From the IMG/VR virus record IMGVR_UViG_3300025270_000009, positions 37,853 to 101,852 of that record: a stretch of 64,000 nucleotides of DNA. One strand, given 5' to 3'. The DNA is from a virus. Taxonomy: Duplodnaviria > Caudoviricetes. The notes under the pieces were generated by a model. It saw nothing but the letters and a program-made list of their open reading frames with translations, was not told the origin of the DNA and ran no database searches. A program made the position numbers and the translations under genes. This document shows, piece by piece, positions 1-64,000 of this stretch. Position 1 is the first letter of the stretch. The number at the start of each line of letters is the position of its first letter.

Positions 1-472
1 GAAGCTTGGTCTGTCTTCTCGCCGGGAACTTCTGAGTTAACTGATTGGGTACGCCGAGATTGATTGTGGCGACATAGCTTTCCGAGTCCGAGCTAGCACT
101 TTTTACACTGAAGCGATAAAAGGCCGGCTTCATATCAGTTTCGTTGGCGTTGACCGTTGCTATTCTTACCTTGCTACCTTTCAACCCCTGGTACCGCTCA
201 AGGTAATTATTAAAGACAAGGTATGGGTCCGACATTGAGAGCGATACTTCAGGCAGCTCATTCTCTTTCTCATTAATGTTGAAATCGAAAGCGGCAGCTT
301 CATAAGTGTTTCCGTTTATCACAACCGGCTCGGAGTTTTTTACTGCTCGAATCGTTTGCTCAACGTCACCCGTTTCCTGGTCGATAATGTCCAGTTCCAC
401 AGCGAGAAGACACACTACGTCTGAATTCACCGCTGATTTGTTAATTGCTGCCGCTATCGATGTATTTTTCAT
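1..472 (-). CDS. minor tail protein (gpL/DUF1833-like), runs off window start
   Basis: Manually translated open frame MKNTSIAAAINKSAVNSDVVCLLAVEL...NQLTQKFPARRQTKL, with no stop before position 1; lies downstream of Dit. Confidence 0.65.
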   Translation of the reverse strand, partial: MKNTSIAAAINKSAVNSDVVCLLAVELDIIDQETGDVEQTIRAVKNSEPVVINGNTYEAAAFDFNINEKENELPEVSLSMSDPYLVFNNYLERYQGLKGSKVRIATVNANETDMKPAFYRFSVKSASSDSESYVATINLGVPNQLTQKFPARRQTKL

Positions 473-474
473 AA

Positions 475-494
475 CTATGTCAACACTGAGATAT
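475..494. promoter_or_regulatory. 20-bp palindromic operator copy
   Basis: ctatgtcaacactgagatat matches GTAT-N-TCA-N4-TGA-N-ATAC consensus. Confidence 0.75.
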
Positions 495-512
495 ATTTGT
501 TTCCATTATAAA

Positions 513-887
513 CTAGGCGGTCTTCAATTCAACTTTGATGTTATACCTCTTCGACTTTCCGAGGCCTTGATAAGTAACGTCTGGTTCTTTGGCAAACTTC
601 ACTTCCATGTTCTTTTCAAGTACCGGGTTGAACCAGGTGAATGTTTTGTACATACCGAACTCGTCCCACATTTGCTCGAATATGCTGTAGTGGTCTTGAT
701 CCAACATAGTGAAGCCTGTGGTGTAGACTTTTGGCGGTTTTCTGGTTGATCGTGGTCTTCCCCATGAGTAACCATCTTCTGTTTCTATCTCTACCGCATT
801 ACTTTGAAGCTTGACGCCATAAAGCGACTGGTCCTCTCCTTCGGACCAGCCCGTTGTTTCTTTGGGTGGAAAAACTGGATCTAACAT
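513..887 (-). CDS. distal tail protein (Dit/gpM-like)
   Basis: 124 aa, immediately after tape measure; ETEDGY..RPR and FTWFNP motifs. Confidence 0.7.
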   Translation of the reverse strand: MLDPVFPPKETTGWSEGEDQSLYGVKLQSNAVEIETEDGYSWGRPRSTRKPPKVYTTGFTMLDQDHYSIFEQMWDEFGMYKTFTWFNPVLEKNMEVKFAKEPDVTYQGLGKSKRYNIKVELKTA

Positions 888-3800
888 TACTTAATACCTC
901 TAATCGTTTCTCGGACCGGACCTGGCTTGCTGGCATTCTTGAGAAATACATCAATAATCATTTTCTCACCATCCAGTCGACTTCTTGATTCCGCCTTTTT
1001 CTCGTTGCCTTCGTTATATACATTCACCTGGACATCTTGCCCAACTGGTCTCTTGCTTGCAGCTTGTTCAGAATTTGTAACCGTTACCGGAATCGTTCTT
1101 CCGTCAGGTAGTGGCACGTATGCCTCTGGCATTCTTCCCTCGCCAAATAAAGCGAGTTGCGGTGAATTCGCTATTCCTCCATTGGCGTAAGCGTTAAGCG
1201 GTGCACGACCGTGATCTGTCATAATGCCACCCTTAGCGAATTTATTGGGTATAGCCGGCATATCAAAATTCATATTGCTAGCCTGACTTTGCACTCCGCC
1301 TGATATTTGACCGCCACCACCGGCTCCCCAACCAAAAGCGTTCATCATTGGTTGAATTACGTACTTCATTAAGATCATTTTTGCGATGACTTTGTTTAGC
1401 GATTTAAGGACACCTTTAGCCCAGTCATCCCATGAACCACTGCTTCCGGTTAGCATATTAGCCATAGAGTCGGCAAAGCTCTCCAGGCCATTAACCTGTA
1501 CTGACTTAATGTTTTTCTCAAAGTCTTTCCATGAATTTATCATCTGATGGAGCTCGTTTTGCTCCATCTTTTGAGCTTTAGCTAGGTCAGTATAAAGAGT
1601 TTTGGTCTTCTGAAGTCCTGTTATAATTCTCTCTTGTTGAGTGGATAGAAAACCTTTAACTCTAGCCTCTTCTTTAACTCTGGCTATAGCCTGGTCGATC
1701 ATGCCTATCTCTCGCGTGTATCTTTCGCCTGTCTCGCGTCCGACGTTATTTATCTGCTTTTGAAGCTTCTTGTTTTTGTCAGTGATAAGCTCAATGCTAT
1801 TAGCAAAATCAGCGCTGTACGCTTGCTCCTGCATATCTATTAGGTCTTGCAAGCTCACGCCCATGTCAACAAGACTTAAGCCGAGAGCGTCCGTTTCAGC
1901 CGCTACACCGGCGAATGAGCCTGACAAGTTCGAGGCGACCAGTTGAGACTTAAGCCCGGCTTTCTCCAGTCGGTCATTTATCTTCCCAAGATCCGCCTCA
2001 AAGGACTTCAGGTTTTTGTTGCTGAAAAAGTCATTGTCTAGGTTGGAAAGTGTATCTTCAGCCTTAAGACCTAAACGGTCGTACTTAACGCCTAACGTAC
2101 CAATTAAGTCGCCCGTTTTTTCGAGACCTCTTTGTGTCTTGTAAAGCTTTTCAGTATTTGCCATTTCAGCAAAGATTTTCTCAAGCTCTTCCAGAGACTC
2201 TTTCATGCGGTCGTTCTCACGGACAGATTCAGGTAGAGAGTTAACGTATGCCTGAAAAGGAGTGGCGTTTTCCATCTTAACCTGTAGCTCGTCTATATGA
2301 CCTCTTACGGTGCTAACCTTGCCCTCAACTTTTGACATATAGTTACTTAAGGTGTTTAGCGTTGGATCAACCGGCTCATCCATGTTCTGAAGACGCTCAC
2401 GTTCGTCGCCCATTCTCTCAAGCTCATCATTAAGCGCTTTGAGAACAGCTTCGTACTCTTCCTCATTCAGATCGCTTCTTCCGGCGTCGTATTCTTTTTT
2501 GAAGGTTTTAACTCGTTTTGTAAAAAGCTCCATCAAGCTTGCCTGACGCTCGATTTTTATAGCTTGAGAGGCGCCAAAAAATTCATCCTGAGTAATCTCA
2601 GAGCCGGGTGCGTTGTAAAGCTTGTTTAGCTCTTCAAGCGCCTCCGCAAAGCCGCTGCGAACCTTGTCAGTATTCGACTTGAAGTTATCCACTATTCTGC
2701 CTGACACCGACTCTGCTGAGCGCTCTATGGCAGAGTTTAAATTTGTATCGATTCTGTACTCAAGCTCTTTAATTGCTTGTTCTGCATTTGTTATGTTTTG
2801 CTCGAGCATTTCCCTGTGAGAGCCGTCCGTGTCGTACCCTTGAGTTACGCCGTTTTCAAATGTATCAAGCGCTTGCCTTGCCTTTTCAAGATTTATCTTT
2901 TCCTCTTCAAGCTGCTCCCTGGCCCTCTCTATTTCGTCCATTCCTATTAGGGCGTCCGGGTTTCTCAGAGTTTTAAGTAGGCGCTCCGTTTCTTTGTTGG
3001 CGGTTATCATTTTCTCGATATACATGATGATGCCGCTTATCGCAATGCCGCCCATTATTCCGCCGAACATTCTCATTGCGCCGCCCAGGGCTCTTTTGGC
3101 TACGGCCATTTTCTGAGTAGCCCGGCGTTGTCTTTCAATGACGGCTGCGCCCTGAGCCAACTGCTCGACATGAGCCCTTTGAGCTCTTGTAAGGGCTTGG
3201 GTTTTAGTCTTCATCGCGCCTATAGCGACCATGTGAGCTCGGTACCCTTTACTGGCAGCTGCCATGTGACGGTTGATTATGGCCTGATCTTTAATGGTCG
3301 TTTGAGACATGGCTTTCTTAGCTGCAGCCAGGCGTCTAACCGCGACAATCTGACGCTTTATTTTTTGAGTGGCAGACTGATAGCCAGACCCGACACTCTT
3401 TATGCCAGATGTCATCACGTTGAACACTTTCTTACCGGCGTACAACATGAATACGGTTTTTATAACCTCACCGTACTCATAAGCGGTCTGTGTCAGAGTA
3501 GACATTAACTTAATAACGCCTTCTAAAAACTGACCAAAGGTTCGGGCCCACTCTTTAGCCTCGCTACTCTCAAGAAACTCAAGAAACTCTCTCATTTCGC
3601 TTTTTAGAGTGTCGAAGTAACCGGCTTCATTCAACTCTTTCATTAGAATGGTGAACTGGGTTTTTATGCGTGACTTGAGACCGTCGTAGGTTGTCATCAG
3701 GGCATCGGCCGAACCTTCAGCGTCAATTATCATTTCTCTTGCCATTTCTTTCATGGCTGATTGAGCGGCAACTTTACCTTCAGAGACAAGTTTCACAAAT

Positions 3801-4456
3801 TCGGCATACGTCATGGATAATGAACGAGCTGCTAGTTTTGCAGCATTTGGCACTGCTTCACCAAGCTGCTGTCTCAGCTCCTCCATTGATATCACGCCTT
3901 TGCCTCCCATTTGCAGAATGGCAACTGAAGCACGTTTTAACATTTCCGAGCTGCCGCCAAACTGCGAAACGGACTCAGTAAGTCCTTTAAATAGAAGGTT
4001 CGCGTCTTTTCCGACGCCAGTGTTTAATTTTACCAAACTATCTTGAAGTGTATTGAACTCAAACGGCAGCTGCTTTGCTTTTTGGAGAAGTCCGTCCACC
4101 TGAGCTTTTGCATTTTCCATGCGCTCCATTCGGGTGGCGCCTTCACTGAAGTTCGACATGATTACTGTCGATCTTTCTAGCTCAGCATTGGTAGAGGCAA
4201 TTGCGTCATTCCACCCCCAGGTCATGTTAATCAGATCCGGCATGAAGTAACGGAATGAGGCGCCGATTACGGACACGTCTCTTAGCACTGAGAGCCAGGA
4301 CTTCTGAGTTCTGGTATTTCTCTTTACGGCTTTGTCCAGGCCATAAACAGACTCACTCATTTTGTCCGTGGTACGCTGAAAACGGCGGATCTTCGCCTCA
4401 CCGTTGTTATCGTCAAAGTCTAGGTCTAAAACCAACCGTTCCCGTGTCGTACTCAT
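887..4456 (-). CDS. tail tape measure protein
   Basis: 1189 aa, helical/coiled-coil; QMGGKGVISMEELRQQLGE motif; C-terminal FAKGG..GEGRMPEA motif. Confidence 0.95.
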   Translation of the reverse strand: MSTTRERLVLDLDFDDNNGEAKIRRFQRTTDKMSESVYGLDKAVKRNTRTQKSWLSVLRDVSVIGASFRYFMPDLINMTWGWNDAIASTNAELERSTVIMSNFSEGATRMERMENAKAQVDGLLQKAKQLPFEFNTLQDSLVKLNTGVGKDANLLFKGLTESVSQFGGSSEMLKRASVAILQMGGKGVISMEELRQQLGEAVPNAAKLAARSLSMTYAEFVKLVSEGKVAAQSAMKEMAREMIIDAEGSADALMTTYDGLKSRIKTQFTILMKELNEAGYFDTLKSEMREFLEFLESSEAKEWARTFGQFLEGVIKLMSTLTQTAYEYGEVIKTVFMLYAGKKVFNVMTSGIKSVGSGYQSATQKIKRQIVAVRRLAAAKKAMSQTTIKDQAIINRHMAAASKGYRAHMVAIGAMKTKTQALTRAQRAHVEQLAQGAAVIERQRRATQKMAVAKRALGGAMRMFGGIMGGIAISGIIMYIEKMITANKETERLLKTLRNPDALIGMDEIERAREQLEEEKINLEKARQALDTFENGVTQGYDTDGSHREMLEQNITNAEQAIKELEYRIDTNLNSAIERSAESVSGRIVDNFKSNTDKVRSGFAEALEELNKLYNAPGSEITQDEFFGASQAIKIERQASLMELFTKRVKTFKKEYDAGRSDLNEEEYEAVLKALNDELERMGDERERLQNMDEPVDPTLNTLSNYMSKVEGKVSTVRGHIDELQVKMENATPFQAYVNSLPESVRENDRMKESLEELEKIFAEMANTEKLYKTQRGLEKTGDLIGTLGVKYDRLGLKAEDTLSNLDNDFFSNKNLKSFEADLGKINDRLEKAGLKSQLVASNLSGSFAGVAAETDALGLSLVDMGVSLQDLIDMQEQAYSADFANSIELITDKNKKLQKQINNVGRETGERYTREIGMIDQAIARVKEEARVKGFLSTQQERIITGLQKTKTLYTDLAKAQKMEQNELHQMINSWKDFEKNIKSVQVNGLESFADSMANMLTGSSGSWDDWAKGVLKSLNKVIAKMILMKYVIQPMMNAFGWGAGGGGQISGGVQSQASNMNFDMPAIPNKFAKGGIMTDHGRAPLNAYANGGIANSPQLALFGEGRMPEAYVPLPDGRTIPVTVTNSEQAASKRPVGQDVQVNVYNEGNEKKAESRSRLDGEKMIIDVFLKNASKPGPVRETIRGIK

Positions 4457-4464
4457 CTATTACC

Positions 4465-5147
4465 TCACTGCAGTCTCTTAAGTCGCTCAATCGATTTCTT
4501 GCTGGTTTTTACGTGCTCGACAAACTCTTTCTCAATCACTCCACTCATAGAGCTCTCAAGCTCTTCTGAAATGGATTTGACGCCGTCTTGAGAGTGTACT
4601 GCTCCAGCTACCTTCAGCGCTCTCATATCTTCCTCAGCACGTACTGCGTCTATATGCTTGTTCATCGCCCAAAAAAGCTTGATTCTCATGTTCAGAATCT
4701 CTTCCGGAGAGACGCCGTAAAAACGACAAAAGCGAGAGAAGAGAAAGCCGAAACTTACCCGGCTAACTCTCCAACTCGCCTGTTGTTCTTCGTCAAGCTC
4801 TTCCGGGCTTACGGCTTTTCCGGCTCTTCACCTTCTTCAGCGGCAGAATTTGCTTGAGTCAGCCAAGTCATTAATGCAAACAGCTGCTTCGGCTTGAGCC
4901 CTTTCAGCTTCTCTTCGGGGCAAGTTGGAATTGAACGAGAAATTGCCTCAATCATCTTGAGCATCACTTCGTCCTCACCAATGTTTTCTTCTTCATTGGC
5001 TTTTGCCGCTTCTTTTTCTTCTCGAATCAATGTGATGTACTCACCAACACTTGACTCGACAACTGGGTATTCTTCGCCACCGATTTTCACGGCACGCTCT
5101 TCTTGCGCGATTTCGTCTAAGTCGAACAGGTCAACTTTGTTACTCAT
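4465..5147 (-). CDS. tail assembly chaperone, long -1 frameshift product (gpGT-like)
   Basis: -1 frame from slippery GGAAAAG (4821-4815) is open and in frame with ORF 4465..4689. Confidence 0.7.
4809..5147 (-). CDS. tail assembly chaperone (gpG-like)
   Basis: 112 aa acidic protein between tail tube and TMP. Confidence 0.8.
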   Translation of the reverse strand: MSNKVDLFDLDEIAQEERAVKIGGEEYPVVESSVGEYITLIREEKEAAKANEEENIGEDEVMLKMIEAISRSIPTCPEEKLKGLKPKQLFALMTWLTQANSAAEEGEEPEKP

Positions 5148-5178
5148 GCTTCACCTATTGCTGATTGATTAAAATAAT

Positions 5179-5204
5179 TAAGTGGCTACGTATGTAGCCA
5201 CTTA
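5179..5204 (-). terminator. hairpin after tail tube gene; overlaps a degenerate operator (5190-5209)
   Basis: taagtggctac-gtat-gtagccactta, 11-bp stem. Confidence 0.55.
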
Positions 5205-5213
5205 GATACTAAC

Positions 5214-5762
5214 TTAAGGAGTAGTTTCTGTTGCTGTTGGGTCACCAACGCTGAAGAGCTTGCCTTCGGCATTCGGATAACCTTTAAACTCAGCATTAAA
5301 CACTCGTTCGTCGTCTTTCTTGAAAGAGTATTCCATGCCACCCGGCGTTGACGCCTTAAAGATTGTAAAGTCTTGCGACTTATCTTCGTCAGGTAAGTCA
5401 ATTGGGTGCAGAGTTAATGGTTTAGCTGACTTAACCAAGTCCTTGCCAATGCCAGTGTCGACGTCAACACGTTTCTTGGTTTCGTCAGTTGCGTCAGTTA
5501 CCAAAGTAGCGCCTGGCATTAGCGCGACAAGGTTTTCCAAAGTGGTTTCGGCAAACCGAGCCGATACGCTCACGTTACGACCTTGAATGAACTCTTTAAC
5601 AACCGTGTCACCGTATTGGTCTACAGTTGTCTCACGAGTTGTGGTTGTCACGCTAACGTCTACACCACCAATCGTTAGACCCATATCATTGCCGTCGAGC
5701 ATTACCTTACAGGTGCCCAACTGAATGTTTTCAATGTTCCCGTTTTGTGTTCCTGTTGGCAT
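5214..5762 (-). CDS. major tail tube protein
   Basis: NIQLGTCKV..DMGLTIGGV..TVDQYG motifs; position in operon. Confidence 0.85.
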   Translation of the reverse strand: MPTGTQNGNIENIQLGTCKVMLDGNDMGLTIGGVDVSVTTTTRETTVDQYGDTVVKEFIQGRNVSVSARFAETTLENLVALMPGATLVTDATDETKKRVDVDTGIGKDLVKSAKPLTLHPIDLPDEDKSQDFTIFKASTPGGMEYSFKKDDERVFNAEFKGYPNAEGKLFSVGDPTATETTP

Positions 5763-5764
5763 TA

Positions 5765-6175
5765 TTACCCCCTGTTGACAAACACAATCTTAAAATTCGT
5801 ACTAAATTCATAAGCTGAACTTTTGTTCTTGCGGTACTGAACCGGCAAGTGCTTCGGCTTACACTTTTTAATAAGTACGTCTTCATTTCCCAAGTTCGCA
5901 AAATCAAGTGACTTAACGATCTTGTTAGCCAGCTCGTTACCGGGCTGGATTCTTTTTGAGGCGACTATTACTTGAACCTCTGTCTTGTAGTAACCCGGAA
6001 GCTCTTCATCGTGAGTTACCGGGTCCATGTCAGGCATAACTGCCACCACAGTTTCGCTATCACTTGGGATTTGAGGCAGTTGCCGCTCGAATACTTTTGG
6101 CAGACCGTTGTTCACGTTAAAAGAGGCGCATATACCCTCTGATACCAGTCTTTGAGAAATAATCTCTAAGTACAT
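5765..6175 (-). CDS. tail terminator protein
   Basis: 136 aa, upstream of tail tube; YEFSTNF C-terminus. Confidence 0.65.
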   Translation of the reverse strand: MYLEIISQRLVSEGICASFNVNNGLPKVFERQLPQIPSDSETVVAVMPDMDPVTHDEELPGYYKTEVQVIVASKRIQPGNELANKIVKSLDFANLGNEDVLIKKCKPKHLPVQYRKNKSSAYEFSTNFKIVFVNRG

Positions 6176-6630
6176 TAAAATGCCCCCTTAAGAATAGAGC
6201 GGACCCTGCTAACTATCTCTTCTCTCTGCCCTCTGTAGGCTCGATCCATAAATTTAGGGCCAACGTTCACCCCAAGCCTTTCCTGCTTCTCTTTTGACTT
6301 GGGACCAAGCTCGTAGTCTCTGTTCTCGTGAAGCCAAACTAGGTACTCGCCAACCATAGAGTCTTGTTTAAGCGCTATGTGAGTCTCATCGACAAATACC
6401 GAGTAAACGTTTCTTTTGAAAGGCGCTCTTTCAATGTGAACCTGAATGGCCTCTGTCATATCCCCGTCATCTACCGGGACGAACATTTGCGCTCTATCTC
6501 TTATTTGATAGATTCCGTTTTCCAGTTCGCGATTGATTTTCTGGCCTGTTTCTTTGTAGCCGTTCATGATGCGCTTGTTAAAGCGAGAAAGTTTCGCGCT
6601 GAAATTCGATACGTTTCTTACCCCTGCCAT
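6175..6630 (-). CDS. neck protein (HK97 gp10-like)
   Basis: AQMFVPVDDG and GPKFMDRAY motifs. Confidence 0.7.
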   Translation of the reverse strand: MAGVRNVSNFSAKLSRFNKRIMNGYKETGQKINRELENGIYQIRDRAQMFVPVDDGDMTEAIQVHIERAPFKRNVYSVFVDETHIALKQDSMVGEYLVWLHENRDYELGPKSKEKQERLGVNVGPKFMDRAYRGQREEIVSRVRSILKGAF

Positions 6631-6965
6631 AACTTACAGGTCGCCTCGTAATGGTCTATTTTTCCGCTTATATCTCTCATGGGTCGCATTTCAGCAACCT
6701 CATGCTTTTGAAACTCGCCTTCTATCTGAACTACCGAGTCAGGTCTAGCTTCGGTGCTTGGGCTTAATTGAACCAGGTACTCTCCGGTTTTTATCTCACC
6801 TCGACCTCTCGAGCTAGATGCGTCCGCTCTGATGGAGCTAATGCTCTTGCCAGATCTGCCGCTCAATGGCGTGCATATTTCTCCGCCTATCTTCACCAAT
6901 TCTTTCTCTGCATAACGATTCAAATCGTAAGAGTAGATAGTGATCGGTGTATTCCCCTTAAACAT
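6618..6965 (-). CDS. head closure protein
   Basis: 115 aa; position; DISGKIDHYE C-terminus. Confidence 0.6.
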   Translation of the reverse strand: MFKGNTPITIYSYDLNRYAEKELVKIGGEICTPLSGRSGKSISSIRADASSSRGRGEIKTGEYLVQLSPSTEARPDSVVQIEGEFQKHEVAEMRPMRDISGKIDHYEATCKLWQG

Positions 6966-6991
6966 AGCCTTATTTTCCTCTCTGGCGTTAT

Positions 6992-7011
6992 GTATGTCAA
7001 CGTTTAGATAT
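6992..7011. promoter_or_regulatory. operator copy
   Basis: gtatgtcaacgtttagatat. Confidence 0.65.
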
Positions 7012-7552
7012 ATGGAGAGAAAGAGGCGGACGTTCTTGGGTGATAAGCTCCATCGCTTTTCACAGAATCAATCAAACCGTTCAGTGTTTTTGCTCTGTAA
7101 ACCTCAGAACGTCCGTTGTGTCTTACTTCTACCGAGCCCTTGCCGAGCTCATAGGCGTAAGATATTTCGGCAAGATTGACAGCCTCCGACGCTACCAGTG
7201 CAATCATGTCTTCAAACAGCCGCTTGTTGCGACCGTCTGTCACTCTTCCGGTGAAACTGATTGAGCTTTCGGAGAAGTTTCTCTTGCTCATAGTGACAAA
7301 CAGTTCATTTGCCAGTTGCTTTACATACTTGCCCGACTCTCTAATGAAAAACTCTCTTTCTTTGCTGGCATCGTAACCGGGTAGTCTGCTAGAGACGATC
7401 AGGTCAAAAGCTGAAACTAAACTGAAAGACGCTGAGTCAGAAAGTTTTGATGAAAGAACCCGAAAATTCTTTTCACCTCTGTGCTTTGACAATGCCCCCA
7501 AGAAAGAAAGCCTAGTTGCGTATGCAATAGGCTTTATCTTTTCCGCTTTCAT
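7004..7552 (-). CDS. hypothetical virion morphogenesis protein
   Basis: 182 aa, translationally coupled within head-tail operon. Confidence 0.55.
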   Translation of the reverse strand: MKAEKIKPIAYATRLSFLGALSKHRGEKNFRVLSSKLSDSASFSLVSAFDLIVSSRLPGYDASKEREFFIRESGKYVKQLANELFVTMSKRNFSESSISFTGRVTDGRNKRLFEDMIALVASEAVNLAEISYAYELGKGSVEVRHNGRSEVYRAKTLNGLIDSVKSDGAYHPRTSASFSPYI

Positions 7553-8283
7553 CGCGTCACCACAACCGAGTTATCAATATATCGAGCTATGTAACGCCAA
7601 GCTCTTTTGTGGATCATGTTGTCCACCGGCTTCGAGCGAAAGAATGTCGTTGACGATTCACCAACTGTTTTCGAGAAAACCCCGGACTCTCGCAGCTCTT
7701 CATTAGGGTCTTCCTGCAAAAGAATGCTTGCCTGGATTAACTGAGCCTTTCTGAAGTCATCTATTACAACGTCGGGCACCACTTTCCAATCAACAAGGCT
7801 AGGAACGCTATGGCCAAATATGCCTTTGTTCAACGGGAATCGAGTTATCATGTCGTAACTCTCCATTAAAGCTGTAATTAGCTCGCCACGGTTTCCGTTG
7901 AAGTTTATCTTTGTCAGTCTAGGTATTAGCGACAACGCCTTGTTAAAGCTCATAAATGAGTTTGAAAAGGGCTGTAGCCGCTGCTCTCTGACAACAAAGT
8001 AGTAAACAGTGTTTCGGTAAGTGTTGCCGTCTACACCTGTCATAATGAGAGATACCGCTCTCACGGATGCACCGGCTGAATCTGACAGCGCGTTGTTTTC
8101 CGCATTGACGGTTAATTGTAGTGGCGATGAAAATTCAGAAACGGTGCCAGTTTGAAGAACCTGATCTTCGTCATCAGTAACCTCATACTCGGCACTAGCT
8201 ACATCGACAGGCTCACCCTCTTCGGTTTTAAAATCGATTTGAACGTGAACGTCATTGTTCTGCAAAAAGCTTTTCATCACCAC
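7549..8283 (-). CDS. head-tail adaptor
   Basis: C-terminal KAQLIQA..SKTVGESSTTF..AWRYI typical of connector proteins. Confidence 0.65.
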   Translation of the reverse strand: MVMKSFLQNNDVHVQIDFKTEEGEPVDVASAEYEVTDDEDQVLQTGTVSEFSSPLQLTVNAENNALSDSAGASVRAVSLIMTGVDGNTYRNTVYYFVVREQRLQPFSNSFMSFNKALSLIPRLTKINFNGNRGELITALMESYDMITRFPLNKGIFGHSVPSLVDWKVVPDVVIDDFRKAQLIQASILLQEDPNEELRESGVFSKTVGESSTTFFRSKPVDNMIHKRAWRYIARYIDNSVVVTR

Positions 8284-8290
8284 CTCTCAA

Positions 8291-8917
8291 TTAGACTTTG
8301 AGTAATTTTTCAATCAACTCTTCGATGCTCTTTGCAGAAACATCGTGCTTTTCACCGATTTCGCGTAGGCCTTTAATGCCACGGTCGTCAGCTACAGACT
8401 CAAGGTACTCGCGGGTGTACTTATCGCCGCCGTCTTCCGTACCTTCAATGCCTTCTACAGAAGAGCTATCTTCTGCACCTTCAGCACCGTCTTCCGGGTT
8501 CGCACCTTCCTGCTCGCCGTCTTCTGAGCCCGTTGGGTTGTTGGTTTCAGTTTTGTCTTCATCACCAACATCTGCGTCAGCTGAACTCAGGTCTTCAGAG
8601 TCTTCACCTTCAGGGGTATTATCTGAATCACCGCCACCAGGATTGTCGGAGTTGTCAGGGTTGCCGTCTTCACCTGATTCCGCGTCAGTTTTTTCTTTCG
8701 CTTGTGCTTCACGCTTGGCATGAGACTCGCGTGAATAATAAGTAACTGGCGAGATTTCGTTACCATCATCGTCAGTAATGGGCATTGAAGCGCCGATACG
8801 TATGGCTTCTTGAATGCTCATCAAGTCAACAGAGCGGCCTTCTTTGAACTCAACCATGCCAATCATGCCGGTGTATCGCTCTAAGCCTTTCTGTTTAATT
8901 CGAATATGTAGTGCCAT
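8291..8917 (-). CDS. acidic head-associated protein
   Basis: 208 aa with D/E-rich linker; follows capsid gene. Confidence 0.65.
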   Translation of the reverse strand: MALHIRIKQKGLERYTGMIGMVEFKEGRSVDLMSIQEAIRIGASMPITDDDGNEISPVTYYSRESHAKREAQAKEKTDAESGEDGNPDNSDNPGGGDSDNTPEGEDSEDLSSADADVGDEDKTETNNPTGSEDGEQEGANPEDGAEGAEDSSSVEGIEGTEDGGDKYTREYLESVADDRGIKGLREIGEKHDVSAKSIEELIEKLLKV

Positions 8918-8940
8918 TAAACACCTCCAGTAAAAACGGA

Positions 8941-8964
8941 AAAGTGGGGCAAAAGCCCCACTTT
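8941..8964 (-). terminator. intrinsic terminator after major capsid gene
   Basis: aaagtggggc-aaaa-gccccacttt. Confidence 0.75.
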
Positions 8965-8975
8965 AATGCCAGCTA

Positions 8976-9869
8976 TTAGCTAGCGATAACACCTTCAACC
9001 GCAGATACCGCTTTAGTGCTCTTAAGAGCCATGCCGCAGTACATTTTGATACGAGTACGAGTCGCATCGCGGTTTTGAACGGTACCAAGATCTTCCAGTA
9101 CGAAACCGGCTGTACCTTGACCACCATACAGACCGTGTAGGCCGCTAGCTTCGTCAAAGTTGACCGCGTAAAGCTTAGAAGTCTTGTCAGATGTACCTTT
9201 CGCTTCGGTTTCGATTTTGTCATTCACCATGATTGGAACACCGTCGTGAGAAGGCATTGTCAATCCGCTTGGCAACGTGACAAAGTCAGGAGTTGTGCCG
9301 CCCAGTGAGCGCAACAACGCCTTGTAAGCGCGGTACATATCTTTACGCATCAGGATTGCGTCAGCACCTAATTCACAAGCGTCAAGTAGCTCATCGAGCA
9401 TTGACAGTGAAAGTGCATTACCGTCCGCTGCTGTGGTGATGGTTTGTGCGCTAGGCACCAAGTTCTTCAGACCGTTGAACTGCTTGTTAGCGGTAGAACC
9501 GTTAACCAGTGCGTCACGGAACTGCATAGACATACCCTTCACCTTGGAGGCGATCTGGATAGCCTTCTGGCTGTTCGCATCAGACTGAACGTTGTTCAGG
9601 AATTTGTCGACGTCTACGTCACCGATCAAGATACGCAGTTTAGTAGTGATCTCGTCGAACGTGCTCGCGCTTTCGTTGACGTCCTGGTTAGGGTCTAACC
9701 AGTCACCTTGCGCCAAGGTTTTCTCACGGTTGTAAACGTAAGCTTTACCTTCTGTTTCCGCAAAAGGCAGCATTTCAAATAAGTTATCCGTCTGGATGAA
9801 CTCTTCGATTACGCCGCGAACCAAGTCGTTTTCTGACAGTTTCGCCGCTTCTTGTGCTAGTAATGGCAT
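8976..9869 (-). CDS. major capsid protein (SSU5-like)
   Basis: MPLL..AKLS..LPF..KAYVYNRE..LRILIGDVDVDKFL recognised as SSU5-type MCP. Confidence 0.92.
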   Translation of the reverse strand: MPLLAQEAAKLSENDLVRGVIEEFIQTDNLFEMLPFAETEGKAYVYNREKTLAQGDWLDPNQDVNESASTFDEITTKLRILIGDVDVDKFLNNVQSDANSQKAIQIASKVKGMSMQFRDALVNGSTANKQFNGLKNLVPSAQTITTAADGNALSLSMLDELLDACELGADAILMRKDMYRAYKALLRSLGGTTPDFVTLPSGLTMPSHDGVPIMVNDKIETEAKGTSDKTSKLYAVNFDEASGLHGLYGGQGTAGFVLEDLGTVQNRDATRTRIKMYCGMALKSTKAVSAVEGVIAS

Positions 9870-9896
9870 CTAACTTACCTCTTTATTAAAAGTGAA

Positions 9897-9920
9897 AGGT
9901 ATCTCAGCGATGAGATACCT
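9897..9920. promoter_or_regulatory. perfect operator copy upstream of capsid gene
   Basis: aggtatctca-gcga-tgagatacct, perfect 10-bp arms. Confidence 0.85.
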
Positions 9921-9939
9921 GTTTGCTCACAAAATTGGG

Positions 9940-10854
9940 TTAGCCGCCCTGACTGTCCAAGCCAGCTCGGATACGGTCAACCCCTTTACCAACGGTCTTC
10001 TTAGCTCGACCGTTACTCTCTTTGGAATCAGAGCCTTCTTTAACCTTTGAACGCAAGATTGTGTCTTTGTCCGGGTCCGCCTCAATGATGCGCTGCAGGG
10101 CAACGTCGAAAGAGGCAGGGTCGCCGTTCTTATCAACAATCTTCGTGCGGTCTTTGGCTCCTGATGGTTTGTCGTAAGCAACCATTTTTCCATCTTCACC
10201 GACCTCAAAGTGGTCACCGTAAATCTTCTGAGTCTTCTGAGGAGAAGGTACCAGGTTTTCACGGATGAACTGGCTTTGGCCAAACTGTGAATCAACAACA
10301 AGAGATTTAAGCTGTGTATCGCGATCACCAAGTTGAGACTGCAATTCTTCAATGGTGGATGTCAGCTCACTAATTTTCTCATTAGCTTCGCTCTCAACCT
10401 GCTCAACACGACTGTCAGCTTCAGCGCGAATTGTCTGTTCAAGCTCTTCATAGTTGCCTTCTTCAGCCAACTTACGCTTTTCACCTTCTTTCTGTTGAGA
10501 CATAAGCTCTTGATACTGCTCAAGGTCGATGCCTTCAAACTTGCTGTTCAGCTCTTCAAGCTTGCTTTCAAGTTCTTGACGCTGAGTGCTCGCTTCTTCT
10601 AGCTGACCGCTTAGCTCTTTAATCTTTTCCTTGCGAGACATCGACTCTTTTAGAAGCTGACGTTTTTCAGGGTCCATGCCCTTGTCGTCATCACCTTCTT
10701 TACCGCCGTTGTCACCGCCTTCGTTGCCGCTGCCGCCTTCATCGCCGCCGTCGCTGCCGTTATCTTGGCCACCACCACCGGCTCCGCCGCCTTCGGCTCC
10801 TACTTGATCTTGAACTAATGTGCGATTAGCCATAAGTTTCTGGAAAAATGTCAT
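9940..10854 (-). CDS. capsid scaffolding protein
   Basis: Gly-rich N-terminus, acidic coiled coil, directly upstream of MCP. Confidence 0.8.
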   Translation of the reverse strand: MTFFQKLMANRTLVQDQVGAEGGGAGGGGQDNGSDGGDEGGSGNEGGDNGGKEGDDDKGMDPEKRQLLKESMSRKEKIKELSGQLEEASTQRQELESKLEELNSKFEGIDLEQYQELMSQQKEGEKRKLAEEGNYEELEQTIRAEADSRVEQVESEANEKISELTSTIEELQSQLGDRDTQLKSLVVDSQFGQSQFIRENLVPSPQKTQKIYGDHFEVGEDGKMVAYDKPSGAKDRTKIVDKNGDPASFDVALQRIIEADPDKDTILRSKVKEGSDSKESNGRAKKTVGKGVDRIRAGLDSQGG

Positions 10855-10924
10855 TGCTACTTACTCCTTCCAACGGTTTCTTGTTGGGTTAAAAAAAATA
10901 AACGCCATTCTCTCGGCAAAACTA

Positions 10925-12526
10925 CTACTCATCTTCGAGTTGATCAGACTCTTGACTTTCGTCATCTTGGTTCTGCTGATTAGGTAATGAAGATTTCACT
11001 TCCTCACCCAAACCAGAAGACTTTTCAAATTTCTCCAGGGCATCTTCCATTTCATCGATTGCTTCCTGAAGTTCTTTGATTTCTTTCTGAGGTGCACCCT
11101 GATAAAGCTTATTAACAGCTCGCTTCAACTGATACTGTCGCAATTTAAGCGGTGTAGTAATCATTTCGTAGCGTGCTGACAGCTGAAGCTCATCTTGTGC
11201 ACCAATAACATCGTAATTCTCCGGGTACTTAACCAGAGGCTCGTCGATGTACTTCTCATCCCATTTATCGTGGTAGCGCAGAACAATCTCTATAAGCTTG
11301 TTTTCCGCCCACTCAAGGCTTTGACCTTTTGAAATAAGAAGAGAATTGACGCGCTCAAAGTCGAACGCCTTAGCAACGCCGGATGAATTGTCGATACCCA
11401 TAGCGTTATCTTGCTTGGTACGCTCACCGGCCATGCCAATGCAGTGATAAATTTCATTGATGATCTGCTGAACCACGTCAGTGATCAGGCTTGCCTGTTT
11501 TGGATCTGGAGACAGGAACATCGGCTCTCCGCCTTCAGAGTCGTAAAGAAACACACGTTTGGTGCCGACTTCCTGCATCTTTTTTCGAGCTTCTTCATCG
11601 CCAGTTTCGTCATCAACACTCATGTGCTCCTGGAACAATGAGGATTGAGCCGGCATAGCGAGCTGAGAAAAGGTTTGGTCCTGGATGATTGCATCCAGGT
11701 TTGACAGGTAGTTGGCAACGGCGCGGTCGAGATAGGCAATATCATCAATTAGCGACTGAGAAGAATACTCTTCATCCGAAATCTGATGATCAACCGGGAA
11801 CACCGGAACAACGCCCAAGTTGTGAGAGCCTTCTTCGATAAGTCTCGATGGATCTTTGGACGTCGACTTGGGTTCATCTATCGAGCCACCTAGCTCGAAA
11901 AGATACCAGTCCGTCTGAGTCCAGATTCGAATTCGATCAACTTCCTTTGTGTCACCAAAAGGATCGGAGTCATGTCGAGCTTTCTCAGCAAACATGATCC
12001 AAATAATGTTGCCGTCATCGTCGTAGGCAACGTCAAGCATATCCTGGGGTCTCTTCCAGTAGAAAAACGTCCGATAATCGGCACGCTTTTCATCTTCGAC
12101 TGACTTAATTTCACCTAGAGCTTTCGTTGCATCAACAACTGCCCAAATACGGCCGTAGATGGATGACCCTTTCGAAAGTGTTGGCATCATTTTCTCGATA
12201 GACCAACCATTTCGACGAGAGCGACGCCAAAAGCGTTTAATTTCTTCAGGCGCGTCCTGTGAACGCACCACCTTGCCGCATCGCCAAACATATTTGTTGA
12301 CGAGATCAACGACTTCTCTGGTGTGGTTGAATCGATAAGCCCGCTTCTTGCGCTCTTCAAATTCTGACTTAGACTCCTTCATGTATTTGAAGATGTGCTT
12401 GTCGAACCAAGCACGACCACCACGATACGTCTCATAGAGAAAATCCCAATGAGGCTTCATGTCTTTGTATTGCGGATGTCGGCGTATCGCCAACTTATCG
12501 ATCTTTTCTTTACTGAATCCAGTCAT
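10925..12526 (-). CDS. portal protein
   Basis: 533 aa after TerL; HNLGVVP and SGVAKAFDF motifs. Confidence 0.88.
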   Translation of the reverse strand: MTGFSKEKIDKLAIRRHPQYKDMKPHWDFLYETYRGGRAWFDKHIFKYMKESKSEFEERKKRAYRFNHTREVVDLVNKYVWRCGKVVRSQDAPEEIKRFWRRSRRNGWSIEKMMPTLSKGSSIYGRIWAVVDATKALGEIKSVEDEKRADYRTFFYWKRPQDMLDVAYDDDGNIIWIMFAEKARHDSDPFGDTKEVDRIRIWTQTDWYLFELGGSIDEPKSTSKDPSRLIEEGSHNLGVVPVFPVDHQISDEEYSSQSLIDDIAYLDRAVANYLSNLDAIIQDQTFSQLAMPAQSSLFQEHMSVDDETGDEEARKKMQEVGTKRVFLYDSEGGEPMFLSPDPKQASLITDVVQQIINEIYHCIGMAGERTKQDNAMGIDNSSGVAKAFDFERVNSLLISKGQSLEWAENKLIEIVLRYHDKWDEKYIDEPLVKYPENYDVIGAQDELQLSARYEMITTPLKLRQYQLKRAVNKLYQGAPQKEIKELQEAIDEMEDALEKFEKSSGLGEEVKSSLPNQQNQDDESQESDQLEDE

Positions 12527-12552
12527 ATTGTTAATTCTACTATTGTTCCTAA

Positions 12553-12572
12553 GTATGTCAACGCTGAGATAT
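12553..12572. promoter_or_regulatory. operator copy
   Basis: gtatgtcaacgctgagatat. Confidence 0.8.
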
Positions 12573-12580
12573 AATAGTTC

Positions 12581-13861
12581 CTAAAGATTTGTCCCGAGAA
12601 GCTTAACTTTCTTAATTGGGAACTTGTATTCAATAGGATAACCAACAGCATCAGTTGCGTGCTCCACTCCGCCTCGCTTGTCGACTTCGGGGGCACCCTC
12701 TTTAAATATCGTCTGTTCAAATGACTTGATCGTTTTCTTGCAAGAACGATCAATGAACAAACGAGCTTCGCCTTTTGCGTCAGAGAACATTCGGTTAACA
12801 GAGTTAATCCGGTCTGCGACAAGTGGCGCTTTCTTCTTGAAAATAATCTTCTTAAACCCGGCGTCGCGGAATATGTCAAAGCTTGTTTCACCACGAGCGT
12901 GCTGACGGTTATTGCCTGACGGGTCCGGGAAGATGCTGATTTTACTCTTGTGTCTCCAATACCGGCGCTCGAGTTCATTCGAAACATCGACTACTGAAGA
13001 GCGGTCGCGAATGATTTCATCGACAATCCAGACTTCGCCATTCTTCTGAGGCTGCATAACCACCGTTGACATTGGGTCAACGTTAAAGTCCTGGCCGACC
13101 CAAATTGGAAGGTCAGGGTTGAACTTGTAGTCCCCAACGTGCTTCTTGCGATCAAACGAGTGATAGACACGGCCTGATACAGACTCGAACGATGCTTCAA
13201 ATTCCTGTCTGAACGTTTTGTCGTCCATATCCTGCTTCGCCTGTTCAATCTCAGACGGCGGTATGAACGGACTCGATATTGTTGGAAACTGCCAACTTTG
13301 CCATTCAGGGTTATCTGACTGGCCATTAGTGTAAAGTTCATAAAGCAAGTTGTAAGATTTTGGTGTGCCTATCATCATGGCATCACCACCGGAGTCTACC
13401 AGTGTCGGACGAATTGCTTCGTACCAAACTTCCGGGGACATATCCTGGATCTCATCGAGTACGGCGTATTGAAGTGATACACCACGCAAAGAGTCAGGAT
13501 TGTCTGCTGATTTACACTGTATGATTGATCCGTTTTTCAGGATCAATCTCATTTCAGCTTCGTTTTTCTTTTTAACCCACTGTTTAGGGACTGACTTAAC
13601 CAAGCTCATCCACATGATTTGCTTGGCCATTTGGAAAGATGGAGCTATGTACCACACCATCTTGCCTTTATTTTTGGCCGCAAACTCTATCATTTGCGAC
13701 TTGGCTAACTCAGTTTTACCCCAACGGCGACCTGCAACAACAACCTTAAAACGGGCTCGCGTATTGCGAACCTCCATCTGTTTAGGATGTAGCTTGGTTA
13801 CCTGTCTGTTTCTCTGCCGGCTCGACCTGGTAACTCGGCCAGCTCTTGCTAGCTGGCTCAT
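12581..13861 (-). CDS. terL: terminase large subunit
   Basis: Walker A GRRWGKT, LRG, Walker B AVLDE, GTP coupling motif, nuclease GQDFN and HATDA. Confidence 0.96.
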   Translation of the reverse strand: MSQLARAGRVTRSSRQRNRQVTKLHPKQMEVRNTRARFKVVVAGRRWGKTELAKSQMIEFAAKNKGKMVWYIAPSFQMAKQIMWMSLVKSVPKQWVKKKNEAEMRLILKNGSIIQCKSADNPDSLRGVSLQYAVLDEIQDMSPEVWYEAIRPTLVDSGGDAMMIGTPKSYNLLYELYTNGQSDNPEWQSWQFPTISSPFIPPSEIEQAKQDMDDKTFRQEFEASFESVSGRVYHSFDRKKHVGDYKFNPDLPIWVGQDFNVDPMSTVVMQPQKNGEVWIVDEIIRDRSSVVDVSNELERRYWRHKSKISIFPDPSGNNRQHARGETSFDIFRDAGFKKIIFKKKAPLVADRINSVNRMFSDAKGEARLFIDRSCKKTIKSFEQTIFKEGAPEVDKRGGVEHATDAVGYPIEYKFPIKKVKLLGTNL

Positions 13862-14469
13862 CAGTCACCATCCTCGTCAATGTCTTCAACGTCAGCATCA
13901 ACTACTTCGCCACGGCTTTCCCGGTATTGAAGCTCCTGCTGTCTTCTTATCTGGCCAATGTCATCTTCAGACATTTCACCAACCAACAGATCCGGTAGAT
14001 CGTCGTCTTCCGTCTGGTCTTCACCAAAGAACTTGCTTGCAACATCCTGTATCGTTCTGAAAGACAGCGCCAAGCCTTGTAGAGCTTTTACGTCATCGCC
14101 AAGCAAAGCCAGAGAAGTAGCCTTCTCACCCTGATTCTTTTTAAGAATTCTTAGGTGAGAATTGACAAGCATTTGCAGCGCTGCGTGCTGCTGCATATCC
14201 CACTTCTCCAGGCGATCCTTTTTGATGCGCTCTTCTTCAGAAAGCTCTTCTTGCTCTTCCTGTTCTAGACGGCTCATTAGGCTTTCTTCGATGCGCTTTT
14301 TTAAAACGCCCTTCTCCCAACCATTCCGGCGAATGATCGAGTAAACTGTGTCACGTTTCAGATTCAGCGTTTCCGCAATATCATCGACGGTATGCTCACC
14401 TTCCTCCCACATGGATTTGATAGCATACTTGTCACCGGTCATGACTTTTGTGCGTGTTTTACTTGGCAT
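13861..14469 (-). CDS. terS: terminase small subunit (HTH)
   Basis: N-terminal HTH; coupled to terL. Confidence 0.7.
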   Translation of the reverse strand: MPSKTRTKVMTGDKYAIKSMWEEGEHTVDDIAETLNLKRDTVYSIIRRNGWEKGVLKKRIEESLMSRLEQEEQEELSEEERIKKDRLEKWDMQQHAALQMLVNSHLRILKKNQGEKATSLALLGDDVKALQGLALSFRTIQDVASKFFGEDQTEDDDLPDLLVGEMSEDDIGQIRRQQELQYRESRGEVVDADVEDIDEDGD

Positions 14470-14566
14470 TCAAAAACCCTAAAAATCGTTATCCCTAGAA
14501 ACAAGTGCCTACTCTAAAGCTCTTGATATCCGGGGCTTAGAGAGATATCCGGACTTGAGTTTTCAA

Positions 14567-14671
14567 TTTTTAGGGTCAAAACGTGTCTCTCTATATATAT
14601 ATTTATACTTTTTACTAATTATTTATTTATATATTTATAAACAAACGAAAAACCCGGATTGACCCTAAAAA
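14567..14671. repeat. 13-bp inverted repeat flanking AT-rich core
   Basis: tttttagggtcaa (14567-14579) / ttgaccctaaaaa (14659-14671) around TA-rich tract. Confidence 0.8.
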
Positions 14672-14683
14672 CTCTGCCTAAAA

Positions 14684-14947
14684 TTAACTCAAGTACAAAC
14701 TACCTTTGTCAGTGATAACCCATAAACACCGGCTAGCACCTCTACGTTTCTGATACCCGGATTTCTTAATCAAACCTTTTTCCTTTAAACTCCGGAGTGA
14801 AAACTGGATAGCCGGTTTAGTCACTTCGTAAGGAACTTTCTTAATGATCTGGTCCAGGTCCATGTGGCGTCCGGGGTGCTCTTTTTCGTAACTACCACCG
14901 GCTACCAATGTTTTTAGAATCATTCGCTGTTTTTTCGTTAAATTCAT
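14684..14947 (-). CDS. winged-HTH (MarR-like) regulator
   Basis: LTKKQRMIL..SLRSLKEKGLI..ITDKG pattern. Confidence 0.75.
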   Translation of the reverse strand: MNLTKKQRMILKTLVAGGSYEKEHPGRHMDLDQIIKKVPYEVTKPAIQFSLRSLKEKGLIKKSGYQKRRGASRCLWVITDKGSLYLS

Positions 14948-15002
14948 AAAACGCTCTCAAATCGTTTCTAAGCGGTTAAAATGTCTTACCCTTTACAATG
15001 TG

Positions 15003-15022
15003 ATATCTCAGCATTGAAATAC
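15003..15022. promoter_or_regulatory. operator copy
   Basis: atatctcagcattgaaatac. Confidence 0.8.
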
Positions 15023-15032
15023 TTATATGAGC

Positions 15033-15914
15033 TCAGTCAGCTTCGAGATCGTGCATCGACAGGGGGTCATTCAGCCCTTGTTTGTCAAATTCTCGAAGCT
15101 TTAGCTGTTTTGGCAGCTCTCGACCGTAGTCTGGATTTGTGTAAACACCATAAAGCAGTTGTGTGTGAATCAACTGATTGCAGTTTTTCAAAAGCTGCTT
15201 GTCGGTGTACTTGTCAGCCAGAGAATCTATCTTCTTGCCTAAATTCACACCCGTTTTGTCTTTGGTTGTGAACTTCCAATAGAACTCTTCAAAGTCCTGC
15301 CTAAGCATTTTCTTGATAGGCCCCGGCTTTGACTGCCACTCTTCATAGACCGCAACCCAGTCGTAAATGTTGCAATCAAAACGCTGAGACAAAAATTCAA
15401 TGCCGGCTTCATAGGCAAAAGAACGACTCGGAGGTGCATAAACGAATCCCGATTTTTTGGCAAACGGGTTAAATCGCATCATTGCCGATGTAATCTCGAT
15501 GTATTTACGCCCGGTCATGCGGCACGCTAAGTTCACCATGCGGTATGAGACGCCGGCTCCTCGAAAAATCGGGCTTGTCACTATGCGTGACGCACGTAAG
15601 AAGTTTTCATTGAGGAATTTAGCTCTCACTTGATTTGACGTTTTGGTCTCGGTACCCGTTGGCTTCAGTCTCGGAAACATTACATGACGCTCTTTCAAGA
15701 GCATCTGAGGGGTCGAGAAAACGATCACTCCGATCAATTCATCGCGCAACATACAACGATACATTGAGTGACGCGGCGGCATCGACTCGGCTTTGTAATG
15801 CAAGTGGTGCAACTTGTCCCAGTCTTCCAATGTAGCCGGCTCGACAACCATTTCATCTAAAAGTGAAAGTGCCGGGGAATCCGGCACGTTATTTTCAATG
15901 ACTTCTGGATTCAT
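15033..15914 (-). CDS. GNAT-fold (Mom-like) acyltransferase
   Basis: SRIVTSPIFRGAG acetyl-CoA motif A; NPFAKKSGF. Confidence 0.75.
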   Translation of the reverse strand: MNPEVIENNVPDSPALSLLDEMVVEPATLEDWDKLHHLHYKAESMPPRHSMYRCMLRDELIGVIVFSTPQMLLKERHVMFPRLKPTGTETKTSNQVRAKFLNENFLRASRIVTSPIFRGAGVSYRMVNLACRMTGRKYIEITSAMMRFNPFAKKSGFVYAPPSRSFAYEAGIEFLSQRFDCNIYDWVAVYEEWQSKPGPIKKMLRQDFEEFYWKFTTKDKTGVNLGKKIDSLADKYTDKQLLKNCNQLIHTQLLYGVYTNPDYGRELPKQLKLREFDKQGLNDPLSMHDLEAD

Positions 15915-16585
15915 CAGTAGACCTCCAGCTCGGCCGGGTCGGTTACCAACATTTTCTTCTCATGGGCGTACTTCTTAATAATCGTCTTATTAGCGCCCAG
16001 GTCACGCTGCAGGTCGCGATGAGTGGTTGCGGCCACTACTGCAATTTTGTGCTTCAATGAGACATTCCAGATGTGCCTGGCAAGCACTTTTGCAGTCTCT
16101 CTGTCCAAAATTGCACCAAATTCGTCGCAAATAATGACATCGACGTTCTTCTCAAGCAGCTTTGCAATTCGCAAACGGTATTTCTGACCGTCCGACAGCT
16201 GATTAGGCTTTCGGATGAATAGGTGTGCATCGTTCAAACCCGCCATGTTCAAAAGTTCGATAGCGTGATTGGTCGTCTCACCTAACTGGTCGACAAGCGG
16301 CTTATCTTCAATATCGACTTCGTCCAGATCACCAACTTTGAGACCGGCGTCGATGTAGTCTTGCTTCATCTGACGCAAAAGCTGAGTTTTTCCAGAGCCG
16401 GATTGCCCGGTTACATAGATACGCTCGCCTTTTTCAGTCTCAAAGTTAAAGTCTTCGTAGACAGTAAACGTGCTGTCCGCCATATCCATGCCGAACGCTT
16501 CACAGGCTTCAATAACCCGATCAGTCCGTTCGACCGAGATCGGGAATTTAATGTTAATGCTATGCTGAATGGGAAAATTAGACAT
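15914..16585 (-). CDS. ABC-type ATPase (no membrane partner)
   Basis: GQSGSGKT, LSDGQ, IICDE, H-loop TTH; likely start MSNFP at 16585. Confidence 0.88.
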   Translation of the reverse strand: MSNFPIQHSINIKFPISVERTDRVIEACEAFGMDMADSTFTVYEDFNFETEKGERIYVTGQSGSGKTQLLRQMKQDYIDAGLKVGDLDEVDIEDKPLVDQLGETTNHAIELLNMAGLNDAHLFIRKPNQLSDGQKYRLRIAKLLEKNVDVIICDEFGAILDRETAKVLARHIWNVSLKHKIAVVAATTHRDLQRDLGANKTIIKKYAHEKKMLVTDPAELEVY

Positions 16586-17279
16586 TGGCACTCTCCAACA
16601 ACGCAACAAAGGCCTCTGAACGTTGCTCGTCAGTGGCTTTAACCGGGTCATGGCCAAGCTCGTCTAGCTTAATGGCCATAAACTCACGTAATTTTCGTGC
16701 GTGTTTTTGAGTGACCGTCTTAAAGCCGACCGTTTTAGTCAGTGCAACCGTCTGATCGCCCTCGTCTTCAACTTCATCATCTTCGATCCCGGGATCTACC
16801 TCAGTCTCGTCTTCAATGTCATCCAGAGGCACTTCCATTTCACCTAAATCTTCAGTGAAAAGCTCCAAGTCACGAACTGAAAAGCCGGTCATTGCCGCCA
16901 AATCTTCTTCGCTAATGTCCTCATCAAGCTCTTTCATGATGACGTTCATTTCGAGCTTTTCCATTTCCGCATCGTACTCGGTCGATGTGGTTCGGTTCGC
17001 TGCCAGGCGTAAGCGACGCATTTGCGCTTTACTCAGGTCATCACGAACGTAGACAGGTATCTTTTTCCAGCCTAGCTTGTTTCTGCAGGTCATCCATCGA
17101 CCGTGACCGCTGATTATAGTGCCGTCAGGCTCGATATGAGGGTATTGCTCAAGCCCCTGGTCTTGAATTGACGCGGCGAGGCGCTCAAGGTGTTCATCCG
17201 GGTGCTTTTTGGGATTGTTTTCGTATGGCTTGAGATCATCAATATCAACAAGCTTCGGCTCTAAGATTACTTTATCCAT
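16578..17279 (-). CDS. ParB/Srx N-terminal domain protein
   Basis: LKPYENNPKKH..IISGHGR..LRLAANR. Confidence 0.88.
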   Translation of the reverse strand: MDKVILEPKLVDIDDLKPYENNPKKHPDEHLERLAASIQDQGLEQYPHIEPDGTIISGHGRWMTCRNKLGWKKIPVYVRDDLSKAQMRRLRLAANRTTSTEYDAEMEKLEMNVIMKELDEDISEEDLAAMTGFSVRDLELFTEDLGEMEVPLDDIEDETEVDPGIEDDEVEDEGDQTVALTKTVGFKTVTQKHARKLREFMAIKLDELGHDPVKATDEQRSEAFVALLESANV

Positions 17280-17928
17280 CGTGGTTCTCCAGGTACTCTC
17301 TCATGCACTCAGCCAAAGCTTCACCCCGGTTAATGGCATTATCGGAGTCGTCAAGCTCTAGCATATCGACGATTTTGTTCAGGTCGCGCTCAAAGTCTTC
17401 GTGAAAATCAATGCTCACTCGAACACGAACAGGCTTGTATAGCTTCAGATCGGTGGTTGTGTCTTTGCGATCAACTTCTGGCGGTGTCTCGTCGATGTCG
17501 TCCAGGTCATCAAGCGAAACGTCTGTAGCCCCCATAATCTCTTTCAGCTCGTCTTCATCGATTGGTAGAGTTTCTACCGCAACATCTTCAAGTTCACGAA
17601 GCAGTTCGTTCAGGGCGTACTGGTCGTCATAACCATAGCGTGAGTTATCAGCAATAGTGATTTGCTTAGCACGCTCGTCTGAGATATTTCCCAAGTTAAT
17701 GTACGGCGCTTCTTTACCGCGCTGGATGTAGTACTCACGACGATGGGCGCCGCCGAGAATTTCATGCGTACCGTCTTCTAACTCCCGGACTAGCAACGGT
17801 TTGAACTCGCCTTCGTCCATTGAAGCGAACAGCTTTTGTTCGTTCTCTGCACTCATCTGGTTCGGGTTCCAGTCGTTCGGAATGAGCTCTGACGGGTCCC
17901 CGTATTGGATAATTAGTTTGTCACTCAT
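17272..17928 (-). CDS. ParB/Srx N-terminal domain protein
   Basis: PNDWNPN..EILGGAHR..TIADN. Confidence 0.85.
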   Translation of the reverse strand: MSDKLIIQYGDPSELIPNDWNPNQMSAENEQKLFASMDEGEFKPLLVRELEDGTHEILGGAHRREYYIQRGKEAPYINLGNISDERAKQITIADNSRYGYDDQYALNELLRELEDVAVETLPIDEDELKEIMGATDVSLDDLDDIDETPPEVDRKDTTTDLKLYKPVRVRVSIDFHEDFERDLNKIVDMLELDDSDNAINRGEALAECMREYLENHDG

Positions 17929-17961
17929 TTGACCGCCTCAAAGTATAAGTATAAGATTCAT

Positions 17962-17981
17962 GTATCTCAATTATGACATAC
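17962..17981. promoter_or_regulatory. operator copy between divergent ParB and helicase genes
   Basis: gtatctcaattatgacatac. Confidence 0.85.
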
Positions 17982-18007
17982 ATTTTCCAAATATATAAGG
18001 AATCGAT

Positions 18008-19693
18008 ATGAGTGAAAGAGTCGTAATAGGCTCGGGAGCCGTCAAAGCCCAGGTCTTCGAGGGCTCGCGTGACGTTGAGCGCATCATAAATAAAGCGCTC
18101 AGCTACCACGTCTACGGCAGTGAGCACATGAACGAAAAAGGGGCTGCAACGGGATGGGACGGCATGAGCAGCTTTTACTCGTTCAGGAAGAAACAGTTTC
18201 CGGCCGGTTTTGCACGCTCGGTTGTGACGTCTTTGCGCAAGAAGGGTTACAACGTTATATGGAAGCAACGCCAAGCACCGGAGCCACTGGGCCCACTAAA
18301 ACCGAAAGTAGATGACTTTCCGGAAGATCCACGTTACAGCTATCAACCTGAAACGGTCAATCGCCTGGTGAAGTACCAAAAAATCATTGCGAAAGCAGCA
18401 ACCGGCGCTGGCAAGTCACGTATAGCACGTTTAGCGCATAAGCGCATCGGCAGAAAGACATTATTTCTAACGACTCGCGGCATTTTGATGCACCAGATGA
18501 AAGAAGGCTATGAAGAGTCCATCGGTGAAAAAGCGGGAATTGTTGGTGACGGCGAATGGGACGAAGTCAACGGCTTTAACGTTGGCATGGTGCAAACACT
18601 CGCTCAAGCACTGGAGCCGGCTGACCTCAAGAAAGAAACTGAGCGCTACTTCTCCAATAAAGAAGCCGAGCTCGACCGCGATGTTGAGCGAATCAAACGA
18701 GCTCGCAAGCGTCAGGGTTTTGCGCTTGGCAAAATCATGGACGAGATTGCTGACTATCGTGATAAATTCAATGAATCGCAACCAAGCTCTGAAGAAATAG
18801 AGAAAATAGTGCGTAAGCGCTATGAGCGCCAAAAAGAGCGTAATGAAAAAGCGCTCAAGTTCTTAGAGACCGTCGACCTTCTCATCTTAGAGGAGGCGCA
18901 CGAAACCGGGTCTGATAGCTATTACAAGGTTTGCAATGCGTGTAAAAACGCCATGTACCGCTTGGCACTAACCGGTACCGCCTTTCAGAAGTCTCAGGCA
19001 GAGGATAATATGCGCCTCATGGCCGTCAGCGGCCCAATTGGCATTATCATCAGCGAAAAACTGCTTATTGACCGGGGCATTTTGGCCACACCGAAGTTTA
19101 TGTTCCGTGATGTTACGGCGCCGACCAAGCTTTACCGCTCGACGGGTTACCAACGAGCTTACAAATTCGGCATTGTCGAGAACCAGTTGCGCAATGAAGA
19201 TGCGGTTATGCACGCCACACACCTCTCATCGTTCGGTCTGACCTCGATGATGCTTGTTGGCCAGAAGAATCACGGTAAGATCTTAAAGTCGATGCTTGAA
19301 GACGCCGGATTAAGGGCTGAGTTTATCCTGGGCGAAAACAGCCAGAAACAACGCCAGGCTGCGCTCAATAAACTTGGCCAGGGCAAAATCGATGTATTGA
19401 TTGGCACGACTATTCTGGATGTCGGTGTTGATGTTCCCAGTGTCGGCGCCGTCTTTCTTCTCGGTGGCGGTAAAGACGAGGTCAGTCACAGACAGCGTAT
19501 TGGTCGTGGACTGCGAGCCAAGAAGTCAGGGCCCAACATTTGCTTTGTGTTTGACTATCTCGACCGCAAGAACAAACACCTCAAAGAGCACGCGGCCACA
19601 CGCCTTAAAATCATTAAGGATACGCCAGGCTTCAGAGAGAACATTGTCGAAAACCTTGAGCCTGAAAAGTTTGGCTTTGAGAGGGCTGCGTAA
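18008..19693 (+). CDS. superfamily 2 helicase
   Basis: ATGAGKS, EEAH, LTGT, QRIGRGLR motifs. Confidence 0.92.
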   Translation: MSERVVIGSGAVKAQVFEGSRDVERIINKALSYHVYGSEHMNEKGAATGWDGMSSFYSFRKKQFPAGFARSVVTSLRKKGYNVIWKQRQAPEPLGPLKPKVDDFPEDPRYSYQPETVNRLVKYQKIIAKAATGAGKSRIARLAHKRIGRKTLFLTTRGILMHQMKEGYEESIGEKAGIVGDGEWDEVNGFNVGMVQTLAQALEPADLKKETERYFSNKEAELDRDVERIKRARKRQGFALGKIMDEIADYRDKFNESQPSSEEIEKIVRKRYERQKERNEKALKFLETVDLLILEEAHETGSDSYYKVCNACKNAMYRLALTGTAFQKSQAEDNMRLMAVSGPIGIIISEKLLIDRGILATPKFMFRDVTAPTKLYRSTGYQRAYKFGIVENQLRNEDAVMHATHLSSFGLTSMMLVGQKNHGKILKSMLEDAGLRAEFILGENSQKQRQAALNKLGQGKIDVLIGTTILDVGVDVPSVGAVFLLGGGKDEVSHRQRIGRGLRAKKSGPNICFVFDYLDRKNKHLKEHAATRLKIIKDTPGFRENIVENLEPEKFGFERAA

Positions 19694-20238
19694 TGGCTCT
19701 CAGATTTGGCAAAACAAAGAAAATCGACCTGAGCAAGCTGACAGCGAGAGAAATCACCTCTCGCTTTCACACCATTATCGGCCAAAAACACTACGAGTCG
19801 TGCTATCCAAACGTTGTTCTCGACGAATGGGGTGAGCTCGATATCCTGGCTTTTCGAAAGTCAGGTTTTGCTGATGAGTTTGAGGTGAAAATAAGCCGCT
19901 CCGACTTCAAGCAGGACTTCAAAAAGACCTGCCATTTCGAAAGGCGTGGAGACGACACGCGCAGAAAGCACAGAAACCCGGTTCGCGACAAACACGGCTG
20001 TCTTGAGGCCGGAGACTGTCTGCCCAACTATTTCTGGTTTGTGACTCCCAAGGGGCTCTTAAAACCCGAAGAGATTCCGGAATACGCCGGTCTTATCGAA
20101 GTCAGTGAGCTCGGCATCCCACACTTCATAAAGTCGGCGCCGAGACTGCACAGGCACAAGCTCGACCCGGAGAGACGGTACTACATTGCTCGAAAACTAA
20201 GCTTTCGGTACTGGGATATGATAAAAAAGAGTTTTTAG
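19693..20238 (+). CDS. PD-(D/E)XK nuclease (MmcB-like)
   Basis: ELDIL..EFEVKISRSDF..NYFWFV. Confidence 0.7.
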   Translation: MALRFGKTKKIDLSKLTAREITSRFHTIIGQKHYESCYPNVVLDEWGELDILAFRKSGFADEFEVKISRSDFKQDFKKTCHFERRGDDTRRKHRNPVRDKHGCLEAGDCLPNYFWFVTPKGLLKPEEIPEYAGLIEVSELGIPHFIKSAPRLHRHKLDPERRYYIARKLSFRYWDMIKKSF

Positions 20239-20241
20239 GGG

Positions 20242-20270
20242 TTTACACGGTATCTAAATGCTGAGATACT
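20242..20270 (+). promoter_or_regulatory. sigma70 promoter overlapped by operator (20250-20269)
   Basis: TTTACA-17-GATACT; operator gtatctaaatgctgagatac. Confidence 0.7.
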
Positions 20271-20276
20271 ATTTCC

Positions 20277-20430
20277 AGTTCAACAACATGACGACCTGTT
20301 GAGCCATTTGAATTCTCCACAATTCAGACGTATTACCAAGTCCTTTTGGTTAATTTTAAATCAGAGCCTTGCTTTGTGCACCGCGCACACTAGCTGAATG
20401 AAGCCCCTTTCGCCATGAGGGGCTTTTTTT
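20277..20430 (+). ncRNA. candidate multi-hairpin antisense sRNA (sRNA-1)
   Basis: Promoter, four small hairpins (three with anti-RBS-like loops), CCUUGCUU..GCUGAAUG boxes, terminator agcccc..ggggcttttttt. Confidence 0.7.
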
Positions 20431-20501
20431 ATTGCTGTCTATTGACCCCCTATCTATTTCATTTAGCATTGTCCGTGAATTCACAGAAACGGACTAACTG
20501 T

Positions 20502-20816
20502 ATGAAAAAACTACTATTTATTGGAACATTAACCCTGACACTGGCCGCTTGTGCAACTGGTCCACGACCAATGATGGCCAATGGTGAACGCTGCAAAGAA
20601 GACTACTACTCTCCGACCGGCGTACTCATGACCTGCGAACGTCAAAAGCGACAGGCCTCGATTGAAGCCAGTGAGAAGCTCAACCGTGAGCTCATTGAGT
20701 TTGCGAGACAACAAGTGCGAGAGACTAACGAACGAACAGGGTCCAGCTCTCGCGAGTGTGATGAGATTATTATTTCAAGTAGCGGTGAAGAGCTCTGCGT
20801 TATAAAGCAACGCTAG
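20502..20816 (+). CDS. lipoprotein
   Basis: MKKLLFIGTLTLTLAAC lipobox; true start 20502. Confidence 0.75.
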   Translation: MKKLLFIGTLTLTLAACATGPRPMMANGERCKEDYYSPTGVLMTCERQKRQASIEASEKLNRELIEFARQQVRETNERTGSSSRECDEIIISSSGEELCVIKQR

Positions 20817-21258
20817 TGAGTATGTAGGGGCTTTGCATAGTGGTGTGAACGTTTTTGCTTATTGAGAAGGCAACGGCCGATGTGTAAAGCTCCACAAAAT
20901 CCTGCTCAGACGTTGCGGCATCCTGAATAAACCCGACTATCATCTGCGCGACATCAAAGCTATCCCCTGGGAAGTTCAAGCACTCCCCTATTTTCTTGAA
21001 CGTCAGCTCCGCATGAGGCCCCTCAAACTGATGAAACTCAGAATGAAAGCCGGTGGTCTTGACGTGCAGCTGATAGGACAGCTCATCTTTCTCGATACCG
21101 CTAGCTTTGTTCATTTCTTTTATGAGCGGCAGCATGACTAATGCAGCCCGGTCATTACCGCTGAACGGATAGTCCTTGCTCTTGCTAACATAGCTGTTCA
21201 TAGCTGCTACGCCAATTGCCGATGGGTGTGTCATGTTGACGGCGACTTCTGGTGTCAT
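20800..21258 (-). CDS. hypothetical protein
   Basis: 152 aa ORF with AGGAG RBS. Confidence 0.7.
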   Translation of the reverse strand: MTPEVAVNMTHPSAIGVAAMNSYVSKSKDYPFSGNDRAALVMLPLIKEMNKASGIEKDELSYQLHVKTTGFHSEFHQFEGPHAELTFKKIGECLNFPGDSFDVAQMIVGFIQDAATSEQDFVELYTSAVAFSISKNVHTTMQSPYILTSVAL

Positions 21259-21690
21259 TTCACAATTACTCCTTCTGTCCTGTTGAGGCGAACTATATAA
21301 GAACGAGTTTTCAAATAAAACCCCTTGTTTTTTCTTTTAGAGCTTCAAAACCACGAATTTGCGCATTTTGTTGATAGATAACTGTCAATTTTCGGAATCT
21401 AAACCATTGATGGTAAAGGTGTTTTTAATTATTTCTGGAAAAGCGGCAATTTCTTGCCGAATGGGTATTTTTTAATCTGTTCGGGCTGTAACAAAATGTG
21501 ACAGTGCGAATTTTTGTTATCCGTACACGCCTAACGTTTTAACAATTATGCTCTATAAGTATTACTCCTATCATATCTACGTCTGTCTATAGGGATGAGT
21601 TGCAGCGAATTATCACACGGTTATTACCTAACATTTGTATATTGTGCATTTCTTTGTTTTTTAAGCGTCTTTTGGTGATTTCGGGTTAAA

Positions 21691-21730
21691 ACTCACTTAA
21701 GTGAGTGTTTCGTTGTAGTCACTTAAGTGA
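21691..21730. repeat. tandem palindromes TCACTTAAGTGA
   Basis: actcacttaagtgagt (21691-21706) and tcacttaagtga (21719-21730). Confidence 0.75.
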
Positions 21731-22091
21731 TTAGCCTGTTCTATAAGGGTTTTGGCGATTGTCTAACAAGTGCATTCATTAACTTTTCTTTTTTCTGACT
21801 TCGGCAATGGGTCAAGTAACGCTTCTCTGCAGCCCTTGTCAGTTCGTTCTGAGAGTCGGGTGGTCTGGTTCAAATTTATTGGTTAAGCGCCTTAAACTGG
21901 TGCAACCAGTTCTTTTCAAAACTTTACACTTTTGTGACTGCGGCCAATGCCACGAATTGACAGCCGGCTTTGAGCTTTTTGCTATACGGGTATAAGAGTC
22001 GATAACCTGGTGAGGCGGAAATTTGCCTAATTCCGTCGACCGGGTGATTTGGCTTGCTGTTTTGATTTGGCTGCTCGGGGAATTTTAGGCG

Positions 22092-22144
22092 TTTGGGTAT
22101 AAGGGTGAGTTTTCTGGTAGGCGGAAATTTGGGTATAAGGGTGA
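22092..22144 (+). repeat. 17-bp direct repeat tttgggtataagggtga
   Basis: Copies at 22092 and 22128; GGGTATAA core also at 21988, 27922 and 28020. Confidence 0.8.
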
Positions 22145-22247
22145 ATTTTTGATTGGCAGAAAATTTTGATTCCATCGGGGTCACGGCAGCTGAAAATCTC
22201 TAGGACTTTCAGTACCCGATTAAACTCTAATCATTCAATCGTTTTAA

Positions 22248-22379
22248 TCAATTCAGCATCATAATGCTATTACAAACAACAATCCCCGAAACGATCAAGC
22301 CGACAACGGATAATAAAGCGGCTTGTTTTAGTTGTTTATTGCGCTCTCTGCGCTTGATTCTCTTACTATAACGGCTCAT
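22248..22379 (-). CDS. small membrane peptide (43 aa)
   Basis: MSRYSKRIKRRERNKQLKQAALLSVVGLIVSGIVVCNSIMMLN; GGGAG RBS; ATGA overlap. Confidence 0.65.
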   Translation of the reverse strand: MSRYSKRIKRRERNKQLKQAALLSVVGLIVSGIVVCNSIMMLN

Positions 22380-22483
22380 AAAAACGCTCCCGATGACATA
22401 TAAGCTAGAGTAAAAGCAAACGGAACACCGACAACAACGAATAAAACGAATTGAGCGGCTTTCTTAGCGGTTTCTTTAATCAT
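22376..22483 (-). CDS. small membrane peptide (35 aa)
   Basis: MIKETAKKAAQFVLFVVVGVPFAFTLAYMSSGAFL; GGAG RBS. Confidence 0.65.
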   Translation of the reverse strand: MIKETAKKAAQFVLFVVVGVPFAFTLAYMSSGAFL

Positions 22484-22503
22484 TGCGAACACTCCGACCG
22501 ATG

Positions 22504-22533
22504 AAAAGAAAGAGCGGCACAGAATGCCGCTCT
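22504..22533 (-). terminator. intrinsic terminator
   Basis: agagcggca-cagaa-tgccgctct plus U-tract on minus strand. Confidence 0.65.
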
Positions 22534-22540
22534 GTTGCTC

Positions 22541-23218
22541 TTACTTGATATTGAATGCGGCTTTAAGCGTATTAAGCTTTTTAGTGTCCGCTGTCTCAGT
22601 CTCTAAAATACCGCCCCGACCGATCCAGTTGCCGAGCCCGATAAAAGCAAGTGACTTTAAAAACTCACGGCTTTGTGTCGCTGTCTTGTTGTCAATATGC
22701 TTTTGCAGCTTATCGACCGTGATCGCTTTCTTGTCGAAATTCTCTAAACAAAAACGGATCGCTTTTTCAAAGTTCGACAATTGCGGGTTGTATGTTTGCC
22801 CGTTCGCTTGTCGGGTTGTGTTCGCTTGATGTTTCGCTTTTTTCAGTGCGTTTTCTACGGTTTCACCGTGAAGAATGAAACATAAAGCGCTCATTTTTCC
22901 GTAGTTGTTGCGCTTTGCTTGCTCTGGATTTTTAGCGTGTTGTAATACGTCCGCTACTTTACCGGCAAAAGTGTAGTAGTTGTGTTGAGTAGCGGCTCGC
23001 TGTATAGCGTCAAAGTCGGCAGCGCTTTTGTCGGTTTCACTGATTTTTTGCGCTAGAGCTTCACGCTGCTTTGCTTGCTCTGTTGCAAACTCTGCAAAGC
23101 TCGGCTTTGTCTCTTCTGCTTTTTTCGCTGTCTGTTTGCGAGTAGCGGTTTTTTTCGCTGCTGCTTTTTTAGCGGTTTCTTTTGCTTGAGTTGCTTTAGT
23201 GTTTTTACGTTCTGACAT
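22541..23218 (-). CDS. hypothetical protein with K/A-rich N-terminus (putative pre-early DNA-binding protein)
   Basis: 225 aa; histone-like N-terminus; own operator-controlled promoter. Confidence 0.75.
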   Translation of the reverse strand: MSERKNTKATQAKETAKKAAAKKTATRKQTAKKAEETKPSFAEFATEQAKQREALAQKISETDKSAADFDAIQRAATQHNYYTFAGKVADVLQHAKNPEQAKRNNYGKMSALCFILHGETVENALKKAKHQANTTRQANGQTYNPQLSNFEKAIRFCLENFDKKAITVDKLQKHIDNKTATQSREFLKSLAFIGLGNWIGRGGILETETADTKKLNTLKAAFNIK

Positions 23219-23291
23219 AATAATTACTCTCTAAGTTTGATTGATTTTAAGCTGTATCGGCTCGGCTCTTTGTGCCGTGTCGATGATTCTT

Positions 23292-23319
23292 ATATTACAA
23301 CGCTGAGATATTCGATCAA
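23292..23319 (-). promoter_or_regulatory. promoter with operator (23292-23311)
   Basis: TTGATC..TG-TAATAT; operator atattacaacgctgagatat; AT-rich upstream region. Confidence 0.7.
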
Positions 23320-23539
23320 GTGCTTTTTATAGTTTTTTTTAATAAATTTGATTGTTTGATTACTTTTTAATCATTAGTATGTTTTTTAGTCATTCAGACA
23401 ATAAATATAAAGTTTTTGATTTTTTTCTATTGTATTTCAGCTAAAGCCGTGATAGTAACGCACGCACGTTAAATAAAAGTGCGAATCCTCGATGAGAACA
23501 CTCCTTATCCTCAACCACAGCCGTCACTTCTCTATACAG

Positions 23540-23810
23540 AATTCCAAGGACAAGCCCTCTCCCCTATGCTAATACAGCCTTTCCCTAACCCTGGCACAGC
23601 TCTCCCTGGCCATTCCTGTTGTCACAGCGCCAAGGTAACCAAGGCTGTTTTCTACAAATCCAAGGAAGCTCAGGTTTGCCCACGCTAACGCAGCCTTTCC
23701 CAAGTTTTACCAGGTCAGGCACTATATAGACCAAGGCAACCTTGGAGCCGGTGTGTGCTTACCAGTGGTCGGTCTATATCCCTACGCTAACGCAGCCATT
23801 CTTAAAATTT
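23540..23810. repeat. CCAAGG / CCTAYGCTAACGCAGCC motif cluster
   Basis: Motif copies at 23563, 23679 and 23781; ccaaggcaaccttgg at 23731. Confidence 0.75.
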
Positions 23811-23830
23811 GAGAGGATTGCCTGAAAAGG

Positions 23831-24026
23831 CGTGGCCGGCCAATGATAACGAAGATAACCAAAAGGACCGGCCGGCCACGATTGCCCGAAGGCAATTAGG
23901 GTTGGAGCGCTACTGAGTAAACTGAAGTAACAAAGAGAGAATGAAACCTCAGTAACGCCCCAAAAGTGGCGAGAAGGTGTAGACTGGACAGTAGTGCAAT
24001 GTGTGGGAAACTGTCTACACCTTCTC
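23831..24026 (-). ncRNA. structured RNA: three long-loop hairpins plus cUUCGg hairpin
   Basis: 11-, 16- and 14-bp stems with 28-30-nt loops; G-U wobbles and UUCG tetraloop only on minus strand. Confidence 0.7.
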
Positions 24027-24043
24027 TGAAAGAGTGACCACCA

Positions 24044-24292
24044 TCAGGCGGTCAAACGGGAATCTTGGGTAATTTTCAGCAAACCCTCATCCCTTTCAGC
24101 AGCAAGCATGAAATCAATAGCTTCAACCAGGGCCATGCTGAAAGTAAAGTAATGCTGCTCAGTTACTTTACGCTCCTGGTTAAGCGACGTTCTTAGCCTG
24201 AATTTATCCCCGACCTGTTTGATATGAGCAACCGCCTTATCACTGATATGCAGTTGCTCGCTCTCATCGGGGGTCTGGTAGACCCGCTTCAT
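24044..24292 (-). CDS. hypothetical protein
   Basis: 82 aa, GGAG RBS. Confidence 0.7.
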   Translation of the reverse strand: MKRVYQTPDESEQLHISDKAVAHIKQVGDKFRLRTSLNQERKVTEQHYFTFSMALVEAIDFMLAAERDEGLLKITQDSRLTA

Positions 24293-24293
24293 A

Positions 24294-24611
24294 TTAAGCG
24301 ACTCCGCTCACCACAGCCTGATAGCCTGTGAGCTTAGCGTTCTTTAAGCGCTCTTTTTGTGACACGAATGTACGGCTCTTAGTCAGCCCAAACAAACGTC
24401 TCTCACGCTCTGACAAGACACTGAACGGCTTAAGTCCTTCTTCTTGAAGAAACGCATAGCGTTGCTTATCCAACGTGAATGTCGCGCCATGCGAAAAGCC
24501 GTCTGACTTTAGTTGTTGTATCTGTTGAGCCGGTGTCATTGAAAGAAGAGCTTCCATGCTGACTGACAATTCCTTTTTGCTTTCACCGTTGCCAAAGATT
24601 GCTTGTTTCAT
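24294..24611 (-). CDS. hypothetical protein
   Basis: 105 aa, preceded by conserved leader. Confidence 0.75.
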   Translation of the reverse strand: MKQAIFGNGESKKELSVSMEALLSMTPAQQIQQLKSDGFSHGATFTLDKQRYAFLQEEGLKPFSVLSERERRLFGLTKSRTFVSQKERLKNAKLTGYQAVVSGVA

Positions 24612-24627
24612 TGTAAAATTCCTTCTG

Positions 24628-24715
24628 TTGCTTGCTTGTTTGCTGAATGTTGTTGAGCGATTTGCTGTCTCGCTTCAACGGTTTCTATATTACAGTGCTG
24701 AGATAGGGGAGCAAG
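24628..24715 (-). promoter_or_regulatory. leader/operator/promoter unit
   Basis: ttgcttgtttgctgaatg; operator 24687-24706. Confidence 0.75.
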
Positions 24716-24734
24716 CGAAGTTAAGAACTTAAAT

Positions 24735-24850
24735 CCCTACGCTTTCTAGCTCTACTCCAAGGACGCCTTGGTTTATACAGAACCAGTGGACGACAGGCAT
24801 TCCTACGCTAACGCAGCCAGTCCTAAAACCTGCCTTGGCAACCTTGAACC
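24735..24850. repeat. second CCAAGG-N3-CCTTGG / CCTACGCTAACGCAGCC cluster
   Basis: Copies at 24757 and 24802. Confidence 0.75.
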
Positions 24851-24916
24851 GGGTGAGAAACAAAAAAGGGCGACCGAAGCCGCCCAAACTTGCAGTGACA
24901 AGTTAAAAGACTCTGA

Positions 24917-25165
24917 TTAACGCTCGACCTCTGCGTAAACGTCCGAATCAACGTCCTGGCCAATTTCTTTCACAATATCGGTAGGAATAGGCATCAGAAA
25001 CTGAATTTTTCGTGAAATTCCGTCTTCAAACAAAACGTTTAAATGCTCTCCACCAACATATTTAATCTCCACCGGCTCCTGAGTAAACTGCTCTAACATT
25101 CGTCCGTCCACCAGATACGGTGTGGTGGTTTTCTTCATCACGTTTTTAAGGTGTTGTAGTTTCAT
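24917..25165 (-). CDS. hypothetical protein
   Basis: 82 aa; GAGG RBS; followed by UUCG terminator 24862-24885. Confidence 0.7.
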   Translation of the reverse strand: MKLQHLKNVMKKTTTPYLVDGRMLEQFTQEPVEIKYVGGEHLNVLFEDGISRKIQFLMPIPTDIVKEIGQDVDSDVYAEVER

Positions 25166-25172
25166 TCTTACC

Positions 25173-25505
25173 TCACAGTGTTATTTCTAAAAGTTCAAAT
25201 TCGAAGCTGTTGGGTGAAATGTGGTATTCAAAACCGAAGCTATCATCCAGTGCGTTTATCTCTAATGGCTTGAACACCTCCAAAGCGTTACGAGAAAACA
25301 TTGCCTTGATGTAACCCTTAAGCGTCAGCCCTGCGTCACCCGCTTCTTCACGCCAGTCTTTCTCCAGGTTTGGAGTGTGCTTCATAAGCCTTACCATAAG
25401 CTCGGGCAACGTATCTCTGTCATCGAGATCGGCAGAAAAGGTGTGCTTGTTCTCCGCATTTTCAATGTCTATCAAAACCAGCGTCTGTTGTGATTTAAGG
25501 TTCAT
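25173..25505 (-). CDS. hypothetical protein
   Basis: 110 aa; preceded by leader and operator 25540-25559. Confidence 0.75.
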   Translation of the reverse strand: MNLKSQQTLVLIDIENAENKHTFSADLDDRDTLPELMVRLMKHTPNLEKDWREEAGDAGLTLKGYIKAMFSRNALEVFKPLEINALDDSFGFEYHISPNSFEFELLEITL

Positions 25506-25691
25506 TACTCGTTCTCTCTTGCTTGCTGAATGTGAGTGTATATTACAACACTGAAATAGGCACTCAACAGCTTATCATAAACTATTTACCTCACAGCCGG
25601 CTTGGAATAGGAATAATTGTTTAGTCATTCGCTTGAACGCCTTTGTGTCAGTGTCATAATACACACTCATTCATAAAGAGAGAGAAAAACA

Positions 25692-25943
25692 ATGTCTGAA
25701 AAAGAGCCGAATTTCCTACGTGAAATCATGCAAGTGTTTATCCCGTCTACTCACAAATTTTATGAATTGAACGAGTTTGAGGACGGGAGCTTTAAAATTA
25801 CTGAGCAAACGATTGATGAAAAAATTGTAACAATTGAAGAAGCCGACCTTGTTGACTTCTACGGCGGCAAAACAATCAACTCTTACGAGAGTAAAGAAGA
25901 AGCTGTTGAGCAATTTAAGGAGCTGACATTCTCACAAATCTAA
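25692..25943 (+). CDS. hypothetical acidic protein
   Basis: 83 aa; TTGAAC..CATAAT promoter, AGAGAG RBS, UUCG terminator 25946-25972. Confidence 0.75.
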   Translation: MSEKEPNFLREIMQVFIPSTHKFYELNEFEDGSFKITEQTIDEKIVTIEEADLVDFYGGKTINSYESKEEAVEQFKELTFSQI

Positions 25944-26039
25944 GCAAGCGGCCTTCGGGCCGTTTCTTTTTTGTCAGCCGGCACCAAGGAAGCCTTGGTA
26001 TGAGTGGATTAAACAAAAAAGCGGCCGAAGCCGCCTTTC

Positions 26040-26261
26040 TCAGTCCGTTAATACATAGCAGTGCCAATAATCTCTCAAACTCACCTCTGCAATGCTCTGA
26101 TAACTTCTCATCATGGAAAAGTAATCATCCAGGTTATAAATAACGGCTTCAGGATGCTCAACCTCAACCGGCTCTTGGGTTAAGAAACTGGTTCCATCAA
26201 GCTCTTCTGCCTGTTCAAGCGTGTATTCGCTCTTAGGGAGTAATACAATTGTTGTTGCCAT
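26040..26261 (-). CDS. hypothetical protein
   Basis: 73 aa, last gene of operon, terminator 26015-26035. Confidence 0.65.
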   Translation of the reverse strand: MATTIVLLPKSEYTLEQAEELDGTSFLTQEPVEVEHPEAVIYNLDDYFSMMRSYQSIAEVSLRDYWHCYVLTD

Positions 26262-26263
26262 AA

Positions 26264-26515
26264 CTAATCCTTACCGATATTGACGTAAGTGACCCAAACC
26301 GTATCCAGGTCAATCGCCTCATCGTTACAGTCGTCCATAAACTGCGACAGAGTCATCACCTGAATATCGCAACACAGCGTATTACCTTCTTTGTTCACCG
26401 TCTCAGCAACCGCCTGAATGCTCTCAAACGGTCTGTCCTGGATTAGTTCGGCCACAGCCCGACCATCATTCACCCGAGCGGTTGGAATCAGTACTATATG
26501 CTTCTCAGACATCAC
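26264..26515 (-). CDS. hypothetical protein
   Basis: 83 aa, coupled; similar length and C-terminal W-x-x-YV to neighbour 26040..26261. Confidence 0.65.
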   Translation of the reverse strand: MMSEKHIVLIPTARVNDGRAVAELIQDRPFESIQAVAETVNKEGNTLCCDIQVMTLSQFMDDCNDEAIDLDTVWVTYVNIGKD

Positions 26516-26774
26516 GCTTCTCCTCTCTGGCCTTCACCCAACCGTAATGGTCGGCTATCGCCCTTAAAATGTTCAAAATCTCTTCTTCGCCTTTGAAAAA
26601 TCCAAAGATCGAATTGCCATGCTTAGATTGAATGTACCCCTCTAAAGCATTCACCCGATAAAAGCTGCCCTCCGGGTATTCCTCAGACAAAAACCGCCAA
26701 AAATCTGTCTCTACCATCGGAATGTTAGACGGATTGCCAGCCTTCATTTCTTCAAGAATTTTCTCTCTGTCCAT
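26505..26774 (-). CDS. hypothetical protein
   Basis: 89 aa, coupled. Confidence 0.65.
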   Translation of the reverse strand: MDREKILEEMKAGNPSNIPMVETDFWRFLSEEYPEGSFYRVNALEGYIQSKHGNSIFGFFKGEEEILNILRAIADHYGWVKAREEKRDV

Positions 26775-26777
26775 AGC

Positions 26778-27020
26778 CTACACCGCTGATAGTTCGTAAA
26801 TAACATGACCCTCACGCTCAGCCCAATCGACTAAGTGACGAGTCACCTCTGTCCAGTTCTTAGGAGCCGGTTTATCGCTTGGCCAACCGTCTCCTGCCCA
26901 AATCTCTTCCAGCTCTTCACCGTTATTCCAGTCACCGGCGATGAGAACGTTCGAGCTCTCATCCCAGTCACCAAAACAACTGATCCGGTGGCCACGATAG
27001 GTAATGACTGTTTTACTCAT
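26778..27020 (-). CDS. hypothetical protein
   Basis: 80 aa, GGAGG RBS. Confidence 0.7.
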   Translation of the reverse strand: MSKTVITYRGHRISCFGDWDESSNVLIAGDWNNGEELEEIWAGDGWPSDKPAPKNWTEVTRHLVDWAEREGHVIYELSAV

Positions 27021-27283
27021 GACGCCTCCGGATCGAAGTTAATGAACAGGTCGGCCACACTCTCGATAGCCACCCACATTTCATCAACGGTAAAGTCCTG
27101 GTAAGACTCAGCCGGTACCAAGTCACCGAAGTCGTTTGAACCATCGGGCATTTCATAAAGGGTCTTCAATGCCTGGTCAGCGGTTACCTCGTGCTCGGCA
27201 GGATTGTCACTGTCAGACACATTGTTGAAGAATAAAAGGAGTGAGCGCTTGTTGTAGGCTTCACGTATTTCATTGGCTGTCAT
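27017..27283 (-). CDS. hypothetical acidic protein
   Basis: Start reassigned to MTANE (27283), downstream of leader and operator 27319-27338. Confidence 0.7.
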   Translation of the reverse strand: MTANEIREAYNKRSLLLFFNNVSDSDNPAEHEVTADQALKTLYEMPDGSNDFGDLVPAESYQDFTVDEMWVAIESVADLFINFDPEAS

Positions 27284-27449
27284 AATAGACTCCACTTGCT
27301 GTTGCTGAATGTGCTTATATATTACATTGCTGAGATAGGCACGCAATAGCGACCGTTTATTCATATTCCTGCATAACTATCCACTATTTAAAACAAACCC
27401 TCGGGGATTTTTCTCGAAAACTGCATACCTACCCACACAAAGTGAATAA

Positions 27450-27780
27450 AACCCAAGGATTCCACGCATAAATACCCTATACAAACCCAAACCAACCAAG
27501 GACGCCTTGGATTAAACCCGACCTGCAGGTAACAGCCGGCCAAGGACTCTACATTCCTATGCTTTCATAGCCTTTCCCAAATTCTGACAGCCAAGGCTCT
27601 CTACAAACCTATGCTAACGCAACCAGTCCTGAATTCTGCTATAACTCCCTCACTCAATGTCGTTCCAAGAGCTTCACAGGCACGAGAACACGTCTAAAAG
27701 GGAAAACCTAAGCAACCATACCACCCAAGGGCTTACAATCGCTTACAGAGCGTGTCAGGCTTCCTTGGTTCAATCCCACA
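27450..27780. repeat. third CCAAGG / CCTATGCTAACGCA cluster
   Basis: ccaaggacgccttgg at 27496; motif copies at 27556 and 27608. Confidence 0.7.
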
Positions 27781-27844
27781 AGGGCTGGCAGTTATGTTTA
27801 TCACCGACTGTTGCTCACCACCGGCTGCGTGTTACTATAAACAC

Positions 27845-27920
27845 CGTCATGAAGAGCTGATTACTCTTTTTGATTATTTTAAGCTGTATTAGCCCTGGCC
27901 TCACGGTCGGGGCTTTTTTA
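27845..27920 (+). ncRNA. candidate antisense sRNA (sRNA-3) to leader of gene 22541..23218
   Basis: TTGCTC..TACTAT promoter; 8+7+14-nt identity blocks to 23223-23257; G-U-containing terminator plus U6. Confidence 0.72.
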
Positions 27921-28741
27921 TGGGTATAAGAAAAGACAGTTGGTAAATTTTTTTTGGAAATTTTGCGAGCGCCTGGTTTCCGGCTGTTTGTGCGTGTCCT
28001 GACTGGCCTGGGATTTTTTGGGTATAAAAGTTTGAGGGTCGCGCCCAATTTTTTTGTGAGGGAGCGCGTTCAACTAAACTCGTGCCTACTCCAATCACTC
28101 ACTATCTGCCTACTCTCTCAATCTCCTCTCTATACACTCGTGCCTACTCACATCATTCTCAATCGCCTACTTTCTCATTCAACAATCAATACACTCCTAT
28201 TCTACCTACTCACGCTCTCTCCCTTCATTCTCCCAATGTACACGTTATGCCTAATCACTCTCTCTATACACGTAAGCTCTCTTCTCTCCATAAGCATGAG
28301 CTCTCCCTGTACCTGTGTGAACGTTTGTTCTTCTCCGTGTGTTTCTTTGTTTTGTTTTATCGTTAGCTCCTTTACTCCTTATGATTGTTTGTTCATCCCT
28401 CCTAATGTTCGTTGTCCGTGTGAAATGTTTTTACTTTTATCGTTAGTTCCTGTCGGTCAGAACCGTTCTCCGGCTGTTACCTTTGATTGTTTTGTATTAT
28501 TGATAGCCGAGAGTTTTTGAAATTGTTTGAGGCATTTGTGTTTTGTGTAGCCTGGGTGTTTGTTGGACTTGTTTTGTGAACGGGTTATTCCTGTGTTTTG
28601 TATAGTGAGCCGGGTGTTTGCTTGTGTTTGTGAAGGGAATGCTGTGCTGAGCTTATGAGACGCTTATTTGCTTGGTTTTGTTTTGTGTTGTGAGTCAGAA
28701 TGAGAAAAGCCGACTCTAGGCCGGCTCTGTTAGGCTCTCAA

Positions 28742-28948
28742 TCATTCAAAGTCTCCCTCGAAAATAGCTCTTTTGTTGACTCTGTCCGTGACAATGTCTA
28801 CTCCGCCTGTGCTATACGGGTCGGCCTTGCATTTTTTGAAATATGATACTGCCTTCTTCTTGTCGGTCGTTCGACCGGCGTAAGTGCCTTGACCTCTTCC
28901 ATCGGCGCTTGAGCCGTCATAGAGTAGGTACCAGGTTTCTTCAATCAT
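28742..28948 (-). CDS. hypothetical protein
   Basis: 68 aa, GAGGTG RBS. Confidence 0.65.
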   Translation of the reverse strand: MIEETWYLLYDGSSADGRGQGTYAGRTTDKKKAVSYFKKCKADPYSTGGVDIVTDRVNKRAIFEGDFE

Positions 28949-29153
28949 TGTGCACCTCTAAAGCTTTCACTCTTTGACGTAGAGAGTTCACCTCTTTTAG
29001 TGCTTCATCACGCTCTTTCTCAAGCTTTGCCCTAAGCTCTTTGCAAAAATGAACGTGGCTGGCGTACTTGATGTACTTGCCTTGTTTGTGAATCTCCATA
29101 GACTCACCGTCAAAGCCTCTGATATCTCTCGATGTACAGTTAAAACGTTTCAT
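28941..29153 (-). CDS. hypothetical protein
   Basis: 70 aa, coupled. Confidence 0.6.
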   Translation of the reverse strand: MKRFNCTSRDIRGFDGESMEIHKQGKYIKYASHVHFCKELRAKLEKERDEALKEVNSLRQRVKALEVHND

Positions 29154-29165
29154 TGCCTATTCAAC

Positions 29166-29774
29166 TCACTGTCTAAAAAAGTTCACCGGATGGATCTGGT
29201 AAACGCCGCCAAACTTTTTCATGAACTCAATGGCGTCATCTTCGCAGAGAAAAGTCTCCATGACGTTACCCATATAGGTAACTTCATAGTAATGTTTTTG
29301 GTTGCGTAACTGCTCTAACTTATCTGACAACTCTTGAGTCTGTTCGGTGGAGGCGATTGTCTCACCCTTCTTTGAGAAGTTGTCTTTGAAGTATTCAGCG
29401 GCAACTAGCCACTGGTCTTCATGGTTTTTTGGATTGCGAGCGATCATGTCTCCGATTTTAGGAGAGCCCTTCAACTTGTCTTCGCTCGATATGCTGATAT
29501 TGGCAGCAAGCGTCTCGCCAGGCACGTAAGGTCGCATTTCGGCCACGTTTGTTCGGGTGTATTGTTCAAACTTACTTTCGAGAAGAACCCCTGCGTCGAT
29601 TAACTTTTGATGCGCCATTCTCTCGGACTGATCAACTCGACCGGCCTCCAACTGTCTCAAAGCGTCTTCTGGCGATTCTGGCTCCGAATAGGCGCCGTCT
29701 TTTGAGCTCATTACGCTCTTGGCGAATTCAAACGCCTCTTCCAACGTTGTATCTTTCCCTTCCATATCTATCAC
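29166..29774 (-). CDS. hypothetical phage protein
   Basis: 202 aa; GDMIARNPKNHEDQWLV motif. Confidence 0.7.
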   Translation of the reverse strand: MIDMEGKDTTLEEAFEFAKSVMSSKDGAYSEPESPEDALRQLEAGRVDQSERMAHQKLIDAGVLLESKFEQYTRTNVAEMRPYVPGETLAANISISSEDKLKGSPKIGDMIARNPKNHEDQWLVAAEYFKDNFSKKGETIASTEQTQELSDKLEQLRNQKHYYEVTYMGNVMETFLCEDDAIEFMKKFGGVYQIHPVNFFRQ

Positions 29775-29821
29775 TCTCTTTGAATGTTCTGAAACGAGGT
29801 TACTTAGGTCAGAAATGCCCT

Positions 29822-30133
29822 CTACTCACCCATACTTTCTAGCGCTTTACAGACTGCCTCGTAAGGTTCACAGCCCAAACCTTGCTTATGATGGGTTCTA
29901 CAGGCGTACTTGGCTTTTATGAGTGCTTGCTTCGTCTCTTCCGCCTGAGTCTCCAGCTCTTCAATCCGGCGCTGTTGCTCTTCGATGTGTTTGTCCACCA
30001 CCGATATACCGCCTATGTAAACGCCGTTGTCGCCTTCATCAATGGCGTATATGTGATCAGCTGCATTAAACTTCTTCATCAACTTGCTCCTTTGGCACTG
30101 ATAACTCCAACGTTCTGAACTCGTAAATTTCAT
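29822..30133 (-). CDS. hypothetical protein
   Basis: ORF track; start uncertain. Confidence 0.55.
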   Translation of the reverse strand: MKFTSSERWSYQCQRSKLMKKFNAADHIYAIDEGDNGVYIGGISVVDKHIEEQQRRIEELETQAEETKQALIKAKYACRTHHKQGLGCEPYEAVCKALESMGE

Positions 30134-30404
30134 TCTCAGTAATCTGCTCCGGCTCGATTAAGGCAGTTACGAGCAATTCAATTGCCTGGTTGAATCCGGC
30201 TCTTAACTTCTCTAAGTCCGAGCTTCTTTTACTGTAGGCAGAACTGAGCTCCTGGTTTTTCTTCTTCTCGATGACAACCTGCCGCTCTAACTCTTCAATG
30301 TCATTGGCCGCTTGGAGTAGTTTATCGGCTGAGCTTGTGCAACCACAATCTTCTTCAGTGGCGTGTTTTCTCAACTCTTCTGGTGTAATTCTGCTCATAC
30401 TCAC
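30066..30404 (-). CDS. hypothetical coiled-coil protein
   Basis: 112 aa. Confidence 0.6.
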   Translation of the reverse strand: MSMSRITPEELRKHATEEDCGCTSSADKLLQAANDIEELERQVVIEKKKNQELSSAYSKRSSDLEKLRAGFNQAIELLVTALIEPEQITENEIYEFRTLELSVPKEQVDEEV

Positions 30405-30607
30405 TCCATCGGTCTCAAAATGGTTGTTTGAAAGTGCGTGGTCTCCCGATCATTCTCGAAAGACCGCACTACCGCCTTCTTATCGCTTGGAATGTCTATT
30501 ACTTCTCCGAGAAAGAAGCGCTTAGCCTTAGAACCGGCGTGTATGGTATTAATGGTGTAGACGGTATCGCCTACACTCAAAGGGTTGCCGTGAATGTCAT
30601 TCATCAC
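30401..30607 (-). CDS. small SH3/KOW-like protein
   Basis: DIHGNPLSVGDTV motif. Confidence 0.6.
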   Translation of the reverse strand: MMNDIHGNPLSVGDTVYTINTIHAGSKAKRFFLGEVIDIPSDKKAVVRSFENDRETTHFQTTILRPME

Positions 30608-31076
30608 TGTTCACCAATTTTCTTATTTCTTCTTTAAGGTGTTCAACTTCAATCACGTCAAATGGGCCAGAGGCGCTTGCCTGGCCAATTGTTCTTGAGT
30701 GATTTTCAATAACGCTCTTGGCAAACTCCCGAACTGCCTCTTTCTTCACCTTTTCCAGAGAGAGCTCAGGTATAGAGCCGAGCACCTCATCCATTTCACC
30801 CTCAAAGTCGGCATTAAAATCGACACTTTGGTGATACTTAAAACAATCATCTATGTTTTTCAGATGAGCTTTGAGGCTGACTACCTCAAGCCTAGCCTCT
30901 TCAAGATGCTCCACCGGACGTTTGCCGTCTAAACGCCCGACCACAGTGTAGAATGAGCCGTAATTTGAACCGTAGTGTTGCTCCAGGTAATTCGGTGCAC
31001 CACTTTCAAGAAACGCCTCGAATAACAAGGCGGCTGCACTGTTGCGCTCTTCATCAGTGATCACTTCTTTAGCCAT
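30597..31076 (-). CDS. hypothetical protein
   Basis: Likely start MAKEV at 31076. Confidence 0.65.
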   Translation of the reverse strand: MAKEVITDEERNSAAALLFEAFLESGAPNYLEQHYGSNYGSFYTVVGRLDGKRPVEHLEEARLEVVSLKAHLKNIDDCFKYHQSVDFNADFEGEMDEVLGSIPELSLEKVKKEAVREFAKSVIENHSRTIGQASASGPFDVIEVEHLKEEIRKLVNSDE

Positions 31077-31755
31077 TGAGCGCCCCCTGACTTGAGCCGG
31101 ATACCTGTTTGTCCAGATTTGCGCTGCGACCTGCATTGACGCCCTTCATATAGGCACCGCTTTCTTGCATCGAAGGTTGACGATGACTGCGACTGAACGT
31201 TTTTAGCTTACCAAAGTGCTGCTCAATCATCTTTTGCTTCATTGGAATGAGCTCGGTACCTGTTTCGGTAACCATATCCTTCTCACGCTCACGCTTTATC
31301 TCCATAATGCGAGTGTTTATCTCGGTAGCGAAGCCTAAGCGGAAGAAGTTTCGCTCAGAAGCGCCTACTGCATCGGAAAGATTAACCTGACGCTCACACT
31401 CCTGAACTAAGTAGTCCATCGTGAGCTTGGCCACCACTGCATCTGATGTGAAACCCTGAAAGCGATACTCAACTTCAGGCCGGCTTGTAACCACTGATGT
31501 GCAATCGTTCAGCTGACCAACCGCTGATGCCAGGTAAAGCATCCATGTTTTGCGCTGTCTGGTCACTGAGTCAGCTTTCGTTTCAAGAAACTGGCTAAGC
31601 TCAGACTCCTGAATGTCTTCTTTAGAGAGTTGGTGTTTATCCATCAACTTGCGAGCCTTACGTGCGGCAATCATTGCCTCGTTCGGGCTGCTTGTGTCTT
31701 CCGCCATAGCCAGGAGCTTGCGGATTTTATCAATAACTTTGTCGTTATCACTCAT
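31069..31755 (-). CDS. DUF2786-domain protein
   Basis: KIRKLLAMA...NEA..AARKARKLMDKH. Confidence 0.8.
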   Translation of the reverse strand: MSDNDKVIDKIRKLLAMAEDTSSPNEAMIAARKARKLMDKHQLSKEDIQESELSQFLETKADSVTRQRKTWMLYLASAVGQLNDCTSVVTSRPEVEYRFQGFTSDAVVAKLTMDYLVQECERQVNLSDAVGASERNFFRLGFATEINTRIMEIKREREKDMVTETGTELIPMKQKMIEQHFGKLKTFSRSHRQPSMQESGAYMKGVNAGRSANLDKQVSGSSQGALNG

Positions 31756-31761
31756 AACTAT

Positions 31762-31840
31762 TACCTTGCTTTTTGCTGAATGTATTTCAATTATGACATA
31801 CGAAAATAGGCGCTCAAGAGCGCCCTTAATTTAATTGCCT
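31762..31840 (-). promoter_or_regulatory. cassette boundary unit
   Basis: Leader, operator 31782-31801, hairpin over -35, ttaattgcc. Confidence 0.85.
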
Positions 31841-32157
31841 TCGACAACATGAGTAACAGGCTTGCCAAGCATACTGATGGTTTTCAGTATCTCACCTGGT
31901 GTTGCGTACTGAAGCTGCTCAGACCGCCCCTCTCTAACGTATCGATAAACAGACATCGTCCGCCAATCCGGATGCTTTCTGTCACTGCAAAGCTTCCATT
32001 TGGCACTATTGTTTTCACGCCTGAACACATCTAGCCAAGCCGAGTTGTGACCGTTTATGTTGTAACAGGTTGAAGCTCTTATTTTCACCTGAGAGCCGTC
32101 TTCTCGGGTTATTAAAGCTTCAACCTCGCTTACCAACTTTTCTTGATCTTCACTCAT
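31831..32157 (-). CDS. hypothetical protein
   Basis: 108 aa. Confidence 0.65.
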   Translation of the reverse strand: MSEDQEKLVSEVEALITREDGSQVKIRASTCYNINGHNSAWLDVFRRENNSAKWKLCSDRKHPDWRTMSVYRYVREGRSEQLQYATPGEILKTISMLGKPVTHVVEGN

Positions 32158-32462
32158 GCCGTGTAATACCCCAACTTTTTATCGAAACGCCTAAGAAAAT
32201 CGGGTACCACCTCCAACGTGCCGGAATTCATTTTTTCAATGACCGAGTCAGACATACCCATCAGACAGTCGAGCACTTCTTCATCGCCAAAGGCTTCAAA
32301 GTTTTGATTGATTTTGGGCAAAATAGTCAGCGTCTCGTTGATATTGCAGCGAATCCAAATGCCTTTCATTATCTCACCAACAAAGGCGTGACAGCCTTCT
32401 TCATTGTCATAAGGCCCCATACAAACCTCCAAACTCTTCTTCGATTCCATGATAGTCAGCAA
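32154..32462 (-). CDS. hypothetical protein
   Basis: About 100 aa. Confidence 0.55.
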   Translation of the reverse strand: MLTIMESKKSLEVCMGPYDNEEGCHAFVGEIMKGIWIRCNINETLTILPKINQNFEAFGDEEVLDCLMGMSDSVIEKMNSGTLEVVPDFLRRFDKKLGYYTA

Positions 32463-32772
32463 ATTCCCATGAAGCTAAAGCGTTACCCTTAATCTCTTCG
32501 ACTTTCGGGTGGGCGCGTGACGCCTTTAGAAGTTCAATCATTGGCTCGGTCATAGGTAAGCGGCAACTTTTCTGAATTGAAAAGAAAAGACCCGTACACG
32601 GCTCGGGATTAACCACCTCGCCGGAGTGATCGTGCTCGCTTCTCATGTGACATGGGATAACCGTTTCTGCATTAATCGCGTGGCGGTATATACCTGGGTC
32701 GTTTCCACCAAAATAACCACTAGCAGATCCCTTTTGATAAGGGCATTCTTTGCATGGACTTTTGCAACTCAT
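32407..32772 (-). CDS. Cys-rich putative Zn-binding protein
   Basis: PCKECPY..PCH..PCTG. Confidence 0.65.
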   Translation of the reverse strand: MSCKSPCKECPYQKGSASGYFGGNDPGIYRHAINAETVIPCHMRSEHDHSGEVVNPEPCTGLFFSIQKSCRLPMTEPMIELLKASRAHPKVEEIKGNALASWEFADYHGIEEEFGGLYGAL

Positions 32773-33029
32773 AAATCCAACTCTCCCTCTAAAATAAGCT
32801 CGATTTTTTCAATCTCTTTCTGATCTGGTAAGTGATCGCACTCCATAACTGCGATACTCATAATCGGTGTATGGTAATGTTCGTGAAAACTCCAACCCTT
32901 CGGGTACTCAAGAGAGCTAAGGCGCTCAAAATCTGGATTATCAGCGCTTTCGAACTCTTTCTCTGGCTCCTCGGCTTCGTATGAGAACGGAACCCGAATG
33001 TAGCCACAAAATTCGGCATTTATGGACAT
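32769..33029 (-). CDS. hypothetical protein
   Basis: 86 aa. Confidence 0.6.
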   Translation of the reverse strand: MSINAEFCGYIRVPFSYEAEEPEKEFESADNPDFERLSSLEYPKGWSFHEHYHTPIMSIAVMECDHLPDQKEIEKIELILEGELDL

Positions 33030-33370
33030 AACTGCTCCTTCAGACTTGCCTCTATCTTTTCAAAACTAATCTCGCTAGGAGAACCGTAATAGCCTATGGA
33101 AAGTGACAGTCCGGCGTGTCCAAACAGTATGTCAACGTTCTCCAAAACATACCCTTCAGGCATACGGAGATCTCTTAGGTCGAGGTCGTGAGTCACCGAA
33201 ACTGCATCAAACAAAACCTCCACCTTGAGAGTCACGCTACCTCTATTCACTACTATCGACATCGTGTCACCCCAAAATCTCTCAGGTTTATGGCCACGTC
33301 TTCTCGCAAGTCGCAGCCTTTTAGAAAGGCTTTCAGCCACAGCGAACGACCCTCCGGATCGAATCGCCAT
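33020..33370 (-). CDS. hypothetical protein
   Basis: 116 aa. Confidence 0.55.
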   Translation of the reverse strand: MAIRSGGSFAVAESLSKRLRLARRRGHKPERFWGDTMSIVVNRGSVTLKVEVLFDAVSVTHDLDLRDLRMPEGYVLENVDILFGHAGLSLSIGYYGSPSEISFEKIEASLKEQLCP

Positions 33371-33409
33371 AACCAGCGAAACGCCTGATACCGGCTCATC
33401 GCTGTCACT

Positions 33410-33607
33410 TTAAGCATTGGAACCTCTGTCAGTGATAACGCACGAATCCAACTTGAAGCGCTCCTGCCAAACCGCCCCGCACTCCATGCACGAACACTCT
33501 TGGTGAGCTGCTATTTGAGAGACCTCAACGAATCCACCATCCACGCTTTCTTTGCCGCATACAGGGCAAACATCGGCATCGTTTCTTGCCACTTCTTGTT
33601 CTTTCAT
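33410..33607 (-). CDS. zinc-ribbon protein
   Basis: CPVCG..CMECG; leader and operator 33633-33652 upstream. Confidence 0.7.
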   Translation of the reverse strand: MKEQEVARNDADVCPVCGKESVDGGFVEVSQIAAHQECSCMECGAVWQERFKLDSCVITDRGSNA

Positions 33608-33695
33608 TTTAAACCTCGCTTGCTTGCTGAATGTATCTCAATTCTGACATATCGAGATAGGCACACAAGAGCTAATAAGCAATTAATTGCCTACA

Positions 33696-34214
33696 TTAAC
33701 CCTTGTGATTTTTCACTATTTTTAGTATCTCTTTCGCCTCAGATACCTGTTTGTCGAGCCGGTTGCGCTCTTCTCTCACTGAGTATAGTAATTCTCTGAG
33801 GTCGAGAGCGTTGTGCATGGCGTCGTGGTAGCTCGTGATGCTGTCAGCTCGGTATTGGAAAGAGAAGTTCTTGTAATTGTTCTGAGAGAAGGCCAGGCGC
33901 AACGCTATGCGCTTTTTCTTGACCGTTATATTGGTGGTGTCGGTGTTAACGATAATGCCGTAGGACTCTGGCAACTCGTAACCTAAAGACTCGATCAATT
34001 TGCCAAGCTCATTAATGCTGAGCTGATTGCTTGCTCTTTTCACCAACGAACTTTCTTTTTTGCCGCCCTCTAAAGGCTCCAGAAACTTCCATGATGAGCG
34101 ATGCGCTTGATTAAAGAGCGAATGCTCATCTACTAAGACCACGCCAGTGCAAACAACAACTGTCTCTCCGGTTGGTATGTGAATAAGCTTCTGCTCCAGT
34201 CGTCTGCCTCCCAT
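33696..34214 (-). CDS. hypothetical protein
   Basis: Start reassigned to MGGRR (34214), after leader at 34232. Confidence 0.65.
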   Translation of the reverse strand: MGGRRLEQKLIHIPTGETVVVCTGVVLVDEHSLFNQAHRSSWKFLEPLEGGKKESSLVKRASNQLSINELGKLIESLGYELPESYGIIVNTDTTNITVKKKRIALRLAFSQNNYKNFSFQYRADSITSYHDAMHNALDLRELLYSVREERNRLDKQVSEAKEILKIVKNHKG

Positions 34215-34304
34215 CCTTAGCCTCGCTATTTGCTGAATGATAATAAAAAAGCTTGAGTGCTTATTCTGACATTGCGAATAAGGCACTCAAGCTTTCGGGT
34301 TTAA

Positions 34305-34715
34305 TTAATTACCTTCAATCAAAAAGTCTTCGAGTTTATTTTGACCACTTTCGATGCTCTGCTTGATAACATCTGGAATACGACCCTGACCAGTCCAAGT
34401 CTGCCGGTCTCCATTAGAGTCTTTGTATTCGTATTTAGGCGGCAATTTCTGGCTCTGCTTTCTAACGCTTTTAGCTTCAACCAAGTCATCAACGGTAAGC
34501 CCTGCTGATTTCAATTGTTGATTGAATTCTTCTATCTTTTTAAGCTTTTCACGTTGGGCTTCGAGCTTCTGCTCATTCTCCACATGAATATCTGAGAAAC
34601 ATTCATTCACTTTGCTTTGCAATTGATCAAGGGCTTGTTCGTCCAATTGTCTCAAGTATTTCTTAAAACGATGCTTGTTGGAAATGATGCTTTCGAATTC
34701 TTCAAATTCCGACAT
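34305..34715 (-). CDS. hns: H-NS family nucleoid-associated protein
   Basis: Coiled-coil N-terminus; PKYEY..TWTGQGRIP DNA-binding motif; LEDFLI end. Confidence 0.9.
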   Translation of the reverse strand: MSEFEEFESIISNKHRFKKYLRQLDEQALDQLQSKVNECFSDIHVENEQKLEAQREKLKKIEEFNQQLKSAGLTVDDLVEAKSVRKQSQKLPPKYEYKDSNGDRQTWTGQGRIPDVIKQSIESGQNKLEDFLIEGN

Positions 34716-34766
34716 AAATGTTACCTATTTGTTGCTAGCTGAATAATCTAGGCCGTAGCCTATTTT

Positions 34767-35444
34767 TCAAAATACCACATCAAAAAGTTTCGGTCTCCCC
34801 CTGCTCTCAATATCCTTTTCAAAATAATATCGCTCAGAAGAAGGGGAATTTTGACAGGCTTTATACCACTCAACAGCATCCTCAAATTTTGCCATTATCA
34901 ATGAGGCTGAACTGTTCTTTATGCTCACTTCCTGGCCAGTATTTTCATACATCCAGTCCACAGCCATAGCCGGTGTCACTTGAGATATGTGATAAGTCTG
35001 GTAATCAAAGGAGCCTGAATACTCTTCAGATATTTCATTCATTGTATCTGCGAAGGCATTCAACACAATTTGGCAAGAATCTAATGCGGGATGGCCAGGT
35101 GTCGTTCTATCCATGAACTGATACATTCTTTCAATTACCTTTCGGCTAATCTCATGAAACAGATCACCATAAATGTGCTGACCCAAAGCACGAGCTATTC
35201 TTTGCTCAACAGTGGGACCTTCATCACTGTAATCATCCTCAATGAACTGAACAATAAAACGGATCTCTGCTTTTCTAACAATGTCCATTCTAATTGTTTG
35301 TTCACCAACATTTCTCGCATCCCTTGTTAGAAAAGCGGCAGTCTCACCTTCCGGCGCTCTTCTTTTCATACGTCTTTCATTGCAAACCTTTGCGTTTTGG
35401 GCGAGATTCATTAAAACGTTTGCAATACCGCTAGACTCTTTCAT
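34767..35444 (-). CDS. hypothetical protein
   Basis: 225 aa. Confidence 0.65.
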   Translation of the reverse strand: MKESSGIANVLMNLAQNAKVCNERRMKRRAPEGETAAFLTRDARNVGEQTIRMDIVRKAEIRFIVQFIEDDYSDEGPTVEQRIARALGQHIYGDLFHEISRKVIERMYQFMDRTTPGHPALDSCQIVLNAFADTMNEISEEYSGSFDYQTYHISQVTPAMAVDWMYENTGQEVSIKNSSASLIMAKFEDAVEWYKACQNSPSSERYYFEKDIESRGRPKLFDVVF

Positions 35445-35779
35445 TTTAAACGAAACCTTTTTGCTTTAATTACTTTGCCATTAGCCATAACTGAGAAAAC
35501 GATAGCACCCTCACTCTCGAAAACGTCAATATCCAATACTTCTTCGAGCAATTCAGCGAGCCCCTGCTTTTTCTCTTCTCGCTCACGCTCCTCAGCCAAC
35601 TCTTCTTCTCTGACTTCTTTTTGGCGCTGACGAATTCTAAACGCCTCTTCTCGATAAGCTTCTTCGTATGCTTCTTGAAGGTGAGACTGTTTGTATTTCA
35701 CCTCCGGATCAACTTCAGGGCACCCGTCAAGGCGCCCCTGTCTTCTTGCGTGTGAAGGGCTAGTCGGCATTGTCATCAC
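35441..35779 (-). CDS. hypothetical protein
   Basis: 112 aa. Confidence 0.6.
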   Translation of the reverse strand: MMTMPTSPSHARRQGRLDGCPEVDPEVKYKQSHLQEAYEEAYREEAFRIRQRQKEVREEELAEEREREEKKQGLAELLEEVLDIDVFESEGAIVFSVMANGKVIKAKRFRLK

Positions 35780-36581
35780 CGACAGATTCTTTCGAACTTT
35801 TTAGCGCCTGTTCGTAGACAGCTAAACCGACATTGGCATACAAGTCGCCATGCGCAGCCGCCTCTTTCATCACTTCAGGGTCAAACTTTTCAACATTGCG
35901 ATCAGACCCAACCACAAGCCAATGACTTTGAACGGTATTTGGTGAAATGAAGTGTGAAAACCTAGCGTTCTTTATCTTTTCAAGGTCAATGAGAAGATCA
36001 GCCGGCTCCAAGCTATCTGTTGGCCTTTCTTCCTTTCCTCTGTCGAGCTCATTAACGAAAATGAGTGGCATATAGTGCTGCATACTATTCAGGTCGTCTC
36101 GATTCATAATCTCAACCGCGTCCTCTGTTTGATCAACAGCAGCTTTCATGGCCAACTCAACTCTACTAACTTCTCTTTCCTGGCACCGCTTAAACAATTT
36201 ATCGAATGGTGTGTAGAAGAATAAGCAGCTGCGATGACCATAGAATTCGACATCCGGCCTGGCCTGAACGTAATGAACGTTGTAGAAGCTTAGGTTTTCA
36301 GATACCAGGTGACCAAAGTCGTCACAGGCAAAGTGGTGAACATCATCGATGTCCAAAATGACGAAAGTGCCATGCTTAGACTTAACGACAAAAAAGACAT
36401 TGCTGTCAGGGTTGTCATCAAAAAAGCTGTTCATTACACCAACCGCATCATTTTCGTTGGTTACATAAAACAACGGATTGGTATTTGGGTCTTCGATAAT
36501 CTCTGTGCACTCATGGTTAGTGTAATCCAGAATGCTCTTCTCCAAGTTAACGACTGCAAGTATTACTCGTGACATAATCAT
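35760..36581 (-). CDS. hypothetical protein
   Basis: Start after leader; operator 36603-36622. Confidence 0.7.
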   Translation of the reverse strand: MIMSRVILAVVNLEKSILDYTNHECTEIIEDPNTNPLFYVTNENDAVGVMNSFFDDNPDSNVFFVVKSKHGTFVILDIDDVHHFACDDFGHLVSENLSFYNVHYVQARPDVEFYGHRSCLFFYTPFDKLFKRCQEREVSRVELAMKAAVDQTEDAVEIMNRDDLNSMQHYMPLIFVNELDRGKEERPTDSLEPADLLIDLEKIKNARFSHFISPNTVQSHWLVVGSDRNVEKFDPEVMKEAAAHGDLYANVGLAVYEQALKSSKESVGDDNAD

Positions 36582-36666
36582 TTCCTGCTTTTTTTGCTGA
36601 ATGTATTTCAATTTTTACATACCGTAGAAGGCATACAAGCGGCGCCTCAATAAAGACGCCACTGAC

Positions 36667-36999
36667 TTAAAAGGCGTAAACGTCTTCGCTGTCCAGTTCG
36701 TAAGACTGAATGTCAGGCATTCGATCTCGAACAACTGCACCCCAGTCAACGTGGCAAAATATGTAGCCAGGAATCTCCACACCTTGCTCGTCGAGTTCCT
36801 CTTGAACCTTTTTCTTAAGAGCTTCATCGCCAACAACAAAGTACTCTTCGTGATAGCACTCGATCTCTTCCCAAAACCGCTTCACCTCTTCGTACTCATC
36901 ATCTTCTTCATCAAGCCAGTCTAAGAGAAGCTCCACATCCTTCTTGTTAAAAGAGCCGCCACTGGTCAAGTCACTGATACACTGAAAATCACCAAACAT
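36667..36999 (-). CDS. acidic protein, possible ArdA-like DNA mimic
   Basis: Very D/E-rich; IPGYIFCHVDWGAVVRD resembles ArdA C-terminal motif. Confidence 0.45.
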   Translation of the reverse strand: MFGDFQCISDLTSGGSFNKKDVELLLDWLDEEDDEYEEVKRFWEEIECYHEEYFVVGDEALKKKVQEELDEQGVEIPGYIFCHVDWGAVVRDRMPDIQSYELDSEDVYAF

Positions 37000-37002
37000 A
37001 AC

Positions 37003-37383
37003 TCACCCCACTGCGTAGAATTGATAACCGAAACACTCATAGCCTGAACTCGACTTCAAACCTGGCTCTTTCCTGAGCCGGTACTCATAAAAGTTAATGA
37101 GGTCGATAAGCTCCGCATCATCCTCATCCTCTTCATCAAGCCCGAGCCGGTTTAGCAGCTCATATTTGAAATGCTCTTCAATGGCCTCGACCGTAATGAA
37201 GCGCTCTCTACCGTCACTTTCAACCTTAGCCGTGATAGCTTCAGCTTCTTTGTACTCTTTATGGTCAACGCCAACGTCACCGGCTAACCAATGAAGTGCT
37301 TCTTTCATCTGAGACAGCGTAAACTTTGGCTGAGTCAGAACTTCGTCAAACGACATCGGTGGATTTGCTTCATCAAACGTCAT
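37003..37383 (-). CDS. acidic hypothetical protein
   Basis: Start MTFDE with GGAGG RBS. Confidence 0.6.
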   Translation of the reverse strand: MTFDEANPPMSFDEVLTQPKFTLSQMKEALHWLAGDVGVDHKEYKEAEAITAKVESDGRERFITVEAIEEHFKYELLNRLGLDEEDEDDAELIDLINFYEYRLRKEPGLKSSSGYECFGYQFYAVG

Positions 37384-37567
37384 CACGACCTCCGTACAGC
37401 TCCGTGTGCTGTTTTTCTTGCGACTGAGTGTCATTGGGTAGGGCTAGCTGACTTCTTCCCGCATTTTGCTTTGCCGCAATCACAGTGAGCTCGCCACGTC
37501 GAGACCCTTCAATCTGGCTACCGCCAAACATCGAGTCTATTTGCTTCTCCACATCGCTTAAGTTCAT
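37373..37567 (-). CDS. small protein resembling DnaB Walker-A region
   Basis: GSRRGELTVIAAKQNAGRS; leader and operator 37592-37611 upstream. Confidence 0.5.
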   Translation of the reverse strand: MNLSDVEKQIDSMFGGSQIEGSRRGELTVIAAKQNAGRSQLALPNDTQSQEKQHTELYGGRDDV

Positions 37568-37663
37568 CTAAAACCTCGTTTGCTGCTGAATGTATTTACA
37601 TAATGACATACAAAAATAGGCAAACAAGCGCTTTCAAACACTTATTTGCCTATGGTGGTGGAT

Positions 37664-38011
37664 TTACTTAACGGCTAAAACAAGAGTGTCTTTACCGTCA
37701 TCGACCATCTTCAACTCTTTGCCTTCAGTATTCTCCGGCGTTGGAATTGGAAGCTTCAGTTCGCCGCCCTGAGATTCGACCGCTAACTTCAACATATCAG
37801 CCAGGTTCTTTCGCTTGGCGTCTGCATCAGTCACCTTCTGTTCAAGGTCTGACTTTTGGCTGTCGAGCTCATTGAACTCTTTGGATACAAACTGAAACAT
37901 GGCGCCGACATTCAAAACACCGTCACCAGGCAAACCCAACATACTCACTGGAAGTGACACTTGAGACTGGCAAAGGTCTCGGATAATTGCGTAATTGTCT
38001 ACTCTACTCAA
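37664..38011 (-). CDS. hypothetical protein
   Basis: 115 aa. Confidence 0.65.
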   Translation of the reverse strand: MSRVDNYAIIRDLCQSQVSLPVSMLGLPGDGVLNVGAMFQFVSKEFNELDSQKSDLEQKVTDADAKRKNLADMLKLAVESQGGELKLPIPTPENTEGKELKMVDDGKDTLVLAVK

Positions 38012-38492
38012 CTTCTTCTCCTAAATTTACTGAGTTATAACGTGAAAGTCGCAAGGCGAATGTCATTTCTTCACCGAAACAAGCGTTCCCCATGACTTTC
38101 ATTGCTTCAATGATCTTGTTTACTTGTTCAATCGGAACATTCAATACCTTGTCTTCTATGAGATCGTCATCAATGGGCTCTTCGTAAACTTCATAGAAAG
38201 TGTCAATAGGTGCCACATCAAGAACCATTCCAGGTCTGCCCAAACCTTTCTTCACAAAGTCATCGAGAAGAATCCAGTCACTTTGCTTGGTCACCGGAGC
38301 CATTTGAAGCTCAGCGAACTTGGACATCATCGAGTCATTGAGAACAACCACCTTTTCGTAGTTGCTCTCTACGCACGACATACAACGACCTCGCTGAGAC
38401 AATTGCGCTGCTAGCTCGTCACACTGGTGGCAGCGCTTCATGTTGCTTGGTTCAAGATCGAACTCTCGGGCGGTGCTCATTAAAGACTCCAA
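38004..38492 (-). CDS. hypothetical protein with Zn ribbon
   Basis: CHQC..CMSC. Confidence 0.65.
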   Translation of the reverse strand: MESLMSTAREFDLEPSNMKRCHQCDELAAQLSQRGRCMSCVESNYEKVVVLNDSMMSKFAELQMAPVTKQSDWILLDDFVKKGLGRPGMVLDVAPIDTFYEVYEEPIDDDLIEDKVLNVPIEQVNKIIEAMKVMGNACFGEEMTFALRLSRYNSVNLGEEVE

Positions 38493-38794
38493 TTCATTTC
38501 TTCAAAGAATGATTTAGGCAACGAATAAACCGTGAAGCCGGTGGCGTCTCGGTCATAGCGCAACACAGAGATAGCCTTAGACACCTCTTCATGCTCAACA
38601 CCTTCCGGCACGAACAAAGTGAAGTGCATACCATCCGGCCCTGACAATTCTTCAGAGAAAGGGAAGTTGTTCGCCACCTCGCCCCAACGTGAAGCCCATT
38701 TGAATGCACTTTCGAGACCCAAGCGATTTTCTTCAATCAAATGACTTCCATCTAAAATCTTAGTTTTTGGCATTGCTTGGCACCCCCACATCAA
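38480..38794 (-). CDS. hypothetical protein
   Basis: About 100 aa. Confidence 0.6.
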   Translation of the reverse strand: MMWGCQAMPKTKILDGSHLIEENRLGLESAFKWASRWGEVANNFPFSEELSGPDGMHFTLFVPEGVEHEEVSKAISVLRYDRDATGFTVYSLPKSFFEEMNWSL

Positions 38795-39305
38795 TTAATT
38801 CTGCCGCTGTCTCTTCAGACACGGTGTTCATGGTCAGACAATTGTGGTCAAAGTCGCTTTCGGCAACGGTAGCCACCTCATCATAGAAAACCGCCAGAGC
38901 GTCATCGAACGAAAGCGCTTTAACAATGGCCACAACAGACTTTTCATCTTTCTGAGCCACGTAGTACTTCTTAAGCTCCTCAAGTCGGCGCTCATTGGCA
39001 GCTCGAATCAGATAGTGAATTTTAGCCCCGATAGGCTTCGGATAATCAAGCTCTCTTAGAACATCAACCAGTCGAGCCCGAATAACTATTCTGTTGCCTG
39101 ACTCGTCAGCAAGTCTTTCACTTTGAAAGAAGACAACTTTACCCAAGTCATCTTCGAGATAACGAAAGACATCCAGAACGTTTTTGTAGTCACTCAAGGA
39201 CAATCCGCTAGGCTCCATCAACACCGACATTTCAAGGTCGGCACTTGGCTCATAAATAGCGCTTTCTTCGTCCGCCACTAAGAGCGGTAAGTCAACTTTA
39301 TACAT
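38760..39305 (-). CDS. hypothetical protein
   Basis: 181 aa, GAGG RBS. Confidence 0.7.
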   Translation of the reverse strand: MYKVDLPLLVADEESAIYEPSADLEMSVLMEPSGLSLSDYKNVLDVFRYLEDDLGKVVFFQSERLADESGNRIVIRARLVDVLRELDYPKPIGAKIHYLIRAANERRLEELKKYYVAQKDEKSVVAIVKALSFDDALAVFYDEVATVAESDFDHNCLTMNTVSEETAAELIDVGVPSNAKN

Positions 39306-39326
39306 TTAAACCTCACTCTTAGCATT

Positions 39327-39860
39327 TCATTCGTAGAAAGGAACACCGGCTTCACGCTTGATATTGACAAGCTTGTCGCCTAGACCACACCAACTTAGCT
39401 CTAAACTAGATAGACTCTCCTGTGACGACGCAATGCCACACTCAAAAAGAGTCTTGCGAATAAAGTTGGCAGCTTCACCACCGGAGCTTGCTTTTACAAC
39501 GGCACACACTGGCGTGTTTCGGCCTTCAACGAGATAGTGGATTTTGAATGCGGCAGACTCTCTATCAAAGATGCCTTTTACCAAGCCAATAAAAGACTTC
39601 AGCGAGTTGTGAGGCTGTCCCCAGTATTCTTCGAGAAGATCTTGTACGTTGGCTCGATAAGTTACCCCATCGTAACCAGCCTCAACAAAAGCCTGTTTGT
39701 CGGCATAGTCAGAGAAGCGGTGAAATAACCCCTTGAACTCTTCAAGTGTGTCGATAGTGATTTCACCTTCTGCAACCACAGTTTCACCGCTTATGCTTTC
39801 AGAAGGGTTGTAAAGATCTAAATCGTTAGAGCAAATATAAATAGCTGAATCAATTCTCAT
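39327..39860 (-). CDS. hypothetical protein
   Basis: 177 aa; leader and operator 39886-39905. Confidence 0.7.
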   Translation of the reverse strand: MRIDSAIYICSNDLDLYNPSESISGETVVAEGEITIDTLEEFKGLFHRFSDYADKQAFVEAGYDGVTYRANVQDLLEEYWGQPHNSLKSFIGLVKGIFDRESAAFKIHYLVEGRNTPVCAVVKASSGGEAANFIRKTLFECGIASSQESLSSLELSWCGLGDKLVNIKREAGVPFYE

Positions 39861-39945
39861 GTTGTTACCTTGCTTGTTGCTGAATGTATTTCAATTTTGA
39901 CATACAGTTTTAGGCAGTCAATACCGAACAAGACAAAAATTGCCT
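39857..39945 (-). promoter_or_regulatory. cassette boundary unit
   Basis: 39857-39906 identical (50 bp) to 45853-45902. Confidence 0.9.
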
Positions 39946-40492
39946 ACGCAAAGTAGGTCGATTTGCCGCATTTAAGGTTCAGCTCCAATATATTGAAGGC
40001 TGTTACAGGGTCAAACTCGGTATAGTTTTGCGTTAATTGACTCACTCTATTTATGCTTTCGTCAATGGCGTCATCAGGTATTAGCATAACCATTTCGTTT
40101 GCCCTTATTTTGTCGATGACAGCCGAGCCGTTACCCATGTATGGCAAAATCTCTCGATCAGGGTCCAACCGGCTTTCGCTCACAGGCAGTCCCTTCATAA
40201 CCTCTGCATCAACATCAAATATCACCAGGCGGATGCCGGCCACGTAAAAGTTGCACAGCATATCCCTAACCGGCTGAGACAAGCGAATGTCGTTTGGCGC
40301 CTTGTCTTCGGAAATCTTCACCATAGTTTGAAATTCATCATTCTGTATCACAGCAATGCTTTCAGACGATCCTCTCTTGAAGTCCAAATCCGTCAGGTAA
40401 TCAATGTCAAAGGCTGATAGGTGCAACATCGACAAGGTTACGCATACGTTCGTTTCAAGTTGACGCTTGTAGGCTGCTTTTGTATCAATCAT
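39944..40492 (-). CDS. hypothetical protein (DUF5983-like)
   Basis: LSMLHL..LVIFDVDA..LP motifs. Confidence 0.55.
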   Translation of the reverse strand: MIDTKAAYKRQLETNVCVTLSMLHLSAFDIDYLTDLDFKRGSSESIAVIQNDEFQTMVKISEDKAPNDIRLSQPVRDMLCNFYVAGIRLVIFDVDAEVMKGLPVSESRLDPDREILPYMGNGSAVIDKIRANEMVMLIPDDAIDESINRVSQLTQNYTEFDPVTAFNILELNLKCGKSTYFA

Positions 40493-40859
40493 TGCTCTTC
40501 TCCCCTTGCTGCTCTTTTAAAGAATTTTCGATTGTTTTGGCCATGAAGTTCCAGGTGAACATCATCATATTCGTCGCCTGAGCTCGATGCTCTTCCGGAA
40601 TGTTGGTTATTCTAGCCTCAAGCTCTTTAGTGCTTTCAGGTGTCGCCCACATATCAACGGTCTTGAATGGCGACTCCACCGGCTTCATGTCGTTTATTTC
40701 TCTCTGAAGCTCGCCAACCGCTGTCTGCAAATCATCAATTTTGCCGAAGTAATGGTCTTTCTCTTCCTCATCCATGCAGTCCAAATCAACGTAAATGTCC
40801 TCGTTTGACATAACCCGAACATCGTCAATCAGGCGCTTCAATTTCTCTAACTTGCTCAT
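40485..40859 (-). CDS. hypothetical protein
   Basis: 124 aa; leader and operator 40886-40905. Confidence 0.7.
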   Translation of the reverse strand: MSKLEKLKRLIDDVRVMSNEDIYVDLDCMDEEEKDHYFGKIDDLQTAVGELQREINDMKPVESPFKTVDMWATPESTKELEARITNIPEEHRAQATNMMMFTWNFMAKTIENSLKEQQGEKSND

Positions 40860-40935
40860 TGCTTAACCTTTGTTGCTTGCTGAATGTATCTACATAGTGA
40901 CATACGAAAGAAGGCACGCAAGTGCGTGCCTCAAA

Positions 40936-41601
40936 TTAATTGCCAACCGGATTCCGAATGATCGGGAATCCCATAGGGTGCTCGTCGCTATTCATGTAAA
41001 CCATGAACTGCTCATCGAACACTGACAATCCAGGTGGATCGTTTTTCAGGAGATAATTAAGTTCATCCCGAACATCAAGCCAACTTTCTTTTTCTGTGTA
41101 GAAATAGGCTTCACTGTAAAACTTACCGCTTGGCTTGAAGTATTCAATCTGAACTCGGTATCTATTTCGCCAATTTTCATTTACAAAGGTTTGAACGCAA
41201 AACTCATCAGCTACACCGTGATGCCACATTGCAATGAATTTTCTCAGAAGAAGCTCAACCCAATTCCACTTCTGACTCCTTTGCAAGCTGCTGTCAGACA
41301 GTTTCTCAAGCAATTTTGGGTGAGTGAATATATTGGGTAAACACTCTCCCATCAAGTCCTCAAAAACGGTTCCTTCTGCCGGCTCTCCCTCGCAATCGAG
41401 ATAAGCTATCTCAACGGCTCTTTTAACAATCCGAGCTTTGGCATAGTTAATCGACATGAACCCCTCATCAAACTCTGACAATTGACCGATGTTTAATGCG
41501 GTCAGGGTTGTTCGATTCCGAGCAGTATAATCGCAAGTACCTTGCGCGAAATAGACTGCCGCCTGAACTAGCTCCATTGAATCTATCTGCTTAATGCTCA
41601 T
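40936..41601 (-). CDS. hypothetical protein
   Basis: 221 aa; YFKPSGKFYS motif. Confidence 0.7.
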   Translation of the reverse strand: MSIKQIDSMELVQAAVYFAQGTCDYTARNRTTLTALNIGQLSEFDEGFMSINYAKARIVKRAVEIAYLDCEGEPAEGTVFEDLMGECLPNIFTHPKLLEKLSDSSLQRSQKWNWVELLLRKFIAMWHHGVADEFCVQTFVNENWRNRYRVQIEYFKPSGKFYSEAYFYTEKESWLDVRDELNYLLKNDPPGLSVFDEQFMVYMNSDEHPMGFPIIRNPVGN

Positions 41602-42017
41602 AGTGGAATATCCTTCATGAATGGTTCGGCAATTTTCTGCGCTTCACTACGTTGCAATGGCGCACCGATGCGGTTGTCTACACCAACGTTGTATTTTTCC
41701 GCCAACAGCTGTGAAACAGCCAATGCTTGCTCGGGCTTTTCAAAGTCAGCCAGAACATTGTGAAAGCCCAATTGCGTCTTAACATAAACGGCATAGGTGC
41801 GCTTCTCATCCGGCTCCAAATCTTCAACCATATCGCTGAACCCAACGGCTCCGGCTTTCATCTGCTCGTAGCCTGACATTTCTCTGAGCTCTTCAATACT
41901 GTGCTCGATATCGCCACGCTCGATAAGTCGGATGGTCTCAATATCATCCATTTCAAACCAAATCTGAGCACACTGAATGCCGTGTACTTCTTTTGGTAAG
42001 ACTGGTGCTAAAATCAT
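41598..42017 (-). CDS. hypothetical protein
   Basis: Start MILAP after leader; operator 42042-42061. Confidence 0.7.
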   Translation of the reverse strand: MILAPVLPKEVHGIQCAQIWFEMDDIETIRLIERGDIEHSIEELREMSGYEQMKAGAVGFSDMVEDLEPDEKRTYAVYVKTQLGFHNVLADFEKPEQALAVSQLLAEKYNVGVDNRIGAPLQRSEAQKIAEPFMKDIPL

Positions 42018-42091
42018 AACAACCTCACTTGCTTGCTGAATGTATCTCAATTATGACAGAGTTGAATAGGCATAAAAGACAAGTCCAGTAT

Positions 42092-42211
42092 TTATTTGCC
42101 TAGCGACAATCGTATAGCTTGGGTAGCATCACCGAGCGATGAAAAATCACCAAGCCCATCAACCTTAAACCGTCTTTCATGCTCGTGAATGATGATTCGC
42201 CCAAAGTACAT
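42092..42211 (-). CDS. small hypothetical protein (39 aa)
   Basis: MYFGRIIIHEHERRFKVDGLGDFSSLGDATQAIRLSLGK fills the gap in the operon. Confidence 0.45.
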   Translation of the reverse strand: MYFGRIIIHEHERRFKVDGLGDFSSLGDATQAIRLSLGK

Positions 42212-42215
42212 TAGC

Positions 42216-42911
42216 CTAATCATCTTCATCCTCTATTTCGCTCTGTATGGCTTCGATGTCGTTCATCATGCCACCACTGAGCTCAAAATCATCCGGCGTT
42301 ACCTTTATATGCACTGAACACCCTTTGAACGTCTCAAGACCACCAAGCAAACCTGCTTCGTCAATAATCGCCTGGTAAGCTGATCGGGCTGAGTCGAATA
42401 CGGCATAAGCGGTATTCCAGTCTCCATAAAGCTGTTCAGCCTTAACCGCCCCTGCCTCCATGTAAGCTCTCGCTATTTCAGCAAACTCTTCAGCTTCAAC
42501 GGTTTCATCATTGAAAGTGGCAATGGAGTAGTCTATATCGTCATCGACTTGGCTTGGCTCGTCTGGTCGCTCAATAGCTTTAATCTTTCTGCCGTGTGGA
42601 TTTTCGGGATTGTGCCCTGACGCTTCAAAAAGCGATTGAAGGTCACTGGCAATGTGAGTGTAGCGACTATGAATGCCCTCATCCAACTCACCGGATAATC
42701 CACGAATCCACAGTACGCAACCTAGCGCTTCAAGCTCATCTTCAATAGTTCCGATGTTTGGCGTACCATTGACGTGCTCAACCAGATCGTGAGCAAACGT
42801 TAAAGCGTCATGGCTTGGATACGTTGATGACTCATAACAGGAGAGTGGAACAAGGCCAATCTCGCCCGTGTTCTGGTCACTAACAATGAATGTTCCCTGC
42901 CTATCAATCAT
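42216..42911 (-). CDS. acidic hypothetical protein
   Basis: Likely start MIDRQ; AHDLVEH motif. Confidence 0.65.
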   Translation of the reverse strand: MIDRQGTFIVSDQNTGEIGLVPLSCYESSTYPSHDALTFAHDLVEHVNGTPNIGTIEDELEALGCVLWIRGLSGELDEGIHSRYTHIASDLQSLFEASGHNPENPHGRKIKAIERPDEPSQVDDDIDYSIATFNDETVEAEEFAEIARAYMEAGAVKAEQLYGDWNTAYAVFDSARSAYQAIIDEAGLLGGLETFKGCSVHIKVTPDDFELSGGMMNDIEAIQSEIEDEDD

Positions 42912-43350
42912 CAGCTTGCCCTCCGAACATACAAATTTCAGAAGAAATGTACTCAGCCAGGTTCTTAACTCGCCACTGAATGTCGGCAGCTTGCCATTTT
43001 TCACCTTCAGTAAAGTAAACTCCGGCAAAGTCACCTTCATCCTGGCCAAGATAATCTTGAACTCTAGCAAGTGCCGCTGTGAAAATTACTTGCTGAGGAT
43101 GCTCTTCAAAGGCGTACTCCATTCTTACGATGACGTAAGTGAGGTTGAAAATGTTGTGGTTCATACCGCACTCAAGAAAGAATGCGTCCAAAGCCTGAAA
43201 CGGACACTGACAACAATAAACCTCTCTCGTATCGTCAGTTTCGTTGTCCCCAGTATTAACCGGAACCTCGAACTTCTTGTCCACTTCATCAAATAAAATC
43301 GAGACCGTTTCACCGTCTTCACGTTTTCTTGAGATAACTTCAATACTCAT
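42904..43350 (-). CDS. hypothetical protein
   Basis: Start MSIEV after leader; operator 43377-43396. Confidence 0.7.
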   Translation of the reverse strand: MSIEVISRKREDGETVSILFDEVDKKFEVPVNTGDNETDDTREVYCCQCPFQALDAFFLECGMNHNIFNLTYVIVRMEYAFEEHPQQVIFTAALARVQDYLGQDEGDFAGVYFTEGEKWQAADIQWRVKNLAEYISSEICMFGGQADD

Positions 43351-43357
43351 TATCTTC

Positions 43358-43435
43358 ACCTTGCTTGTTGCTGAATGTATTTCAATTTTGACATACAAAA
43401 AGAGGCACGCAAGTGCGTGCCTCAAATTAATTGCC
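43358..43435 (-). promoter_or_regulatory. cassette boundary unit
   Basis: 49 bp identical to 45863-45911; 33 bp identical to 40912-40944. Confidence 0.9.
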
Positions 43436-43809
43436 TAAATAACATGATGAGTCTTTATGTCGAAGTGGCGAGACAGTTGGTAGTTCGTCTCAAAACCCAT
43501 CACCTTCTTCATGTAGCTCTTTGTCGGTCTAACATAAACCCTAAAGCGGTTATTTACATTCAGCTTTTGTATCAATTGCCGAACGTTTGAGAGCTTAACA
43601 CTGGTAAGAAGAACATAGTCTTCCGGCTCCAATTCTTCCCTAATTTCTTCAGCCTTAACCAAAAATACTGTGTCATAAAAAAGAACGTCAAATCTGGCAT
43701 TTTCGAGAAGACTGAGGTTACTATCTTCAAAGTCTGCCGATATAAACCAGAACCCCTCTTCAGGTTCAAACTTGTCTATCGCTTCTTTTAATATATCTGC
43801 ATTGCTCAT
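43435..43809 (-). CDS. hypothetical protein
   Basis: Start MSNAD, GAGGTG RBS. Confidence 0.65.
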   Translation of the reverse strand: MSNADILKEAIDKFEPEEGFWFISADFEDSNLSLLENARFDVLFYDTVFLVKAEEIREELEPEDYVLLTSVKLSNVRQLIQKLNVNNRFRVYVRPTKSYMKKVMGFETNYQLSRHFDIKTHHVI

Positions 43810-43816
43810 AGTCACC

Positions 43817-44479
43817 TCACGCCGCAAATCGTTTGGACAGTTCAATGGCCAACCGGCACTGCTCTTCATCAAACATGGCAATGTGACAAGCCGCAACCGG
43901 AATTCCCATCGAGTCTGCAAGCCACGCATACGCATCAGAACGGCTTAAGCCTTCTCGCTTCCATATCCGGTCGAATGCTTCATGGCATTGCTTTCTGAGC
44001 TTTCTCAGTGGCGCTCTGGCCACAGTTCCTAACGGCATTCTCGTCTTGTCATGAGAACCCACGTAAGCAAGACACTTCGGGCATCGGTACATGATTTTTC
44101 GCTGCAAGTCAGGGCGACCGCTGTAAAGCATTGCACCACTGATAATTTCAGTGTCTACATTGCAGTAGTGACAATCGAGTCTCGGCACGCCTAGCAACTG
44201 ATGAAGCCCCGCCTGAGCTTTTGCAATTGCACCTTCAGCATGACCTCGATAAATCATGGCACCGCCAGAGTCAGCCAGTGCATAGTCGCCGTTGTACTTC
44301 ATGTATGAAAGCGTGAGCCCAGGTCGAGGTCCCAATATCTCTCGGCCTGGTATCTCCAGGTGAGGCCCGACACCAGTGTTTTGAACAACTTCGCAAGGAA
44401 CACGCTTCATGATGTCCTTCAAAGCAAACATAGCCGGATTCGCTATCTCTCCGGCTGTTGGCTGTCTAAATTGGTTCAT
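43817..44479 (-). CDS. DUF3268-like zinc-finger protein
   Basis: CHYC..CPKCLAYVGSH..PLGT..HEAFD..AYAWLA..CHIAMF. Confidence 0.8.
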   Translation of the reverse strand: MNQFRQPTAGEIANPAMFALKDIMKRVPCEVVQNTGVGPHLEIPGREILGPRPGLTLSYMKYNGDYALADSGGAMIYRGHAEGAIAKAQAGLHQLLGVPRLDCHYCNVDTEIISGAMLYSGRPDLQRKIMYRCPKCLAYVGSHDKTRMPLGTVARAPLRKLRKQCHEAFDRIWKREGLSRSDAYAWLADSMGIPVAACHIAMFDEEQCRLAIELSKRFAA

Positions 44480-45182
44480 GCTCAACCTCTCCATGCTTCA
44501 CTTCAAGCTTTTCAAAAAGCTCTTTCATTAGAGAGCTCATCTTGGTGCTACCTTTAGAAGCTCTGGCACTCGAAAAAGTGTATGAGCCGTTTCGGACTGC
44601 ATTGAGGTTATTTTTAATCCATCCCAACGTTCTCAGTGGCACCTTTATTTCGTGACGCTTAAGCAAGCCTTCAAAATCATCACCACCAATGAATGAGCCG
44701 TTGTAGTAATCAAGCTCCGCCTTGTCGAGACGCTCTTCTGCTGCCTTTTGTTCGGCAAGCTCTATCTGCTTTTTCTCTTCAGCTTCCTTCTTCTTCTTTT
44801 CGTTGGTCAGCTGCCAGAATTCTTTCTCGGCCTCTTCGTACTCACCAAGCCGGTCGAAGGCAATAGCCCAGTGTTTCGGCACCATGAAACACTGACCTCT
44901 TTTTGCCTTTTCTAACTCATCAGAGACACGCTTGTTCATCATGGCAAAAATGTCTTCACCTTTTTCAACCAACTCTTTCAAGCGATAAAGGCTTTTTGGG
45001 TTAATGATCTGAGTGATAACACCGCTTGGCGTTTCAATCAGAACACCGTCCGACCATTCGTCGTCCGCCCACTTATCAAGCTGATATAGTTTGTATTCAC
45101 CATGCTCGTTTTTAAGGGTTTCAAGCGGTGTAACCCGAGCGTTTTGAAAGCCACTGACAGCCAAAAGTATCTCTTTAATCAT
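44466..45182 (-). CDS. hypothetical protein
   Basis: 238 aa. Confidence 0.7.
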   Translation of the reverse strand: MIKEILLAVSGFQNARVTPLETLKNEHGEYKLYQLDKWADDEWSDGVLIETPSGVITQIINPKSLYRLKELVEKGEDIFAMMNKRVSDELEKAKRGQCFMVPKHWAIAFDRLGEYEEAEKEFWQLTNEKKKKEAEEKKQIELAEQKAAEERLDKAELDYYNGSFIGGDDFEGLLKRHEIKVPLRTLGWIKNNLNAVRNGSYTFSSARASKGSTKMSSLMKELFEKLEVKHGEVEHEPI

Positions 45183-45856
45183 TATTTGCTCTCCTCGATG
45201 AATTCAGAAAGGTTTAATTCGTTGAAGTCTTCAGGCAGCTTCATATTCACTGCTGCATCGACCAGTGCGGTTTGAGCTTCCAGAAGAATGCTGTCGATAA
45301 ATTTGAGCTTTTCTTTCATCTGCTCCTGCATAACGCTGAACAGGGATTGATGGTCGTTGCTGAAAATCCGATATTCCTCAGTAAGCATTGGCAGCGTTAC
45401 GTTGAAGCCGGAATCCAATTCATCCTCTATGAATAGGTCGGTGTAAATCTGAACACACTTGCCTTTGTAGAAGTCCTTACCGAACATTTCTTTGATGACT
45501 TCTTTAAGAGCCAATGTTTCTTTCACACCGAACTTTGGTAAGTCGGCTATGTATGGAAAGTAGGATTCGCATGAGAGATCCGGCGCCAACCCGTTTATCT
45601 TTTCGATAATGTCTCGGTCACGCTCTTCAAGGATAATGAGGTTAGACTCAACGTGATTCTCAATGAGATCTCGCAAATCTCCAATGTCAGCGGCGCAATG
45701 CTCGCTCTTAAAGGCGATAAGCAGACTGTCCTCTGAAATATCACCATTCGCACAGGCGTGTATCGCACGATAAGCCTCAAGTGTGCCACCTGGATAAGTC
45801 GTCTCGATAATGAAGTGTTTCATTGCCATTTTGATAGCGGCATCTAAATTAGTCAT
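45182..45856 (-). CDS. hypothetical protein
   Basis: 224 aa; leader and operator 45882-45901. Confidence 0.7.
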   Translation of the reverse strand: MTNLDAAIKMAMKHFIIETTYPGGTLEAYRAIHACANGDISEDSLLIAFKSEHCAADIGDLRDLIENHVESNLIILEERDRDIIEKINGLAPDLSCESYFPYIADLPKFGVKETLALKEVIKEMFGKDFYKGKCVQIYTDLFIEDELDSGFNVTLPMLTEEYRIFSNDHQSLFSVMQEQMKEKLKFIDSILLEAQTALVDAAVNMKLPEDFNELNLSEFIEESK

Positions 45857-45953
45857 GTTGTTACCTTGCTTGTTGCTGAATGTATTTCAATTTTGACATA
45901 CAAAAAGAGGCGGTCAATGCCGCCTCTTTAAATAATTGCCAAGTTATTATTTT

Positions 45954-46493
45954 CTAACCAGGTTTTTCTTCAACCGTAATAGGTTCAACGTTTAGGTTTA
46001 ATGGTTGGTCGCTAATGAACGCCTTCAAATCTTTCAAGCTTAATAGTGCATTGCTATTGGCATCGAAAAAGTAATCTTTATTGCAAACACCATTTCCGGC
46101 GTTGTAGAGCCCATTTAGGCTTGGAGCTGTTCGCACCACATCACTATGAATACCTGACTCATCAATCTTGTCAGGTGGCGTCATGTTGTTGCAGATATTC
46201 ACCGGCGGACCCTTAGAAACAAAGTACCCAATGGCGTTGCCATTATCAGCCAGTACGTAGATATAGAACAGCTTGTTAGGCTGATCCATCCGCTTCATGT
46301 ATTCGGCTACCACCTGTCGAGTAACAAAGTTATTAACGTCAGGCACCGGCACTGCATGATTAGCCTTTGATGAAATTTGAGCTCTTTGTCGCTCTTGCTG
46401 TTGAGACGTCGACTCTTTGGCGTCACAACCGGCTAAGGCCAATGCCATGCCCAATCCGGCAATAGCGCTAACTACAACTTCTAATTTGCGCAA
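45954..46493 (-). CDS. lipoprotein
   Basis: LALAGC lipobox. Confidence 0.75.
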   Translation of the reverse strand: MRKLEVVVSAIAGLGMALALAGCDAKESTSQQQERQRAQISSKANHAVPVPDVNNFVTRQVVAEYMKRMDQPNKLFYIYVLADNGNAIGYFVSKGPPVNICNNMTPPDKIDESGIHSDVVRTAPSLNGLYNAGNGVCNKDYFFDANSNALLSLKDLKAFISDQPLNLNVEPITVEEKPG

Positions 46494-46909
46494 TGTGTTT
46501 CTCCTTCCACTTTAAGTTTTTCTGGTAAACGGTCGTCAAAAAAGCGACCTGATGTATAGCTCTTGCGAGCCTCGTTGTTGTACCGCATAACGTCTCCTGC
46601 AACCTGGGACTCCAATGCGGCAATGTTCGTGTAAATTCGAGAGAGGTCTTCTTCATCAGTCGTGACTTTTGCCAGCCTTTTCTGAGCCTTGAGAGACGCC
46701 TTTTTCTCGACCACTGTTGAGCACATATCGAAAAATTGCTCATAGCGTTGAATCCGGCTTTCCGCTGACTCAATTTGAACCTCTGCATTCACACGACCCG
46801 TCACTTCTGCCGTAAAATACCGCCAAGCCAAATGAGCAGCGGCAATCAACAAGATTAACCCGACAAAAACAACAAGAATCTTTGCCAATGCACGCTTTTC
46901 ACCTTTCAT
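46481..46909 (-). CDS. membrane-anchored coiled-coil protein
   Basis: N-terminal TM helix; operator 46987-47006 upstream. Confidence 0.7.
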   Translation of the reverse strand: MKGEKRALAKILVVFVGLILLIAAAHLAWRYFTAEVTGRVNAEVQIESAESRIQRYEQFFDMCSTVVEKKASLKAQKRLAKVTTDEEDLSRIYTNIAALESQVAGDVMRYNNEARKSYTSGRFFDDRLPEKLKVEGETHCAN

Positions 46910-47029
46910 TTCATACTTACCTCGCTGAATGTTAATGATTAAAAATAATCGTTGAAAAGAGCTTATACTTTGACGCTTGCCTGAGTATATGTCAACACTG
47001 AAATACTAATAAGCTCAAAAGTTAATTCC

Positions 47030-47098
47030 TCAAATGGCGAATATCAAAGCCAAAACGACAACGACAACAACAATCTTCAACTTCTCTTCCGCATCCAT
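47030..47098 (-). CDS. 22-aa membrane peptide
   Basis: MDAEEKLKIVVVVVVLALIFAI. Confidence 0.4.
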   Translation of the reverse strand: MDAEEKLKIVVVVVVLALIFAI

Positions 47099-47298
47099 AA
47101 ATCCGCCTAGTTTTTAACCAATAAAAGTATAAGAGTTAGACCCCTCGTTTGACCACATCGTAAAATGGAACATTTTACCACCCGTCTATTCCGAGAAGTC
47201 TTGATATATAAGGGTTGTAGGCAAACTGACGGCTGCTAAAATTTTGCAAACACCGCCTACGCTTGCCCACATTCTGCCCACATTTCGCACACAAAAAA

Positions 47299-47838
47299 TC
47301 AGAGCTCGTTGACAGGCACCGCCGCCATACCACAAACAAACAAATCAGCGCCCTTTTCACCCTTTTCAAAGAGCTCAAGTGCCCTTTCTTTTGTTGTAGC
47401 CACAAACGAATTAATCTCTTCGTCAAAGCGAATGCAGTAACCCTGCGCTCGCAACTTGGGACCAACCGTTTTAGTAACCGGCAGCACCTCGTTTGGCATC
47501 TGAGCTATGATCCGCTCAAAATCTGCTGAGGTCAGCTGTAAATGACCCTTTCGAGCCCTAACCAGTTTTTCAGCCAGTGCTCCGGTGACGGATTCGCTTT
47601 CTGACTCCATTCGAGACATCATAAGCTCAAGCTCTTTGTTCAGGTTCAACGCTTTGAACACCTTGAACAGCGTCTTTAACCGAACAGCCTCAGCTCGCTC
47701 AATAGCGGCAATTGACGGCTGTGACAGCCCAGTCATCGCCGCCAATTCTTTTTGTGACAGTCCGGCGCTTTTCCGCCGCTTTTGTATAAACGTGGCCAGA
47801 GCCTCAGAAAATTCTTCAAATTCCATGTTATCAACCAA
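47299..47838 (-). CDS. XRE-family HTH regulator
   Basis: RRKSAGLSQKELAAMTGLSQPSIAAIER. Confidence 0.85.
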   Translation of the reverse strand: MVDNMEFEEFSEALATFIQKRRKSAGLSQKELAAMTGLSQPSIAAIERAEAVRLKTLFKVFKALNLNKELELMMSRMESESESVTGALAEKLVRARKGHLQLTSADFERIIAQMPNEVLPVTKTVGPKLRAQGYCIRFDEEINSFVATTKERALELFEKGEKGADLFVCGMAAVPVNEL

Positions 47839-48364
47839 TGCTAGTTAAAAATTCAGAAGACATATTTGCCTTCAGTTTACTACCATCTAGCACCGCAATG
47901 CCAAGAGCCGGCATCAATTTTCTCATTTGAGTGGCTTGAGAATTCGCTGTACTCTGCTTCAGCCCTTTCTCCAAGTACACTTCAATAAGCTCTTTACGCT
48001 CAAATTCTTTTTTCTCTTTGAGGTGTTCAAGGGCAATCAATGTGTATCGAGACAAAGGTTTTCCGGCCTGAAGCGCTGCAATAGCGTTTTTCGCCTTGTC
48101 CTGGACTTTCTTGGGTAGGGACTCAATGTCGTAAGAGCCGGTTGAAACAGGCGCTTTCTTTGCGCTCTTTTTCTTTTCCGTCTCAGGCTTGGATTCGGCT
48201 TTCGCCTTTTTAGCCTGGCTTTTGGCACGAGCTTCATCAGCCTTCTTTTTTGTTTCGGCTTTCTTCTCTTGAAGCTTAGCTTCGTCTTCCGGTTTAGTGG
48301 TGGGCTTCGACGCTCCAATTTCTTCCTGAAGCTTGTCGATTTCTGCTAATAGATCGTCTGACAT
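47831..48364 (-). CDS. Lys-rich hypothetical protein
   Basis: 177 aa; leader and operator 48394-48413. Confidence 0.7.
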   Translation of the reverse strand: MSDDLLAEIDKLQEEIGASKPTTKPEDEAKLQEKKAETKKKADEARAKSQAKKAKAESKPETEKKKSAKKAPVSTGSYDIESLPKKVQDKAKNAIAALQAGKPLSRYTLIALEHLKEKKEFERKELIEVYLEKGLKQSTANSQATQMRKLMPALGIAVLDGSKLKANMSSEFLTSIG

Positions 48365-48464
48365 GATACACCTCTTGCTTTTGCTGAATGTTTGTATTTC
48401 GATGCTGATATACTAAACGATCCGAGTAGGCAATCAAGCGGTTTTTGATTTTGTTTTTTCCAAT

Positions 48465-48553
48465 AAAAAACCGCCTTCCCAAGCAAAAGAAAGGCGGTCT
48501 ACATTCAGCAATAGCAAGCAAGGTTTTACAAGAAGTGCAAAATCACGCTTACT
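48465..48553 (-). ncRNA. candidate master antisense sRNA (sRNA-4) complementary to conserved early leader
   Basis: TTGTCG-17-TGTAAT promoter; 25-nt seed at 48524-48500; terminator ACCGCCUU..AAGGCGGU plus U-tract. Confidence 0.75.
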
Positions 48554-48617
48554 TTGCTCATTACAGCATAAACCCTGGGCTGCGACAAGTTTTAATGCTT
48601 AATGCTGAATATCGGCT

Positions 48618-49058
48618 CTATTCCTTCTTAGCCTTTCGCTCTTTGTAAGACCGATAAAGCTCTTTTGCCTTTTCCGTTCCGCCCTGAAGCAATGGCTTGC
48701 TAAAGTAAAAAGGAACAATCCAGACCAGAATCGAGTTAATGTTTTTATCCACGATCTCCTGCAAGTCCTTCACAAAGTCAGCGTCAAATACAGCACCACC
48801 GGCTAAGAACAATACACAGACCAACCAAGCAAAAATCACAGCCACTACAATCGCTCGCCTTGAGACGTTCTGCCCCTCAGTGTTCTTCATGTACTTACCC
48901 AGGCTGTCGATAAACTGCCGGTTCGCCTCTACCCGCTCTTGATCGCCAAAATGAAGCTTGTCCATTCCTGATGAAACAGTGTCAAAGACGCCCTTCGTTG
49001 ACTCAGGTGTTCCGAACATAGTACCGAATACGTGTTTAATGCCATTCCACAAACTCAT
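48618..49058 (-). CDS. holin-like membrane protein
   Basis: Amphipathic N-terminus, 2 TM segments, basic C-terminus; operator 49102-49121 upstream. Confidence 0.55.
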   Translation of the reverse strand: MSLWNGIKHVFGTMFGTPESTKGVFDTVSSGMDKLHFGDQERVEANRQFIDSLGKYMKNTEGQNVSRRAIVVAVIFAWLVCVLFLAGGAVFDADFVKDLQEIVDKNINSILVWIVPFYFSKPLLQGGTEKAKELYRSYKERKAKKE

Positions 49059-49121
49059 AAAAAAATACCCCTGTTAATGAATAACAGAGGCATTTTATCA
49101 ACTATCTCAGTATTGAGATAC

Positions 49122-49364
49122 CTAAGTGTAACGAGAAATCTTCTGGTGCGACTTCAATACCAACTCCCAGGCGGTCATTAAAATCAACCAAATGCCGCAA
49201 GCAATCGAGAACAAGCCGAACAGAAGCGAATATCTGGCCAATAGCTCAAAAACATAACCATACCCGCCAAACGCTTCTTCGTTCCACTGGCCAAACACGC
49301 CCAAAGGTATGCTTGCCAGTGTAAACATGACACCAAATAACGTGAGCTTTATTGCGTCTCGCAT
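49122..49364 (-). CDS. membrane protein
   Basis: 2 hydrophobic segments. Confidence 0.55.
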   Translation of the reverse strand: MRDAIKLTLFGVMFTLASIPLGVFGQWNEEAFGGYGYVFELLARYSLLFGLFSIACGIWLILMTAWELVLKSHQKISRYT

Positions 49365-49927
49365 GAAAGTTCCTCCAAGTCTAACTTAAAATAGCCTTTC
49401 TTAAGGCCGTAAATGAGAGCGTCCATCATTTTCTCGGTATCGTACCAAGCTCGGTGAGCGCTAACCTCATCAAAATCTATCCGACACGCCCGACAAAGCT
49501 CAGCCAGTTTTGGCACCTTGCCGTTAGGAGTAGCCCATCTGCCGTTTTGCATCGTACAGAAGATCTCAATATCCGGCATTTCGAGTTTCACTTTGTTCAT
49601 CATGTGGTACATGAACGGCGCATCGAAATTGGCATTGTGAGCCACAAAAACGTCACAACCGTTAATTATTGACTTCACTTTGGGCGCAATCTCATGCCAC
49701 TCCGGAGCACCCTTTACCATGTCCGGTGTGATACCTGTTATCTCCTGAACCTTTTGCGGTATGCTGCGCTTCGGATCAACAAGTGTCGACCACTTCTTTC
49801 GGTCAACGGCCTCCATTGTCTCGGTGTCGAGTTTGACAATGCTTATGGCAATCTCAGTTACCATGTGACCGTCATCTGCATCGAAACCTGTGGTCTCTAA
49901 ATCCGTTCCGAATAATTTAAGTATCAT
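49349..49927 (-). CDS. DEDDh 3'-5' exonuclease (DnaQ-like)
   Basis: DLETTG, AHNANFD, HRAWYD. Confidence 0.92.
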   Translation of the reverse strand: MILKLFGTDLETTGFDADDGHMVTEIAISIVKLDTETMEAVDRKKWSTLVDPKRSIPQKVQEITGITPDMVKGAPEWHEIAPKVKSIINGCDVFVAHNANFDAPFMYHMMNKVKLEMPDIEIFCTMQNGRWATPNGKVPKLAELCRACRIDFDEVSAHRAWYDTEKMMDALIYGLKKGYFKLDLEELSCETQ

Positions 49928-50363
49928 ATTTTTCCCTCAACTTTTTGACCACGTTTTTAAAGCGCTTACAGGCGTCACTGGAATCGCTTATGTTGATTGA
50001 CTTCACCGGCTCCGAGATCAAAATGCGCATTTCGCTCGGAATGTAGTTTATGTGGTATGGGCCAGCCCTAACGGTGTCCGTTGATTGACCCACAACCTCT
50101 TTATTAAACTCGTGAAGCACGTTAATCAAAAAGTCGTCCTTGTCGTATCCGTTCAATACCGAATACAGTGCGTGAATAGCTTCATAACCGGCGTTGGTGG
50201 ACATATTGCCAGCCTCAACAGCCAGGCAAATGTTCTCAATCTGTCCGGTTATCTTTCTCTGAATGCCGTCCTGAAACTGTTCGAAGTCTTCTTCAGCGAT
50301 TTTAAGGCGCTCTCTCAACCTCTCTATTTCAGTGATTGACTCCAGTTCTTTCATGTCACTCAT
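49917..50363 (-). CDS. hypothetical protein
   Basis: 148 aa; leader 50371-50391; operator 50402-50421. Confidence 0.7.
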   Translation of the reverse strand: MSDMKELESITEIERLRERLKIAEEDFEQFQDGIQRKITGQIENICLAVEAGNMSTNAGYEAIHALYSVLNGYDKDDFLINVLHEFNKEVVGQSTDTVRAGPYHINYIPSEMRILISEPVKSINISDSSDACKRFKNVVKKLREKYDT

Positions 50364-50424
50364 TGCTCTTACCTTGCTTGCTATTGCTGAACGACTTAAT
50401 ACTATCTCAGCAATGAAATACTAA

Positions 50425-51084
50425 TCAAGCAACAAAAGCACGCCGAGTTAGAAAATAATCCCTCTCCAAGTTGTGCACCATCATGATTGCACGTCTATGA
50501 ATGGATGCGCTTGGAATTAATCGACCCATTTGCTCACTGGATAGCGGTGCGCCTGTCACTGACTGATAAAGACCGACCATCATTGCGTGTATGGCAAGCT
50601 GAGCGGCTTTTGACGGCTTACCCTTGCCCTCGACTGCACTGGTGTACTCCAATGGCTCACAGACGTACACACGAAAGAATGGGCTAAACTTCTTGTAGAA
50701 TTCGGCACAAGTCTCAAGCATGGTTGTGAATACATGGTCTGCATACACTCTTTCGTTTTGTCGAACGTTGGCCACCGTACCAATGTCAAACATCATCGCT
50801 GTGTAAGCCAGATAGTCCAGAGGCGAACGGTCGGCTACATAAATTGTTTGGTTGCCGTCCTGCAAAAGCTCGATGTACTTTTCCATCGCTATGTAGAAAA
50901 TATGCTTCTGACGCTCAATAACTTCAGAGAAGTCGTTGGTGTGCATATCAAAACCGGCACCCTCGATCATTTCTCCGGTATTCATGTATAACGGCTGTGC
51001 ATTGTTCAGCATTGGTGCTAAGTTTTCAGCCAGTGTGGTTTTCCCTGAGCGGTGAGCTCCCGCTAAAAATATAATCTTTGACAT
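50425..51084 (-). CDS. P-loop nucleotide kinase (AAA_28-like)
   Basis: GAHRSGKTT; DRSPLDYLAY. Confidence 0.8.
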   Translation of the reverse strand: MSKIIFLAGAHRSGKTTLAENLAPMLNNAQPLYMNTGEMIEGAGFDMHTNDFSEVIERQKHIFYIAMEKYIELLQDGNQTIYVADRSPLDYLAYTAMMFDIGTVANVRQNERVYADHVFTTMLETCAEFYKKFSPFFRVYVCEPLEYTSAVEGKGKPSKAAQLAIHAMMVGLYQSVTGAPLSSEQMGRLIPSASIHRRAIMMVHNLERDYFLTRRAFVA

Positions 51085-51145
51085 AGTTGTTACCTCAAAC
51101 AGCAAAAAGGGGCACGAATGCCCCGACATTAACTTGTTTAAACGA

Positions 51146-52090
51146 TTAGCCTTCCATCACACGGTAAGCTTCGTGGGTGCATAGCTTGTCGAATGCTTTT
51201 TCAAAAGCAATCTGCTCACCAAGCTCCTGATCGAAGTCATCAGGGTTCACGCACGAAGAGTCGCCTTCAACAGCAAAGCCTGACGGCATTTTAATGACAC
51301 AAATTGTCATCGTGGTTTCAGGCACAATAGTGTACTCAACACTGGCAATGCGAGACTTAAGCTCATCAACATCAATTGCCTTGTTACGACCATCGTTGTC
51401 GTTAACCTGGTCTTGACCGGCTACCTTCGCATCGTAGTATTCGAGCAAGCCTTTCTTAATAAACTCTAAAGGCTCTTCTTCTAAGGCGATTGTCTCAGCC
51501 ATTCTGCCGACAAAATCAACCATGACTTCGTTGTCTTCCTGGCCGTTCCAGATTTTGCGGTACTCACCTTCTTTGTAGCCACGCTCCTGACGAACAAAGT
51601 TTAGGGCGTTTTTACCCATATACATTGAATAGAAGGTCTCAAAATCACCGTAAAAATCCATCACCATGTCGAACAATATAATATAGAAATTAAAGGTCGG
51701 CACTCCAACCGTAAAATGCTCGGTTAACTCAGCCTTGCCATAAGAAATAGAGCCCTGATTAGGCACCGTTTCTGACCATGCTTGAGAAATTGCTCCCGCC
51801 AGATAATCAAGGGCTTCATCAAAAGACTTGTAGCCTTTCATTTCATGTTCAATGCTTGCAGACATTGCAAAGTGGAATATATCGACCAACTCCATTGCTG
51901 CCTGATCCAAGTCCGGTGTCTGATTCTTCCACCACTTGTAACCCATGTGGTCGTGAAACTCACCAAACTCTACGTTAATGGCTACTGCATCTTCACGCTT
52001 AACTTTTGGGTTAATTGGCCAATCCTTGTCAATTTTTTGGTTAAACAAGGTTTGAAGCTCTAACATTTTGCGGAACTGCTTCTTGTGCAT
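51146..52090 (-). CDS. dimeric (all-alpha) dUTPase fused to Gp49/66-like domain
   Basis: EFGE..KWWK..MELVDIFHF..KNALNFVRQ..GY; C-terminal SSCVNPDDFDQELG. Confidence 0.85.
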   Translation of the reverse strand: MHKKQFRKMLELQTLFNQKIDKDWPINPKVKREDAVAINVEFGEFHDHMGYKWWKNQTPDLDQAAMELVDIFHFAMSASIEHEMKGYKSFDEALDYLAGAISQAWSETVPNQGSISYGKAELTEHFTVGVPTFNFYIILFDMVMDFYGDFETFYSMYMGKNALNFVRQERGYKEGEYRKIWNGQEDNEVMVDFVGRMAETIALEEEPLEFIKKGLLEYYDAKVAGQDQVNDNDGRNKAIDVDELKSRIASVEYTIVPETTMTICVIKMPSGFAVEGDSSCVNPDDFDQELGEQIAFEKAFDKLCTHEAYRVMEG

Positions 52091-52098
52091 AATTGCCT

Positions 52099-52707
52099 CT
52101 ATTGCTGTAATGTTTTTGTTTGCTGTTTTGGGTAATCTTTCCCTGCTTCAATCACGGCATCAATCGACTGCTCGTAATTGTCGTGGTACTCAATTGCGTA
52201 AATGGCGTGAGAGAACTCATCAAAGTCCGCCACGTCACAGGGAATCATATCGAACGCCACTGTCGAGAAATGGTCAAGGTTCTGATAACGAACTTCATCC
52301 GGTGACCCAGTGCTTTTGTAGTCCACCGATGATGCGTGTACCGCCTCAACTCTTCCCGATCTAAATGCTGCATCCCAGGCACCCGGTCCACCGATGACAA
52401 ACCACTGCTTATCAAGCCAACGGTTCATATTGGTGAAAGCCTCCAGGCTTTCTGCATAAATGACGGTTTCGCCATTCTCCTGCACCTCAGTGATACCGTC
52501 AAAGCCACTGGAAAGAACGACATTGATACGGTTTGGCAAAGGAAATTTTGGTAACCCCATGAAAGTGCCTTTGCCCATAATGACAACCTGGTTCTTCGTT
52601 GTCTCTTTGAAAAGCTTCAGCTCTTCAGAAATGTGCCAGGGTAGGCGGTCACCTACCCCAACAACATATTCCTCACCGAAAGCCATTATGACTCTCAACC
52701 CCTTCAT
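52099..52707 (-). CDS. folA: dihydrofolate reductase
   Basis: [28 protein letters not shown]. Confidence 0.9.
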
Positions 52708-53567
52708 ACAGAGATTTCTCCTTTAATAGCTGAGTGAGGTTTATAACCAACAAGCTCCACCATATCCGGCGTCAGATTGTCGATGGTTGCTTCAGAATCT
52801 AACTTCACTGAAGGCAAGCTCTTAGGCTTGCGACCTAATTGCTTCTTAACCTGGTCTACGTGATTCAGGTATATGTGAGCGTCACCAATCGTATGAATGA
52901 ACTCGCTAGCAACGTGACCTGTCATGTTCGCCACCAATTGCAGCAGAAGCGCATAGCTTGCGATATTGAACGGAACCCCCAAAAACAGATCTGCGCTGCG
53001 TTGGTACAGCTGCAACGATAAGTGACGGGCACCATCAATTTCATAGCTCTTAAACTGAAACAGCGTGTGGCATGGCGGTAACGCCTGATTGCCTTTCTCT
53101 GCATTCTCAGAAGGAGACATTGAGGTGTCCGGTAGTAAGGCCGGGTTCCAACCGCTTACGATGATGCGGCGGCTGTCAGGCTCTTCTTTCAGCTGACGGA
53201 TCACTTCACGCAATTGGTCGAAGCGCAAATCCATTGTATTCATGCCGTGATCGATCTTGTGCGGCCAACTGCGCCACATTTTCCCGTAGATAGGGCCTAG
53301 CTCCCCATCTTCAGTCGCCCAGTCATCCCAAATTTTTGCACCAAGCTCGTTCAGTCGCTTAGCGTTGGTACTTCCTTCTAAAAACCAACAAAGCTCCGCC
53401 ACGATAGCGTCAAAGTTCACTTTCTTGGTGGTCACCAAAGGAAAGCCTTCTTTCAAGTCGTACCGAGACTGAGTGCCAAACAAGCTGATGGTGCCGGTGC
53501 CTGTTCGGTCGCCGGTCTCAACGCCTTCTGTTAGCACCTTGTCCAATAAATCATGGTACTGCTTCAT
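52704..53567 (-). CDS. thyA: thymidylate synthase
   Basis: [30 protein letters not shown]; start MKQYH with GGAGG RBS. Confidence 0.97.
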
Positions 53568-53580
53568 ACTTCCTCCTACG

Positions 53581-53886
53581 TTATATGTAGGGAATGACTG
53601 TTTCACTTTCAGCTATCTCAGTGAACAACAGGTAGCTACCATGAGCTCTCATGTCGTCCTTGAAATAGCCCTTCTGAGCGATGTCTTCAGAAACGCCTTT
53701 CAACGTTCTCATAAAACACTGAACTAACGTTGGGTGAGACTTTAAAAGGCCTGTTAAAAAGCCCTGCTTCACCTCTTCGTCGTAGCCCATTATGTTTATC
53801 GACTCCAACAGTCTTCCTACTTGTTTTTCAACGTCTTCAGTTACTTTTTGTTTTTGCTTGTGAAGATTTAAGCCTTCTTTATCCAT
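53581..53886 (-). CDS. hypothetical protein
   Basis: 101 aa; leader and operator 53913-53932. Confidence 0.7.
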
Positions 53887-53970
53887 GTTGATTACCTTGC
53901 TCGTTGCTGAATGTATTTCAATTCTGACATACTGAACAAGGCAATCAACTAGACCTAAAACAAAAACCCC

Positions 53971-54189
53971 TTACATTTTTACCTCGACCTTGAGAGGCTC
54001 TATTTCATCTGACCTGATTTTGACAGGTGTTTTATCCTTCCCATAATAAGTATGGTTGGCAAGGACAATGAATACTCCCAAGTAAAAAAGGAGAAATGCC
54101 ACTCCAACTATGCGCCACTTCCTTCTATACAAATAAGCAAGCACAGCCTTTCCCAAATTCTGCGAGGTCAGTCGAAAATCGAAACCCAT
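53971..54189 (-). CDS. small membrane protein
   Basis: 1 TM segment. Confidence 0.5.
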   Translation of the reverse strand: MGFDFRLTSQNLGKAVLAYLYRRKWRIVGVAFLLFYLGVFIVLANHTYYGKDKTPVKIRSDEIEPLKVEVKM

Positions 54190-54416
54190 AAGCCTTTATT
54201 GTCCCACATCTTTCGCGAACGATGCTCAAGCCTGATCTTCTTAAAGTTGTCCCAGGCCACAATAACGCCCATTAAAATGAGAACCGTCGATAACAGCATA
54301 CCGGCTGCCATTTCCAGCCCCTTATCACTACTTGAGGACAGATAAAAGGCTAATAGCCCTGATGTAGCGGTCATAACGCCACAAATTAAAATTACAAACA
54401 GTCGAAACATAACCAC
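54168..54416 (-). CDS. small membrane protein
   Basis: 2 TM segments. Confidence 0.55.
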   Translation of the reverse strand: MVMFRLFVILICGVMTATSGLLAFYLSSSSDKGLEMAAGMLLSTVLILMGVIVAWDNFKKIRLEHRSRKMWDNKGLWVSIFD

Positions 54417-54453
54417 CTCTATACAAAAATAAGCAAGAACAGCCTTTCCCTAA

Positions 54454-55449
54454 TTACCACTCGGCCATGTCATCGTAAGTGTCACGCTCTGACTCAAAGA
54501 AGTTTGTTTCAAAGGCGACATCATCAGCACGCTCTTCAACAAACGGAGCCGGATCTTTTGTAACACCGGGGTAGATTTCACCCAGGCCTAGCGCTTTCGA
54601 GTATTGGTTGGTCAGATACTCGATGTAGGTCTCCATGAGCTCGTTCGATAAGCCCATAATGCCGTCACCGATGATGTGATTGCCCCACTGCTTTTCAAGC
54701 TCAGCCGTGTTCTTCAGAATGTCCTTAGCACGCTCACGGAATTCCGGAGTGTCTACTTCAGGGTTTTCAGCCAACACGTCTTTAAACATGGCATTGAACA
54801 GGCGCAAATGGTTATTTTCATCGCGGTGGATGTAACGAATTTGCTTAGCCGATTCGGGCATTTTTTTGTTTTCTGCCAAAGCGTAGAAAAACAAAAATCC
54901 AGACTGGAACATAATGCCTTCTAGCGCCTGGTTTGCGACTGTGGCCAAAGCAAAGTTCTCGGTCGAGAAACCTTCCGGCATCAACACGTTCATCACGCGA
55001 ACGTACTTGTTCTTTTCGTGAAGAAGGTCGTCAGTCATGAACATATTGTAAGTTTCGATAGGGTCAAAGCCCATTGTCTCGATCATTAAGCTGTACGCCA
55101 TGACGTGCATGGACTCATCAAAAATCTGACGACTCAACGCCATGCGGTACCAGGGCGAAGTCACATGAGAGTTAACCACGTTCAAGTTGTTCAGCTGAAG
55201 ACCGTCCAGATTTGACAAGAACGCCAGGGCTTTTTGGTAACCGCGTTGCTCAGCCTCAGTTAGAGAGGACCACTGTTGAACGTCACGGCTCATGTCCACA
55301 GAAGACTCATTCCAATGGTCTTCACGCATCTTGTCGTAAATCGCCATTGCAGCCGGGTGCTTGGCCGGTTTGATCTGCATTAACCCATTGTCAGGGCCAT
55401 TAATTACACGATAATCGTCTAAGTTGATGATTTCTTTATCAGATTTCAC
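54454..55449 (-). CDS. nrdB: ribonucleotide reductase class Ia beta subunit
   Basis: NLDG, ESMH..Y, EG..F..GF, DENNH, NFFE. Confidence 0.93.
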   Translation of the reverse strand: MKSDKEIINLDDYRVINGPDNGLMQIKPAKHPAAMAIYDKMREDHWNESSVDMSRDVQQWSSLTEAEQRGYQKALAFLSNLDGLQLNNLNVVNSHVTSPWYRMALSRQIFDESMHVMAYSLMIETMGFDPIETYNMFMTDDLLHEKNKYVRVMNVLMPEGFSTENFALATVANQALEGIMFQSGFLFFYALAENKKMPESAKQIRYIHRDENNHLRLFNAMFKDVLAENPEVDTPEFRERAKDILKNTAELEKQWGNHIIGDGIMGLSNELMETYIEYLTNQYSKALGLGEIYPGVTKDPAPFVEERADDVAFETNFFESERDTYDDMAEW

Positions 55450-55506
55450 GTCTATTCTCCGCTACTAATTACAAAATGAGAGGGACAATAAGTCCCTCAA
55501 CAACAA

Positions 55507-55866
55507 TCACTGACACGCTTCGCAAGCAATCTCTTCGTCAGCGTCATAGTCGGTCGCTTCAGCAAGCTCAAAGACTACTCGCTCGATGCGACTCTCATCG
55601 TCACCAGTAACCCGGTTTTCTTCCATGCCATAGGCAAAGGTCATTACCGTTGGTGCCGAGCGGATATTGCGCAGATGCAAAAAGCCGTTATCCACGTCTT
55701 TAATGTCGATTTTGATAAAGTCGATACTCTGATGAGTTTCTTCTAACTTTTTCAACGTGCGCTCTGCACTTTGGCAGGGTGCACAGTTTGTAGCGCAAAT
55801 CATGAGGACCGTAGGACGGCCCTCTGTTAAACGCTGTACCATTTTTTTGTGATCTAACTGTTGCAT
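55507..55866 (-). CDS. thioredoxin-like protein with extra C-terminal CEAC tail
   Basis: CAPC active site, cis-Pro APT, ends DYDADEEIACEACQ. Confidence 0.85.
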   Translation of the reverse strand: MQQLDHKKMVQRLTEGRPTVLMICATNCAPCQSAERTLKKLEETHQSIDFIKIDIKDVDNGFLHLRNIRSAPTVMTFAYGMEENRVTGDDESRIERVVFELAEATDYDADEEIACEACQ

Positions 55867-55868
55867 GA

Positions 55869-58061
55869 TTAAGCTCCTACTTTTTTAGCTGCTGAAGAGG
55901 TTTTTTGCTTCTTCAGGTAATAAGTTGATTTCAAACCTAAGCGCCAAGCCAGGTCGTAAATTGCAGCGACTTCTCGCCCTTTTGTGTCCGCCTTGCAATA
56001 GATATTCAGACTTTGAGACTGATCTACCCATTTCTGGCGAACCGCAGCCGGACGAATCTGCCACTCCGGAGATATTTCATAAGCCGTCTTCGTTATTTCA
56101 GGCCGGTTGTATTGCTGACACGGCTCTACAACACGGTATAAACCGCCTATGTTTTCTTTCTTGAATACACGGTGCTCACTTGCTTCAGTACAAGGCGTGG
56201 TACCGGCTATGTTGGCGATGGTTGCCGTTGGTGCGACCGCCATTAGGTTGCAGTTGCGCATACCTTGTTTAGCCAGTTCGCGAACACGGTCCCAAGCCTC
56301 AGCTGAGTACACGTTTGTTTCACGGTTGCGAGCGGTATCAATTGGCAAAATGCCCTGAGACCACAAGCTACCTTCAAACGACTCGTACCGGCCTCGAGTT
56401 CGAGCCAACACGCTTGAGCTAACGATTGAGTGATATGAAATAACCTCAAACACTTCGTCTGCCCATTTCAGGTGCTCTTCTGACTCATAATCGATGCCAC
56501 ATTGAACAAGTGCTTCTGCGTAGCCCATGACACCAAGACCGATTGGGCGATGACGCATATTCGAGCGGCGAGACTCATCGCTTGGGTAGTAATTGAGGTC
56601 AATTACGTTATCCAACATTTCGATAGCGTCAGAAACCGCCTGGCCAAGCAGGTCAAAGTCAATTTTTCCGTCAACAACCATACGGCTCAGGTTGATAGAG
56701 CCTAAGTTACACACGAACGTCTCATTAGTGCTGTTGTTCAGCGAGATTTCAGTGCACAAGTTCGAGTTGTGAATCATTCCGTCGTGCGACTGAGGATTAC
56801 GGCGATTATGCTCGTCCTTAAACGTCAGCCACGGCGCACCTGTTGTCATGACGCTCAGAACGATTTTCTGCCAAAGCTCAGCTGCATTAATCTGGTGACG
56901 CGCTTTACCGGCCTTCTCAGCTTCAATGTAAAGGCGCTCAAACTCTGCACCGTAGCTCTCAACAAGCTCGGGGCACTCGTCAGGGTCAAAGAACGACCAG
57001 ATTGCTTCCGGATCTTCTTTACGCTTCATGAATAAATCGTTCATGAAGAAAACAGGGAAAATGTCATGAGTTCGGCGGCGCTCATCGCCTGTCTTCTTCT
57101 TCAGATCGATAAAGGCTAGAGCGTCTGCGTGCCACGGCTCAAGATAAGCCGCAAAAGCTCCCTTTCTCTTACCTCCCTGGTTAACAGCTACAGAGGTGTC
57201 GTTATAAACTTTCAGGAACGGCACAATCCCTGAGCTTCTTCCATTCGTTGCGCGAATGTGTCCACCCATCGACCGTACACCTGTCCAGCACGTTCCAATC
57301 CCCCCGGCATACTTCGACAGAGCGGCGCACTCGGTCATCTTTGGGTAGATACCGCCCTCATCAATCAAGCTGTCACCAACAAAGTTGCCGTAACATGAGC
57401 TCATTTGGCTGAAGTTGGTGCCTGAGTTAAACAAGGTCGGTGTCGAGCTCACAAACTCCAGGCTGCTCAGCCGGTCGTAGTAACGAATTGCTGCTTCAGT
57501 GCGCTCTTCTTCACTGTCAAAGTTCAGGCTTAAGCCCATTGCGACACGCATCCAGAAGTGCTGAGGCAGCTCAAACAAACGACCCACTTTTTCATCACGC
57601 AAAGGTTCTTTACGCATCAAATATCTTTCTGTCAGTGTTGACATACCGACAAAGTCAAATAAAGAATCACGCTCCTGAACGATAGCGTCATTAAGGTCGT
57701 CCATGTTGAAGCGCAGCATACGCTTGTCAAAACGGTTCTCTTCGATACCAGTAATGATTGTCTCTTCAAGGCCTGGGTACCGTAAAGAGCCGCCGGTCAC
57801 TTCTTTGAAGTTGTTCATCATCATCAGACGCGCTGCCACAAACGTGTAGTTACGCTCTTCTGATACTTTCTGTGCTGCCGAGATAATCAAGGCATTTTGA
57901 ATGTCAGACGTTGGGATGCCGTCAAAGAATTTAAGCGTTGTGCTCATTACAACGTCATCCGGTGAAACGTTTTCCAGGTCACGGCACGCGAATTTTGCAG
58001 CGGCGGTGATCTTGTCGATGTTCAACTCTTCAAGAGAGCCGTTCTTTTTAGTGACTTGCAT
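55869..58061 (-). CDS. nrdA: ribonucleotide reductase class Ia alpha subunit
   Basis: ATP cone, TPTLFN, SSC, SNLCTEI, VCNLGS, APTA, STYY; operator 58115-58134 upstream. Confidence 0.96.
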   Translation of the reverse strand: MQVTKKNGSLEELNIDKITAAAKFACRDLENVSPDDVVMSTTLKFFDGIPTSDIQNALIISAAQKVSEERNYTFVAARLMMMNNFKEVTGGSLRYPGLEETIITGIEENRFDKRMLRFNMDDLNDAIVQERDSLFDFVGMSTLTERYLMRKEPLRDEKVGRLFELPQHFWMRVAMGLSLNFDSEEERTEAAIRYYDRLSSLEFVSSTPTLFNSGTNFSQMSSCYGNFVGDSLIDEGGIYPKMTECAALSKYAGGIGTCWTGVRSMGGHIRATNGRSSGIVPFLKVYNDTSVAVNQGGKRKGAFAAYLEPWHADALAFIDLKKKTGDERRRTHDIFPVFFMNDLFMKRKEDPEAIWSFFDPDECPELVESYGAEFERLYIEAEKAGKARHQINAAELWQKIVLSVMTTGAPWLTFKDEHNRRNPQSHDGMIHNSNLCTEISLNNSTNETFVCNLGSINLSRMVVDGKIDFDLLGQAVSDAIEMLDNVIDLNYYPSDESRRSNMRHRPIGLGVMGYAEALVQCGIDYESEEHLKWADEVFEVISYHSIVSSSVLARTRGRYESFEGSLWSQGILPIDTARNRETNVYSAEAWDRVRELAKQGMRNCNLMAVAPTATIANIAGTTPCTEASEHRVFKKENIGGLYRVVEPCQQYNRPEITKTAYEISPEWQIRPAAVRQKWVDQSQSLNIYCKADTKGREVAAIYDLAWRLGLKSTYYLKKQKTSSAAKKVGA

Positions 58062-58156
58062 ACTACCTCTAGTGTTATTTCTTATATCGAGTTACTAAAT
58101 GTTGGGGTTTCGTAGTATCTCAGCGTTGAAATACACAATCAACCCCAAAAAACGAA

Positions 58157-58549
58157 TTACAATCTGCTAATTTTTAACAGGTGCGAATAAAACGCAACAA
58201 ACGGATAAGCAATGGCCGCGTTTATCAACGCATAAGCTGGCAGATAAACCGGGTCGAGCGTTTCTATAAAGACCAACCCTAATGGCCAGGCAATGACTGC
58301 CACCGCCATATTCACGAAGATCCAGCGAACAAGGTTCCACGATCTGCGAGCCATATAAACATTGCGGTAATTTTCCGATGCTTTTGCAAGCGCATAGTCT
58401 GTCGCTTTTCTGGTGCCAAGAAACAGGTCGCGCATAAAAACAGACAGGGCAACGTAAAACGGAACAAACCAGTACGGGTTCATTTCGTGCTCAGTCTGAC
58501 AATATACCGGCAGTAGCATCATCAACACGATTATAGCGAAAACCTGCAT
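58157..58549 (-). CDS. membrane protein
   Basis: 3-4 TM segments. Confidence 0.6.
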   Translation of the reverse strand: MQVFAIIVLMMLLPVYCQTEHEMNPYWFVPFYVALSVFMRDLFLGTRKATDYALAKASENYRNVYMARRSWNLVRWIFVNMAVAVIAWPLGLVFIETLDPVYLPAYALINAAIAYPFVAFYSHLLKISRL

Positions 58550-58551
58550 GA

Positions 58552-59145
58552 TTACGCTCCTATCGCCATTTTCAGCGCATTTCTGAAATAGTTAAACTCT
58601 TCGGTTTCCAGGCCGGCTTGAATCGCTGCAATAGCGTCTGCGGCGTGCTCATTGAAGCCTTCTGTGAAAACCATTTCACCGTTTTTCTTGTGCTTCTTCC
58701 ACGGTGCATTAGGATGCACTTCGCGCACTGCATCAATCATGGTTTGCTTGGTTATAGCGCCTTTAAGACCCATAGCCTTTTTGTTTTCAGCTTCACTCAG
58801 TTGAAATACCGGCAGACCTGTCTCGTTTGATACAGCGGCCAATACAGTAATGCACATGGCATAGCTCAACTGGGAGCTAGCGTTTTGCGAGCCGTGTGGC
58901 ATTTCGACGAACAATGCTTTCGGCTTGTGCTCGTCAATAGAGGCCATAACCTGTTTGTGCAGATACTTGGCTCGGTCAAAGTTCTGAGAGCTTTTGCGCA
59001 CCTGCTTTTTCTTGGACTTATCCAGTTTATTTTTAATGACGTCGATATGAGTCACTTCAAATTCCAGATCTTCAATGTCGAGGTTGGCTACCGCCAAACC
59101 CCAGTTAGTCATGCTAGGGTCATAACCCATCACTACTTGCTGCAT
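58552..59145 (-). CDS. RuvC-like Holliday junction resolvase
   Basis: GYDPSMTNWG, FVE, EHAADAIAA; start MQQVV. Confidence 0.8.
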   Translation of the reverse strand: MQQVVMGYDPSMTNWGLAVANLDIEDLEFEVTHIDVIKNKLDKSKKKQVRKSSQNFDRAKYLHKQVMASIDEHKPKALFVEMPHGSQNASSQLSYAMCITVLAAVSNETGLPVFQLSEAENKKAMGLKGAITKQTMIDAVREVHPNAPWKKHKKNGEMVFTEGFNEHAADAIAAIQAGLETEEFNYFRNALKMAIGA

Positions 59146-59146
59146 T

Positions 59147-59596
59147 TTATACTCCGTATTTTCCCCAACTTGGAATGCGCTCTCGCATTTCTTCGTTTTC
59201 ACCACGCTTGTAAAGCTCAACTGTGCTTTCAAGCTCCTTTTCGACAATCTGCTCAAACTGAACAAATTGCTCGACCGTTGCTGAATAACCGAGCTCATTA
59301 ATAATGCACTCTGCTATTTCAACGTTTTCCGGTTTCTCCAGGTTCGCTCTTATGCGTCGAGTTCGTATCTTGCCTTCGACATAAAGAGTGCCGTTCTCAT
59401 CGACAAGCCTCGGACTTCTAATGACGGCGCCTGGGCCAACTGTTGACTCCTGGTAACCATGCTTTTCTCTGAAGTCCACCAACAGCTGAGCCGCATTAAC
59501 GTCTAGCTTGCCTAGCGACTCAACTTTTACCCCCCAGTCATCAATAAGGGCTCTCAGAACTATCGGCTTCAACCTTAACCTCCTTTGCCTTAACAA
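59147..59596 (-). CDS. hypothetical protein (start uncertain)
   Basis: Fills operon gap. Confidence 0.55.
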   Translation of the reverse strand: MLRQRRLRLKPIVLRALIDDWGVKVESLGKLDVNAAQLLVDFREKHGYQESTVGPGAVIRSPRLVDENGTLYVEGKIRTRRIRANLEKPENVEIAECIINELGYSATVEQFVQFEQIVEKELESTVELYKRGENEEMRERIPSWGKYGV

Positions 59597-60065
59597 CCTC
59601 TACATCATTCAAATCAACAATTCCGGCTATACCCTCCTCGTCAATCATTTCTTGAGCTATGGCGGCATAACCTCCCCTCAAAAACGCATCATCCCGAGCA
59701 CAGGCATTGTTAATTCGAACCTTTACGGTCACCTCAAGATGCTGTGTTTCATTGCAGTGCGGTCTAAACTGCTCGCAGTTTTTCTCTGCACGATCTTGCT
59801 CATTAAGCCAGTAGAAGACCTTGTCTTTGCTCTGCTCATCCGGGTCTTCTACGACTTCACTGCCTGGCACCAACTGGATCTCACTAACTTCGTCATCAGG
59901 AATCCCGAATCTCGACTTAAGTGGCCAAAAAGATGTTCCGTTTGGAAGGCACCACTTAACGACCTCACCCTTCTTGGTTTTTATGTTGTAGAGGTCTTTG
60001 TAACGAAAGCCGGTGTACTCGACCCAACGTCCAAAGTCATCGTATCTATGGTTTACTTCGTTCAT
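59541..60065 (-). CDS. hypothetical protein
   Basis: 174 aa, coupled to SbcC-like gene. Confidence 0.65.
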   Translation of the reverse strand: MNEVNHRYDDFGRWVEYTGFRYKDLYNIKTKKGEVVKWCLPNGTSFWPLKSRFGIPDDEVSEIQLVPGSEVVEDPDEQSKDKVFYWLNEQDRAEKNCEQFRPHCNETQHLEVTVKVRINNACARDDAFLRGGYAAIAQEMIDEEGIAGIVDLNDVEVVKAKEVKVEADSSESPY

Positions 60066-61990
60066 TACTCCACCAATGTTGCTTGACCGTCACGTTTGAC
60101 GACCGTTACTTGTTGACGAATCCAGTCTCTAAGCTCGTTATGACTGATTACCAGTACTGTTCCGTGTGTACGTGCACGTTCATCAAGTACATTCATCAAT
60201 CGCTCAAGGCCGGCTGTATCGAGTGCATGGTCTATCTCATCACCGATATACAGATCGATGTTTTTAACAGCTCGGGTAGACACCAGATCTTGCAATGCCA
60301 AGTTTGTTGACAAGCGAACCTTGCGCTTCTCGCCGCCTGACAGCGCCTTGAATGAGTTGCCGCCTGTCTGAGATTCCACATCAATCGTGAACTTCTCAGT
60401 CAGCTCGCCGTTGGCCTTTTTGCTTAGTGTTTGCCATGTCGCCGTAATGTTGCCGTCTGACAGCGCTGACAAGTACTCCGCCGTTCTCTGGTTAAGATAA
60501 GGCGTTACCGTGTCGAGAATATGAGCACGAACACCCGAATTCCCGTAAACTTCTGCAACTTCCTTCATCACCTCAACAGTCTCAGCTTGCTCTTCAAGAT
60601 CACTTATGACCTTTTCATAGCTCTTCTTCTGGTCAGCCAAACGCTTCTCAAGACGCTCAATACTCTGCTTGTGAGGGTTAGACTCATCACTTTTGGCGTG
60701 CTCGAGCTGTATCTTTTTAGAGTCAATTGACTCCTTTTCGCGCTTAAGGTTATCAACCGCTCGTTGATATTCGTTTCGCTGATTGAAAAGCGCCACGATC
60801 TCAGAATCATCGAACTCCGGCGCCTCTCTTCTGGCCACATTCAATTCTGTTTGAGCATCGTCAAGCTGCTTCTCAAGGTCGGCAAGCTTTGGCTTCTCCT
60901 GCTTTATCTCGGCCATTAACTCGTCAAGGCGCTTCTTGCGGACTTCAATGACATCAGCCATGTCATGCTCCGAGTAAGGCTTGCCACACTCGCGACAATC
61001 AGTGCCAATTAGCGACTCACTGTTGTCTATTTCACCCTTGAGCTTTCTCGCTTCATTGGCCAACTGACTCAGCTCAGCCCGAACCTTGCTGTGCTCAGCC
61101 TGGACTGCAGAAAGGTTTGCCTGTTTCTGAGCCTCATAAGCTTTGTGCGCTGCTTTGGCTTCTGTTCGAGACTCTTCAATTTCCTTTATCTTGTCTTCAA
61201 TTGAATCGTCTTTCTTACCCTTCAGCTCGGCTGCTTTTTCTCTAACAGAAGCGGCCTTTTCTTCAATTTCTCGCTCAAGGTCTGCCACAACCTGCTTTTG
61301 GCGCTCTTCGTGCTCTTTAGCCTGAGACTTGGCTTGCTCCAAATCTTCTTTTGTTGTCTGCAAGCTGCGAGCTTCAAACTCCTTGCTTTGAGAAAGTGTT
61401 TCGTAATCCCGCTTTGCATCCTTCAGCTTGTCTTTGGCCAACTTATAGGCGTTTTGCAGTCGAGTGATTCCGGCTGCTTCTTCAACAATGGTCTTTAGCT
61501 CTTTATCGGTCATGGCGGGTAAGTCCACCTGAGCCTCTTGAGCGCTATACACGGACGCATTGAAGATTTCTTGACTGCAACCTAAGACTTCTACAATTTT
61601 CGCCTGAGTGAGCTTGTCTGTGCCGCCTGTGAGCGATTCTTCTTTGCCGTCAGCAATACGAACAAGCTGAACCGAATTTTTGAACTCTTTGTGCTTGCGA
61701 TACCGGGTTACCACGTACTTGTCGTCACCGTCGATGATCTCTACCGACACCGAGCAATTTTTCTTGGCTTTTCGGTTAACAATGTCGGTAGGTGAAATGC
61801 CCCGAGCTGTCACGCCAAACAGACACCAACTTATTGCATCAGCAATAGTTGATTTACCGGCTCCGTTTGAGTTCTGACTTTCGTCATGCTCGTTCTCGCC
61901 CTGTATCAACAGAAGCCCTCGTTGCTGAAGGTTAATCGATGCTTCACCGATTGCCATGAAGTTAATGATATTTACGTCGCCAAAGTGCAT
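60065..61990 (-). CDS. SbcC/Rad50-like ATPase
   Basis: NGAGKST, CRECG zinc hook, LSGGE, DE, SH. Confidence 0.93.
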   Translation of the reverse strand: MHFGDVNIINFMAIGEASINLQQRGLLLIQGENEHDESQNSNGAGKSTIADAISWCLFGVTARGISPTDIVNRKAKKNCSVSVEIIDGDDKYVVTRYRKHKEFKNSVQLVRIADGKEESLTGGTDKLTQAKIVEVLGCSQEIFNASVYSAQEAQVDLPAMTDKELKTIVEEAAGITRLQNAYKLAKDKLKDAKRDYETLSQSKEFEARSLQTTKEDLEQAKSQAKEHEERQKQVVADLEREIEEKAASVREKAAELKGKKDDSIEDKIKEIEESRTEAKAAHKAYEAQKQANLSAVQAEHSKVRAELSQLANEARKLKGEIDNSESLIGTDCRECGKPYSEHDMADVIEVRKKRLDELMAEIKQEKPKLADLEKQLDDAQTELNVARREAPEFDDSEIVALFNQRNEYQRAVDNLKREKESIDSKKIQLEHAKSDESNPHKQSIERLEKRLADQKKSYEKVISDLEEQAETVEVMKEVAEVYGNSGVRAHILDTVTPYLNQRTAEYLSALSDGNITATWQTLSKKANGELTEKFTIDVESQTGGNSFKALSGGEKRKVRLSTNLALQDLVSTRAVKNIDLYIGDEIDHALDTAGLERLMNVLDERARTHGTVLVISHNELRDWIRQQVTVVKRDGQATLVE

Positions 61991-61992
61991 GA

Positions 61993-63066
61993 TTAAGCCT
62001 CCACTTCCTGCAGCACTGCCAGTGCTTCTTTCACAACACGGTTCTTGCGAATAGAATCGCGTGATTCAACATAGCTCTCAATTGAGCCCTCTAGCGTCTC
62101 TGACTTTTCAGTATCAACACTGTCCTTGCGCTCAGTGACGTTGGTCTTCGGTGTAGCAACAATTGACACACCAAGTGCGCCCCTCTCTTTCATGTCGTTT
62201 TTCAGAGAGCTTGATTCTTCAATGCTTAGCTCAGAAGCACGAACACGAACGAAATTACCGGGTACGTGGTAAACAGCGTCTTCGTAATCTTCCTCTTCGC
62301 TTATCAAGTCCATGTTCACGTCTACGAATTTAGGCGCCTGAGTTTCAAAGTGCTTGACGCTGTCACCTTCAACCAGTATGAATCCGGCTCTGGAGCTAAT
62401 ATCGCCAAAGTTCTGATGTGTTAACGCACCAACAGACACAACCGACTTGTCATCGTCTATGTCAAACACTTTGTGATTGTGGTAATGACCAAAGTAGAAG
62501 CGCTTGGCTTTATACTTCGCAAGCTCTTCGTATGAGAAGCCGTGATCGGGTATGCCGCTAATCACGCCGTTCAATTGCGCGTGCAGGTGAACATGAGCGT
62601 TTCCGTTACTATCATCCAACTGATTGCTAAGCTCTTCACGCAAGTCATCCAGGTTTGCAAACCAGGGCATTAATAGCGTTTCTTCGTCAATCCAGGTTGG
62701 TTCTGTCACAACATTGACACCGACACCCTGAAGCGCTGAACTGGCGTTAGACACCCACTCTGAGTCACGACCTTCTAAGTCATGGTTGCCGGCTATCATG
62801 TGAATGCCGTCTTCAAACTTACCTTCGTACTCTTTGTACAGGTTTAGTACCGGGTTCAAAACGCTCGGAATGATTTTTCCGCGAACATGAAAGCAATCGC
62901 CGTCATGGATAACTCGGGTAGCACCCTCTTTCAGAGCGTGCTCAAACGCTTCTCGGGTTGCCTCTATGATATGCAAAAGTCGGCTGTTAACGCCGTCCAC
63001 AGTTGTGCTGAATTGGTCGAAATTGTGATAGTGAGTGTCACTTATCAAGCAATCGAATCTGTTCAT
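61993..63066 (-). CDS. SbcD/Mre11-like nuclease
   Basis: SDTH, GD, GNHD, GHYH; leader and operator 63094-63113. Confidence 0.93.
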   Translation of the reverse strand: MNRFDCLISDTHYHNFDQFSTTVDGVNSRLLHIIEATREAFEHALKEGATRVIHDGDCFHVRGKIIPSVLNPVLNLYKEYEGKFEDGIHMIAGNHDLEGRDSEWVSNASSALQGVGVNVVTEPTWIDEETLLMPWFANLDDLREELSNQLDDSNGNAHVHLHAQLNGVISGIPDHGFSYEELAKYKAKRFYFGHYHNHKVFDIDDDKSVVSVGALTHQNFGDISSRAGFILVEGDSVKHFETQAPKFVDVNMDLISEEEDYEDAVYHVPGNFVRVRASELSIEESSSLKNDMKERGALGVSIVATPKTNVTERKDSVDTEKSETLEGSIESYVESRDSIRKNRVVKEALAVLQEVEA

Positions 63067-63114
63067 CTTTTAATCTCGCTTGTCTTGCTGAATGTATTTC
63101 AATACTTACATAAA

Positions 63115-63567
63115 TTAAGCTCGGGTTAAATAGATAGCCGTTAATTTGTTTGACTTTAAAACCCAATTCTTTCCATAACTTTTCACCAGTGCATCAAAAA
63201 CAACCGGCACAAAGTGCTCATCTTGGTTGGCCAGGGCCATGTGATTTCTCTCGCCGTGTTCTAAAAGAACATTGTCGAAATCACCGGCTATCGTCATCAC
63301 AACGGCGCAATCTAACCGCTCACCCTTGCATTCCAGTGTAATGATGTCACCCGGCTTTAATCGCTTATGCCATGCACTGTGAAGCCGCATTGTGTTGAAT
63401 ATCTTTTGATCGGTTCCGTCCAACCATTTTATCGGCAATATCGGTCTCATTTCCTGACACATTTGAACGTCACCTCGAAACTCGCAGTTTAAAGAGCATT
63501 CACTGCAAAGCGTTTCCGTCGATGACGTTTGAAAACCTGCTTCCATGCGTTTTAGAACTCTCATCAC
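63115..63567 (-). CDS. hypothetical protein (possible ASCH/PUA-like)
   Basis: NTMRL..LKPGDIITL. Confidence 0.5.
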   Translation of the reverse strand: MMRVLKRMEAGFQTSSTETLCSECSLNCEFRGDVQMCQEMRPILPIKWLDGTDQKIFNTMRLHSAWHKRLKPGDIITLECKGERLDCAVVMTIAGDFDNVLLEHGERNHMALANQDEHFVPVVFDALVKSYGKNWVLKSNKLTAIYLTRA

Positions 63568-63648
63568 TTCTCCCGTAGATATAAAAAATGCGACACCGTT
63601 AGTGTCGCATTTAATTAAAGGTAATCAATACCGATTGTATCTATTTAA

Positions 63649-64000
63649 CTAGATATTTTCCTTAAGATGCTTGATGACATCGCCGGTTAGGTCGTTGTCG
63701 TCAATATGCTTAATCAACGTTGCGCGAGGGTAAGTTTTCCCGTCAATAAACTTGATTCGATTACCGGCTCTCTCCAGAAAACCGTTCTCCTTCATGTAAT
63801 CGACAAGCGCCCCGGTTGTGTCGATACGACCGATTGACTTCTGACCGGCTCCGCTGCGCTCATACGCAATGTTCCACTTAACTTTTTCACCGACCGACTG
63901 CGTCACTTTGTTCTTAATGATTTTCGCCGTGATTTCATGCTCATGCACGCGACCCTCTTCCGACTTCACCTTCTTGCCGAGAGAGATACGCACTGAAGCG
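63649..64000 (-). CDS. recA: RecA-like recombinase, C-terminal part
   Basis: RISL..ITAKIIKNKV..ID..LERAG; terminator 63583-63612 downstream. Confidence 0.7.
   Translation of the reverse strand, partial: ASVRISLGKKVKSEEGRVHEHEITAKIIKNKVTQSVGEKVKWNIAYERSGAGQKSIGRIDTTGALVDYMKENGFLERAGNRIKFIDGKTYPRATLIKHIDDNDLTGDVIKHLKENI

What the first reader, a model, noticed from the sequence alone, without database searches (positions are those of the whole stretch)
22205..23485. 1.3-kb zone almost devoid of CCA/CCT/TGG/AGG, abutting a CCWWGG-rich zone
Reading base by base I found only two CCW/WGG trinucleotides in 22205-23485: 22625 (an obligatory Trp codon) and 22925 (a Pro codon). CCG/CGG remain common, and even the RBSs avoid AGG. 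Tens would be expected. From 23487 CCT/CCA/CCAAGG become very dense. The avoidance spans three genes and non-coding DNA, so selection acts at DNA level. Inference: CCW/WGG is the target of a modification or binding protein (ejection stop, packaging modification or host restriction) that must be absent from the first-expressed DNA.
Basis: partly seen in the sequence, partly recalled or inferred. Interest (0 to 1): 0.8.

Follow-up and report, generated by a model that had tools for sequence, protein, structure and literature searches.

The report
Short-motif-free early zone in phage genome
A 1.3-kb stretch of this marine phage genome has been purged of the triplets CCA/CCT/TGG/AGG, and related phages of Pseudomonas and Rhizobium hold a stretch at the same place with no CC or GG at all; the likeliest reason, not proven here, is that this DNA must stay invisible to some DNA-cutting or DNA-binding activity.

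Summary
Window 22205-23485 holds 2 CCW/WGG where about 62-64 are expected. These are the three longest CCW/WGG gaps of the whole 101.8-kb genome.

Selection maintains the void. Four homologous loci, with protein identity from 96% to about 46% and nucleotide identity down to 57%, keep only Trp codons, plus the same single Pro codon (CCA) in the closest one. An unrelated extra gene inside the zone of one relative is also site-free. A distant relative with the same gene order has no void.

The feature is general. It lies beside a conserved box, A(A/G)GTC(C/T)TAGA, and on its other side meets a block dense in the motif. All five Nickievirus phages of Pseudomonas have about 1.1 kb with zero CC/GG, and the proteins encoded there lack Gly, Pro and Trp. 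Rhizobium phages RHEph10 and B1VFA and 19 of 62 IMG/VR loci also have the void.

What reads the motif is not identified. My best reading (about 40%) is that this is a pre-early, probably first-entering segment kept free of the short target of a DNA-attacking activity, as with T5 first-step-transfer DNA. CC and CCA are known type I-F PAMs. The physical ends of the genome, the host and the function of the 225-aa protein remain unknown. I found no description of such a void in the papers searched.

The parts
22205..23485 (.). CCW/WGG-free zone (the void): 2 sites where about 62-64 are expected
   Evidence: Conserved in L001, L002, L003 and L006.
22541..23218 (-). Gene for a 225-aa all-helical protein with a Lys/Ala-rich basic N-terminal tail. 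It has one Trp and three Pro, and no known family.
   Evidence: (no Pfam or PHROG match). AF2 pLDDT is 58 and there is no PDB fold match. Homologs are P0001-P0005. Similarity to nickie gp019 is weak (hhalign E 1.4e-3, probability 18%).
22376..22492 (-). 38-aa ORF with a hydrophobic core suggesting a membrane peptide (not run through a predictor). It is read as conserved in L001, L002 and L003 and has the RBS CGGAG.
   Evidence: read from the printed sequences. 0 sites against 6.1 expected.
22248..22379 (-). 43-aa ORF with a hydrophobic C-terminal half (not run through a predictor), present in the window and L001 only, RBS CGGGAG
   Evidence: 0 sites against 3.5 expected.
22511..22533 (-). Intrinsic terminator hairpin after the 225-aa gene
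   Evidence: 10-pair stem followed by a T run. The sequence is conserved in L001-L003.
23292..23319 (-). Candidate sigma-70 promoter TTGATC-16 nt-TAATAT with an A-rich upstream stretch. The hexamers are conserved in the relatives, and the promoter is duplicated in L001.
   Evidence: Read from the sequence. It is below the threshold of the consensus scan. Inferred, not shown.
22192..22209 (-). Conserved box AAAGTCCTAGAGATTTTC at the void's border
   Evidence: The same box borders the void in nickie, hairong, RHEph10, B1VFA, Cyrano and IMG/VR loci.
21985..22163 (+). Three GGGTATAAG iterons just beyond the box. GGGTATAA occurs only 5 times in the genome; the other two are at 27922 and 28020.
   Evidence: Nickie has three CCCCTTACACAACC iterons at the same relative position and nowhere else in its genome.
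23487..24040 (.). Non-coding block dense in CCW/WGG (101 per kb). It has six CCWWGG, three 30-nt direct repeats and a 14-nt perfect inverted repeat, and it forms the inner border of the void.
   Evidence: CC/GG-hyperdense blocks lie at the same border in nickie, RHEph10 and B1VFA.

Best explanation
The zone is a conserved module of a large group of about 100-120-kb siphophages (SSU5, Nickievirus and RHEph10-like). It holds a promoter, a helical protein of about 185-225 aa, a terminator and, in the marine lineage, one or two small ORFs with hydrophobic cores. Its DNA is kept free, on both strands, of a very short CC-core motif. The motif is CCW in this marine lineage and every CC/GG in the Pseudomonas and Rhizobium lineages. 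I propose that this DNA is exposed alone, or first, to a DNA-attacking activity that reads a 2-3-nt motif. Lacking the motif, it survives and expresses its product, which then makes the rest of the genome safe or lets it enter. This is the logic of T5 first-step-transfer DNA carried to an extreme. The box would then be at or near a genome end, and the motif-dense block would be the inner limit of the exposed segment. The best-matching known reader is a CRISPR PAM: type I-F uses CC, and a CCA variant is reported. A frequent-cutting nickase of the Nt.CviPII (CCD) kind is the alternative. Shown here: the void, its maintenance by selection, its fixed position beside the box, and its variation between lineages.
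For: 1. Cost per site. In five marine homologs only Trp codons survive, plus one Pro codon (CCA) in this window and its 96% relative. Each gene scores z of about -7, although nucleotide identity falls to 57% and 31-68 conserved residues have changed codon. In Nickievirus, and in B1VFA, the encoded proteins have no Gly, Pro or Trp at all. This fits a mechanism where any single site is harmful, not a bulk physical property.
2. The constraint is positional and acts on DNA. Both strands are depleted. The extra L001 gene is site-free, 0 against 13.8 expected. The void stays beside the box although the gene points toward it in the marine phage and nickie and away from it in RHEph10, B1VFA and Cyrano.
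3. The specificity varies between lineages and the void can be absent. It is CCW here, all CC/GG in Nickievirus and Rhizobium phages, and weak and partial (CCA tolerated) in SSU5 and Cyrano. It is absent from L007 and G001, which have the same gene order.
4. This phage relies on target avoidance. CCATGG, AATATT, ATGCAT, CATATG, CGATCG, CATCTC and GCAGGC all occur 0 times where 26-41 are expected.
5. Precedents. T5 and BF23 resist restriction-modification, CRISPR and Ssp systems provided the targets are absent from first-step-transfer DNA, and a repeat-rich non-coding region borders that DNA (PMC10644984). The leading injected region decides sensitivity to Type I restriction (PMC12455610). The type I-F PAM is CC, with a CCA variant (PMC8482600). 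CC is mildly depleted genome-wide in P. aeruginosa phages (PMC12174588).
6. Relatives have fixed ends with long terminal repeats. B1VFA has a 3,605-bp repeat and V1VFA-S a 3,939-bp repeat (PMC12509600). Nican01 is classed 'DTR (long)' (PMC11256456).
Against: No physical end was mapped. Metagenome contigs bridge the zone, and the IMG/VR 'DTR' contigs examined are only 127-bp assembly overlaps. The position of the published terminal repeats relative to the box is unknown. A CC core shared by phages of alpha- and gammaproteobacteria, with GC from 0.45 to 0.66, fits poorly with host-specific CRISPR types. Type I-F is, from memory, uncommon in Rhizobium, and I did not test this. That favours a reader carried by the phages themselves. 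CCG is enriched in the marine void, so a plain CC PAM is excluded there. T5 first-step-transfer DNA shows no such void. The 225-aa protein has no recognisable anti-defence fold. The host is unknown. No expression data exist.
Confidence: 0.4

Rival explanations
1. The reader belongs to the phage. A virion or ejection protein, or another phage DNA-binding or DNA-cutting protein, grips or cuts CC/GG-containing DNA. The void is then the stretch that must pass or stay free. Examples are DNA that slides in before an injection brake engages at the motif-dense block, or DNA spared by a phage-borne nuclease that shreds host DNA.
For: The CC core is shared by phages of very different hosts. In every lineage inspected (this phage, nickie, RHEph10, B1VFA) the void abuts a motif-dense block. 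How T5 DNA escapes its own A1-dependent DNA degradation is an open question (bioRxiv 10.64898/2026.04.02.716235; PMC10644984). All members of the group examined here carry a conserved cluster of two ParB-like nuclease-domain genes and ATPase genes.
Against: No such protein was identified. The void module itself encodes only a small helical protein, plus small hydrophobic ORFs in the marine lineage. Relatives with the same gene order lack the void. The tolerated triplets drift between lineages, which is more typical of arms-race specificities.
Confidence: 0.2
2. The void is a terminal repeat, or its end, without priming sites. The phage's own DnaG-like primase would start at a CC-core triplet. 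A terminal stretch without such sites stays single-stranded after replication and helps ends anneal into concatemers.
For: Primases recognise triplets (established knowledge for T7, T4 and DnaG). The genome encodes a DnaG-like primase, a gp32-like single-strand-binding protein, a 5'-3' exonuclease and a ligase. Relatives have long terminal repeats (PMC12509600).
Against: A single site would cost little, so removal of Gly, Pro and Trp from proteins is hard to explain. The void (0.85-2.3 kb) does not match the published repeat lengths (3.6-3.9 kb). Relatives with the same gene order lack the void. There is no precedent.
Confidence: 0.08
3. The void insulates the module from the phage's own early-gene regulator. 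The operator-like sites are CCAAGG-N3-CCTTGG, whose outer triplets are exactly CCA, AGG, CCT and TGG. The zone, beside the largest cluster of these sites, would be purged of partial sites so that its promoter escapes repression or spreading.
For: 18 of the genome's 23 CCWWGG lie at 23544-27763, mostly in pairs 9 nt apart in intergenic DNA. The avoided triplets equal the operator half-site ends. The zone's promoter carries no such site.
Against: Sequence-specific regulators do not require removal of 3-mers. L007 carries CCAAGG clusters upstream of the homologous gene and has no void. In Nickievirus and Rhizobium phages every CC/GG is removed, well beyond any operator.
Confidence: 0.08
4. The constraint acts on RNA or translation, for example escape from a motif-specific endoribonuclease (a UGG-cutting MazF has been described, from memory) or avoidance of Shine-Dalgarno-like sequences.
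For: The void roughly matches a transcription unit. The 146 nt upstream of the promoter are not significant on their own. The ribosome-binding sites avoid GG.
Against: Both CCW and WGG are absent from the sense strand, with 1, 0, 0 and 1 of CCA, CCT, AGG and TGG left in the zone. The void persists when the gene is inverted relative to the box. About 450 nt of non-coding DNA after the terminator in nickie are also CC/GG-free.
Confidence: 0.04
5. The zone is a foreign insert, or the product of a local mutational bias, and has no function.
For: The zone's GC is lower than its surroundings (0.40 against 0.46 here; 0.45 against 0.56 in nickie).
Against: The void is kept through 43% nucleotide divergence, with purifying selection on the protein. 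The expected deamination products are not enriched. The borders are sharp and coincide with conserved elements. The void recurs in many lineages.
Confidence: 0.02

Closest known systems
T5 / BF23 first-step-transfer (pre-early) DNA and its injection stop region
   Same: An early module must lack the targets of host nucleases, because T5 resists restriction-modification, CRISPR and Ssp systems only if the targets are absent from this DNA (PMC10644984). It is bordered by a long non-coding region rich in direct and inverted repeats. The genomes are siphophages of about 100-120 kb with long direct terminal repeats, as in relatives B1VFA and Nican01. The nucleotide-metabolism gene set is similar (RNR, ThyA, DHFR, an SbcCD-like pair).
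   Different: T5 first-step-transfer DNA is about 9-10 kb with 17 genes and shows no short-motif void. Here the module is 0.85-2.3 kb with 1-3 genes and is free of a 2-3-nt motif. No A1 or A2 homolog was found: the 225-aa protein matches no Pfam or PHROG family. Two-step entry and a terminal position are not shown here.
Leading-region motif avoidance in T7-like phages (Murciavirus with the Mme2I Type I system, PMC12455610)
   Same: The location of a target in the first-injected DNA, not its presence in the genome, decides sensitivity. The leading regions are variable and encode anti-defence functions.
   Different: In that case single bipartite Type I sites are lost. Here every occurrence of a 2-3-nt motif is removed, which reshapes the amino-acid composition of the encoded proteins.
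Genome-wide PAM depletion (PMC4246573; CC for type I-F in P. aeruginosa phages, PMC12174588)
   Same: A 2-3-nt motif is read on either strand. CC is the canonical type I-F PAM, and CCA is a reported type I-F variant (PMC8482600), matching the CC and CCW voids.
   Different: Known PAM depletion is mild and genome-wide. Here it is total, local and sharply bounded. The host and its CRISPR type are unknown. CCG is tolerated in the marine lineage. The CC core is shared across hosts in which type I-F is not expected.
Frequent-cutting nicking-modification systems such as Nt.CviPII / M.CviPII (CCD) of chlorella viruses (PMC3017599)
   Same: This shows that a DNA enzyme can read a CC-core 3-nt asymmetric motif with a degenerate third base. 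Such a system is virus-encoded and, from memory, is used against host DNA.
   Different: No homolog was identified here; only a Dam-like methyltransferase was found among the ORFs scanned. Chloroviruses protect their DNA by methylation, not by motif avoidance.

Membership tests
T5-type first-step-transfer (pre-early) segment | Lies at the leading end of the virion DNA, within a long direct terminal repeat | tested here: inconclusive
   Contigs bridge the zone. The IMG/VR end repeats examined are 127-bp assembly overlaps. Relatives have 3.6-3.9-kb terminal repeats, but their position is unpublished (PMC12509600, PMC11256456). A conserved box plus iterons at the border is suggestive only.
T5-type first-step-transfer (pre-early) segment | DNA transfer pauses after this segment until its proteins are made | not testable with these tools
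   This needs time-resolved entry experiments.
T5-type first-step-transfer (pre-early) segment | Free of the targets of host nucleases | tested here: met
   2 CCW/WGG against about 62-64 expected. That this motif is a nuclease target is inferred, not shown.
T5-type first-step-transfer (pre-early) segment | Bordered by a non-coding region rich in direct and inverted repeats | tested here: met
   23487-24040 has three 30-nt direct repeats, a 14-nt perfect inverted repeat and six CCWWGG.
T5-type first-step-transfer (pre-early) segment | Encodes A1/A2-type proteins | tested here: not met
   The 225-aa protein has no Pfam or PHROG match and no fold match.
CRISPR PAM avoidance | The avoided motif equals the PAM of a CRISPR system of the natural host | tested here: inconclusive
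   The host is unknown. The motif class fits type I-F CC or CCA and type I-B CCW (PMC8482600, PMC4556805). CCG is tolerated here.
CRISPR PAM avoidance | Host spacers target the phage but not the void | not testable with these tools
   No spacer collection was available.
Restriction-site avoidance (classical restriction-modification) | The avoided words are 4-8-bp recognition sites | tested here: not met
   The avoided unit in the zone is a 3-mer, or a 2-mer in Nickievirus. Classical hexamer avoidance exists separately across the whole genome.
SSU5 / Nickievirus / RHEph10-like siphophage group (the genome as a whole) | Gene order: helicase divergent from two ParB-like genes, ATPase genes and the terminase, together with a nucleotide-metabolism module | tested here: met
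   A RepA-like protein, a ParA-like protein and a Pol III alpha subunit are present.

The most novel reading that the evidence does not exclude
The void is the footprint of an undescribed DNA-acting system with 2-3-nt CC-core specificity that acts at the very start of infection in a widespread phage group. The system could be a phage-borne shredder of host DNA, or an injection brake that grips CC/GG DNA. In that case SSU5-, Nickievirus- and RHEph10-like phages use a two-step genome entry in which only the CC-free end is in the cell at first. This would also offer a worked answer to the open T5 question of how first-entering DNA escapes the phage's own DNA destruction.
Probability: 0.25. Interest if true: 0.9.

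Novelty: new variant of a known kind. Interest (0 to 1): 0.82.

Why it matters
Removing a 2-3-nt word completely from 1-2 kb of coding DNA, to the point that the encoded proteins contain no Gly, Pro or Trp, is one of the strongest DNA-level constraints I know of in a phage. It points to a module that any single hit would disable. It gives a simple sequence signature for finding the critical early, and possibly first-entering, DNA and its likely anti-defence or takeover gene in a large, poorly studied group. That group includes SSU5-like phage-plasmids of enterobacteria, where the signal is weak and partial, and biocontrol phages of Pseudomonas syringae. Culturable members (nickie, Nican01, B1VFA, RHEph10) make the question directly testable.

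Tried and rejected
- DNA and protein searches of the phage collection with the zone and the 225-aa protein found nothing.
- Scans of IMG/VR, JGI metagenomes and GTDB genomes with the protein profile found nothing. A GTDB scan with the helicase found nothing, so the host was not identified.
- A search with the conserved box pattern in IMG/VR found nothing.
- The homolog search with the 152-aa neighbour found only the 97% relative.
- Structure: AF2 gave pLDDT 58, with no Foldseek PDB match at E <= 0.001. The Atlas gave only weak leads to winged-helix proteins.
- Sequencing runs: only Logan contigs of marine metagenomes hold the sequence, and no RNA holder is listed. The contigs bridge the zone, so nothing can be said about ends or expression.
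- Looking for physical ends: the GenBank Nickievirus and SSU5-like records examined start at conventional points, not at the box. The IMG/VR 'DTR' contigs G001 and G005 have only 127-bp overlaps. The B1VFA record carries no copy of its terminal repeat, and no boundary repeat about 3.6 kb from the box was found. The supplement of PMC11256456 gives no terminal-repeat coordinates.
- Rejected readings: protective hypermodification at CCW, because CCATGG and CCTAGG are still avoided; a plain CC type I-F PAM for the marine lineage, because CCG is enriched; a deaminase-type mutational origin, because the expected products are not enriched.
- T5 itself has no void.
- Stenotrophomonas phage BUCTxx99 showed no void in the 20 kb fetched.
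Full report
**The observation**

The window is the last 64 kb of a 101,852-bp phage contig whose ends overlap by 168 bp, that is, a circular assembly. In 22205-23485 only two CCW/WGG occur. They are CCA at 22625 (a Trp codon on the minus strand) and TGG at 22925 (a Pro CCA codon on the minus strand). The genome carries 50 such sites per kb.

The three longest CCW/WGG gaps in the genome (562, 423 and 300 nt) are these adjacent stretches; the next longest is 149 nt. AGG/CCT is 0 against 30 expected and CCA/TGG is 2 against 35. CCG/CGG, CGC/GCG and AGC/GCT are enriched, so G+C is partly kept through other words.

Mononucleotide shuffles give 61.9 sites and dinucleotide-preserving shuffles 32.1; neither ever reaches 2 or fewer. 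Resampling synonymous codons of the 225-aa gene with the genome's own codon usage gives 31.2 +/- 4.1, with a minimum of 16 in 20,000 trials, against 2 observed.

**Anatomy**

The zone holds three minus-strand ORFs:
- 225 aa at 22541-23218.
- 38 aa at 22376-22492.
- 43 aa at 22248-22379.

There is a terminator hairpin after the first gene (22511-22533). The upstream region is AT-rich and carries a conserved TTGATC-16-TAATAT promoter candidate (23319-23292). The ribosome-binding sites read AGAGAG, CGGAG and CGGGAG, so none contains WGG.

One border is a conserved box, AAAGTCCTAGAGATTTTC (22192-22209, minus strand), followed by three GGGTATAAG iterons. The other border is a 554-nt non-coding block (23487-24040). 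It carries 101 CCW/WGG per kb, six CCWWGG, 30-nt direct repeats and a 14-nt perfect inverted repeat.

The 225-aa protein is all-helical with a Lys/Ala-rich basic tail. It has no Pfam, PHROG or PDB-fold match.

**Genome context**

Nearly all genes lie on the minus strand. The genome encodes:
- class I RNR, ThyA, DHFR, dUTPase, an SbcCD-like pair and a RuvC-like protein;
- a Pol III alpha subunit, a gp32-like protein, a 5'-3' exonuclease, a RepA-like and a ParA-like protein;
- an ATP-dependent ligase, a DnaG-like primase, a Dam-like methyltransferase and PhoH;
- a helicase divergent from two ParB-like genes, ATPase genes and the terminase.

This gene order, together with 41-45% helicase identity, links it to Pseudomonas Nickievirus phages, Rhizobium RHEph10-like phages and the enterobacterial SSU5-like phage-plasmids. 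The sequence is held only by marine metagenome runs.

The genome also shows strong classical site avoidance. CCATGG, AATATT, ATGCAT, CATATG, CGATCG, ACATGT, GTATAC, CATCTC and GCAGGC all occur 0 times where 19-41 are expected.

**The void is maintained by selection**

The 225-aa protein has few relatives: P0001 (96% identity), P0002 (71-73%), P0003 (58-60%), P0004 (46%) and P0005 (30%). In the first four loci the void is present. Each gene keeps only its one or two Trp codons, plus the Pro codon CCA in L001, which this window shares. Each scores z of about -7. Nucleotide identity to the window falls to 0.71, 0.65 and 0.57, and 61-68 conserved residues use a different codon.

In L001 the zone is longer, at 1.78 kb. 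A duplicated promoter and an unrelated 108-aa gene have been inserted, and that gene has 0 sites where 13.8 are expected. The constraint therefore belongs to the place, not to one protein.

The distant relative L007 has the same order of CCAAGG clusters, promoter, gene, terminator, box and iterons. It carries a normal 49 sites per kb. The pressure is therefore specific to some lineages.

**Generalisation**

I ran a scan, blind to the motif, for the longest gap of any 2-4-nt word in every locus held. It found the same phenomenon elsewhere.

- Phage nickie has 1,137 nt with no CC or GG at all (about 150 expected; genome GC 0.55-0.56). Nican01 has 1,083 nt, phiK7B1 1,115, ZY21 1,108 and hairong 1,125. 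The 184-192-aa proteins encoded there, and a second annotated ORF of 107 aa, contain no Gly, Pro or Trp. The ribosome-binding site is again of the GAGAGA kind.
- Rhizobium phage RHEph10 has 6 CC/GG in 1,154 nt against 168 expected. B1VFA has 851 nt with none, and its 199-aa protein has no Gly, Pro or Trp.
- Of 73 loci scanned, 21 have a strong void: 19 of the 62 helicase-anchored IMG/VR loci (2.5-6 kb beyond the helicase, genome GC 0.46-0.66) plus nickie and RHEph10. The other three Nickieviruses meet the same criterion, and B1VFA, not in that scan, has 851 nt with no CC/GG. In locus L088, 0 sites occur in 1,000 nt where 159 are expected.
- SSU5 and Cyrano show only a weak, partial form (CC/GG at 0.4 of expectation, with CCA tolerated).
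- The tolerated triplets differ between lineages: CCG in the marine phage, and TGG and GGT in G005.

In nickie, hairong, RHEph10, B1VFA, Cyrano and several IMG/VR loci the same box, A(A/G)GTC(C/T)TAGA, sits at one border of the void, or of the partial void in Cyrano. In nickie, RHEph10 and B1VFA a CC/GG-hyperdense block sits at the other. This holds although the enclosed gene points toward the box in some lineages and away from it in others. That argues for a positional constraint on double-stranded DNA rather than on a transcript.

**Interpretation**

Four features must be explained:
- a recognition unit of 2-3 nt, read on either strand;
- a cost per site high enough to remove whole amino acids from proteins;
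- a sharply bounded segment of 0.85-2.3 kb tied to a conserved box;
- specificity that varies between lineages, with occasional loss of the void.

The closest established principle is T5. That phage resists restriction-modification, CRISPR and Ssp systems provided their targets are absent from first-step-transfer DNA. That DNA is followed by a repeat-rich non-coding stop region (PMC10644984). In marine T7-like phages, likewise, the leading injected region decides sensitivity to Type I restriction (PMC12455610).

Members of the present group do have fixed ends and long terminal repeats. B1VFA has 3,605 bp and V1VFA-S 3,939 bp (PMC12509600), and Nican01 is classed 'DTR (long)' (PMC11256456).

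The only well-known immune determinant as short as 2-3 nt is the PAM. Type I-F uses CC, and a CCA variant has been reported (PMC8482600). Type I-B of C. difficile uses CCW (PMC4556805). Mild genome-wide CC depletion is known in P. aeruginosa phages (PMC12174588). A frequent nickase such as Nt.CviPII (CCD) shows that enzymes with such specificity exist (PMC3017599).

I therefore favour a target-free, first-exposed pre-early module (confidence 0.4).

**What weakens this reading**

- The physical ends could not be tied to the box.
- The CC core is shared by phages of alpha- and gammaproteobacteria. A reader carried by the phages themselves, such as an injection brake or a phage-borne nuclease, is therefore a serious rival (0.2).
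- CCG is tolerated in the marine lineage.
- T5 itself has no void.

Weaker rivals are a terminal repeat free of priming sites, insulation from the CCAAGG-binding regulator, a constraint on RNA, and foreign origin. The evidence for and against each is listed in the rival explanations.

A protective modification at CCW is unlikely, because CCATGG and CCTAGG are still avoided genome-wide.

**Novelty and verdict**

I found no description of such voids in the Nickievirus, RHEph10/B1VFA, SSU5 or T5 papers that I read, nor in the full-text searches. The principle that early DNA should be free of targets is known. A complete, local void of a 2-3-nt word, conserved in position across a large phage group and strong enough to shape protein composition, appears to be new. 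The finding is real, general and unexplained at the level of mechanism, and it can be tested in culturable phages.

Noticed in passing
whole genome (G000:C1): There is strong genome-wide avoidance of many hexamers. CCATGG, AATATT, ATGCAT, CATATG, CGATCG, ACATGT, GTATAC, CATCTC/GAGATG and GCAGGC/GCCTGC all occur 0 times where 19-41 are expected. CCAGC/GCTGG occurs 49 times against 179 expected. CCWGG is over-represented (217 against 141).
   Followed up: partly
window 23544-27763: 18 of the genome's 23 CCWWGG (only CCAAGG and CCTTGG occur) cluster here. Most form pairs 9 nt apart (23630/23639, 23731/23740, 24757/24766, 25984/25993, 27496/27505) in intergenic DNA of the early region. They are probably operators of one regulator.
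   Followed up: partly
window 27922 and 28020, against 21988-22131: GGGTATAA occurs only 5 times in the genome, in two clusters 5.9 kb apart that flank the void and about 17 small early genes. This could mark a terminal repeat, but it is unproven. Nickie has only one iteron cluster.
   Followed up: partly
L001:9231-10000: The 96% relative carries a duplicated copy of the zone's promoter driving an extra 108-aa gene of unknown function. This gene is also free of CCW/WGG.
   Followed up: partly
L021:13100-13800 (Rhizobium phage RHEph10, NC_034248.1): The annotated plus-strand gp097 (226 aa) and gp098 look spurious. A minus-strand ORF of about 188 aa with an AGAGAGA ribosome-binding site fits the family of void proteins.
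   Followed up: partly
window 39300-40000 and 45800-54200: Independent metagenome contigs of this phage and of its 96% relative break near window position 39,400-39,900. Many ORFs of about 180 aa lie there, so this may be a paralogous or variable region.
   Followed up: no
genome 11376-13340 (outside the window; L009): A RepA-like initiator (PF10134) and a ParA-like ATPase are present. This suggests a phage-plasmid lifestyle like that of SSU5, although no repressor was identified.
   Followed up: no
L002:1266-1685: The 73% relative encodes an H-NS-family protein (Pfam PF00816 and PF22470). This hints at a gammaproteobacterial host.
   Followed up: no

Follow-up and report, generated by a model that had tools for sequence, protein, structure and literature searches.

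Intrinsic terminators and the stabiliser hairpins found at the 3' end of messages or between cistrons, such as the REP/BIME elements and lambda sib, are known elements of bacterial and phage operons. RNAs that use several loops for base pairing are also known, among them the c4 RNA of P1/P7, S. aureus RNAIII with its C-rich loops, and two sRNAs derived from 3' UTRs, CpxQ and SroC. RNase III sites of the T7 type are unlike stems of 11-16 bp with open loops. The untranslated regions of the T5 terminal repeat are rich in inverted repeats and palindromes (bioRxiv 10.1101/866236), and a member of the related genus Nickievirus has been reported as 'DTR (long)' (PMC11256456). Here, a cluster of four hairpins, three of them with loops of about 30 nt, is described in a marine phage and compared with these systems.

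The cluster lies in a 101,852-bp IMG/VR virus genome from a marine metagenome, of which bases 37853-101852 were analysed as one stretch of 64,000 nt, called the window below; positions are those of the window. Nearly all genes are carried by the minus strand. Compared with their counterparts in Pseudomonas phage nickie, the capsid protein has 52% identity and the helicase 45%, and the order of the genes for terminase, ABC-type ATPase, two ParB-like proteins and a divergent helicase is that found in nickie, Nican01 and Rhizobium phage RHph_N1_10. Also encoded are Pol III alpha, DnaB, a primase, a plasmid-type replication initiator (PF10134), ParA, an H-NS-like protein and an HTH repressor. From these similarities, the gene order and the plasmid-type maintenance genes, the phage is assigned by sequence to the SSU5/nickie-like group of ~100-kb siphoviruses with plasmid-type maintenance genes.

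Pfam screens of 29 ORFs from the first 27 kb and 43 from window positions 28.9-64 kb revealed no integrase, reverse transcriptase or transposase, and genome-wide Pfam screens no Cas gene, retron reverse transcriptase or IS-family transposase. No tRNA or tmRNA was found, and a search for a single-subunit RNA polymerase gave no match, with control genomes equally blank. Two contigs from public runs, of 87 and 95 kb, cover the window and reach 10-18 kb past the left end of the record. As they probably join both record ends, the genome would be circular or terminally redundant, and the ends of the record would not be physical ends.

The four hairpins that the first-pass annotation had located were all recovered by an inverted-repeat search. 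Read on the minus strand, the stop codon of an 82-aa gene is followed at once by the outer helix of hairpin A (23965..24042), in which 24042-24037 GGUGGU pairs with 23970-23965 GCCACU over 6 bp, including two G-U pairs. Hairpin A itself, with which the array starts 18 nt after the stop, has a perfect 14-bp stem (23971-84/24013-26) and a 28-nt loop, and UUUU comes after the outer helix. It is followed by hairpin B (23902..23963, minus strand), whose 16-nt arms (23902-17/23948-63) match at 88% around a 30-nt loop that is 77% pyrimidine, and by a small cUUCGg hairpin (23881..23896, minus strand; AUUGCC-UUCG-GGCAAU) with a 6-bp stem, the 5' arm of which, AUUGCC, has an alternative partner GGCAAU at 23816-23821. 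Hairpin C (23831..23880, minus strand) has a perfect 11-bp stem (23831-41/23870-80) with 28 nt between the arms; on the minus strand, two G-U pairs and one U-A pair lengthen the stem to 14 bp and leave a loop of 22 nt. The array ends in the tail CCUUUUCAGGCAAUC (23816..23830, minus strand), which holds a U4 run 2 nt past hairpin C and the alternative pairing partner GGCAAU.

Of all parts of the array, hairpin C is the least clear-cut; its arms can also be read as a direct repeat of a palindrome. It is the sole location of the two GGCCGGCC sites of the genome, palindromes 36 nt apart, and in the alternative reading AAAAGG-N3-GGCCGGCCA occurs twice at this spacing.

The loops of the array are 65-77% pyrimidine and mostly unpaired in the predicted fold. 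Their complements had been read correctly in the first-pass annotation, and the Met-Cys-Gly start proposed there proved to be a mere reading of ATG-TGT-GGG within a loop. Sigma-70 promoters, IHF sites and small ORFs were also looked for in the loops by eye, and none fitted.

When the 233 nt from 24043 to 23811 were folded as minus-strand RNA, the energy was -93.4 kcal/mol (z -9.4), and none of 200 dinucleotide shuffles was as good; the plus strand of the same 233 nt gave -80.0 kcal/mol (z -4.6). In a sliding 120-nt scan, the excess structure was limited to about 23800-24070, with z of -4 to -6 on the minus strand and -1 to -2.7 on the plus strand. Folded alone, the single hairpins gave z of -4.3 to -6.4. 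By a rough count, chance would give the genome ~0.02 perfect 14-bp stems whose loops do not exceed 60 nt, and each further long stem within 200 nt multiplies this expectation by ~0.006. Judged by the stem lengths and by how densely hairpins occur across the genome, the probability that three such stems and the UUCG hairpin fall together within 200 nt is roughly estimated at less than 1e-5. Therefore, the cluster of hairpins is not a product of chance. No second cluster of long-loop hairpins was found in the whole 101,852-bp genome, in which each arm occurs only in its own hairpin when up to 1 mismatch is allowed. Therefore, the feature common to the hairpins is the fold, and not a repeated protein-binding site.

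The array contains six G-U pairs, two each in hairpin B, hairpin C and the outer helix, and all of them exist on the minus strand only. Full pairing of the middle stem on this strand alone, as noted in the first-pass annotation, was confirmed, the plus-strand mismatches A.C and C.A becoming U.G and G.U on the minus strand. Accordingly, hairpin B had an energy of -25.4 on the minus strand vs -15.7 on the plus strand, and hairpin C -27.6 vs -23.0. The small hairpin has a C(UUCG)G loop on the minus strand and an unremarkable CGAA on the plus strand. The minus strand is also the sense strand of the neighbouring genes. The surrounding block (~21980-28080) has three canonical terminators, at 24885-24868 (minus), 26040-26016 (minus) and 25946-25965 (plus), all with a cUUCGg loop in the transcribed sense. 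From the sequence, such loops seem to be a preference of this phage, and they would aid in calling the transcribed strand of other hairpins; the UUCG hairpin of the array, in minus sense, is in keeping with it. The array is thus most likely, as judged from predicted folds, a strand-biased structure of the RNA type. The evidence from strand asymmetry is moderate, not strong, since it comes from six wobble pairs in a single sequence, and two of the six, those of the outer helix, were chosen by the folding program.

Upstream of the array on the same strand lies a cassette of two genes. A promoter-like box, CCTATCTCAGCACTGTAATATA (24686..24707, minus strand), was read from the sequence and is common to the cassettes starting near 25560 and 27340. 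The first gene (24294..24611, minus strand) encodes an orphan protein of 105 aa with no known family and is preceded by CATTCAGCAA...AAGG, a leader found at the head of about twenty phage genes. The second gene (24044..24292, minus strand) encodes the 82-aa protein, also an orphan and helical, for which the AlphaFold model was of low confidence (pLDDT 60). Two homologues of this protein were found in databases, with 99% and 70% identity, the latter encoded on a 9.7-kb contig. The proteins neighbouring the array had no family in Pfam, PHROGs or NCBIfam.

The array is followed by the first composite repeat unit (23731..23797), which consists of a 17-mer, ACCAGTGG and CCAAGG-N3-CCTTGG and has no excess structure. 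The neighbouring cassette (25505-24917) ends in a canonical cUUCGg/U-tract terminator (24885-24868), which is followed by the same unit of 17-mer, ACCAGTGG and CCAAGG-N3-CCTTGG. When both boundaries were aligned, hairpin C, with its GC-rich 3' arm and the UUUU behind it, was found to end 27 nt ahead of the 17-mer, and the terminator arm plus UUUUUU of the neighbouring cassette 43 nt ahead of its own. In this sequence alignment, the 3' arm of hairpin C with its UUUU occupies the position of the terminator arm and UUUUUU of the neighbour. The terminator scan detected no other minus-strand terminator between 24044 and 22533. The next gene downstream encodes a protein of 225 aa and has an apparent promoter-like sequence of its own in an AT-rich stretch. 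This AT-rich spacer (23290-23376) varies in length between strains; a ~96%-identical relative carries ~410 extra letters and an 87-nt duplication there.

The repeat units belong to a wider zone. Of the 23 CCWWGG sites in the 102-kb genome, 18 fall within the 4.2 kb from 23544 to 27763, together with five copies of the 17-mer CYAYGCTAAYRCAGCC in the same orientation and four CCAAGG-N3-CCTTGG palindromes. No excess structure was found in the direct-repeat zone at 23480-23810 on either strand. Therefore, the CCWWGG and 17-mer repeats are probably DNA sites bound by protein.

The array is placed exactly where the cassette needs a 3' end, and this is the basis of the explanation that we prefer, if tentatively: that it is a sense-strand RNA block at which transcription would end or pause and by which the transcript would be protected. 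The array is most likely the 3' end of an early two-gene message. A minus-strand transcript would start from the box at 24686-24707, pass through the genes at 24611-24294 and 24292-24044, and carry the array as its untranslated 3' end, where it would stand in for the terminator of the cassette. The hairpins, two of them followed by a U4 run, would stop or slow RNA polymerase before it reached the repeat zone and the 225-aa gene with its apparent separate promoter, and would protect the upstream message against 3'-to-5' exonucleases; the open, pyrimidine-rich and G-poor loops may also load Rho. An intrinsic terminator was not detected in 23811-24043 by the terminator scan. The loops, of 28, 30 and 28 nt (22 for hairpin C after extension), exceed the 3-8 nt of such terminators, and the stems are G+C-rich but have just UUUU after the outer helix of hairpin A and after hairpin C, where about 5 or more U in 8 would be expected. 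A plain barrier role also leaves the near-equal size of the loops without explanation. None of the public RNA runs listed carried the array stretch.

The presence of the array in other samples was followed in public sequence data. It was identical in a run of a second study, was found inside a 95-kb contig of about 96% identity from a run of a third, and differed by 5 substitutions and 0 gaps over 251 nt in a further sample. The phage thus carries the array stably. In nickie and RHph_N1_10, the corresponding gaps contain single hairpins and palindromes and no comparable array. In nickie, GCCGCGGC palindromes occur in several intergenic gaps of the early zone (3486-3561, 1378, 2794), one pair being 60 nt apart, which recalls the paired GGCCGGCC of hairpin C.

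Further searches for relatives were negative. A blastn search against phage records gave no match, and nothing was found when viral contigs were scanned with the 225-aa, 105-aa and helicase proteins as single-protein queries, or when metagenome, viral and genome contigs were searched with an alignment of the 82-aa protein and its two homologues. A structure-based DNA pattern had 0 matches in metagenome contigs and the portal protein 0 in genome contigs. A 16-nt motif matched 7 loci in viral contigs, which had no similarity to the window and were set aside as chance matches. No Rfam family reached its gathering threshold, the best on the array in a permissive scan of 281 nt scoring 18.7 bits vs 66 (E 0.23), and an 8-kb Rfam scan had no match on the array.

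The structure might instead act as DNA, forming cruciforms or single-strand hairpins in replication, packaging or entry, with the block at ~21980-28080 as a terminal repeat or first-entering segment like the T5 repeat regions. We regard this as unlikely. The array does lie within the zone of 18/23 CCWWGG sites and five 17-mer copies, with an AT-rich stretch adjoining; the GGCCGGCC palindromes are confined to hairpin C, and nickie has its paired GCCGCGGC palindromes in the corresponding zone. The long direct terminal repeats reported for a Nickievirus member (PMC11256456) and the density of inverted repeats and palindromes in the untranslated regions of the T5 terminal repeat (bioRxiv 10.1101/866236) point the same way. 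However, the strand asymmetry given by the G-U pairs and the UUCG loop would be meaningless in duplex DNA, and the arms have no partner copies elsewhere, unlike the T5 IRC/IRD pairs. There are no DnaA boxes near the array either, as the consensus TTWTNCACA occurs twice in the 64-kb window (34178 and 52084) vs a shuffle expectation of 7.5 +/- 2.8. The genes for the replication initiator and for partition are more than 35 kb away and the terminase genes 9.5 kb, and the terminal repeat at the block is itself putative. The hairpins could also be real inverted repeats with no function of their own, for example remnants of recombination between cassettes. Such an origin would fit conservation seen in near-identical strains only, with no counterpart in distant relatives, but it is improbable given the roughly estimated joint chance below 1e-5, the z of -9.4, and an array kept without indels in a strain diverged by 2%.

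A different role for the RNA was also considered, in which the 3' end of ~200-230 nt would be freed as a stable regulatory or decoy RNA, its loops pairing with mRNAs of host or phage at purine-rich ribosome-binding regions, or titrating an RNA-binding protein or small RNA. This is possible, if on the unlikely side. The largely unpaired loops, 65-77% pyrimidine, would suit such pairing, and their near-equal size hints at a common constraint. The first-pass annotation had gone further and proposed a guide-like array, processed from the 3' end of an early transcript, with loops antisense to translation starts. The part of this proposal that stood is the minus-strand-specific structure that closes a short two-gene transcript, probably early and with its own promoter; the guide or antisense function did not. 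When each loop was assayed as minus-strand RNA against the -40 to +20 windows of the 137 predicted genes of the whole phage genome, the best duplexes had energies of -24.2, -25.5 and -20.3 kcal/mol, compared with average minima of -22.3, -21.3 and -22.0 for shuffled loops, and the share of shuffled loops that did as well was 0.21, 0.05 and 0.76. The loops are therefore no better than shuffles against the translation starts of the phage, so that complementarity above background, the lack of which the annotation had named as refuting it, was absent as far as the phage's own genome goes. Nor was any pairing significant, with ~30 tests allowed for, against the cassette leader, the start of the 225-aa gene, three candidate sRNAs, the other loops or the plus-strand gene at 25692. 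That gene (25692-25943; 83 aa) is the only plus-strand protein gene of the block, and the AAAGAGAGAG within its ribosome site AAAGAGAGAGAAAAACAAUG (25672-25694) is complementary over ~12 nt to CAUUCUCUCUUUG of loop B (23922-23941), a match that reaches the 5% level against shuffles, uncorrected, among those ~30 tests. An exact 13-mer, GUCCUUUUGGUUA, is common to loop C (23856-23868, in the minus-strand RNA) and a candidate sRNA at 20277-20430 (20340-20352, in the plus-strand RNA), but ~0.15 such identities are expected by chance according to our own count. The array also has neither a promoter of its own nor a strong terminator. Processing by RNase III is not suggested, because stems of 11-16 bp with open loops are unlike T7-type sites. 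The reading as a guide array is thus not supported by pairing within the phage's own genome, and host mRNAs would be its remaining candidate targets. A more specific version, in which the ~200-nt 3' end would be a stable RNA with three clamped, pyrimidine-rich platforms of 28-30 nt that act in trans, by pairing with host ribosome-binding regions or capturing a factor of the Hfq, S1 or Rho type, the 13-nt module linking it to the RNA at 20277-20430, seems to us distinctly unlikely. If the large, equal-sized loops were binding platforms, they would represent a new architecture among phage regulatory RNAs.

Compared with the systems described at the outset, the array resembles c4, CpxQ, SroC and RNAIII in that an mRNA ends in several hairpins whose pyrimidine-rich loops could base-pair with ribosome-binding regions. 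It differs from them in loops that are 3-5 times longer, with no conserved seed, no Rfam match and no above-chance target in the phage's own genome. A CRISPR array or solitary-repeat RNA was rejected, as the three stems have no common sequence and the genome-wide Pfam screens revealed no Cas gene; the flanks of the array are also without the target-site duplications of a MITE. Classic RNase III sites would have longer stems and less open loops. [quoted passage not shown] It differs from them in having no DnaA boxes, no paired distant repeat copies and no T5 homology, and its wobble pairs, confined to one strand, speak for RNA and not for DNA.

The closest likeness is to intrinsic terminators, REP/BIME elements (e.g. 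malE-malF) and lambda sib, which are, like the array, sense-strand hairpins behind a stop codon at the border of a transcription unit. As with terminators and stabiliser hairpins, short U runs follow two of its hairpins, and it stands in the terminator position of the neighbouring cassette. It departs from intrinsic terminators in loops of 22-30 nt instead of 3-8 and in U tracts of 4 U, and from REP elements, which are a repeated family, in arms that are single, with no multi-copy palindrome in the genome. If the 3'-end block that we prefer is the true reading, the ordinary job of ending and protecting a message would be done here by an unusual structure, and this would matter mainly for the annotation of transcription units in the little-known, ~100-kb marine phage-plasmid-like viruses. 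All in all, the array is a common kind of element in an unusual form.

Follow-up and report, generated by a model that had tools for sequence, protein, structure and literature searches.

The plus strand of the phage genome carries a short unit that, on the sequence evidence, fairly probably codes for an antisense sRNA, encoded in trans, that would prevent translation of a 225-aa gene. The two loci lie 4.6 kb apart, with ~10 genes between them, in what we call the window, the whole stretch of 64,000 nucleotides that was analysed and that makes up the final 64 kb of an IMG/VR virus record of 101.8 kb. An initial annotation of this DNA had proposed a dedicated antisense silencer. A conserved scaffold, a seed that co-varies with its target, a unique target within the phage genome and an sRNA-like architecture all speak for such an RNA, while the silencing itself is predicted from sequence.

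The coordinates of the unit and of its proposed target are collected in Table 1. In the predicted structure, the unit displays the classical architecture of an sRNA. The plus-strand RNA folds with -27 kcal/mol (z -4.45) into a 5' hairpin, an open linker and a terminator. The anti-SD block AUUACUCU (27860-27867) sits inside the 5' hairpin, and the linker holds a 14-nt perfect block (27876-27889). The terminator hairpin (27891-27914) consists of ten pairs, seven of them G-C and two G-U, and is followed by a T run to 27919. Its two G-U pairs render the terminator strand-specific, as they turn into A-C mismatches on the minus strand and interrupt the stem there. The minus-strand fold of the unit reaches -18.7 kcal/mol, which is 8 kcal/mol worse, and the terminator scan called the terminator on the plus strand only. 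Scan and fold thus both confirm the earlier proposal of a terminator that is valid on the plus strand through G-U pairing.

The proposed promoter elements TTGCTC and TACTAT are likewise present, separated by a spacer of 16 nt, and we infer transcription of the sRNA and its start point from them. Compared with the consensus, this promoter-like site is weak, matching at 3/6 and 4/6 positions in addition to the TG, and at 7/12 in total it was too weak to be called in the consensus promoter scan. Comparison among the relatives gave no conserved ORF across the unit. A plus-strand protein gene was considered for the ORFs at 27657-27860 and 27752-27892 and rejected, as neither has an SD and the frame is not kept in the relative L003. 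The Rfam scan of the window returned no family at gathering score, and at E values up to 5 yielded only chance matches driven by the terminator (VrrA, anti-hemB, Acido-Lenti-1).

Table 1. Features of the candidate sRNA unit and of its proposed target, with the identity between the window and the relative L003.
Feature	Position	Strand	Description	Identity, window vs L003
225-aa gene	22541..23218	-	Lys/Ala-rich disordered N-terminal tail, all-helical body	
5' leader of the 225-aa gene (proposed target)	23219..23285	-	complementary blocks 23223-23230, 23236-23242, 23244-23257	62%
Promoter of the 225-aa gene	23292..23319	-	TTGATC, 16 nt, TGTAATAT; repeated phage promoter family	
Upstream noncoding flank				56%
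sRNA promoter region			TACTAT and TTGC invariant, spacer variable	63%
-35-like hexamer TTGCTC	27811..27816	+	read in sequence	
Extended -10 TGtTACTAT	27830..27838	+	TG 27830-27831, TACTAT 27833-27838	
Candidate sRNA, ~75 nt	27845..27920	+	inferred start ~27843-27846	
5' hairpin	27846..27874	+	GUCA/UGAU plus GAAGAG/CUCUUU, loop CUGAUUA	93% (28/30 positions)
Single-stranded linker (seed), 16 nt	27875..27890	+	unpaired in MFE and centroid structures	50%
Rho-independent terminator	27891..27919	+	10-bp stem, 2 G-U pairs, loop UCAC, U run	93%
Downstream flank				65%

The body of the unit repeats part of the leader of the 225-aa gene. The sequence ATTACTCT at 27860-27867 equals 23223-23230 (8 nt), TTTGATT at 27869-27875 equals 23236-23242 (7 nt), and ATTTTAAGCTGTAT at 27876-27889 equals 23244-23257 (14 nt), so that the three blocks reported to reproduce 23223-23257 are all found where they had been placed. 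The 225-aa gene is encoded on the minus strand, and a plus-strand RNA is therefore antisense to its leader, SD and gene start. In line with the claimed complementarity to the mRNA leader including the SD, the 8-nt block spans four of the five SD bases (GAGAG, 23227-23231). The gapped local match scores 23, compared with 16.8 +/- 1.4 and a maximum of 20 for 60 shuffled queries on both strands of the whole 101.8-kb genome; it exceeds chance genome-wide and is the sole strong match. The 14-mer by itself is not significant (E 0.02), and a 3-mismatch search for the match remains at chance level.

Duplex prediction extends the complementarity beyond the three blocks reported first, along the whole RNA. 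At one end, CAT at 27849-27851 faces the start-codon triplet (23216-23218); at the other, the 3' half of the sRNA terminator corresponds to the leader's 5' hairpin. Complementarity over the full length makes the unit a paralogous copy of the complete 225-aa leader. The promoter-like site of the sRNA is placed where the coding sequence would begin in such a copy. Within the core, the complementarity is imperfect (29/~35), with pairing of 14+7+8 nt from -41 to -6 of the 225-aa gene, and it includes an accessible seed, as is typical of a trans-encoded sRNA. To search for targets, the RNA minus its terminator was compared with 60-nt windows on both genome strands (n=10,180, mean -15.6, sd 3.8). 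The duplex with the 225-aa leader, at -40.2 kcal/mol, is the best non-self hit, and the next window follows at -31.6. No other strong target is predicted within the phage genome.

The leader itself is predicted to fold into a 5' hairpin followed by an open A/U-rich stretch at the site of seed pairing, and its SD region is also predicted to be open. The promoter of the 225-aa gene is of the type cTTGnnn..CTATCTCAG..TGTAATATA, with further copies at 24686, 25539, 27318 and 31789. After the other promoters of this family comes the common leader ACATTCAGCAAGCAAG, which is missing after the promoter of the 225-aa gene; the initial annotation was correct on this point. A strong bidirectional terminator (22511-22533) directly follows the gene, and behind it are encoded two tiny peptides, 35 and 43 aa long and predicted to be membrane peptides; terminator and peptides together fall within 22248-22533 (minus strand).

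The AlphaFold model of the 225-aa protein is of low confidence (mean pLDDT 57.7), and its N-terminal tail of ~40 residues, rich in Lys, Ala and Thr, has a pLDDT of ~30. Comparison with Pfam, PHROG and PDB sequences gave no family match, Foldseek with the model returned nothing at E <= 0.001, and the leads from the atlas are weak and all below the reliable range. The suggestion of a toxic or lysis-committing product was dropped, since no family or fold match supports it. From the composition, one might guess at a DNA-binding role.

Homologues of the 225-aa protein are rare. Three were found at 96%, 73% and 58% identity, and a profile search of 1.8 billion representatives added two further distant ones, whose contigs end before the position of the sRNA. 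Both loci are present in the same order in L002 (95 kb) and in L003 (90 kb), the latter a roughly 70%-identical relative. The target locus only is carried by L004, L036 and L037, and L035 is a near-identical copy of the genome of the window. A covariance model of the unit matches in the window, L002 and L003 only. A helicase profile retrieved 80 related phage loci (40-52% identity), among which neither a 225-aa homologue nor a match to the covariance model was found. Scans of viral contigs gave nothing, either when seeded with the 225-aa, 88-aa and helicase proteins or as exact DNA searches with a 24-mer of the hairpin and a 20-mer of the terminator. A metagenome scan with an 18-mer gave 30 loci, all of them chance matches in unrelated, mostly coding sequence.

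Comparison of the window with L003 offers a view of how the unit evolves. Its hairpin and terminator are 93% identical, whereas the true leader retains 62%, indicating that the copy is constrained more than its source. A relic would not outdo its functional source in conservation, which argues against decay. The initial annotation had named a decayed duplication as the finding that would speak against an sRNA. Duplication of the leader is indeed supported, but decay is not, as the unit is better conserved than the leader. The position of the unit, its promoter hexamers and its terminator are syntenic in L003. TACTAT is invariant in the window, L002 and L003; the -35 element of L003 reads TTGCGT, with TTGC kept, and is followed by a 17-nt spacer of diverged sequence. 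Taken by its sequence, the unit is a maintained paralogue of the leader and not a decaying relic.

The variable part of the unit changes together with its target. The motif AAGCTGTAT occurs at both loci of the window and of L002, and AGCGA at both loci of L003. In the window and L002, the RNA gene reads GATT-ATTTTAAGCTGTAT and the leader GATTGATTTTAAGCTGTAT; the corresponding sequences of L003 are GATTGATTTTAGCGAATCAT (RNA gene) and GATTGATTTTAGCGATTTGCC (leader). The same segment of the L004 leader differs again (AAAAGCATAAT), indicating that it evolves fast. The longest exact match between cognate partners is 14 nt (window with window) and 16 nt (L003 with L003), compared with 8 and 12 nt for swapped partners. 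Whole-molecule cofolding gives ddG values of -27.2 and -21.1 kcal/mol for the cognate pairs and -12.6 and -15.9 kcal/mol for the swapped ones, so that cognate pairs are 5-15 kcal/mol better. In the cofold, the terminator is retained and the 5' hairpin opens and pairs over SD and AUG.

A conserved scaffold with co-changing seed and target, the pattern typical of a trans-encoded sRNA, is thus seen across two independent lineages with both loci and amounts to 2-3 changes (about one indel and two substitutions). A column-wise count across the genomes yields 2 compensatory and 10 broken pairs and was not used as support, because the indel shifts the register. In a plain alignment, the L003 sRNA fits the target of the window almost like its own (17 vs 16). 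The anti-SD block is not strictly kept and is weaker in L002 and L003, which suggests that the essential contact is made by the upstream 22 nt.

Gene conversion between the two copies could also give the appearance of covariation. The unit might then be a non-functional relic, a decayed duplicate of the 225-aa leader or of the leader of a lost paralogue, with its similarity maintained by occasional conversion. Homology to the leader over the full length, including the start-codon triplet, would be expected of such a relic; recombination is active in phages, and the parallel changes number only 2-3. The identical tracts between the copies are 14-16 nt long and bordered by differing positions, however, which is short for conversion tracts. 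Nor does a relic account well for a hairpin and terminator at 93% identity next to flanks at 56-65% and real leaders at 62%, or for the syntenic position, promoter hexamers and terminator in L003, and we regard it as improbable. Similarly little credence is given to a genuine sRNA whose main role is something other than silencing the 225-aa gene, be it action on a host mRNA or stabilisation or activation of the target. Host genes are frequent targets of sRNAs from phages and prophages (PMC12197685), and our target scan covered the phage genome. Yet 29-39 bp of co-changing complementarity to one phage leader far exceeds what a host seed needs, and the SD of the leader is already open, leaving nothing for activation by unmasking.

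Somewhat less remote, although still unlikely in our judgement, is a conserved element with a function other than that of a repressing plus-strand sRNA. The minus strand could provide a mimic of the leader that titrates a protein or RNA binding to the 225-aa leader. Such a mimic is hard to reconcile with the terminator stem, which is broken on the minus strand, with the scan, in which an upstream minus-strand promoter-like site was not found, and with the ATG of the copy, which opens no ORF (11 aa in the window, 4 aa in L003). Alternatively, TGATTGATTTTA might be a DNA or RNA site for one regulator shared by both loci. This core is kept in four target leaders and in the sRNA copies, and other conserved repeats and motifs are densely packed throughout the 1.35-kb ORF-free region. 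A shared protein site, on the other hand, leaves unexplained why the variable part beside the core changes in parallel and why an intact plus-strand terminator and -10 element are retained. The unit could also represent the 3' end and terminator of a longer plus-strand transcript, which a promoter-like site at 27204-27233 on that strand could feed.

Under the preferred reading, that of a trans-encoded antisense sRNA, we propose the following mechanism. The unit would have arisen as a copy of the 225-aa 5' leader with its start codon, SD, A/U-rich stretch and 5' hairpin. This copy would have gained a sigma70-type promoter on the former coding side, and the old leader hairpin would have been remodelled into a terminator. 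The resulting sRNA of ~75 nt, probably constitutive or early, would display a 16-nt single-stranded seed between its 5' hairpin and the terminator. Pairing would nucleate between this seed and the unstructured part of the leader, from -41 to -20 relative to the AUG, and the duplex would then spread via the opened 5' hairpin across SD and start codon. Binding of the 30S subunit would be blocked and translation with it, and the helix of ~22 bp would probably expose the mRNA to RNase III. The sRNA could serve to shut off an early protein or to control its dosage, possibly with a lineage-specific specificity as in heteroimmunity.

By analogy, the unit would be an unrelated example of an already known kind of regulator, with the c4 RNA of P1/P7 as its nearest analogue. 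The c4 RNA (immI) is a trans-acting RNA of ~77 nt that represses icd/ant; complementary copies of its own recognition sequences lie around the target RBS, and translation is blocked (PMC12197685). Between P1 and P7 the recognition sequence differs with matching changes in the target, resulting in heteroimmunity (PMC12197685). Like c4, the unit would be a phage RNA of ~75 nt whose recognition sequence is repeated at the RBS of a phage gene. In contrast to c4, which is cut from the same operon transcript just upstream of its target, the unit has its own promoter-like site and terminator and lies 4.6 kb away. The recognition elements a and b of c4, reportedly from the work of Citron and Schuster in 1990, are two short ones, whereas the unit is a paralogue of the full-length leader. 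Furthermore, c4 belongs to the immunity system of the temperate P1, whereas no integrase was found in this phage. Neither the c4 family covariance model nor Rfam gave a sequence or structure match to the unit.

Trans-type type I antitoxins (IstR-1/tisB, OhsC/shoB, AgrB/dinQ) are terminated sRNAs that can pair over ~18-30 nt with the 5' UTR of a single dedicated target. This complementarity stems from a local sequence repeat; the antitoxins act at the RBS or upstream of it, and RNase III is often involved. The toxins of such loci are hydrophobic peptides of <60 aa encoded beside the sRNA. The proposed unit likewise would be a dedicated silencer made from a sequence repeat. A type I toxin-antitoxin system was nevertheless rejected, since the target is a hydrophilic, Lys/Ala-rich helical protein of 225 aa, located 4.6 kb off, and the two tiny predicted membrane peptides downstream of it lie behind a strong terminator.

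The OOP RNA of lambda (against cII) and the sar RNA of P22 (against ant) are terminated RNAs of ~70-77 nt that pair at or near the start or end of translation, and the outcome is blocked translation and/or cleavage of the duplex by RNase III (PMC12197685). These RNAs overlap their targets and are perfect complements by construction, whereas the unit lies away from its target, complements it imperfectly and has to co-evolve with it. A cis-antisense RNA of this type was ruled out for the unit by its distance from the target, the genes between them and the lack of overlap. Prophage sRNAs of the Hfq type, such as DicF, combine a 5' stem-loop, an open seed and a rho-independent terminator (PMC12197685). 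The unit shares this modular build and has a U tail plus a U-rich stretch before the terminator. DicF-type RNAs use short seeds on host mRNAs, in contrast to the long complementarity of the unit to a gene of the phage itself.

A second candidate antisense RNA was noticed at 48465-48590 on the minus strand, with TTGTCG, a 17-nt spacer and TGcTGTAAT. By-eye inspection revealed CCUUGCUUGCUAUUGCUGAAUGU, which is the common leader in reverse complement, immediately ahead of a strong terminator. This same design makes the use of such RNAs by the phage more plausible.

The DNA around the two loci is rich in repeats. The motif GGGTATAA(G/A) occurs at 21988, 22095, 22131, 27922 and 28020, all on the plus strand, five copies against 0.66 expected; a T/A tract stands before each of them, and TGGTAGGCGGAAA or TTGGCAGAAAATTTT after it. 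The copies group into two iteron-like clusters, of which one sits just downstream of the 225-aa operon and the other directly after the sRNA terminator, and the motif is conserved in L003 and L004. The clusters could mark the ends of a 5.9-kb block, perhaps a terminal repeat, or be protein-binding repeats. Further downstream, the ORF-free stretch 28075-28700 displays extreme strand asymmetry. Its plus strand is nearly all C/T to ~28320 (GC skew -0.72) and nearly all G/T beyond that point (GC skew +0.54, AT skew -0.6). The stretch has internal repeats of ~58 nt, and a 188-aa plus-strand ORF in it is not called in relatives.

Gaps between small gene cassettes contain a direct repeat of ~40 nt (CTCTACAnnCCTAYGCTAACGCAGCCnnTCCnnAA), in a single orientation at 23554, 23666, 23772, 24793, 27547 and 27599 (plus strand). 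It often occurs together with the palindrome CCAAGG-N3-CCTTGG (a CCWWGG pair) at 23731, 24757, 25984 and 27496, and in L003 the loop of this palindrome varies while its arms are kept. The promoter family, in the form cTTGnnnGCCTATCTCAGCnnTGTAATATA followed by the common leader, is found at 27284-27365 (minus strand), 24686, 25539 and 31789, and without that leader at 23291. The copy at 27284-27365 is 97.6% (80/82) identical to L003, compared with ~56% for the adjoining DNA, which suggests a bound regulator. The 88-aa gene at 27017-27283 (minus strand), which adjoins the noncoding region, is only 67% identical to L002 5233-5502, while the flanking genes are at 96-99%; by this comparison, a single small gene has undergone mosaic replacement.

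The genes in the window include those for a tape measure protein, portal, large terminase, SbcCD-like nuclease, NrdAB and a helicase, and nearly all genes are carried on the minus strand. Among named phages, the closest terminases (54-57%) belong to siphophages of Pseudomonas, Stenotrophomonas and Rhizobium of ~110 kb, and many T5-like phages also match. By sequence, the terminase groups with those of large T5-like or Nickie-like siphophages. A search of the phage for a tyrosine integrase found none, no tRNA or tmRNA genes were found, and the phage does not encode Hfq. The relative L003 encodes an H-NS-like protein with Histone_HNS domains (1266-1685), which hints at a gammaproteobacterial host for the clade.

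To our knowledge, nearly all described phage RNAs directed against the phage's own genes belong to temperate model phages (P1/P7 c4, P22 sar, lambda OOP), and most of them are cis-antisense. As a speculation that we consider rather unlikely as a whole, a presumably virulent ~100-kb siphophage might regulate its own early genes by a set of antisense RNAs, each of them a 5' leader that was copied and is transcribed backwards, the present unit acting against the private leader of one gene and the 48465-48590 unit against the leader that many genes share. Seeds would diverge with their targets between sister phages, with lineage-specific cross-immunity as a possible result. The pair would occupy the ends of a 5.9-kb block that has GGGTATAAG clusters as its borders, maybe a terminal repeat or the first-entering segment, and the RNA would time the shut-off of a pre-early protein. 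Even apart from this speculation, the proposed sRNA would, if real, widen the repertoire, since it would be encoded in trans by an uncultured marine phage that is large and apparently lytic. The origin of the RNA would be legible from its sequence as a leader copy turned around, which would represent a simple evolutionary route to a dedicated silencer. The differences in seed and target between the sister phages would provide a natural pair of orthogonal RNA/leader switches, and the 225-aa protein would be something that the phage must control tightly.

Follow-up and report, generated by a model that had tools for sequence, protein, structure and literature searches.

In the DNA of this uncultured 102-kb marine phage, the minus strand at 48462-48588 probably represents the gene of a small non-coding RNA that belongs to the 3'-end type and has a promoter of its own. 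The seed of this RNA is expected to pair with a leader shared by many phage messages and thereby to cover the ribosome-binding site. This reading, which we favour with moderate confidence, rests on sequence complementarity, modular conservation, predicted structure and covariation. Since the exposed stretch of the predicted RNA mirrors the leader of ~25 of the phage's own messages, it probably dampens their translation. No conserved peptide is encoded on either strand of the unit across the lineages compared; small peptides on the RNA strand were considered as an alternative and rejected due to lack of conservation.

Genomic context and shared leader

The window, i.e., the entire 64-kb stretch of DNA analysed here, corresponds to bases 37853-101852 of a 101,852-bp virus record from IMG/VR, the completeness of which is estimated at 100 % by CheckV. 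Nearly all genes are located on the minus strand. The gene complement includes an SbcCD-like nuclease, NrdAB, thymidylate synthase, DHFR, dUTPase and a DnaQ-like exonuclease as well as portal, terminase and tape measure proteins. The closest cultured relatives are nickie-like Pseudomonas phages (~112 kb), displaying protein identities of 40-51 % and a conserved gene order around the locus. Neither a tyrosine integrase nor a serine recombinase was found in this virus record of estimated full completeness, and the phage yielded no gene for Hfq or ProQ. According to the original prediction, the RNA should be on when the phage is repressed, which presupposes lysogeny; this link to lysogenic repression is without basis, since no integrase or resolvase is found in the gene content.

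The core of the shared leader is the most frequent 9-mer of the 101,852-bp record, with 25 copies in gene orientation and a single one in the opposite orientation. Allowing for at most one mismatch, the leader 11-mer is found at ~25 minus-strand sites just upstream of a Shine-Dalgarno (SD) sequence and start codon, and at one site on the plus strand. In the main promoter class, the leader starts at the predicted +1, directly following an 18-bp palindrome that overlaps the -10 element. In case of the other promoters, the leader is located 4-38 nt further downstream, which suggests that it functions within the RNA and not as a promoter component.

The 18-bp palindrome is composed of two 7-nt half sites around 4 central bases and overlaps the region from -10 to +1 of ~25-30 promoters (e.g., at 49103-49120, 50403-50420, 20251-20268, 45883-45900 and 9900-9917 of the window). 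Overall, 48 strand-matches compare with 6.5 expected. It probably serves as operator for an HTH protein of the phage, for instance the one encoded by 47299..47838. The same palindrome arrangement, with different half sites, is present in one of the related lineages described below (lineage D).

The cultured nickie-like phages share the gene order but possess neither the repeated leader nor the anti-leader unit. A sequence resembling the leader of the present phage (same CAUUCAG block and SD) is located upstream of nickie gp067 (L017:190-225), and gp067 is the orthologue of the first gene in the best predicted target operon (see below). This operon may hence be the place where the leader first arose.

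Architecture of the minus-strand unit

The unit is located between two minus-strand genes, 48618..49058 and 47831..48364, which are separated by 253 bp (Table 1). The former encodes a protein with a transmembrane (TM) helix, and its earlier designation as holin-like is unsupported. The plus-strand 24-mer representing the inverted leader matches the leader consensus exactly, at a chance expectation of 0.00, and is the sole plus-strand copy of the leader in 101,852 bp. Within three mismatches of this 24-mer, the only other match is the minus-strand leader of the upstream operon, sharing an identical run of 21 nt. In the direction of transcription, the inverted copy is located directly upstream of the terminator. 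The original prediction had placed this copy between a minus-strand promoter and terminator; both the arrangement and the uniqueness of the copy are confirmed, and the coordinates proposed for -35, 17-bp spacer, TG-n plus -10 and terminator agree with the sequence.

Table 1 Positions of the predicted small-RNA unit, its predicted targets and a second unit in the 64-kb window
Feature	Position	Strand	Remarks
-35 element	48583..48588	-	17 bp from -10
Extended -10	48560..48568	-	TG, one base, hexamer with G at -11; five-lineage alignment
5' hairpin	48514..48552	-	39 nt; begins 7 nt after -10; MFE -11.8 kcal/mol, z -3.76
Unpaired seed (predicted)	48499..48513	-	complementary to first 11-12 nt of shared leader
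Full inverted leader copy	48501..48524	+	exact match to leader consensus
Intrinsic terminator	48462..48500	-	stem 48500-48468, then U run; terminator scan and folds
Leader-like 15-mer	48596..48610	-	upstream of promoter; lineage A and near-identical copies only
Leader of upstream operon	50371..50394	-	best predicted target; rank 1 genome-wide, -40.5 kcal/mol
Operon behind this leader	49917..50363, 49349..49927, 49122..49364, 48618..49058	-	
Leader of downstream gene (47831..48364)	48365..48391	-	predicted target, -29 kcal/mol
Second promoter-to-terminator unit	20242..20430	+	downstream of plus-strand helicase genes

The extended -10 of the unit has the same TG-extended format as the leader promoters of the phage, apart from the G at -11. 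A G at this position is normally crippling for sigma-70 promoters, and the consensus promoter scan did not list the unit's promoter because the key A is missing there. The case for an own promoter consists of a promoter-shaped block with a fixed 17-bp spacer in five lineages, but with a -10 that carries G at -11. Given this G, the promoter may be weak, or factor-dependent, or something else. The 18-bp palindrome accompanying the true leaders is absent from the promoter at 48560-48588. Readings as a sigma-54 or another alternative promoter were dropped upon inspection by eye, as some lineages lack the spacing that these promoters require.

The predicted RNA folds into a 5' hairpin, an unpaired seed and the terminator hairpin. 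That portion of the anti-leader which mirrors the pre-SD and SD region is contained in the 3' arm of the 5' hairpin. Opening of the seed is predicted to require 0.65 kcal/mol (0.81 kcal/mol in lineage C), and opening of the 5' hairpin, which contains half of the long complementarity, 7-12 kcal/mol (12 kcal/mol for full opening). The terminator consists of a 13-pair stem followed by six U and is common to the small RNA and the upstream operon. An A-rich tract on the minus strand directly after the terminator (48433-48461) is kept in lineages A, B, C and E; it resembles an UP element, as the promoter of the next gene has its -35 immediately downstream of the tract.

On the plus strand, the inverted copy could be taken for a genuine leader of a small GTG ORF (48535-48648), the counter-explanation put forward along with the original prediction. 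The leader indeed reads correctly on this strand, and an SD-like AAGG is located 10 nt before the GTG. However, no plus-strand promoter or palindrome is present upstream and the terminator hairpin directly abuts the leader; moreover, the 37-codon ORF overlaps the end of the opposite-strand gene, contains a stop in lineage B and has no counterpart in lineage C. A function as plus-strand leader is accordingly extremely unlikely.

Conservation across five lineages

Relatives were retrieved by word-based and exhaustive protein searches with both flanking proteins, which yielded four lineages beyond that of the phage itself. Lineage A comprises the own genome and near-identical copies (L027, L067-69). 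The two flanking proteins are 83 % and 79 % identical in lineage B (L028 and L066, cut) and 76 % and 61 % identical in lineage C (L026), and the identity of the flanking protein amounts to 50 % in lineage D (L072) and 36 % in lineage E (L075). In one of the near-identical copies (L027:1-3190), NrdA has a length of 1119 aa with a faint LAGLIDADG hit, compared to 730 aa in the present phage, which suggests that the L027 nrdA gene carries an intein or a homing-endonuclease insertion.

The unit is located at the same place in all five lineages. The nine alignment columns of the extended -10 are invariant, the promoter spacer always comprises 17 bp of variable sequence, and the -35 has the sequence TTTACA in D and TTG as its first three bases in the other four lineages. 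The first base of the hairpin follows 6-8 nt after the -10 across the lineages. Between lineages A and C, the flanking genes of which share 66-74 % nucleotide identity, the -35 block, the -10 block, the 11-nt seed block and the 3' arm of the terminator are almost or fully identical, no difference being found in the 11-nt seed block. The originally proposed discrete minus-strand unit of promoter, predicted ~90-nt RNA and terminator is thus supported, and all five lineages preserve it as a module.

The base of the 5' hairpin stem shows no variation among the lineages and therefore provides no evidence for or against the structure. The apex differs in sequence among lineages A, C, D and E, yet folds in each of them (z scores of -3.8, -1.9, -3.5 and -4.1, respectively), and the hairpin of lineage B differs from that of A in the loop alone. 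According to the predicted folds, the seed remains single-stranded in each of the four complete lineages (A, C, D and E). Both the U tract and the 3' arm of the terminator are kept in all five lineages, with changes in the stem preserving pairing. Consensus folding of A and C revealed no double-sided changes in the shared stem, so that the structural support rests on separate folds for the individual lineages. In case of lineage B, two short contigs from one ENA sample flank the anti-leader (end of L028 at 706, start of L066 at 1); the assembler broke at the repeat, and the lineage B seed is thus absent from both.

Upstream of the unit, the lineages differ. In B, D and E, the -35 begins 3-10 nt past the stop codon of the upstream gene. 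In lineage A, stop codon and -35 are separated by a 24-nt insert carrying the leader-like 15-mer. This 15-mer had been proposed to sequester the seed as a built-in off switch. While the sequence exists, it does not belong to the conserved part of the unit, being confined to the lineage-specific insert upstream of the -35 and absent from the other four lineages. Lineage C has a MazE/PemK cassette, together with a long terminator-like hairpin, between operon and unit, and the unit is intact. Conservation begins just upstream of the -35 and the unit is intact whatever precedes it, i.e., the pattern expected of an autonomous promoter-to-terminator module.

The toxin-antitoxin cassette of lineage C (L026:10448-11120) is inserted between the gene for the TM protein and the small-RNA unit. 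Its flanks resemble each other, and both look like the region just before the -35. The promoter of the cassette is enclosed by the long hairpin with its U run.

Alternatively, the inverted leader might have no RNA function and represent a DNA feature, i.e., a relic or hotspot of recombination among the repeated modules of promoter and leader, or an additional site for a leader-binding protein beside the terminator. The leader is a highly repeated module always adjoining an 18-bp promoter palindrome, assemblies break at the leader repeat, and gene conversion could account for a 3-nt insertion shared with a target leader (see below). Nevertheless, a mere DNA feature is hardly probable, considering that five lineages retain the copy at a fixed place between hairpin and terminator together with an invariant promoter block, that the fold is conserved while the sequence changes, and that the palindrome of the true leaders is missing at this site.

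Beyond these lineages, searches with both flanking proteins and the exonuclease retrieved no relatives from IMG/VR. The 11 hits obtained there with the leader motif are all single matches in coding regions, consistent with chance, and the 37 hits to the seed-plus-terminator pattern are all unrelated. Patterns of the whole unit yielded no hit among JGI metagenome contigs and a single one in GTDB genomes, which falls within coding sequence of a Chryseolinea MAG and is attributed to chance. The DNA search against phage GenBank sequences retrieved no match, and no Rfam family reached its gathering score anywhere in the 64-kb window.

Predicted targets and covariation

For target prediction, the 26-nt anti-leader was slid along 101.9 kb of minus-strand RNA and evaluated by duplex energies. 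The top ~16 minus-strand sites are all leaders adjoining start codons (-40.5 to -27 kcal/mol), and the best plus-strand duplex site besides the unit itself reaches -21.9 kcal/mol. Scans of lineages D and C with their own RNAs place leaders at ranks 1-4 and 6 and at ranks 1-4, respectively. The proposed complementarity of the seed to the shared leader is thus borne out, its core being predicted as unpaired and the leaders as the top targets genome-wide.

The best predicted target, i.e., the leader of the upstream operon, is matched by a perfect run of 21 nt, in agreement with the 21/21 pairing originally described, plus a C:G and a G:U pair beyond. The original prediction did not mention that this leader heads the very operon ending at the unit's terminator and that it co-varies with the RNA. 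Hence, the mRNA of the upstream operon carries at its 3' end a sequence complementary to its own ribosome-binding region (21-nt run, top genome-wide). The operon encodes a 136-148-aa protein of no known family, an exonuclease and two small proteins; its first gene has no family in PHROGs, Pfam or the protein atlas. Its leader ranks first in lineages A and D and is matched over the longest contiguous stretch in C. At three leaders of identical sequence near 39887, 43378 and 45883, pairing would comprise 11+10 bp with a 3-nt bulge, as anticipated by the original prediction. The leader of the gene downstream of the unit would pair in cis only on read-through transcripts.

Two covariation events link the RNA to the leader of its own operon. 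In lineage A, a 3-nt insertion is present at matching positions in the RNA and in this leader, but in no other leader. In lineage D, the own-operon leader displays a change from U to A two bases before the shared core, mirrored by a change from A to U in the RNA. In addition, the leader family of lineage D lacks the CAUU block (the four bases preceding the core in A, C and E), and the D seed lacks its complement. Since these are two events among a handful of lineages, it should be considered that such covariation could be simulated by gene conversion, the inverted repeats being 1.9 kb apart.

Complementarity reaches at least the first SD bases in every lineage. In A it spans the whole SD, while in C, D and E it stops at the SD's 5' edge. 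The free seed of lineage D matches typical leaders over only 6-8 nt. The position of the duplex bears on the sign of the effect, as the same RNA might instead activate or stabilise its targets, if pairing at the extreme 5' end of the leaders protected them from 5'-end-dependent decay or remodelled the mRNAs. Such a role would suit an unpaired seed matching the first 11 nt of the transcripts predicted from leader promoters, as well as a complementarity ending at the edge of the SD in three lineages. It is nonetheless improbable, because pairing enters the first SD bases in all lineages and the duplex is located inside the region that the 30S subunit must contact for initiation.

Second small-RNA-like unit

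A further promoter-to-terminator unit is found on the plus strand (Table 1). It contains an anti-SD block, a hairpin and an unpaired anti-leader 8-mer directly before the terminator. In a relative (L070:690-830; neighbouring protein 86 % identical), the body of the unit has diverged, whereas its promoter, its terminator and an 11-nt block of anti-leader have been retained. The promoter of this second unit carries the 18-bp palindrome, in contrast to that of the minus-strand unit.

Proposed mode of action

With respect to transcription, 5' end, pairing in vivo and sign of the effect, we infer the following scenario. Transcription by the RNA polymerase of the host would begin 6-8 nt past the extended -10 and end at the terminator, yielding an RNA of ~85-92 nt composed of a 5' hairpin, 10-15 nt of single-stranded RNA and the terminator hairpin with its U tail. 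The single-stranded stretch, as the complement of the invariant leader start, would nucleate pairing with ~25 phage mRNAs. From there, the duplex could grow to include the hairpin's 3' arm, the complement of the pre-SD and SD segment of the leader. A duplex formed over the ribosome-binding site would reduce translation, and duplexes of at least 20 bp would probably promote cleavage as well. The small RNA may thereby establish a feedback loop on the upstream operon together with a broader damping of the whole leader family.

As the RNA shares the terminator of the upstream operon, it can also arise as the 3' end of the operon mRNA. One may therefore ask whether the anti-leader functions exclusively as 3' untranslated end of this operon, acting on that single leader in cis or, following 3' processing, in trans. 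In this case, it would tune the translation or stability of one operon rather than of a regulon. The own-operon leader being the best match in A and D and the longest contiguous one in C, its involvement in both covariation events and the continuity from operon to unit in A, B, D and E, where no terminator intervenes (other than in C with its MazEF cassette), would all fit such a restricted role. However, processing alone requires no promoter-shaped block, and such a block with 17-bp spacing is kept right after the stop codon. The unit of lineage C has also remained intact despite the intervening cassette and its long terminator-like hairpin, the free seed corresponds to the leader core that is invariant throughout the family, and the second unit at 20242-20430 bears the same motif. 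We regard restriction to the 3' untranslated end as rather unlikely, though deserving consideration, and prefer a small RNA gene with its own promoter. Judged by sequence alone, such an RNA may regulate many leaders in trans or primarily its own operon.

The two units taken together allow a more far-reaching, tentative proposal, which we consider possible but doubtful: this virulent marine phage clade might run a self-contained riboregulon, in which at least two small RNAs with one seed are directed against the leader of ~25 mRNAs from different promoter classes. If true, the phage would possess a genome-wide post-transcriptional throttle or timer for its own genes, anchored in the feedback loop of the exonuclease operon. 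If the RNA predicted at 48462-48588 is real, large virulent phages can coordinate dozens of genes after transcription by means of one short seed, which would also explain the oddly uniform leader kept on unrelated genes. The compact system (~90-nt RNA, 11-nt seed, defined leaders) is open to study with reporter fusions in E. coli, and the predicted anti-leader RNA is a possible source of orthogonal translational regulators.

Comparison with known systems

The RNA predicted here shares single properties with several known regulators. The enterobacterial sRNAs DapZ and MicL exemplify small RNAs that derive from mRNA 3' ends and have their own promoter. They resemble the present unit with respect to the gene position at the mRNA 3' end, the shared terminator, the separate promoter near the stop codon (a putative one in the phage unit) and the short conserved seed. 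In contrast, they are chromosomal, Hfq-dependent and directed at host mRNAs, whereas regulator and predicted targets are both phage-borne in the present case. The icaR mRNA of Staphylococcus aureus contains, at its 3' end, a sequence that can pair with its own ribosome-binding region, reminiscent of the best match here, which is also the leader of the same operon. The icaR element, however, has no separate promoter and a single target, while the present unit has a conserved promoter-like block, arguing against a lack of independent expression, and has survived separation from its operon by MazEF in lineage C. The class of 3'-end-derived sRNAs with their own promoter has been reviewed (PMC9438474).

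From Hfq-type sRNAs of enterobacteria, the unit is familiar in two respects, i.e., a terminator with a U tail of at least six residues and a seed complementary to several mRNAs near the ribosome-binding site. GcvB (RF00022) is likewise a multi-target sRNA, and the hairpin loop at 48530-48545 (minus strand) weakly resembles its R2 block. Membership in the GcvB family was rejected (21.8 bits versus a gathering score of 42), and the GcvB-like loop is probably due to chance, since it is not conserved in C, D and E.

Among phage RNAs, c4 confers immunity in temperate phages, where it controls a single operon (ant) and is released from the transcript by cleavage. The c4 antisense RNA of phages P1 and P7 has a length of 77 nt, pairs in trans around the ribosome-binding site of the phage's own mRNA and originates from the transcription unit that also contains its target (PMC12197685). 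The present RNA is similarly phage-encoded and predicted to pair in trans near a ribosome-binding site of its own phage, and it may likewise arise from the transcription unit of its best predicted target. It differs from c4 by the absence of lysogeny genes, by its conserved own promoter (predicted) and by ~25 complementary leaders. Homology to the C4 family of Rfam is not apparent, as this family was neither reached in the 64-kb window nor among permissive matches at the locus, and a location in the immunity region of a temperate phage does not apply, no tyrosine integrase or serine recombinase having been found in the record. The 68-77-nt phage RNAs sar (P22) and OOP (lambda) block translation or trigger cleavage by base pairing (PMC12197685). 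Being cis-encoded and overlapping their target, they are perfectly complementary to this single target, whereas the present RNA is encoded at least 1.9 kb from its targets and matches a repeated motif.

The phage antisense RNA literature searched, including PMC12197685, yielded no description of an RNA of a lytic phage directed against a leader common to many of the phage's own genes. The known representatives c4, sar and OOP each control one message and mostly occur in temperate phages. As judged from its sequence, the present locus differs from these systems by belonging to a phage without lysogeny genes, by being encoded in trans and by being apparently aimed at a repeated leader.
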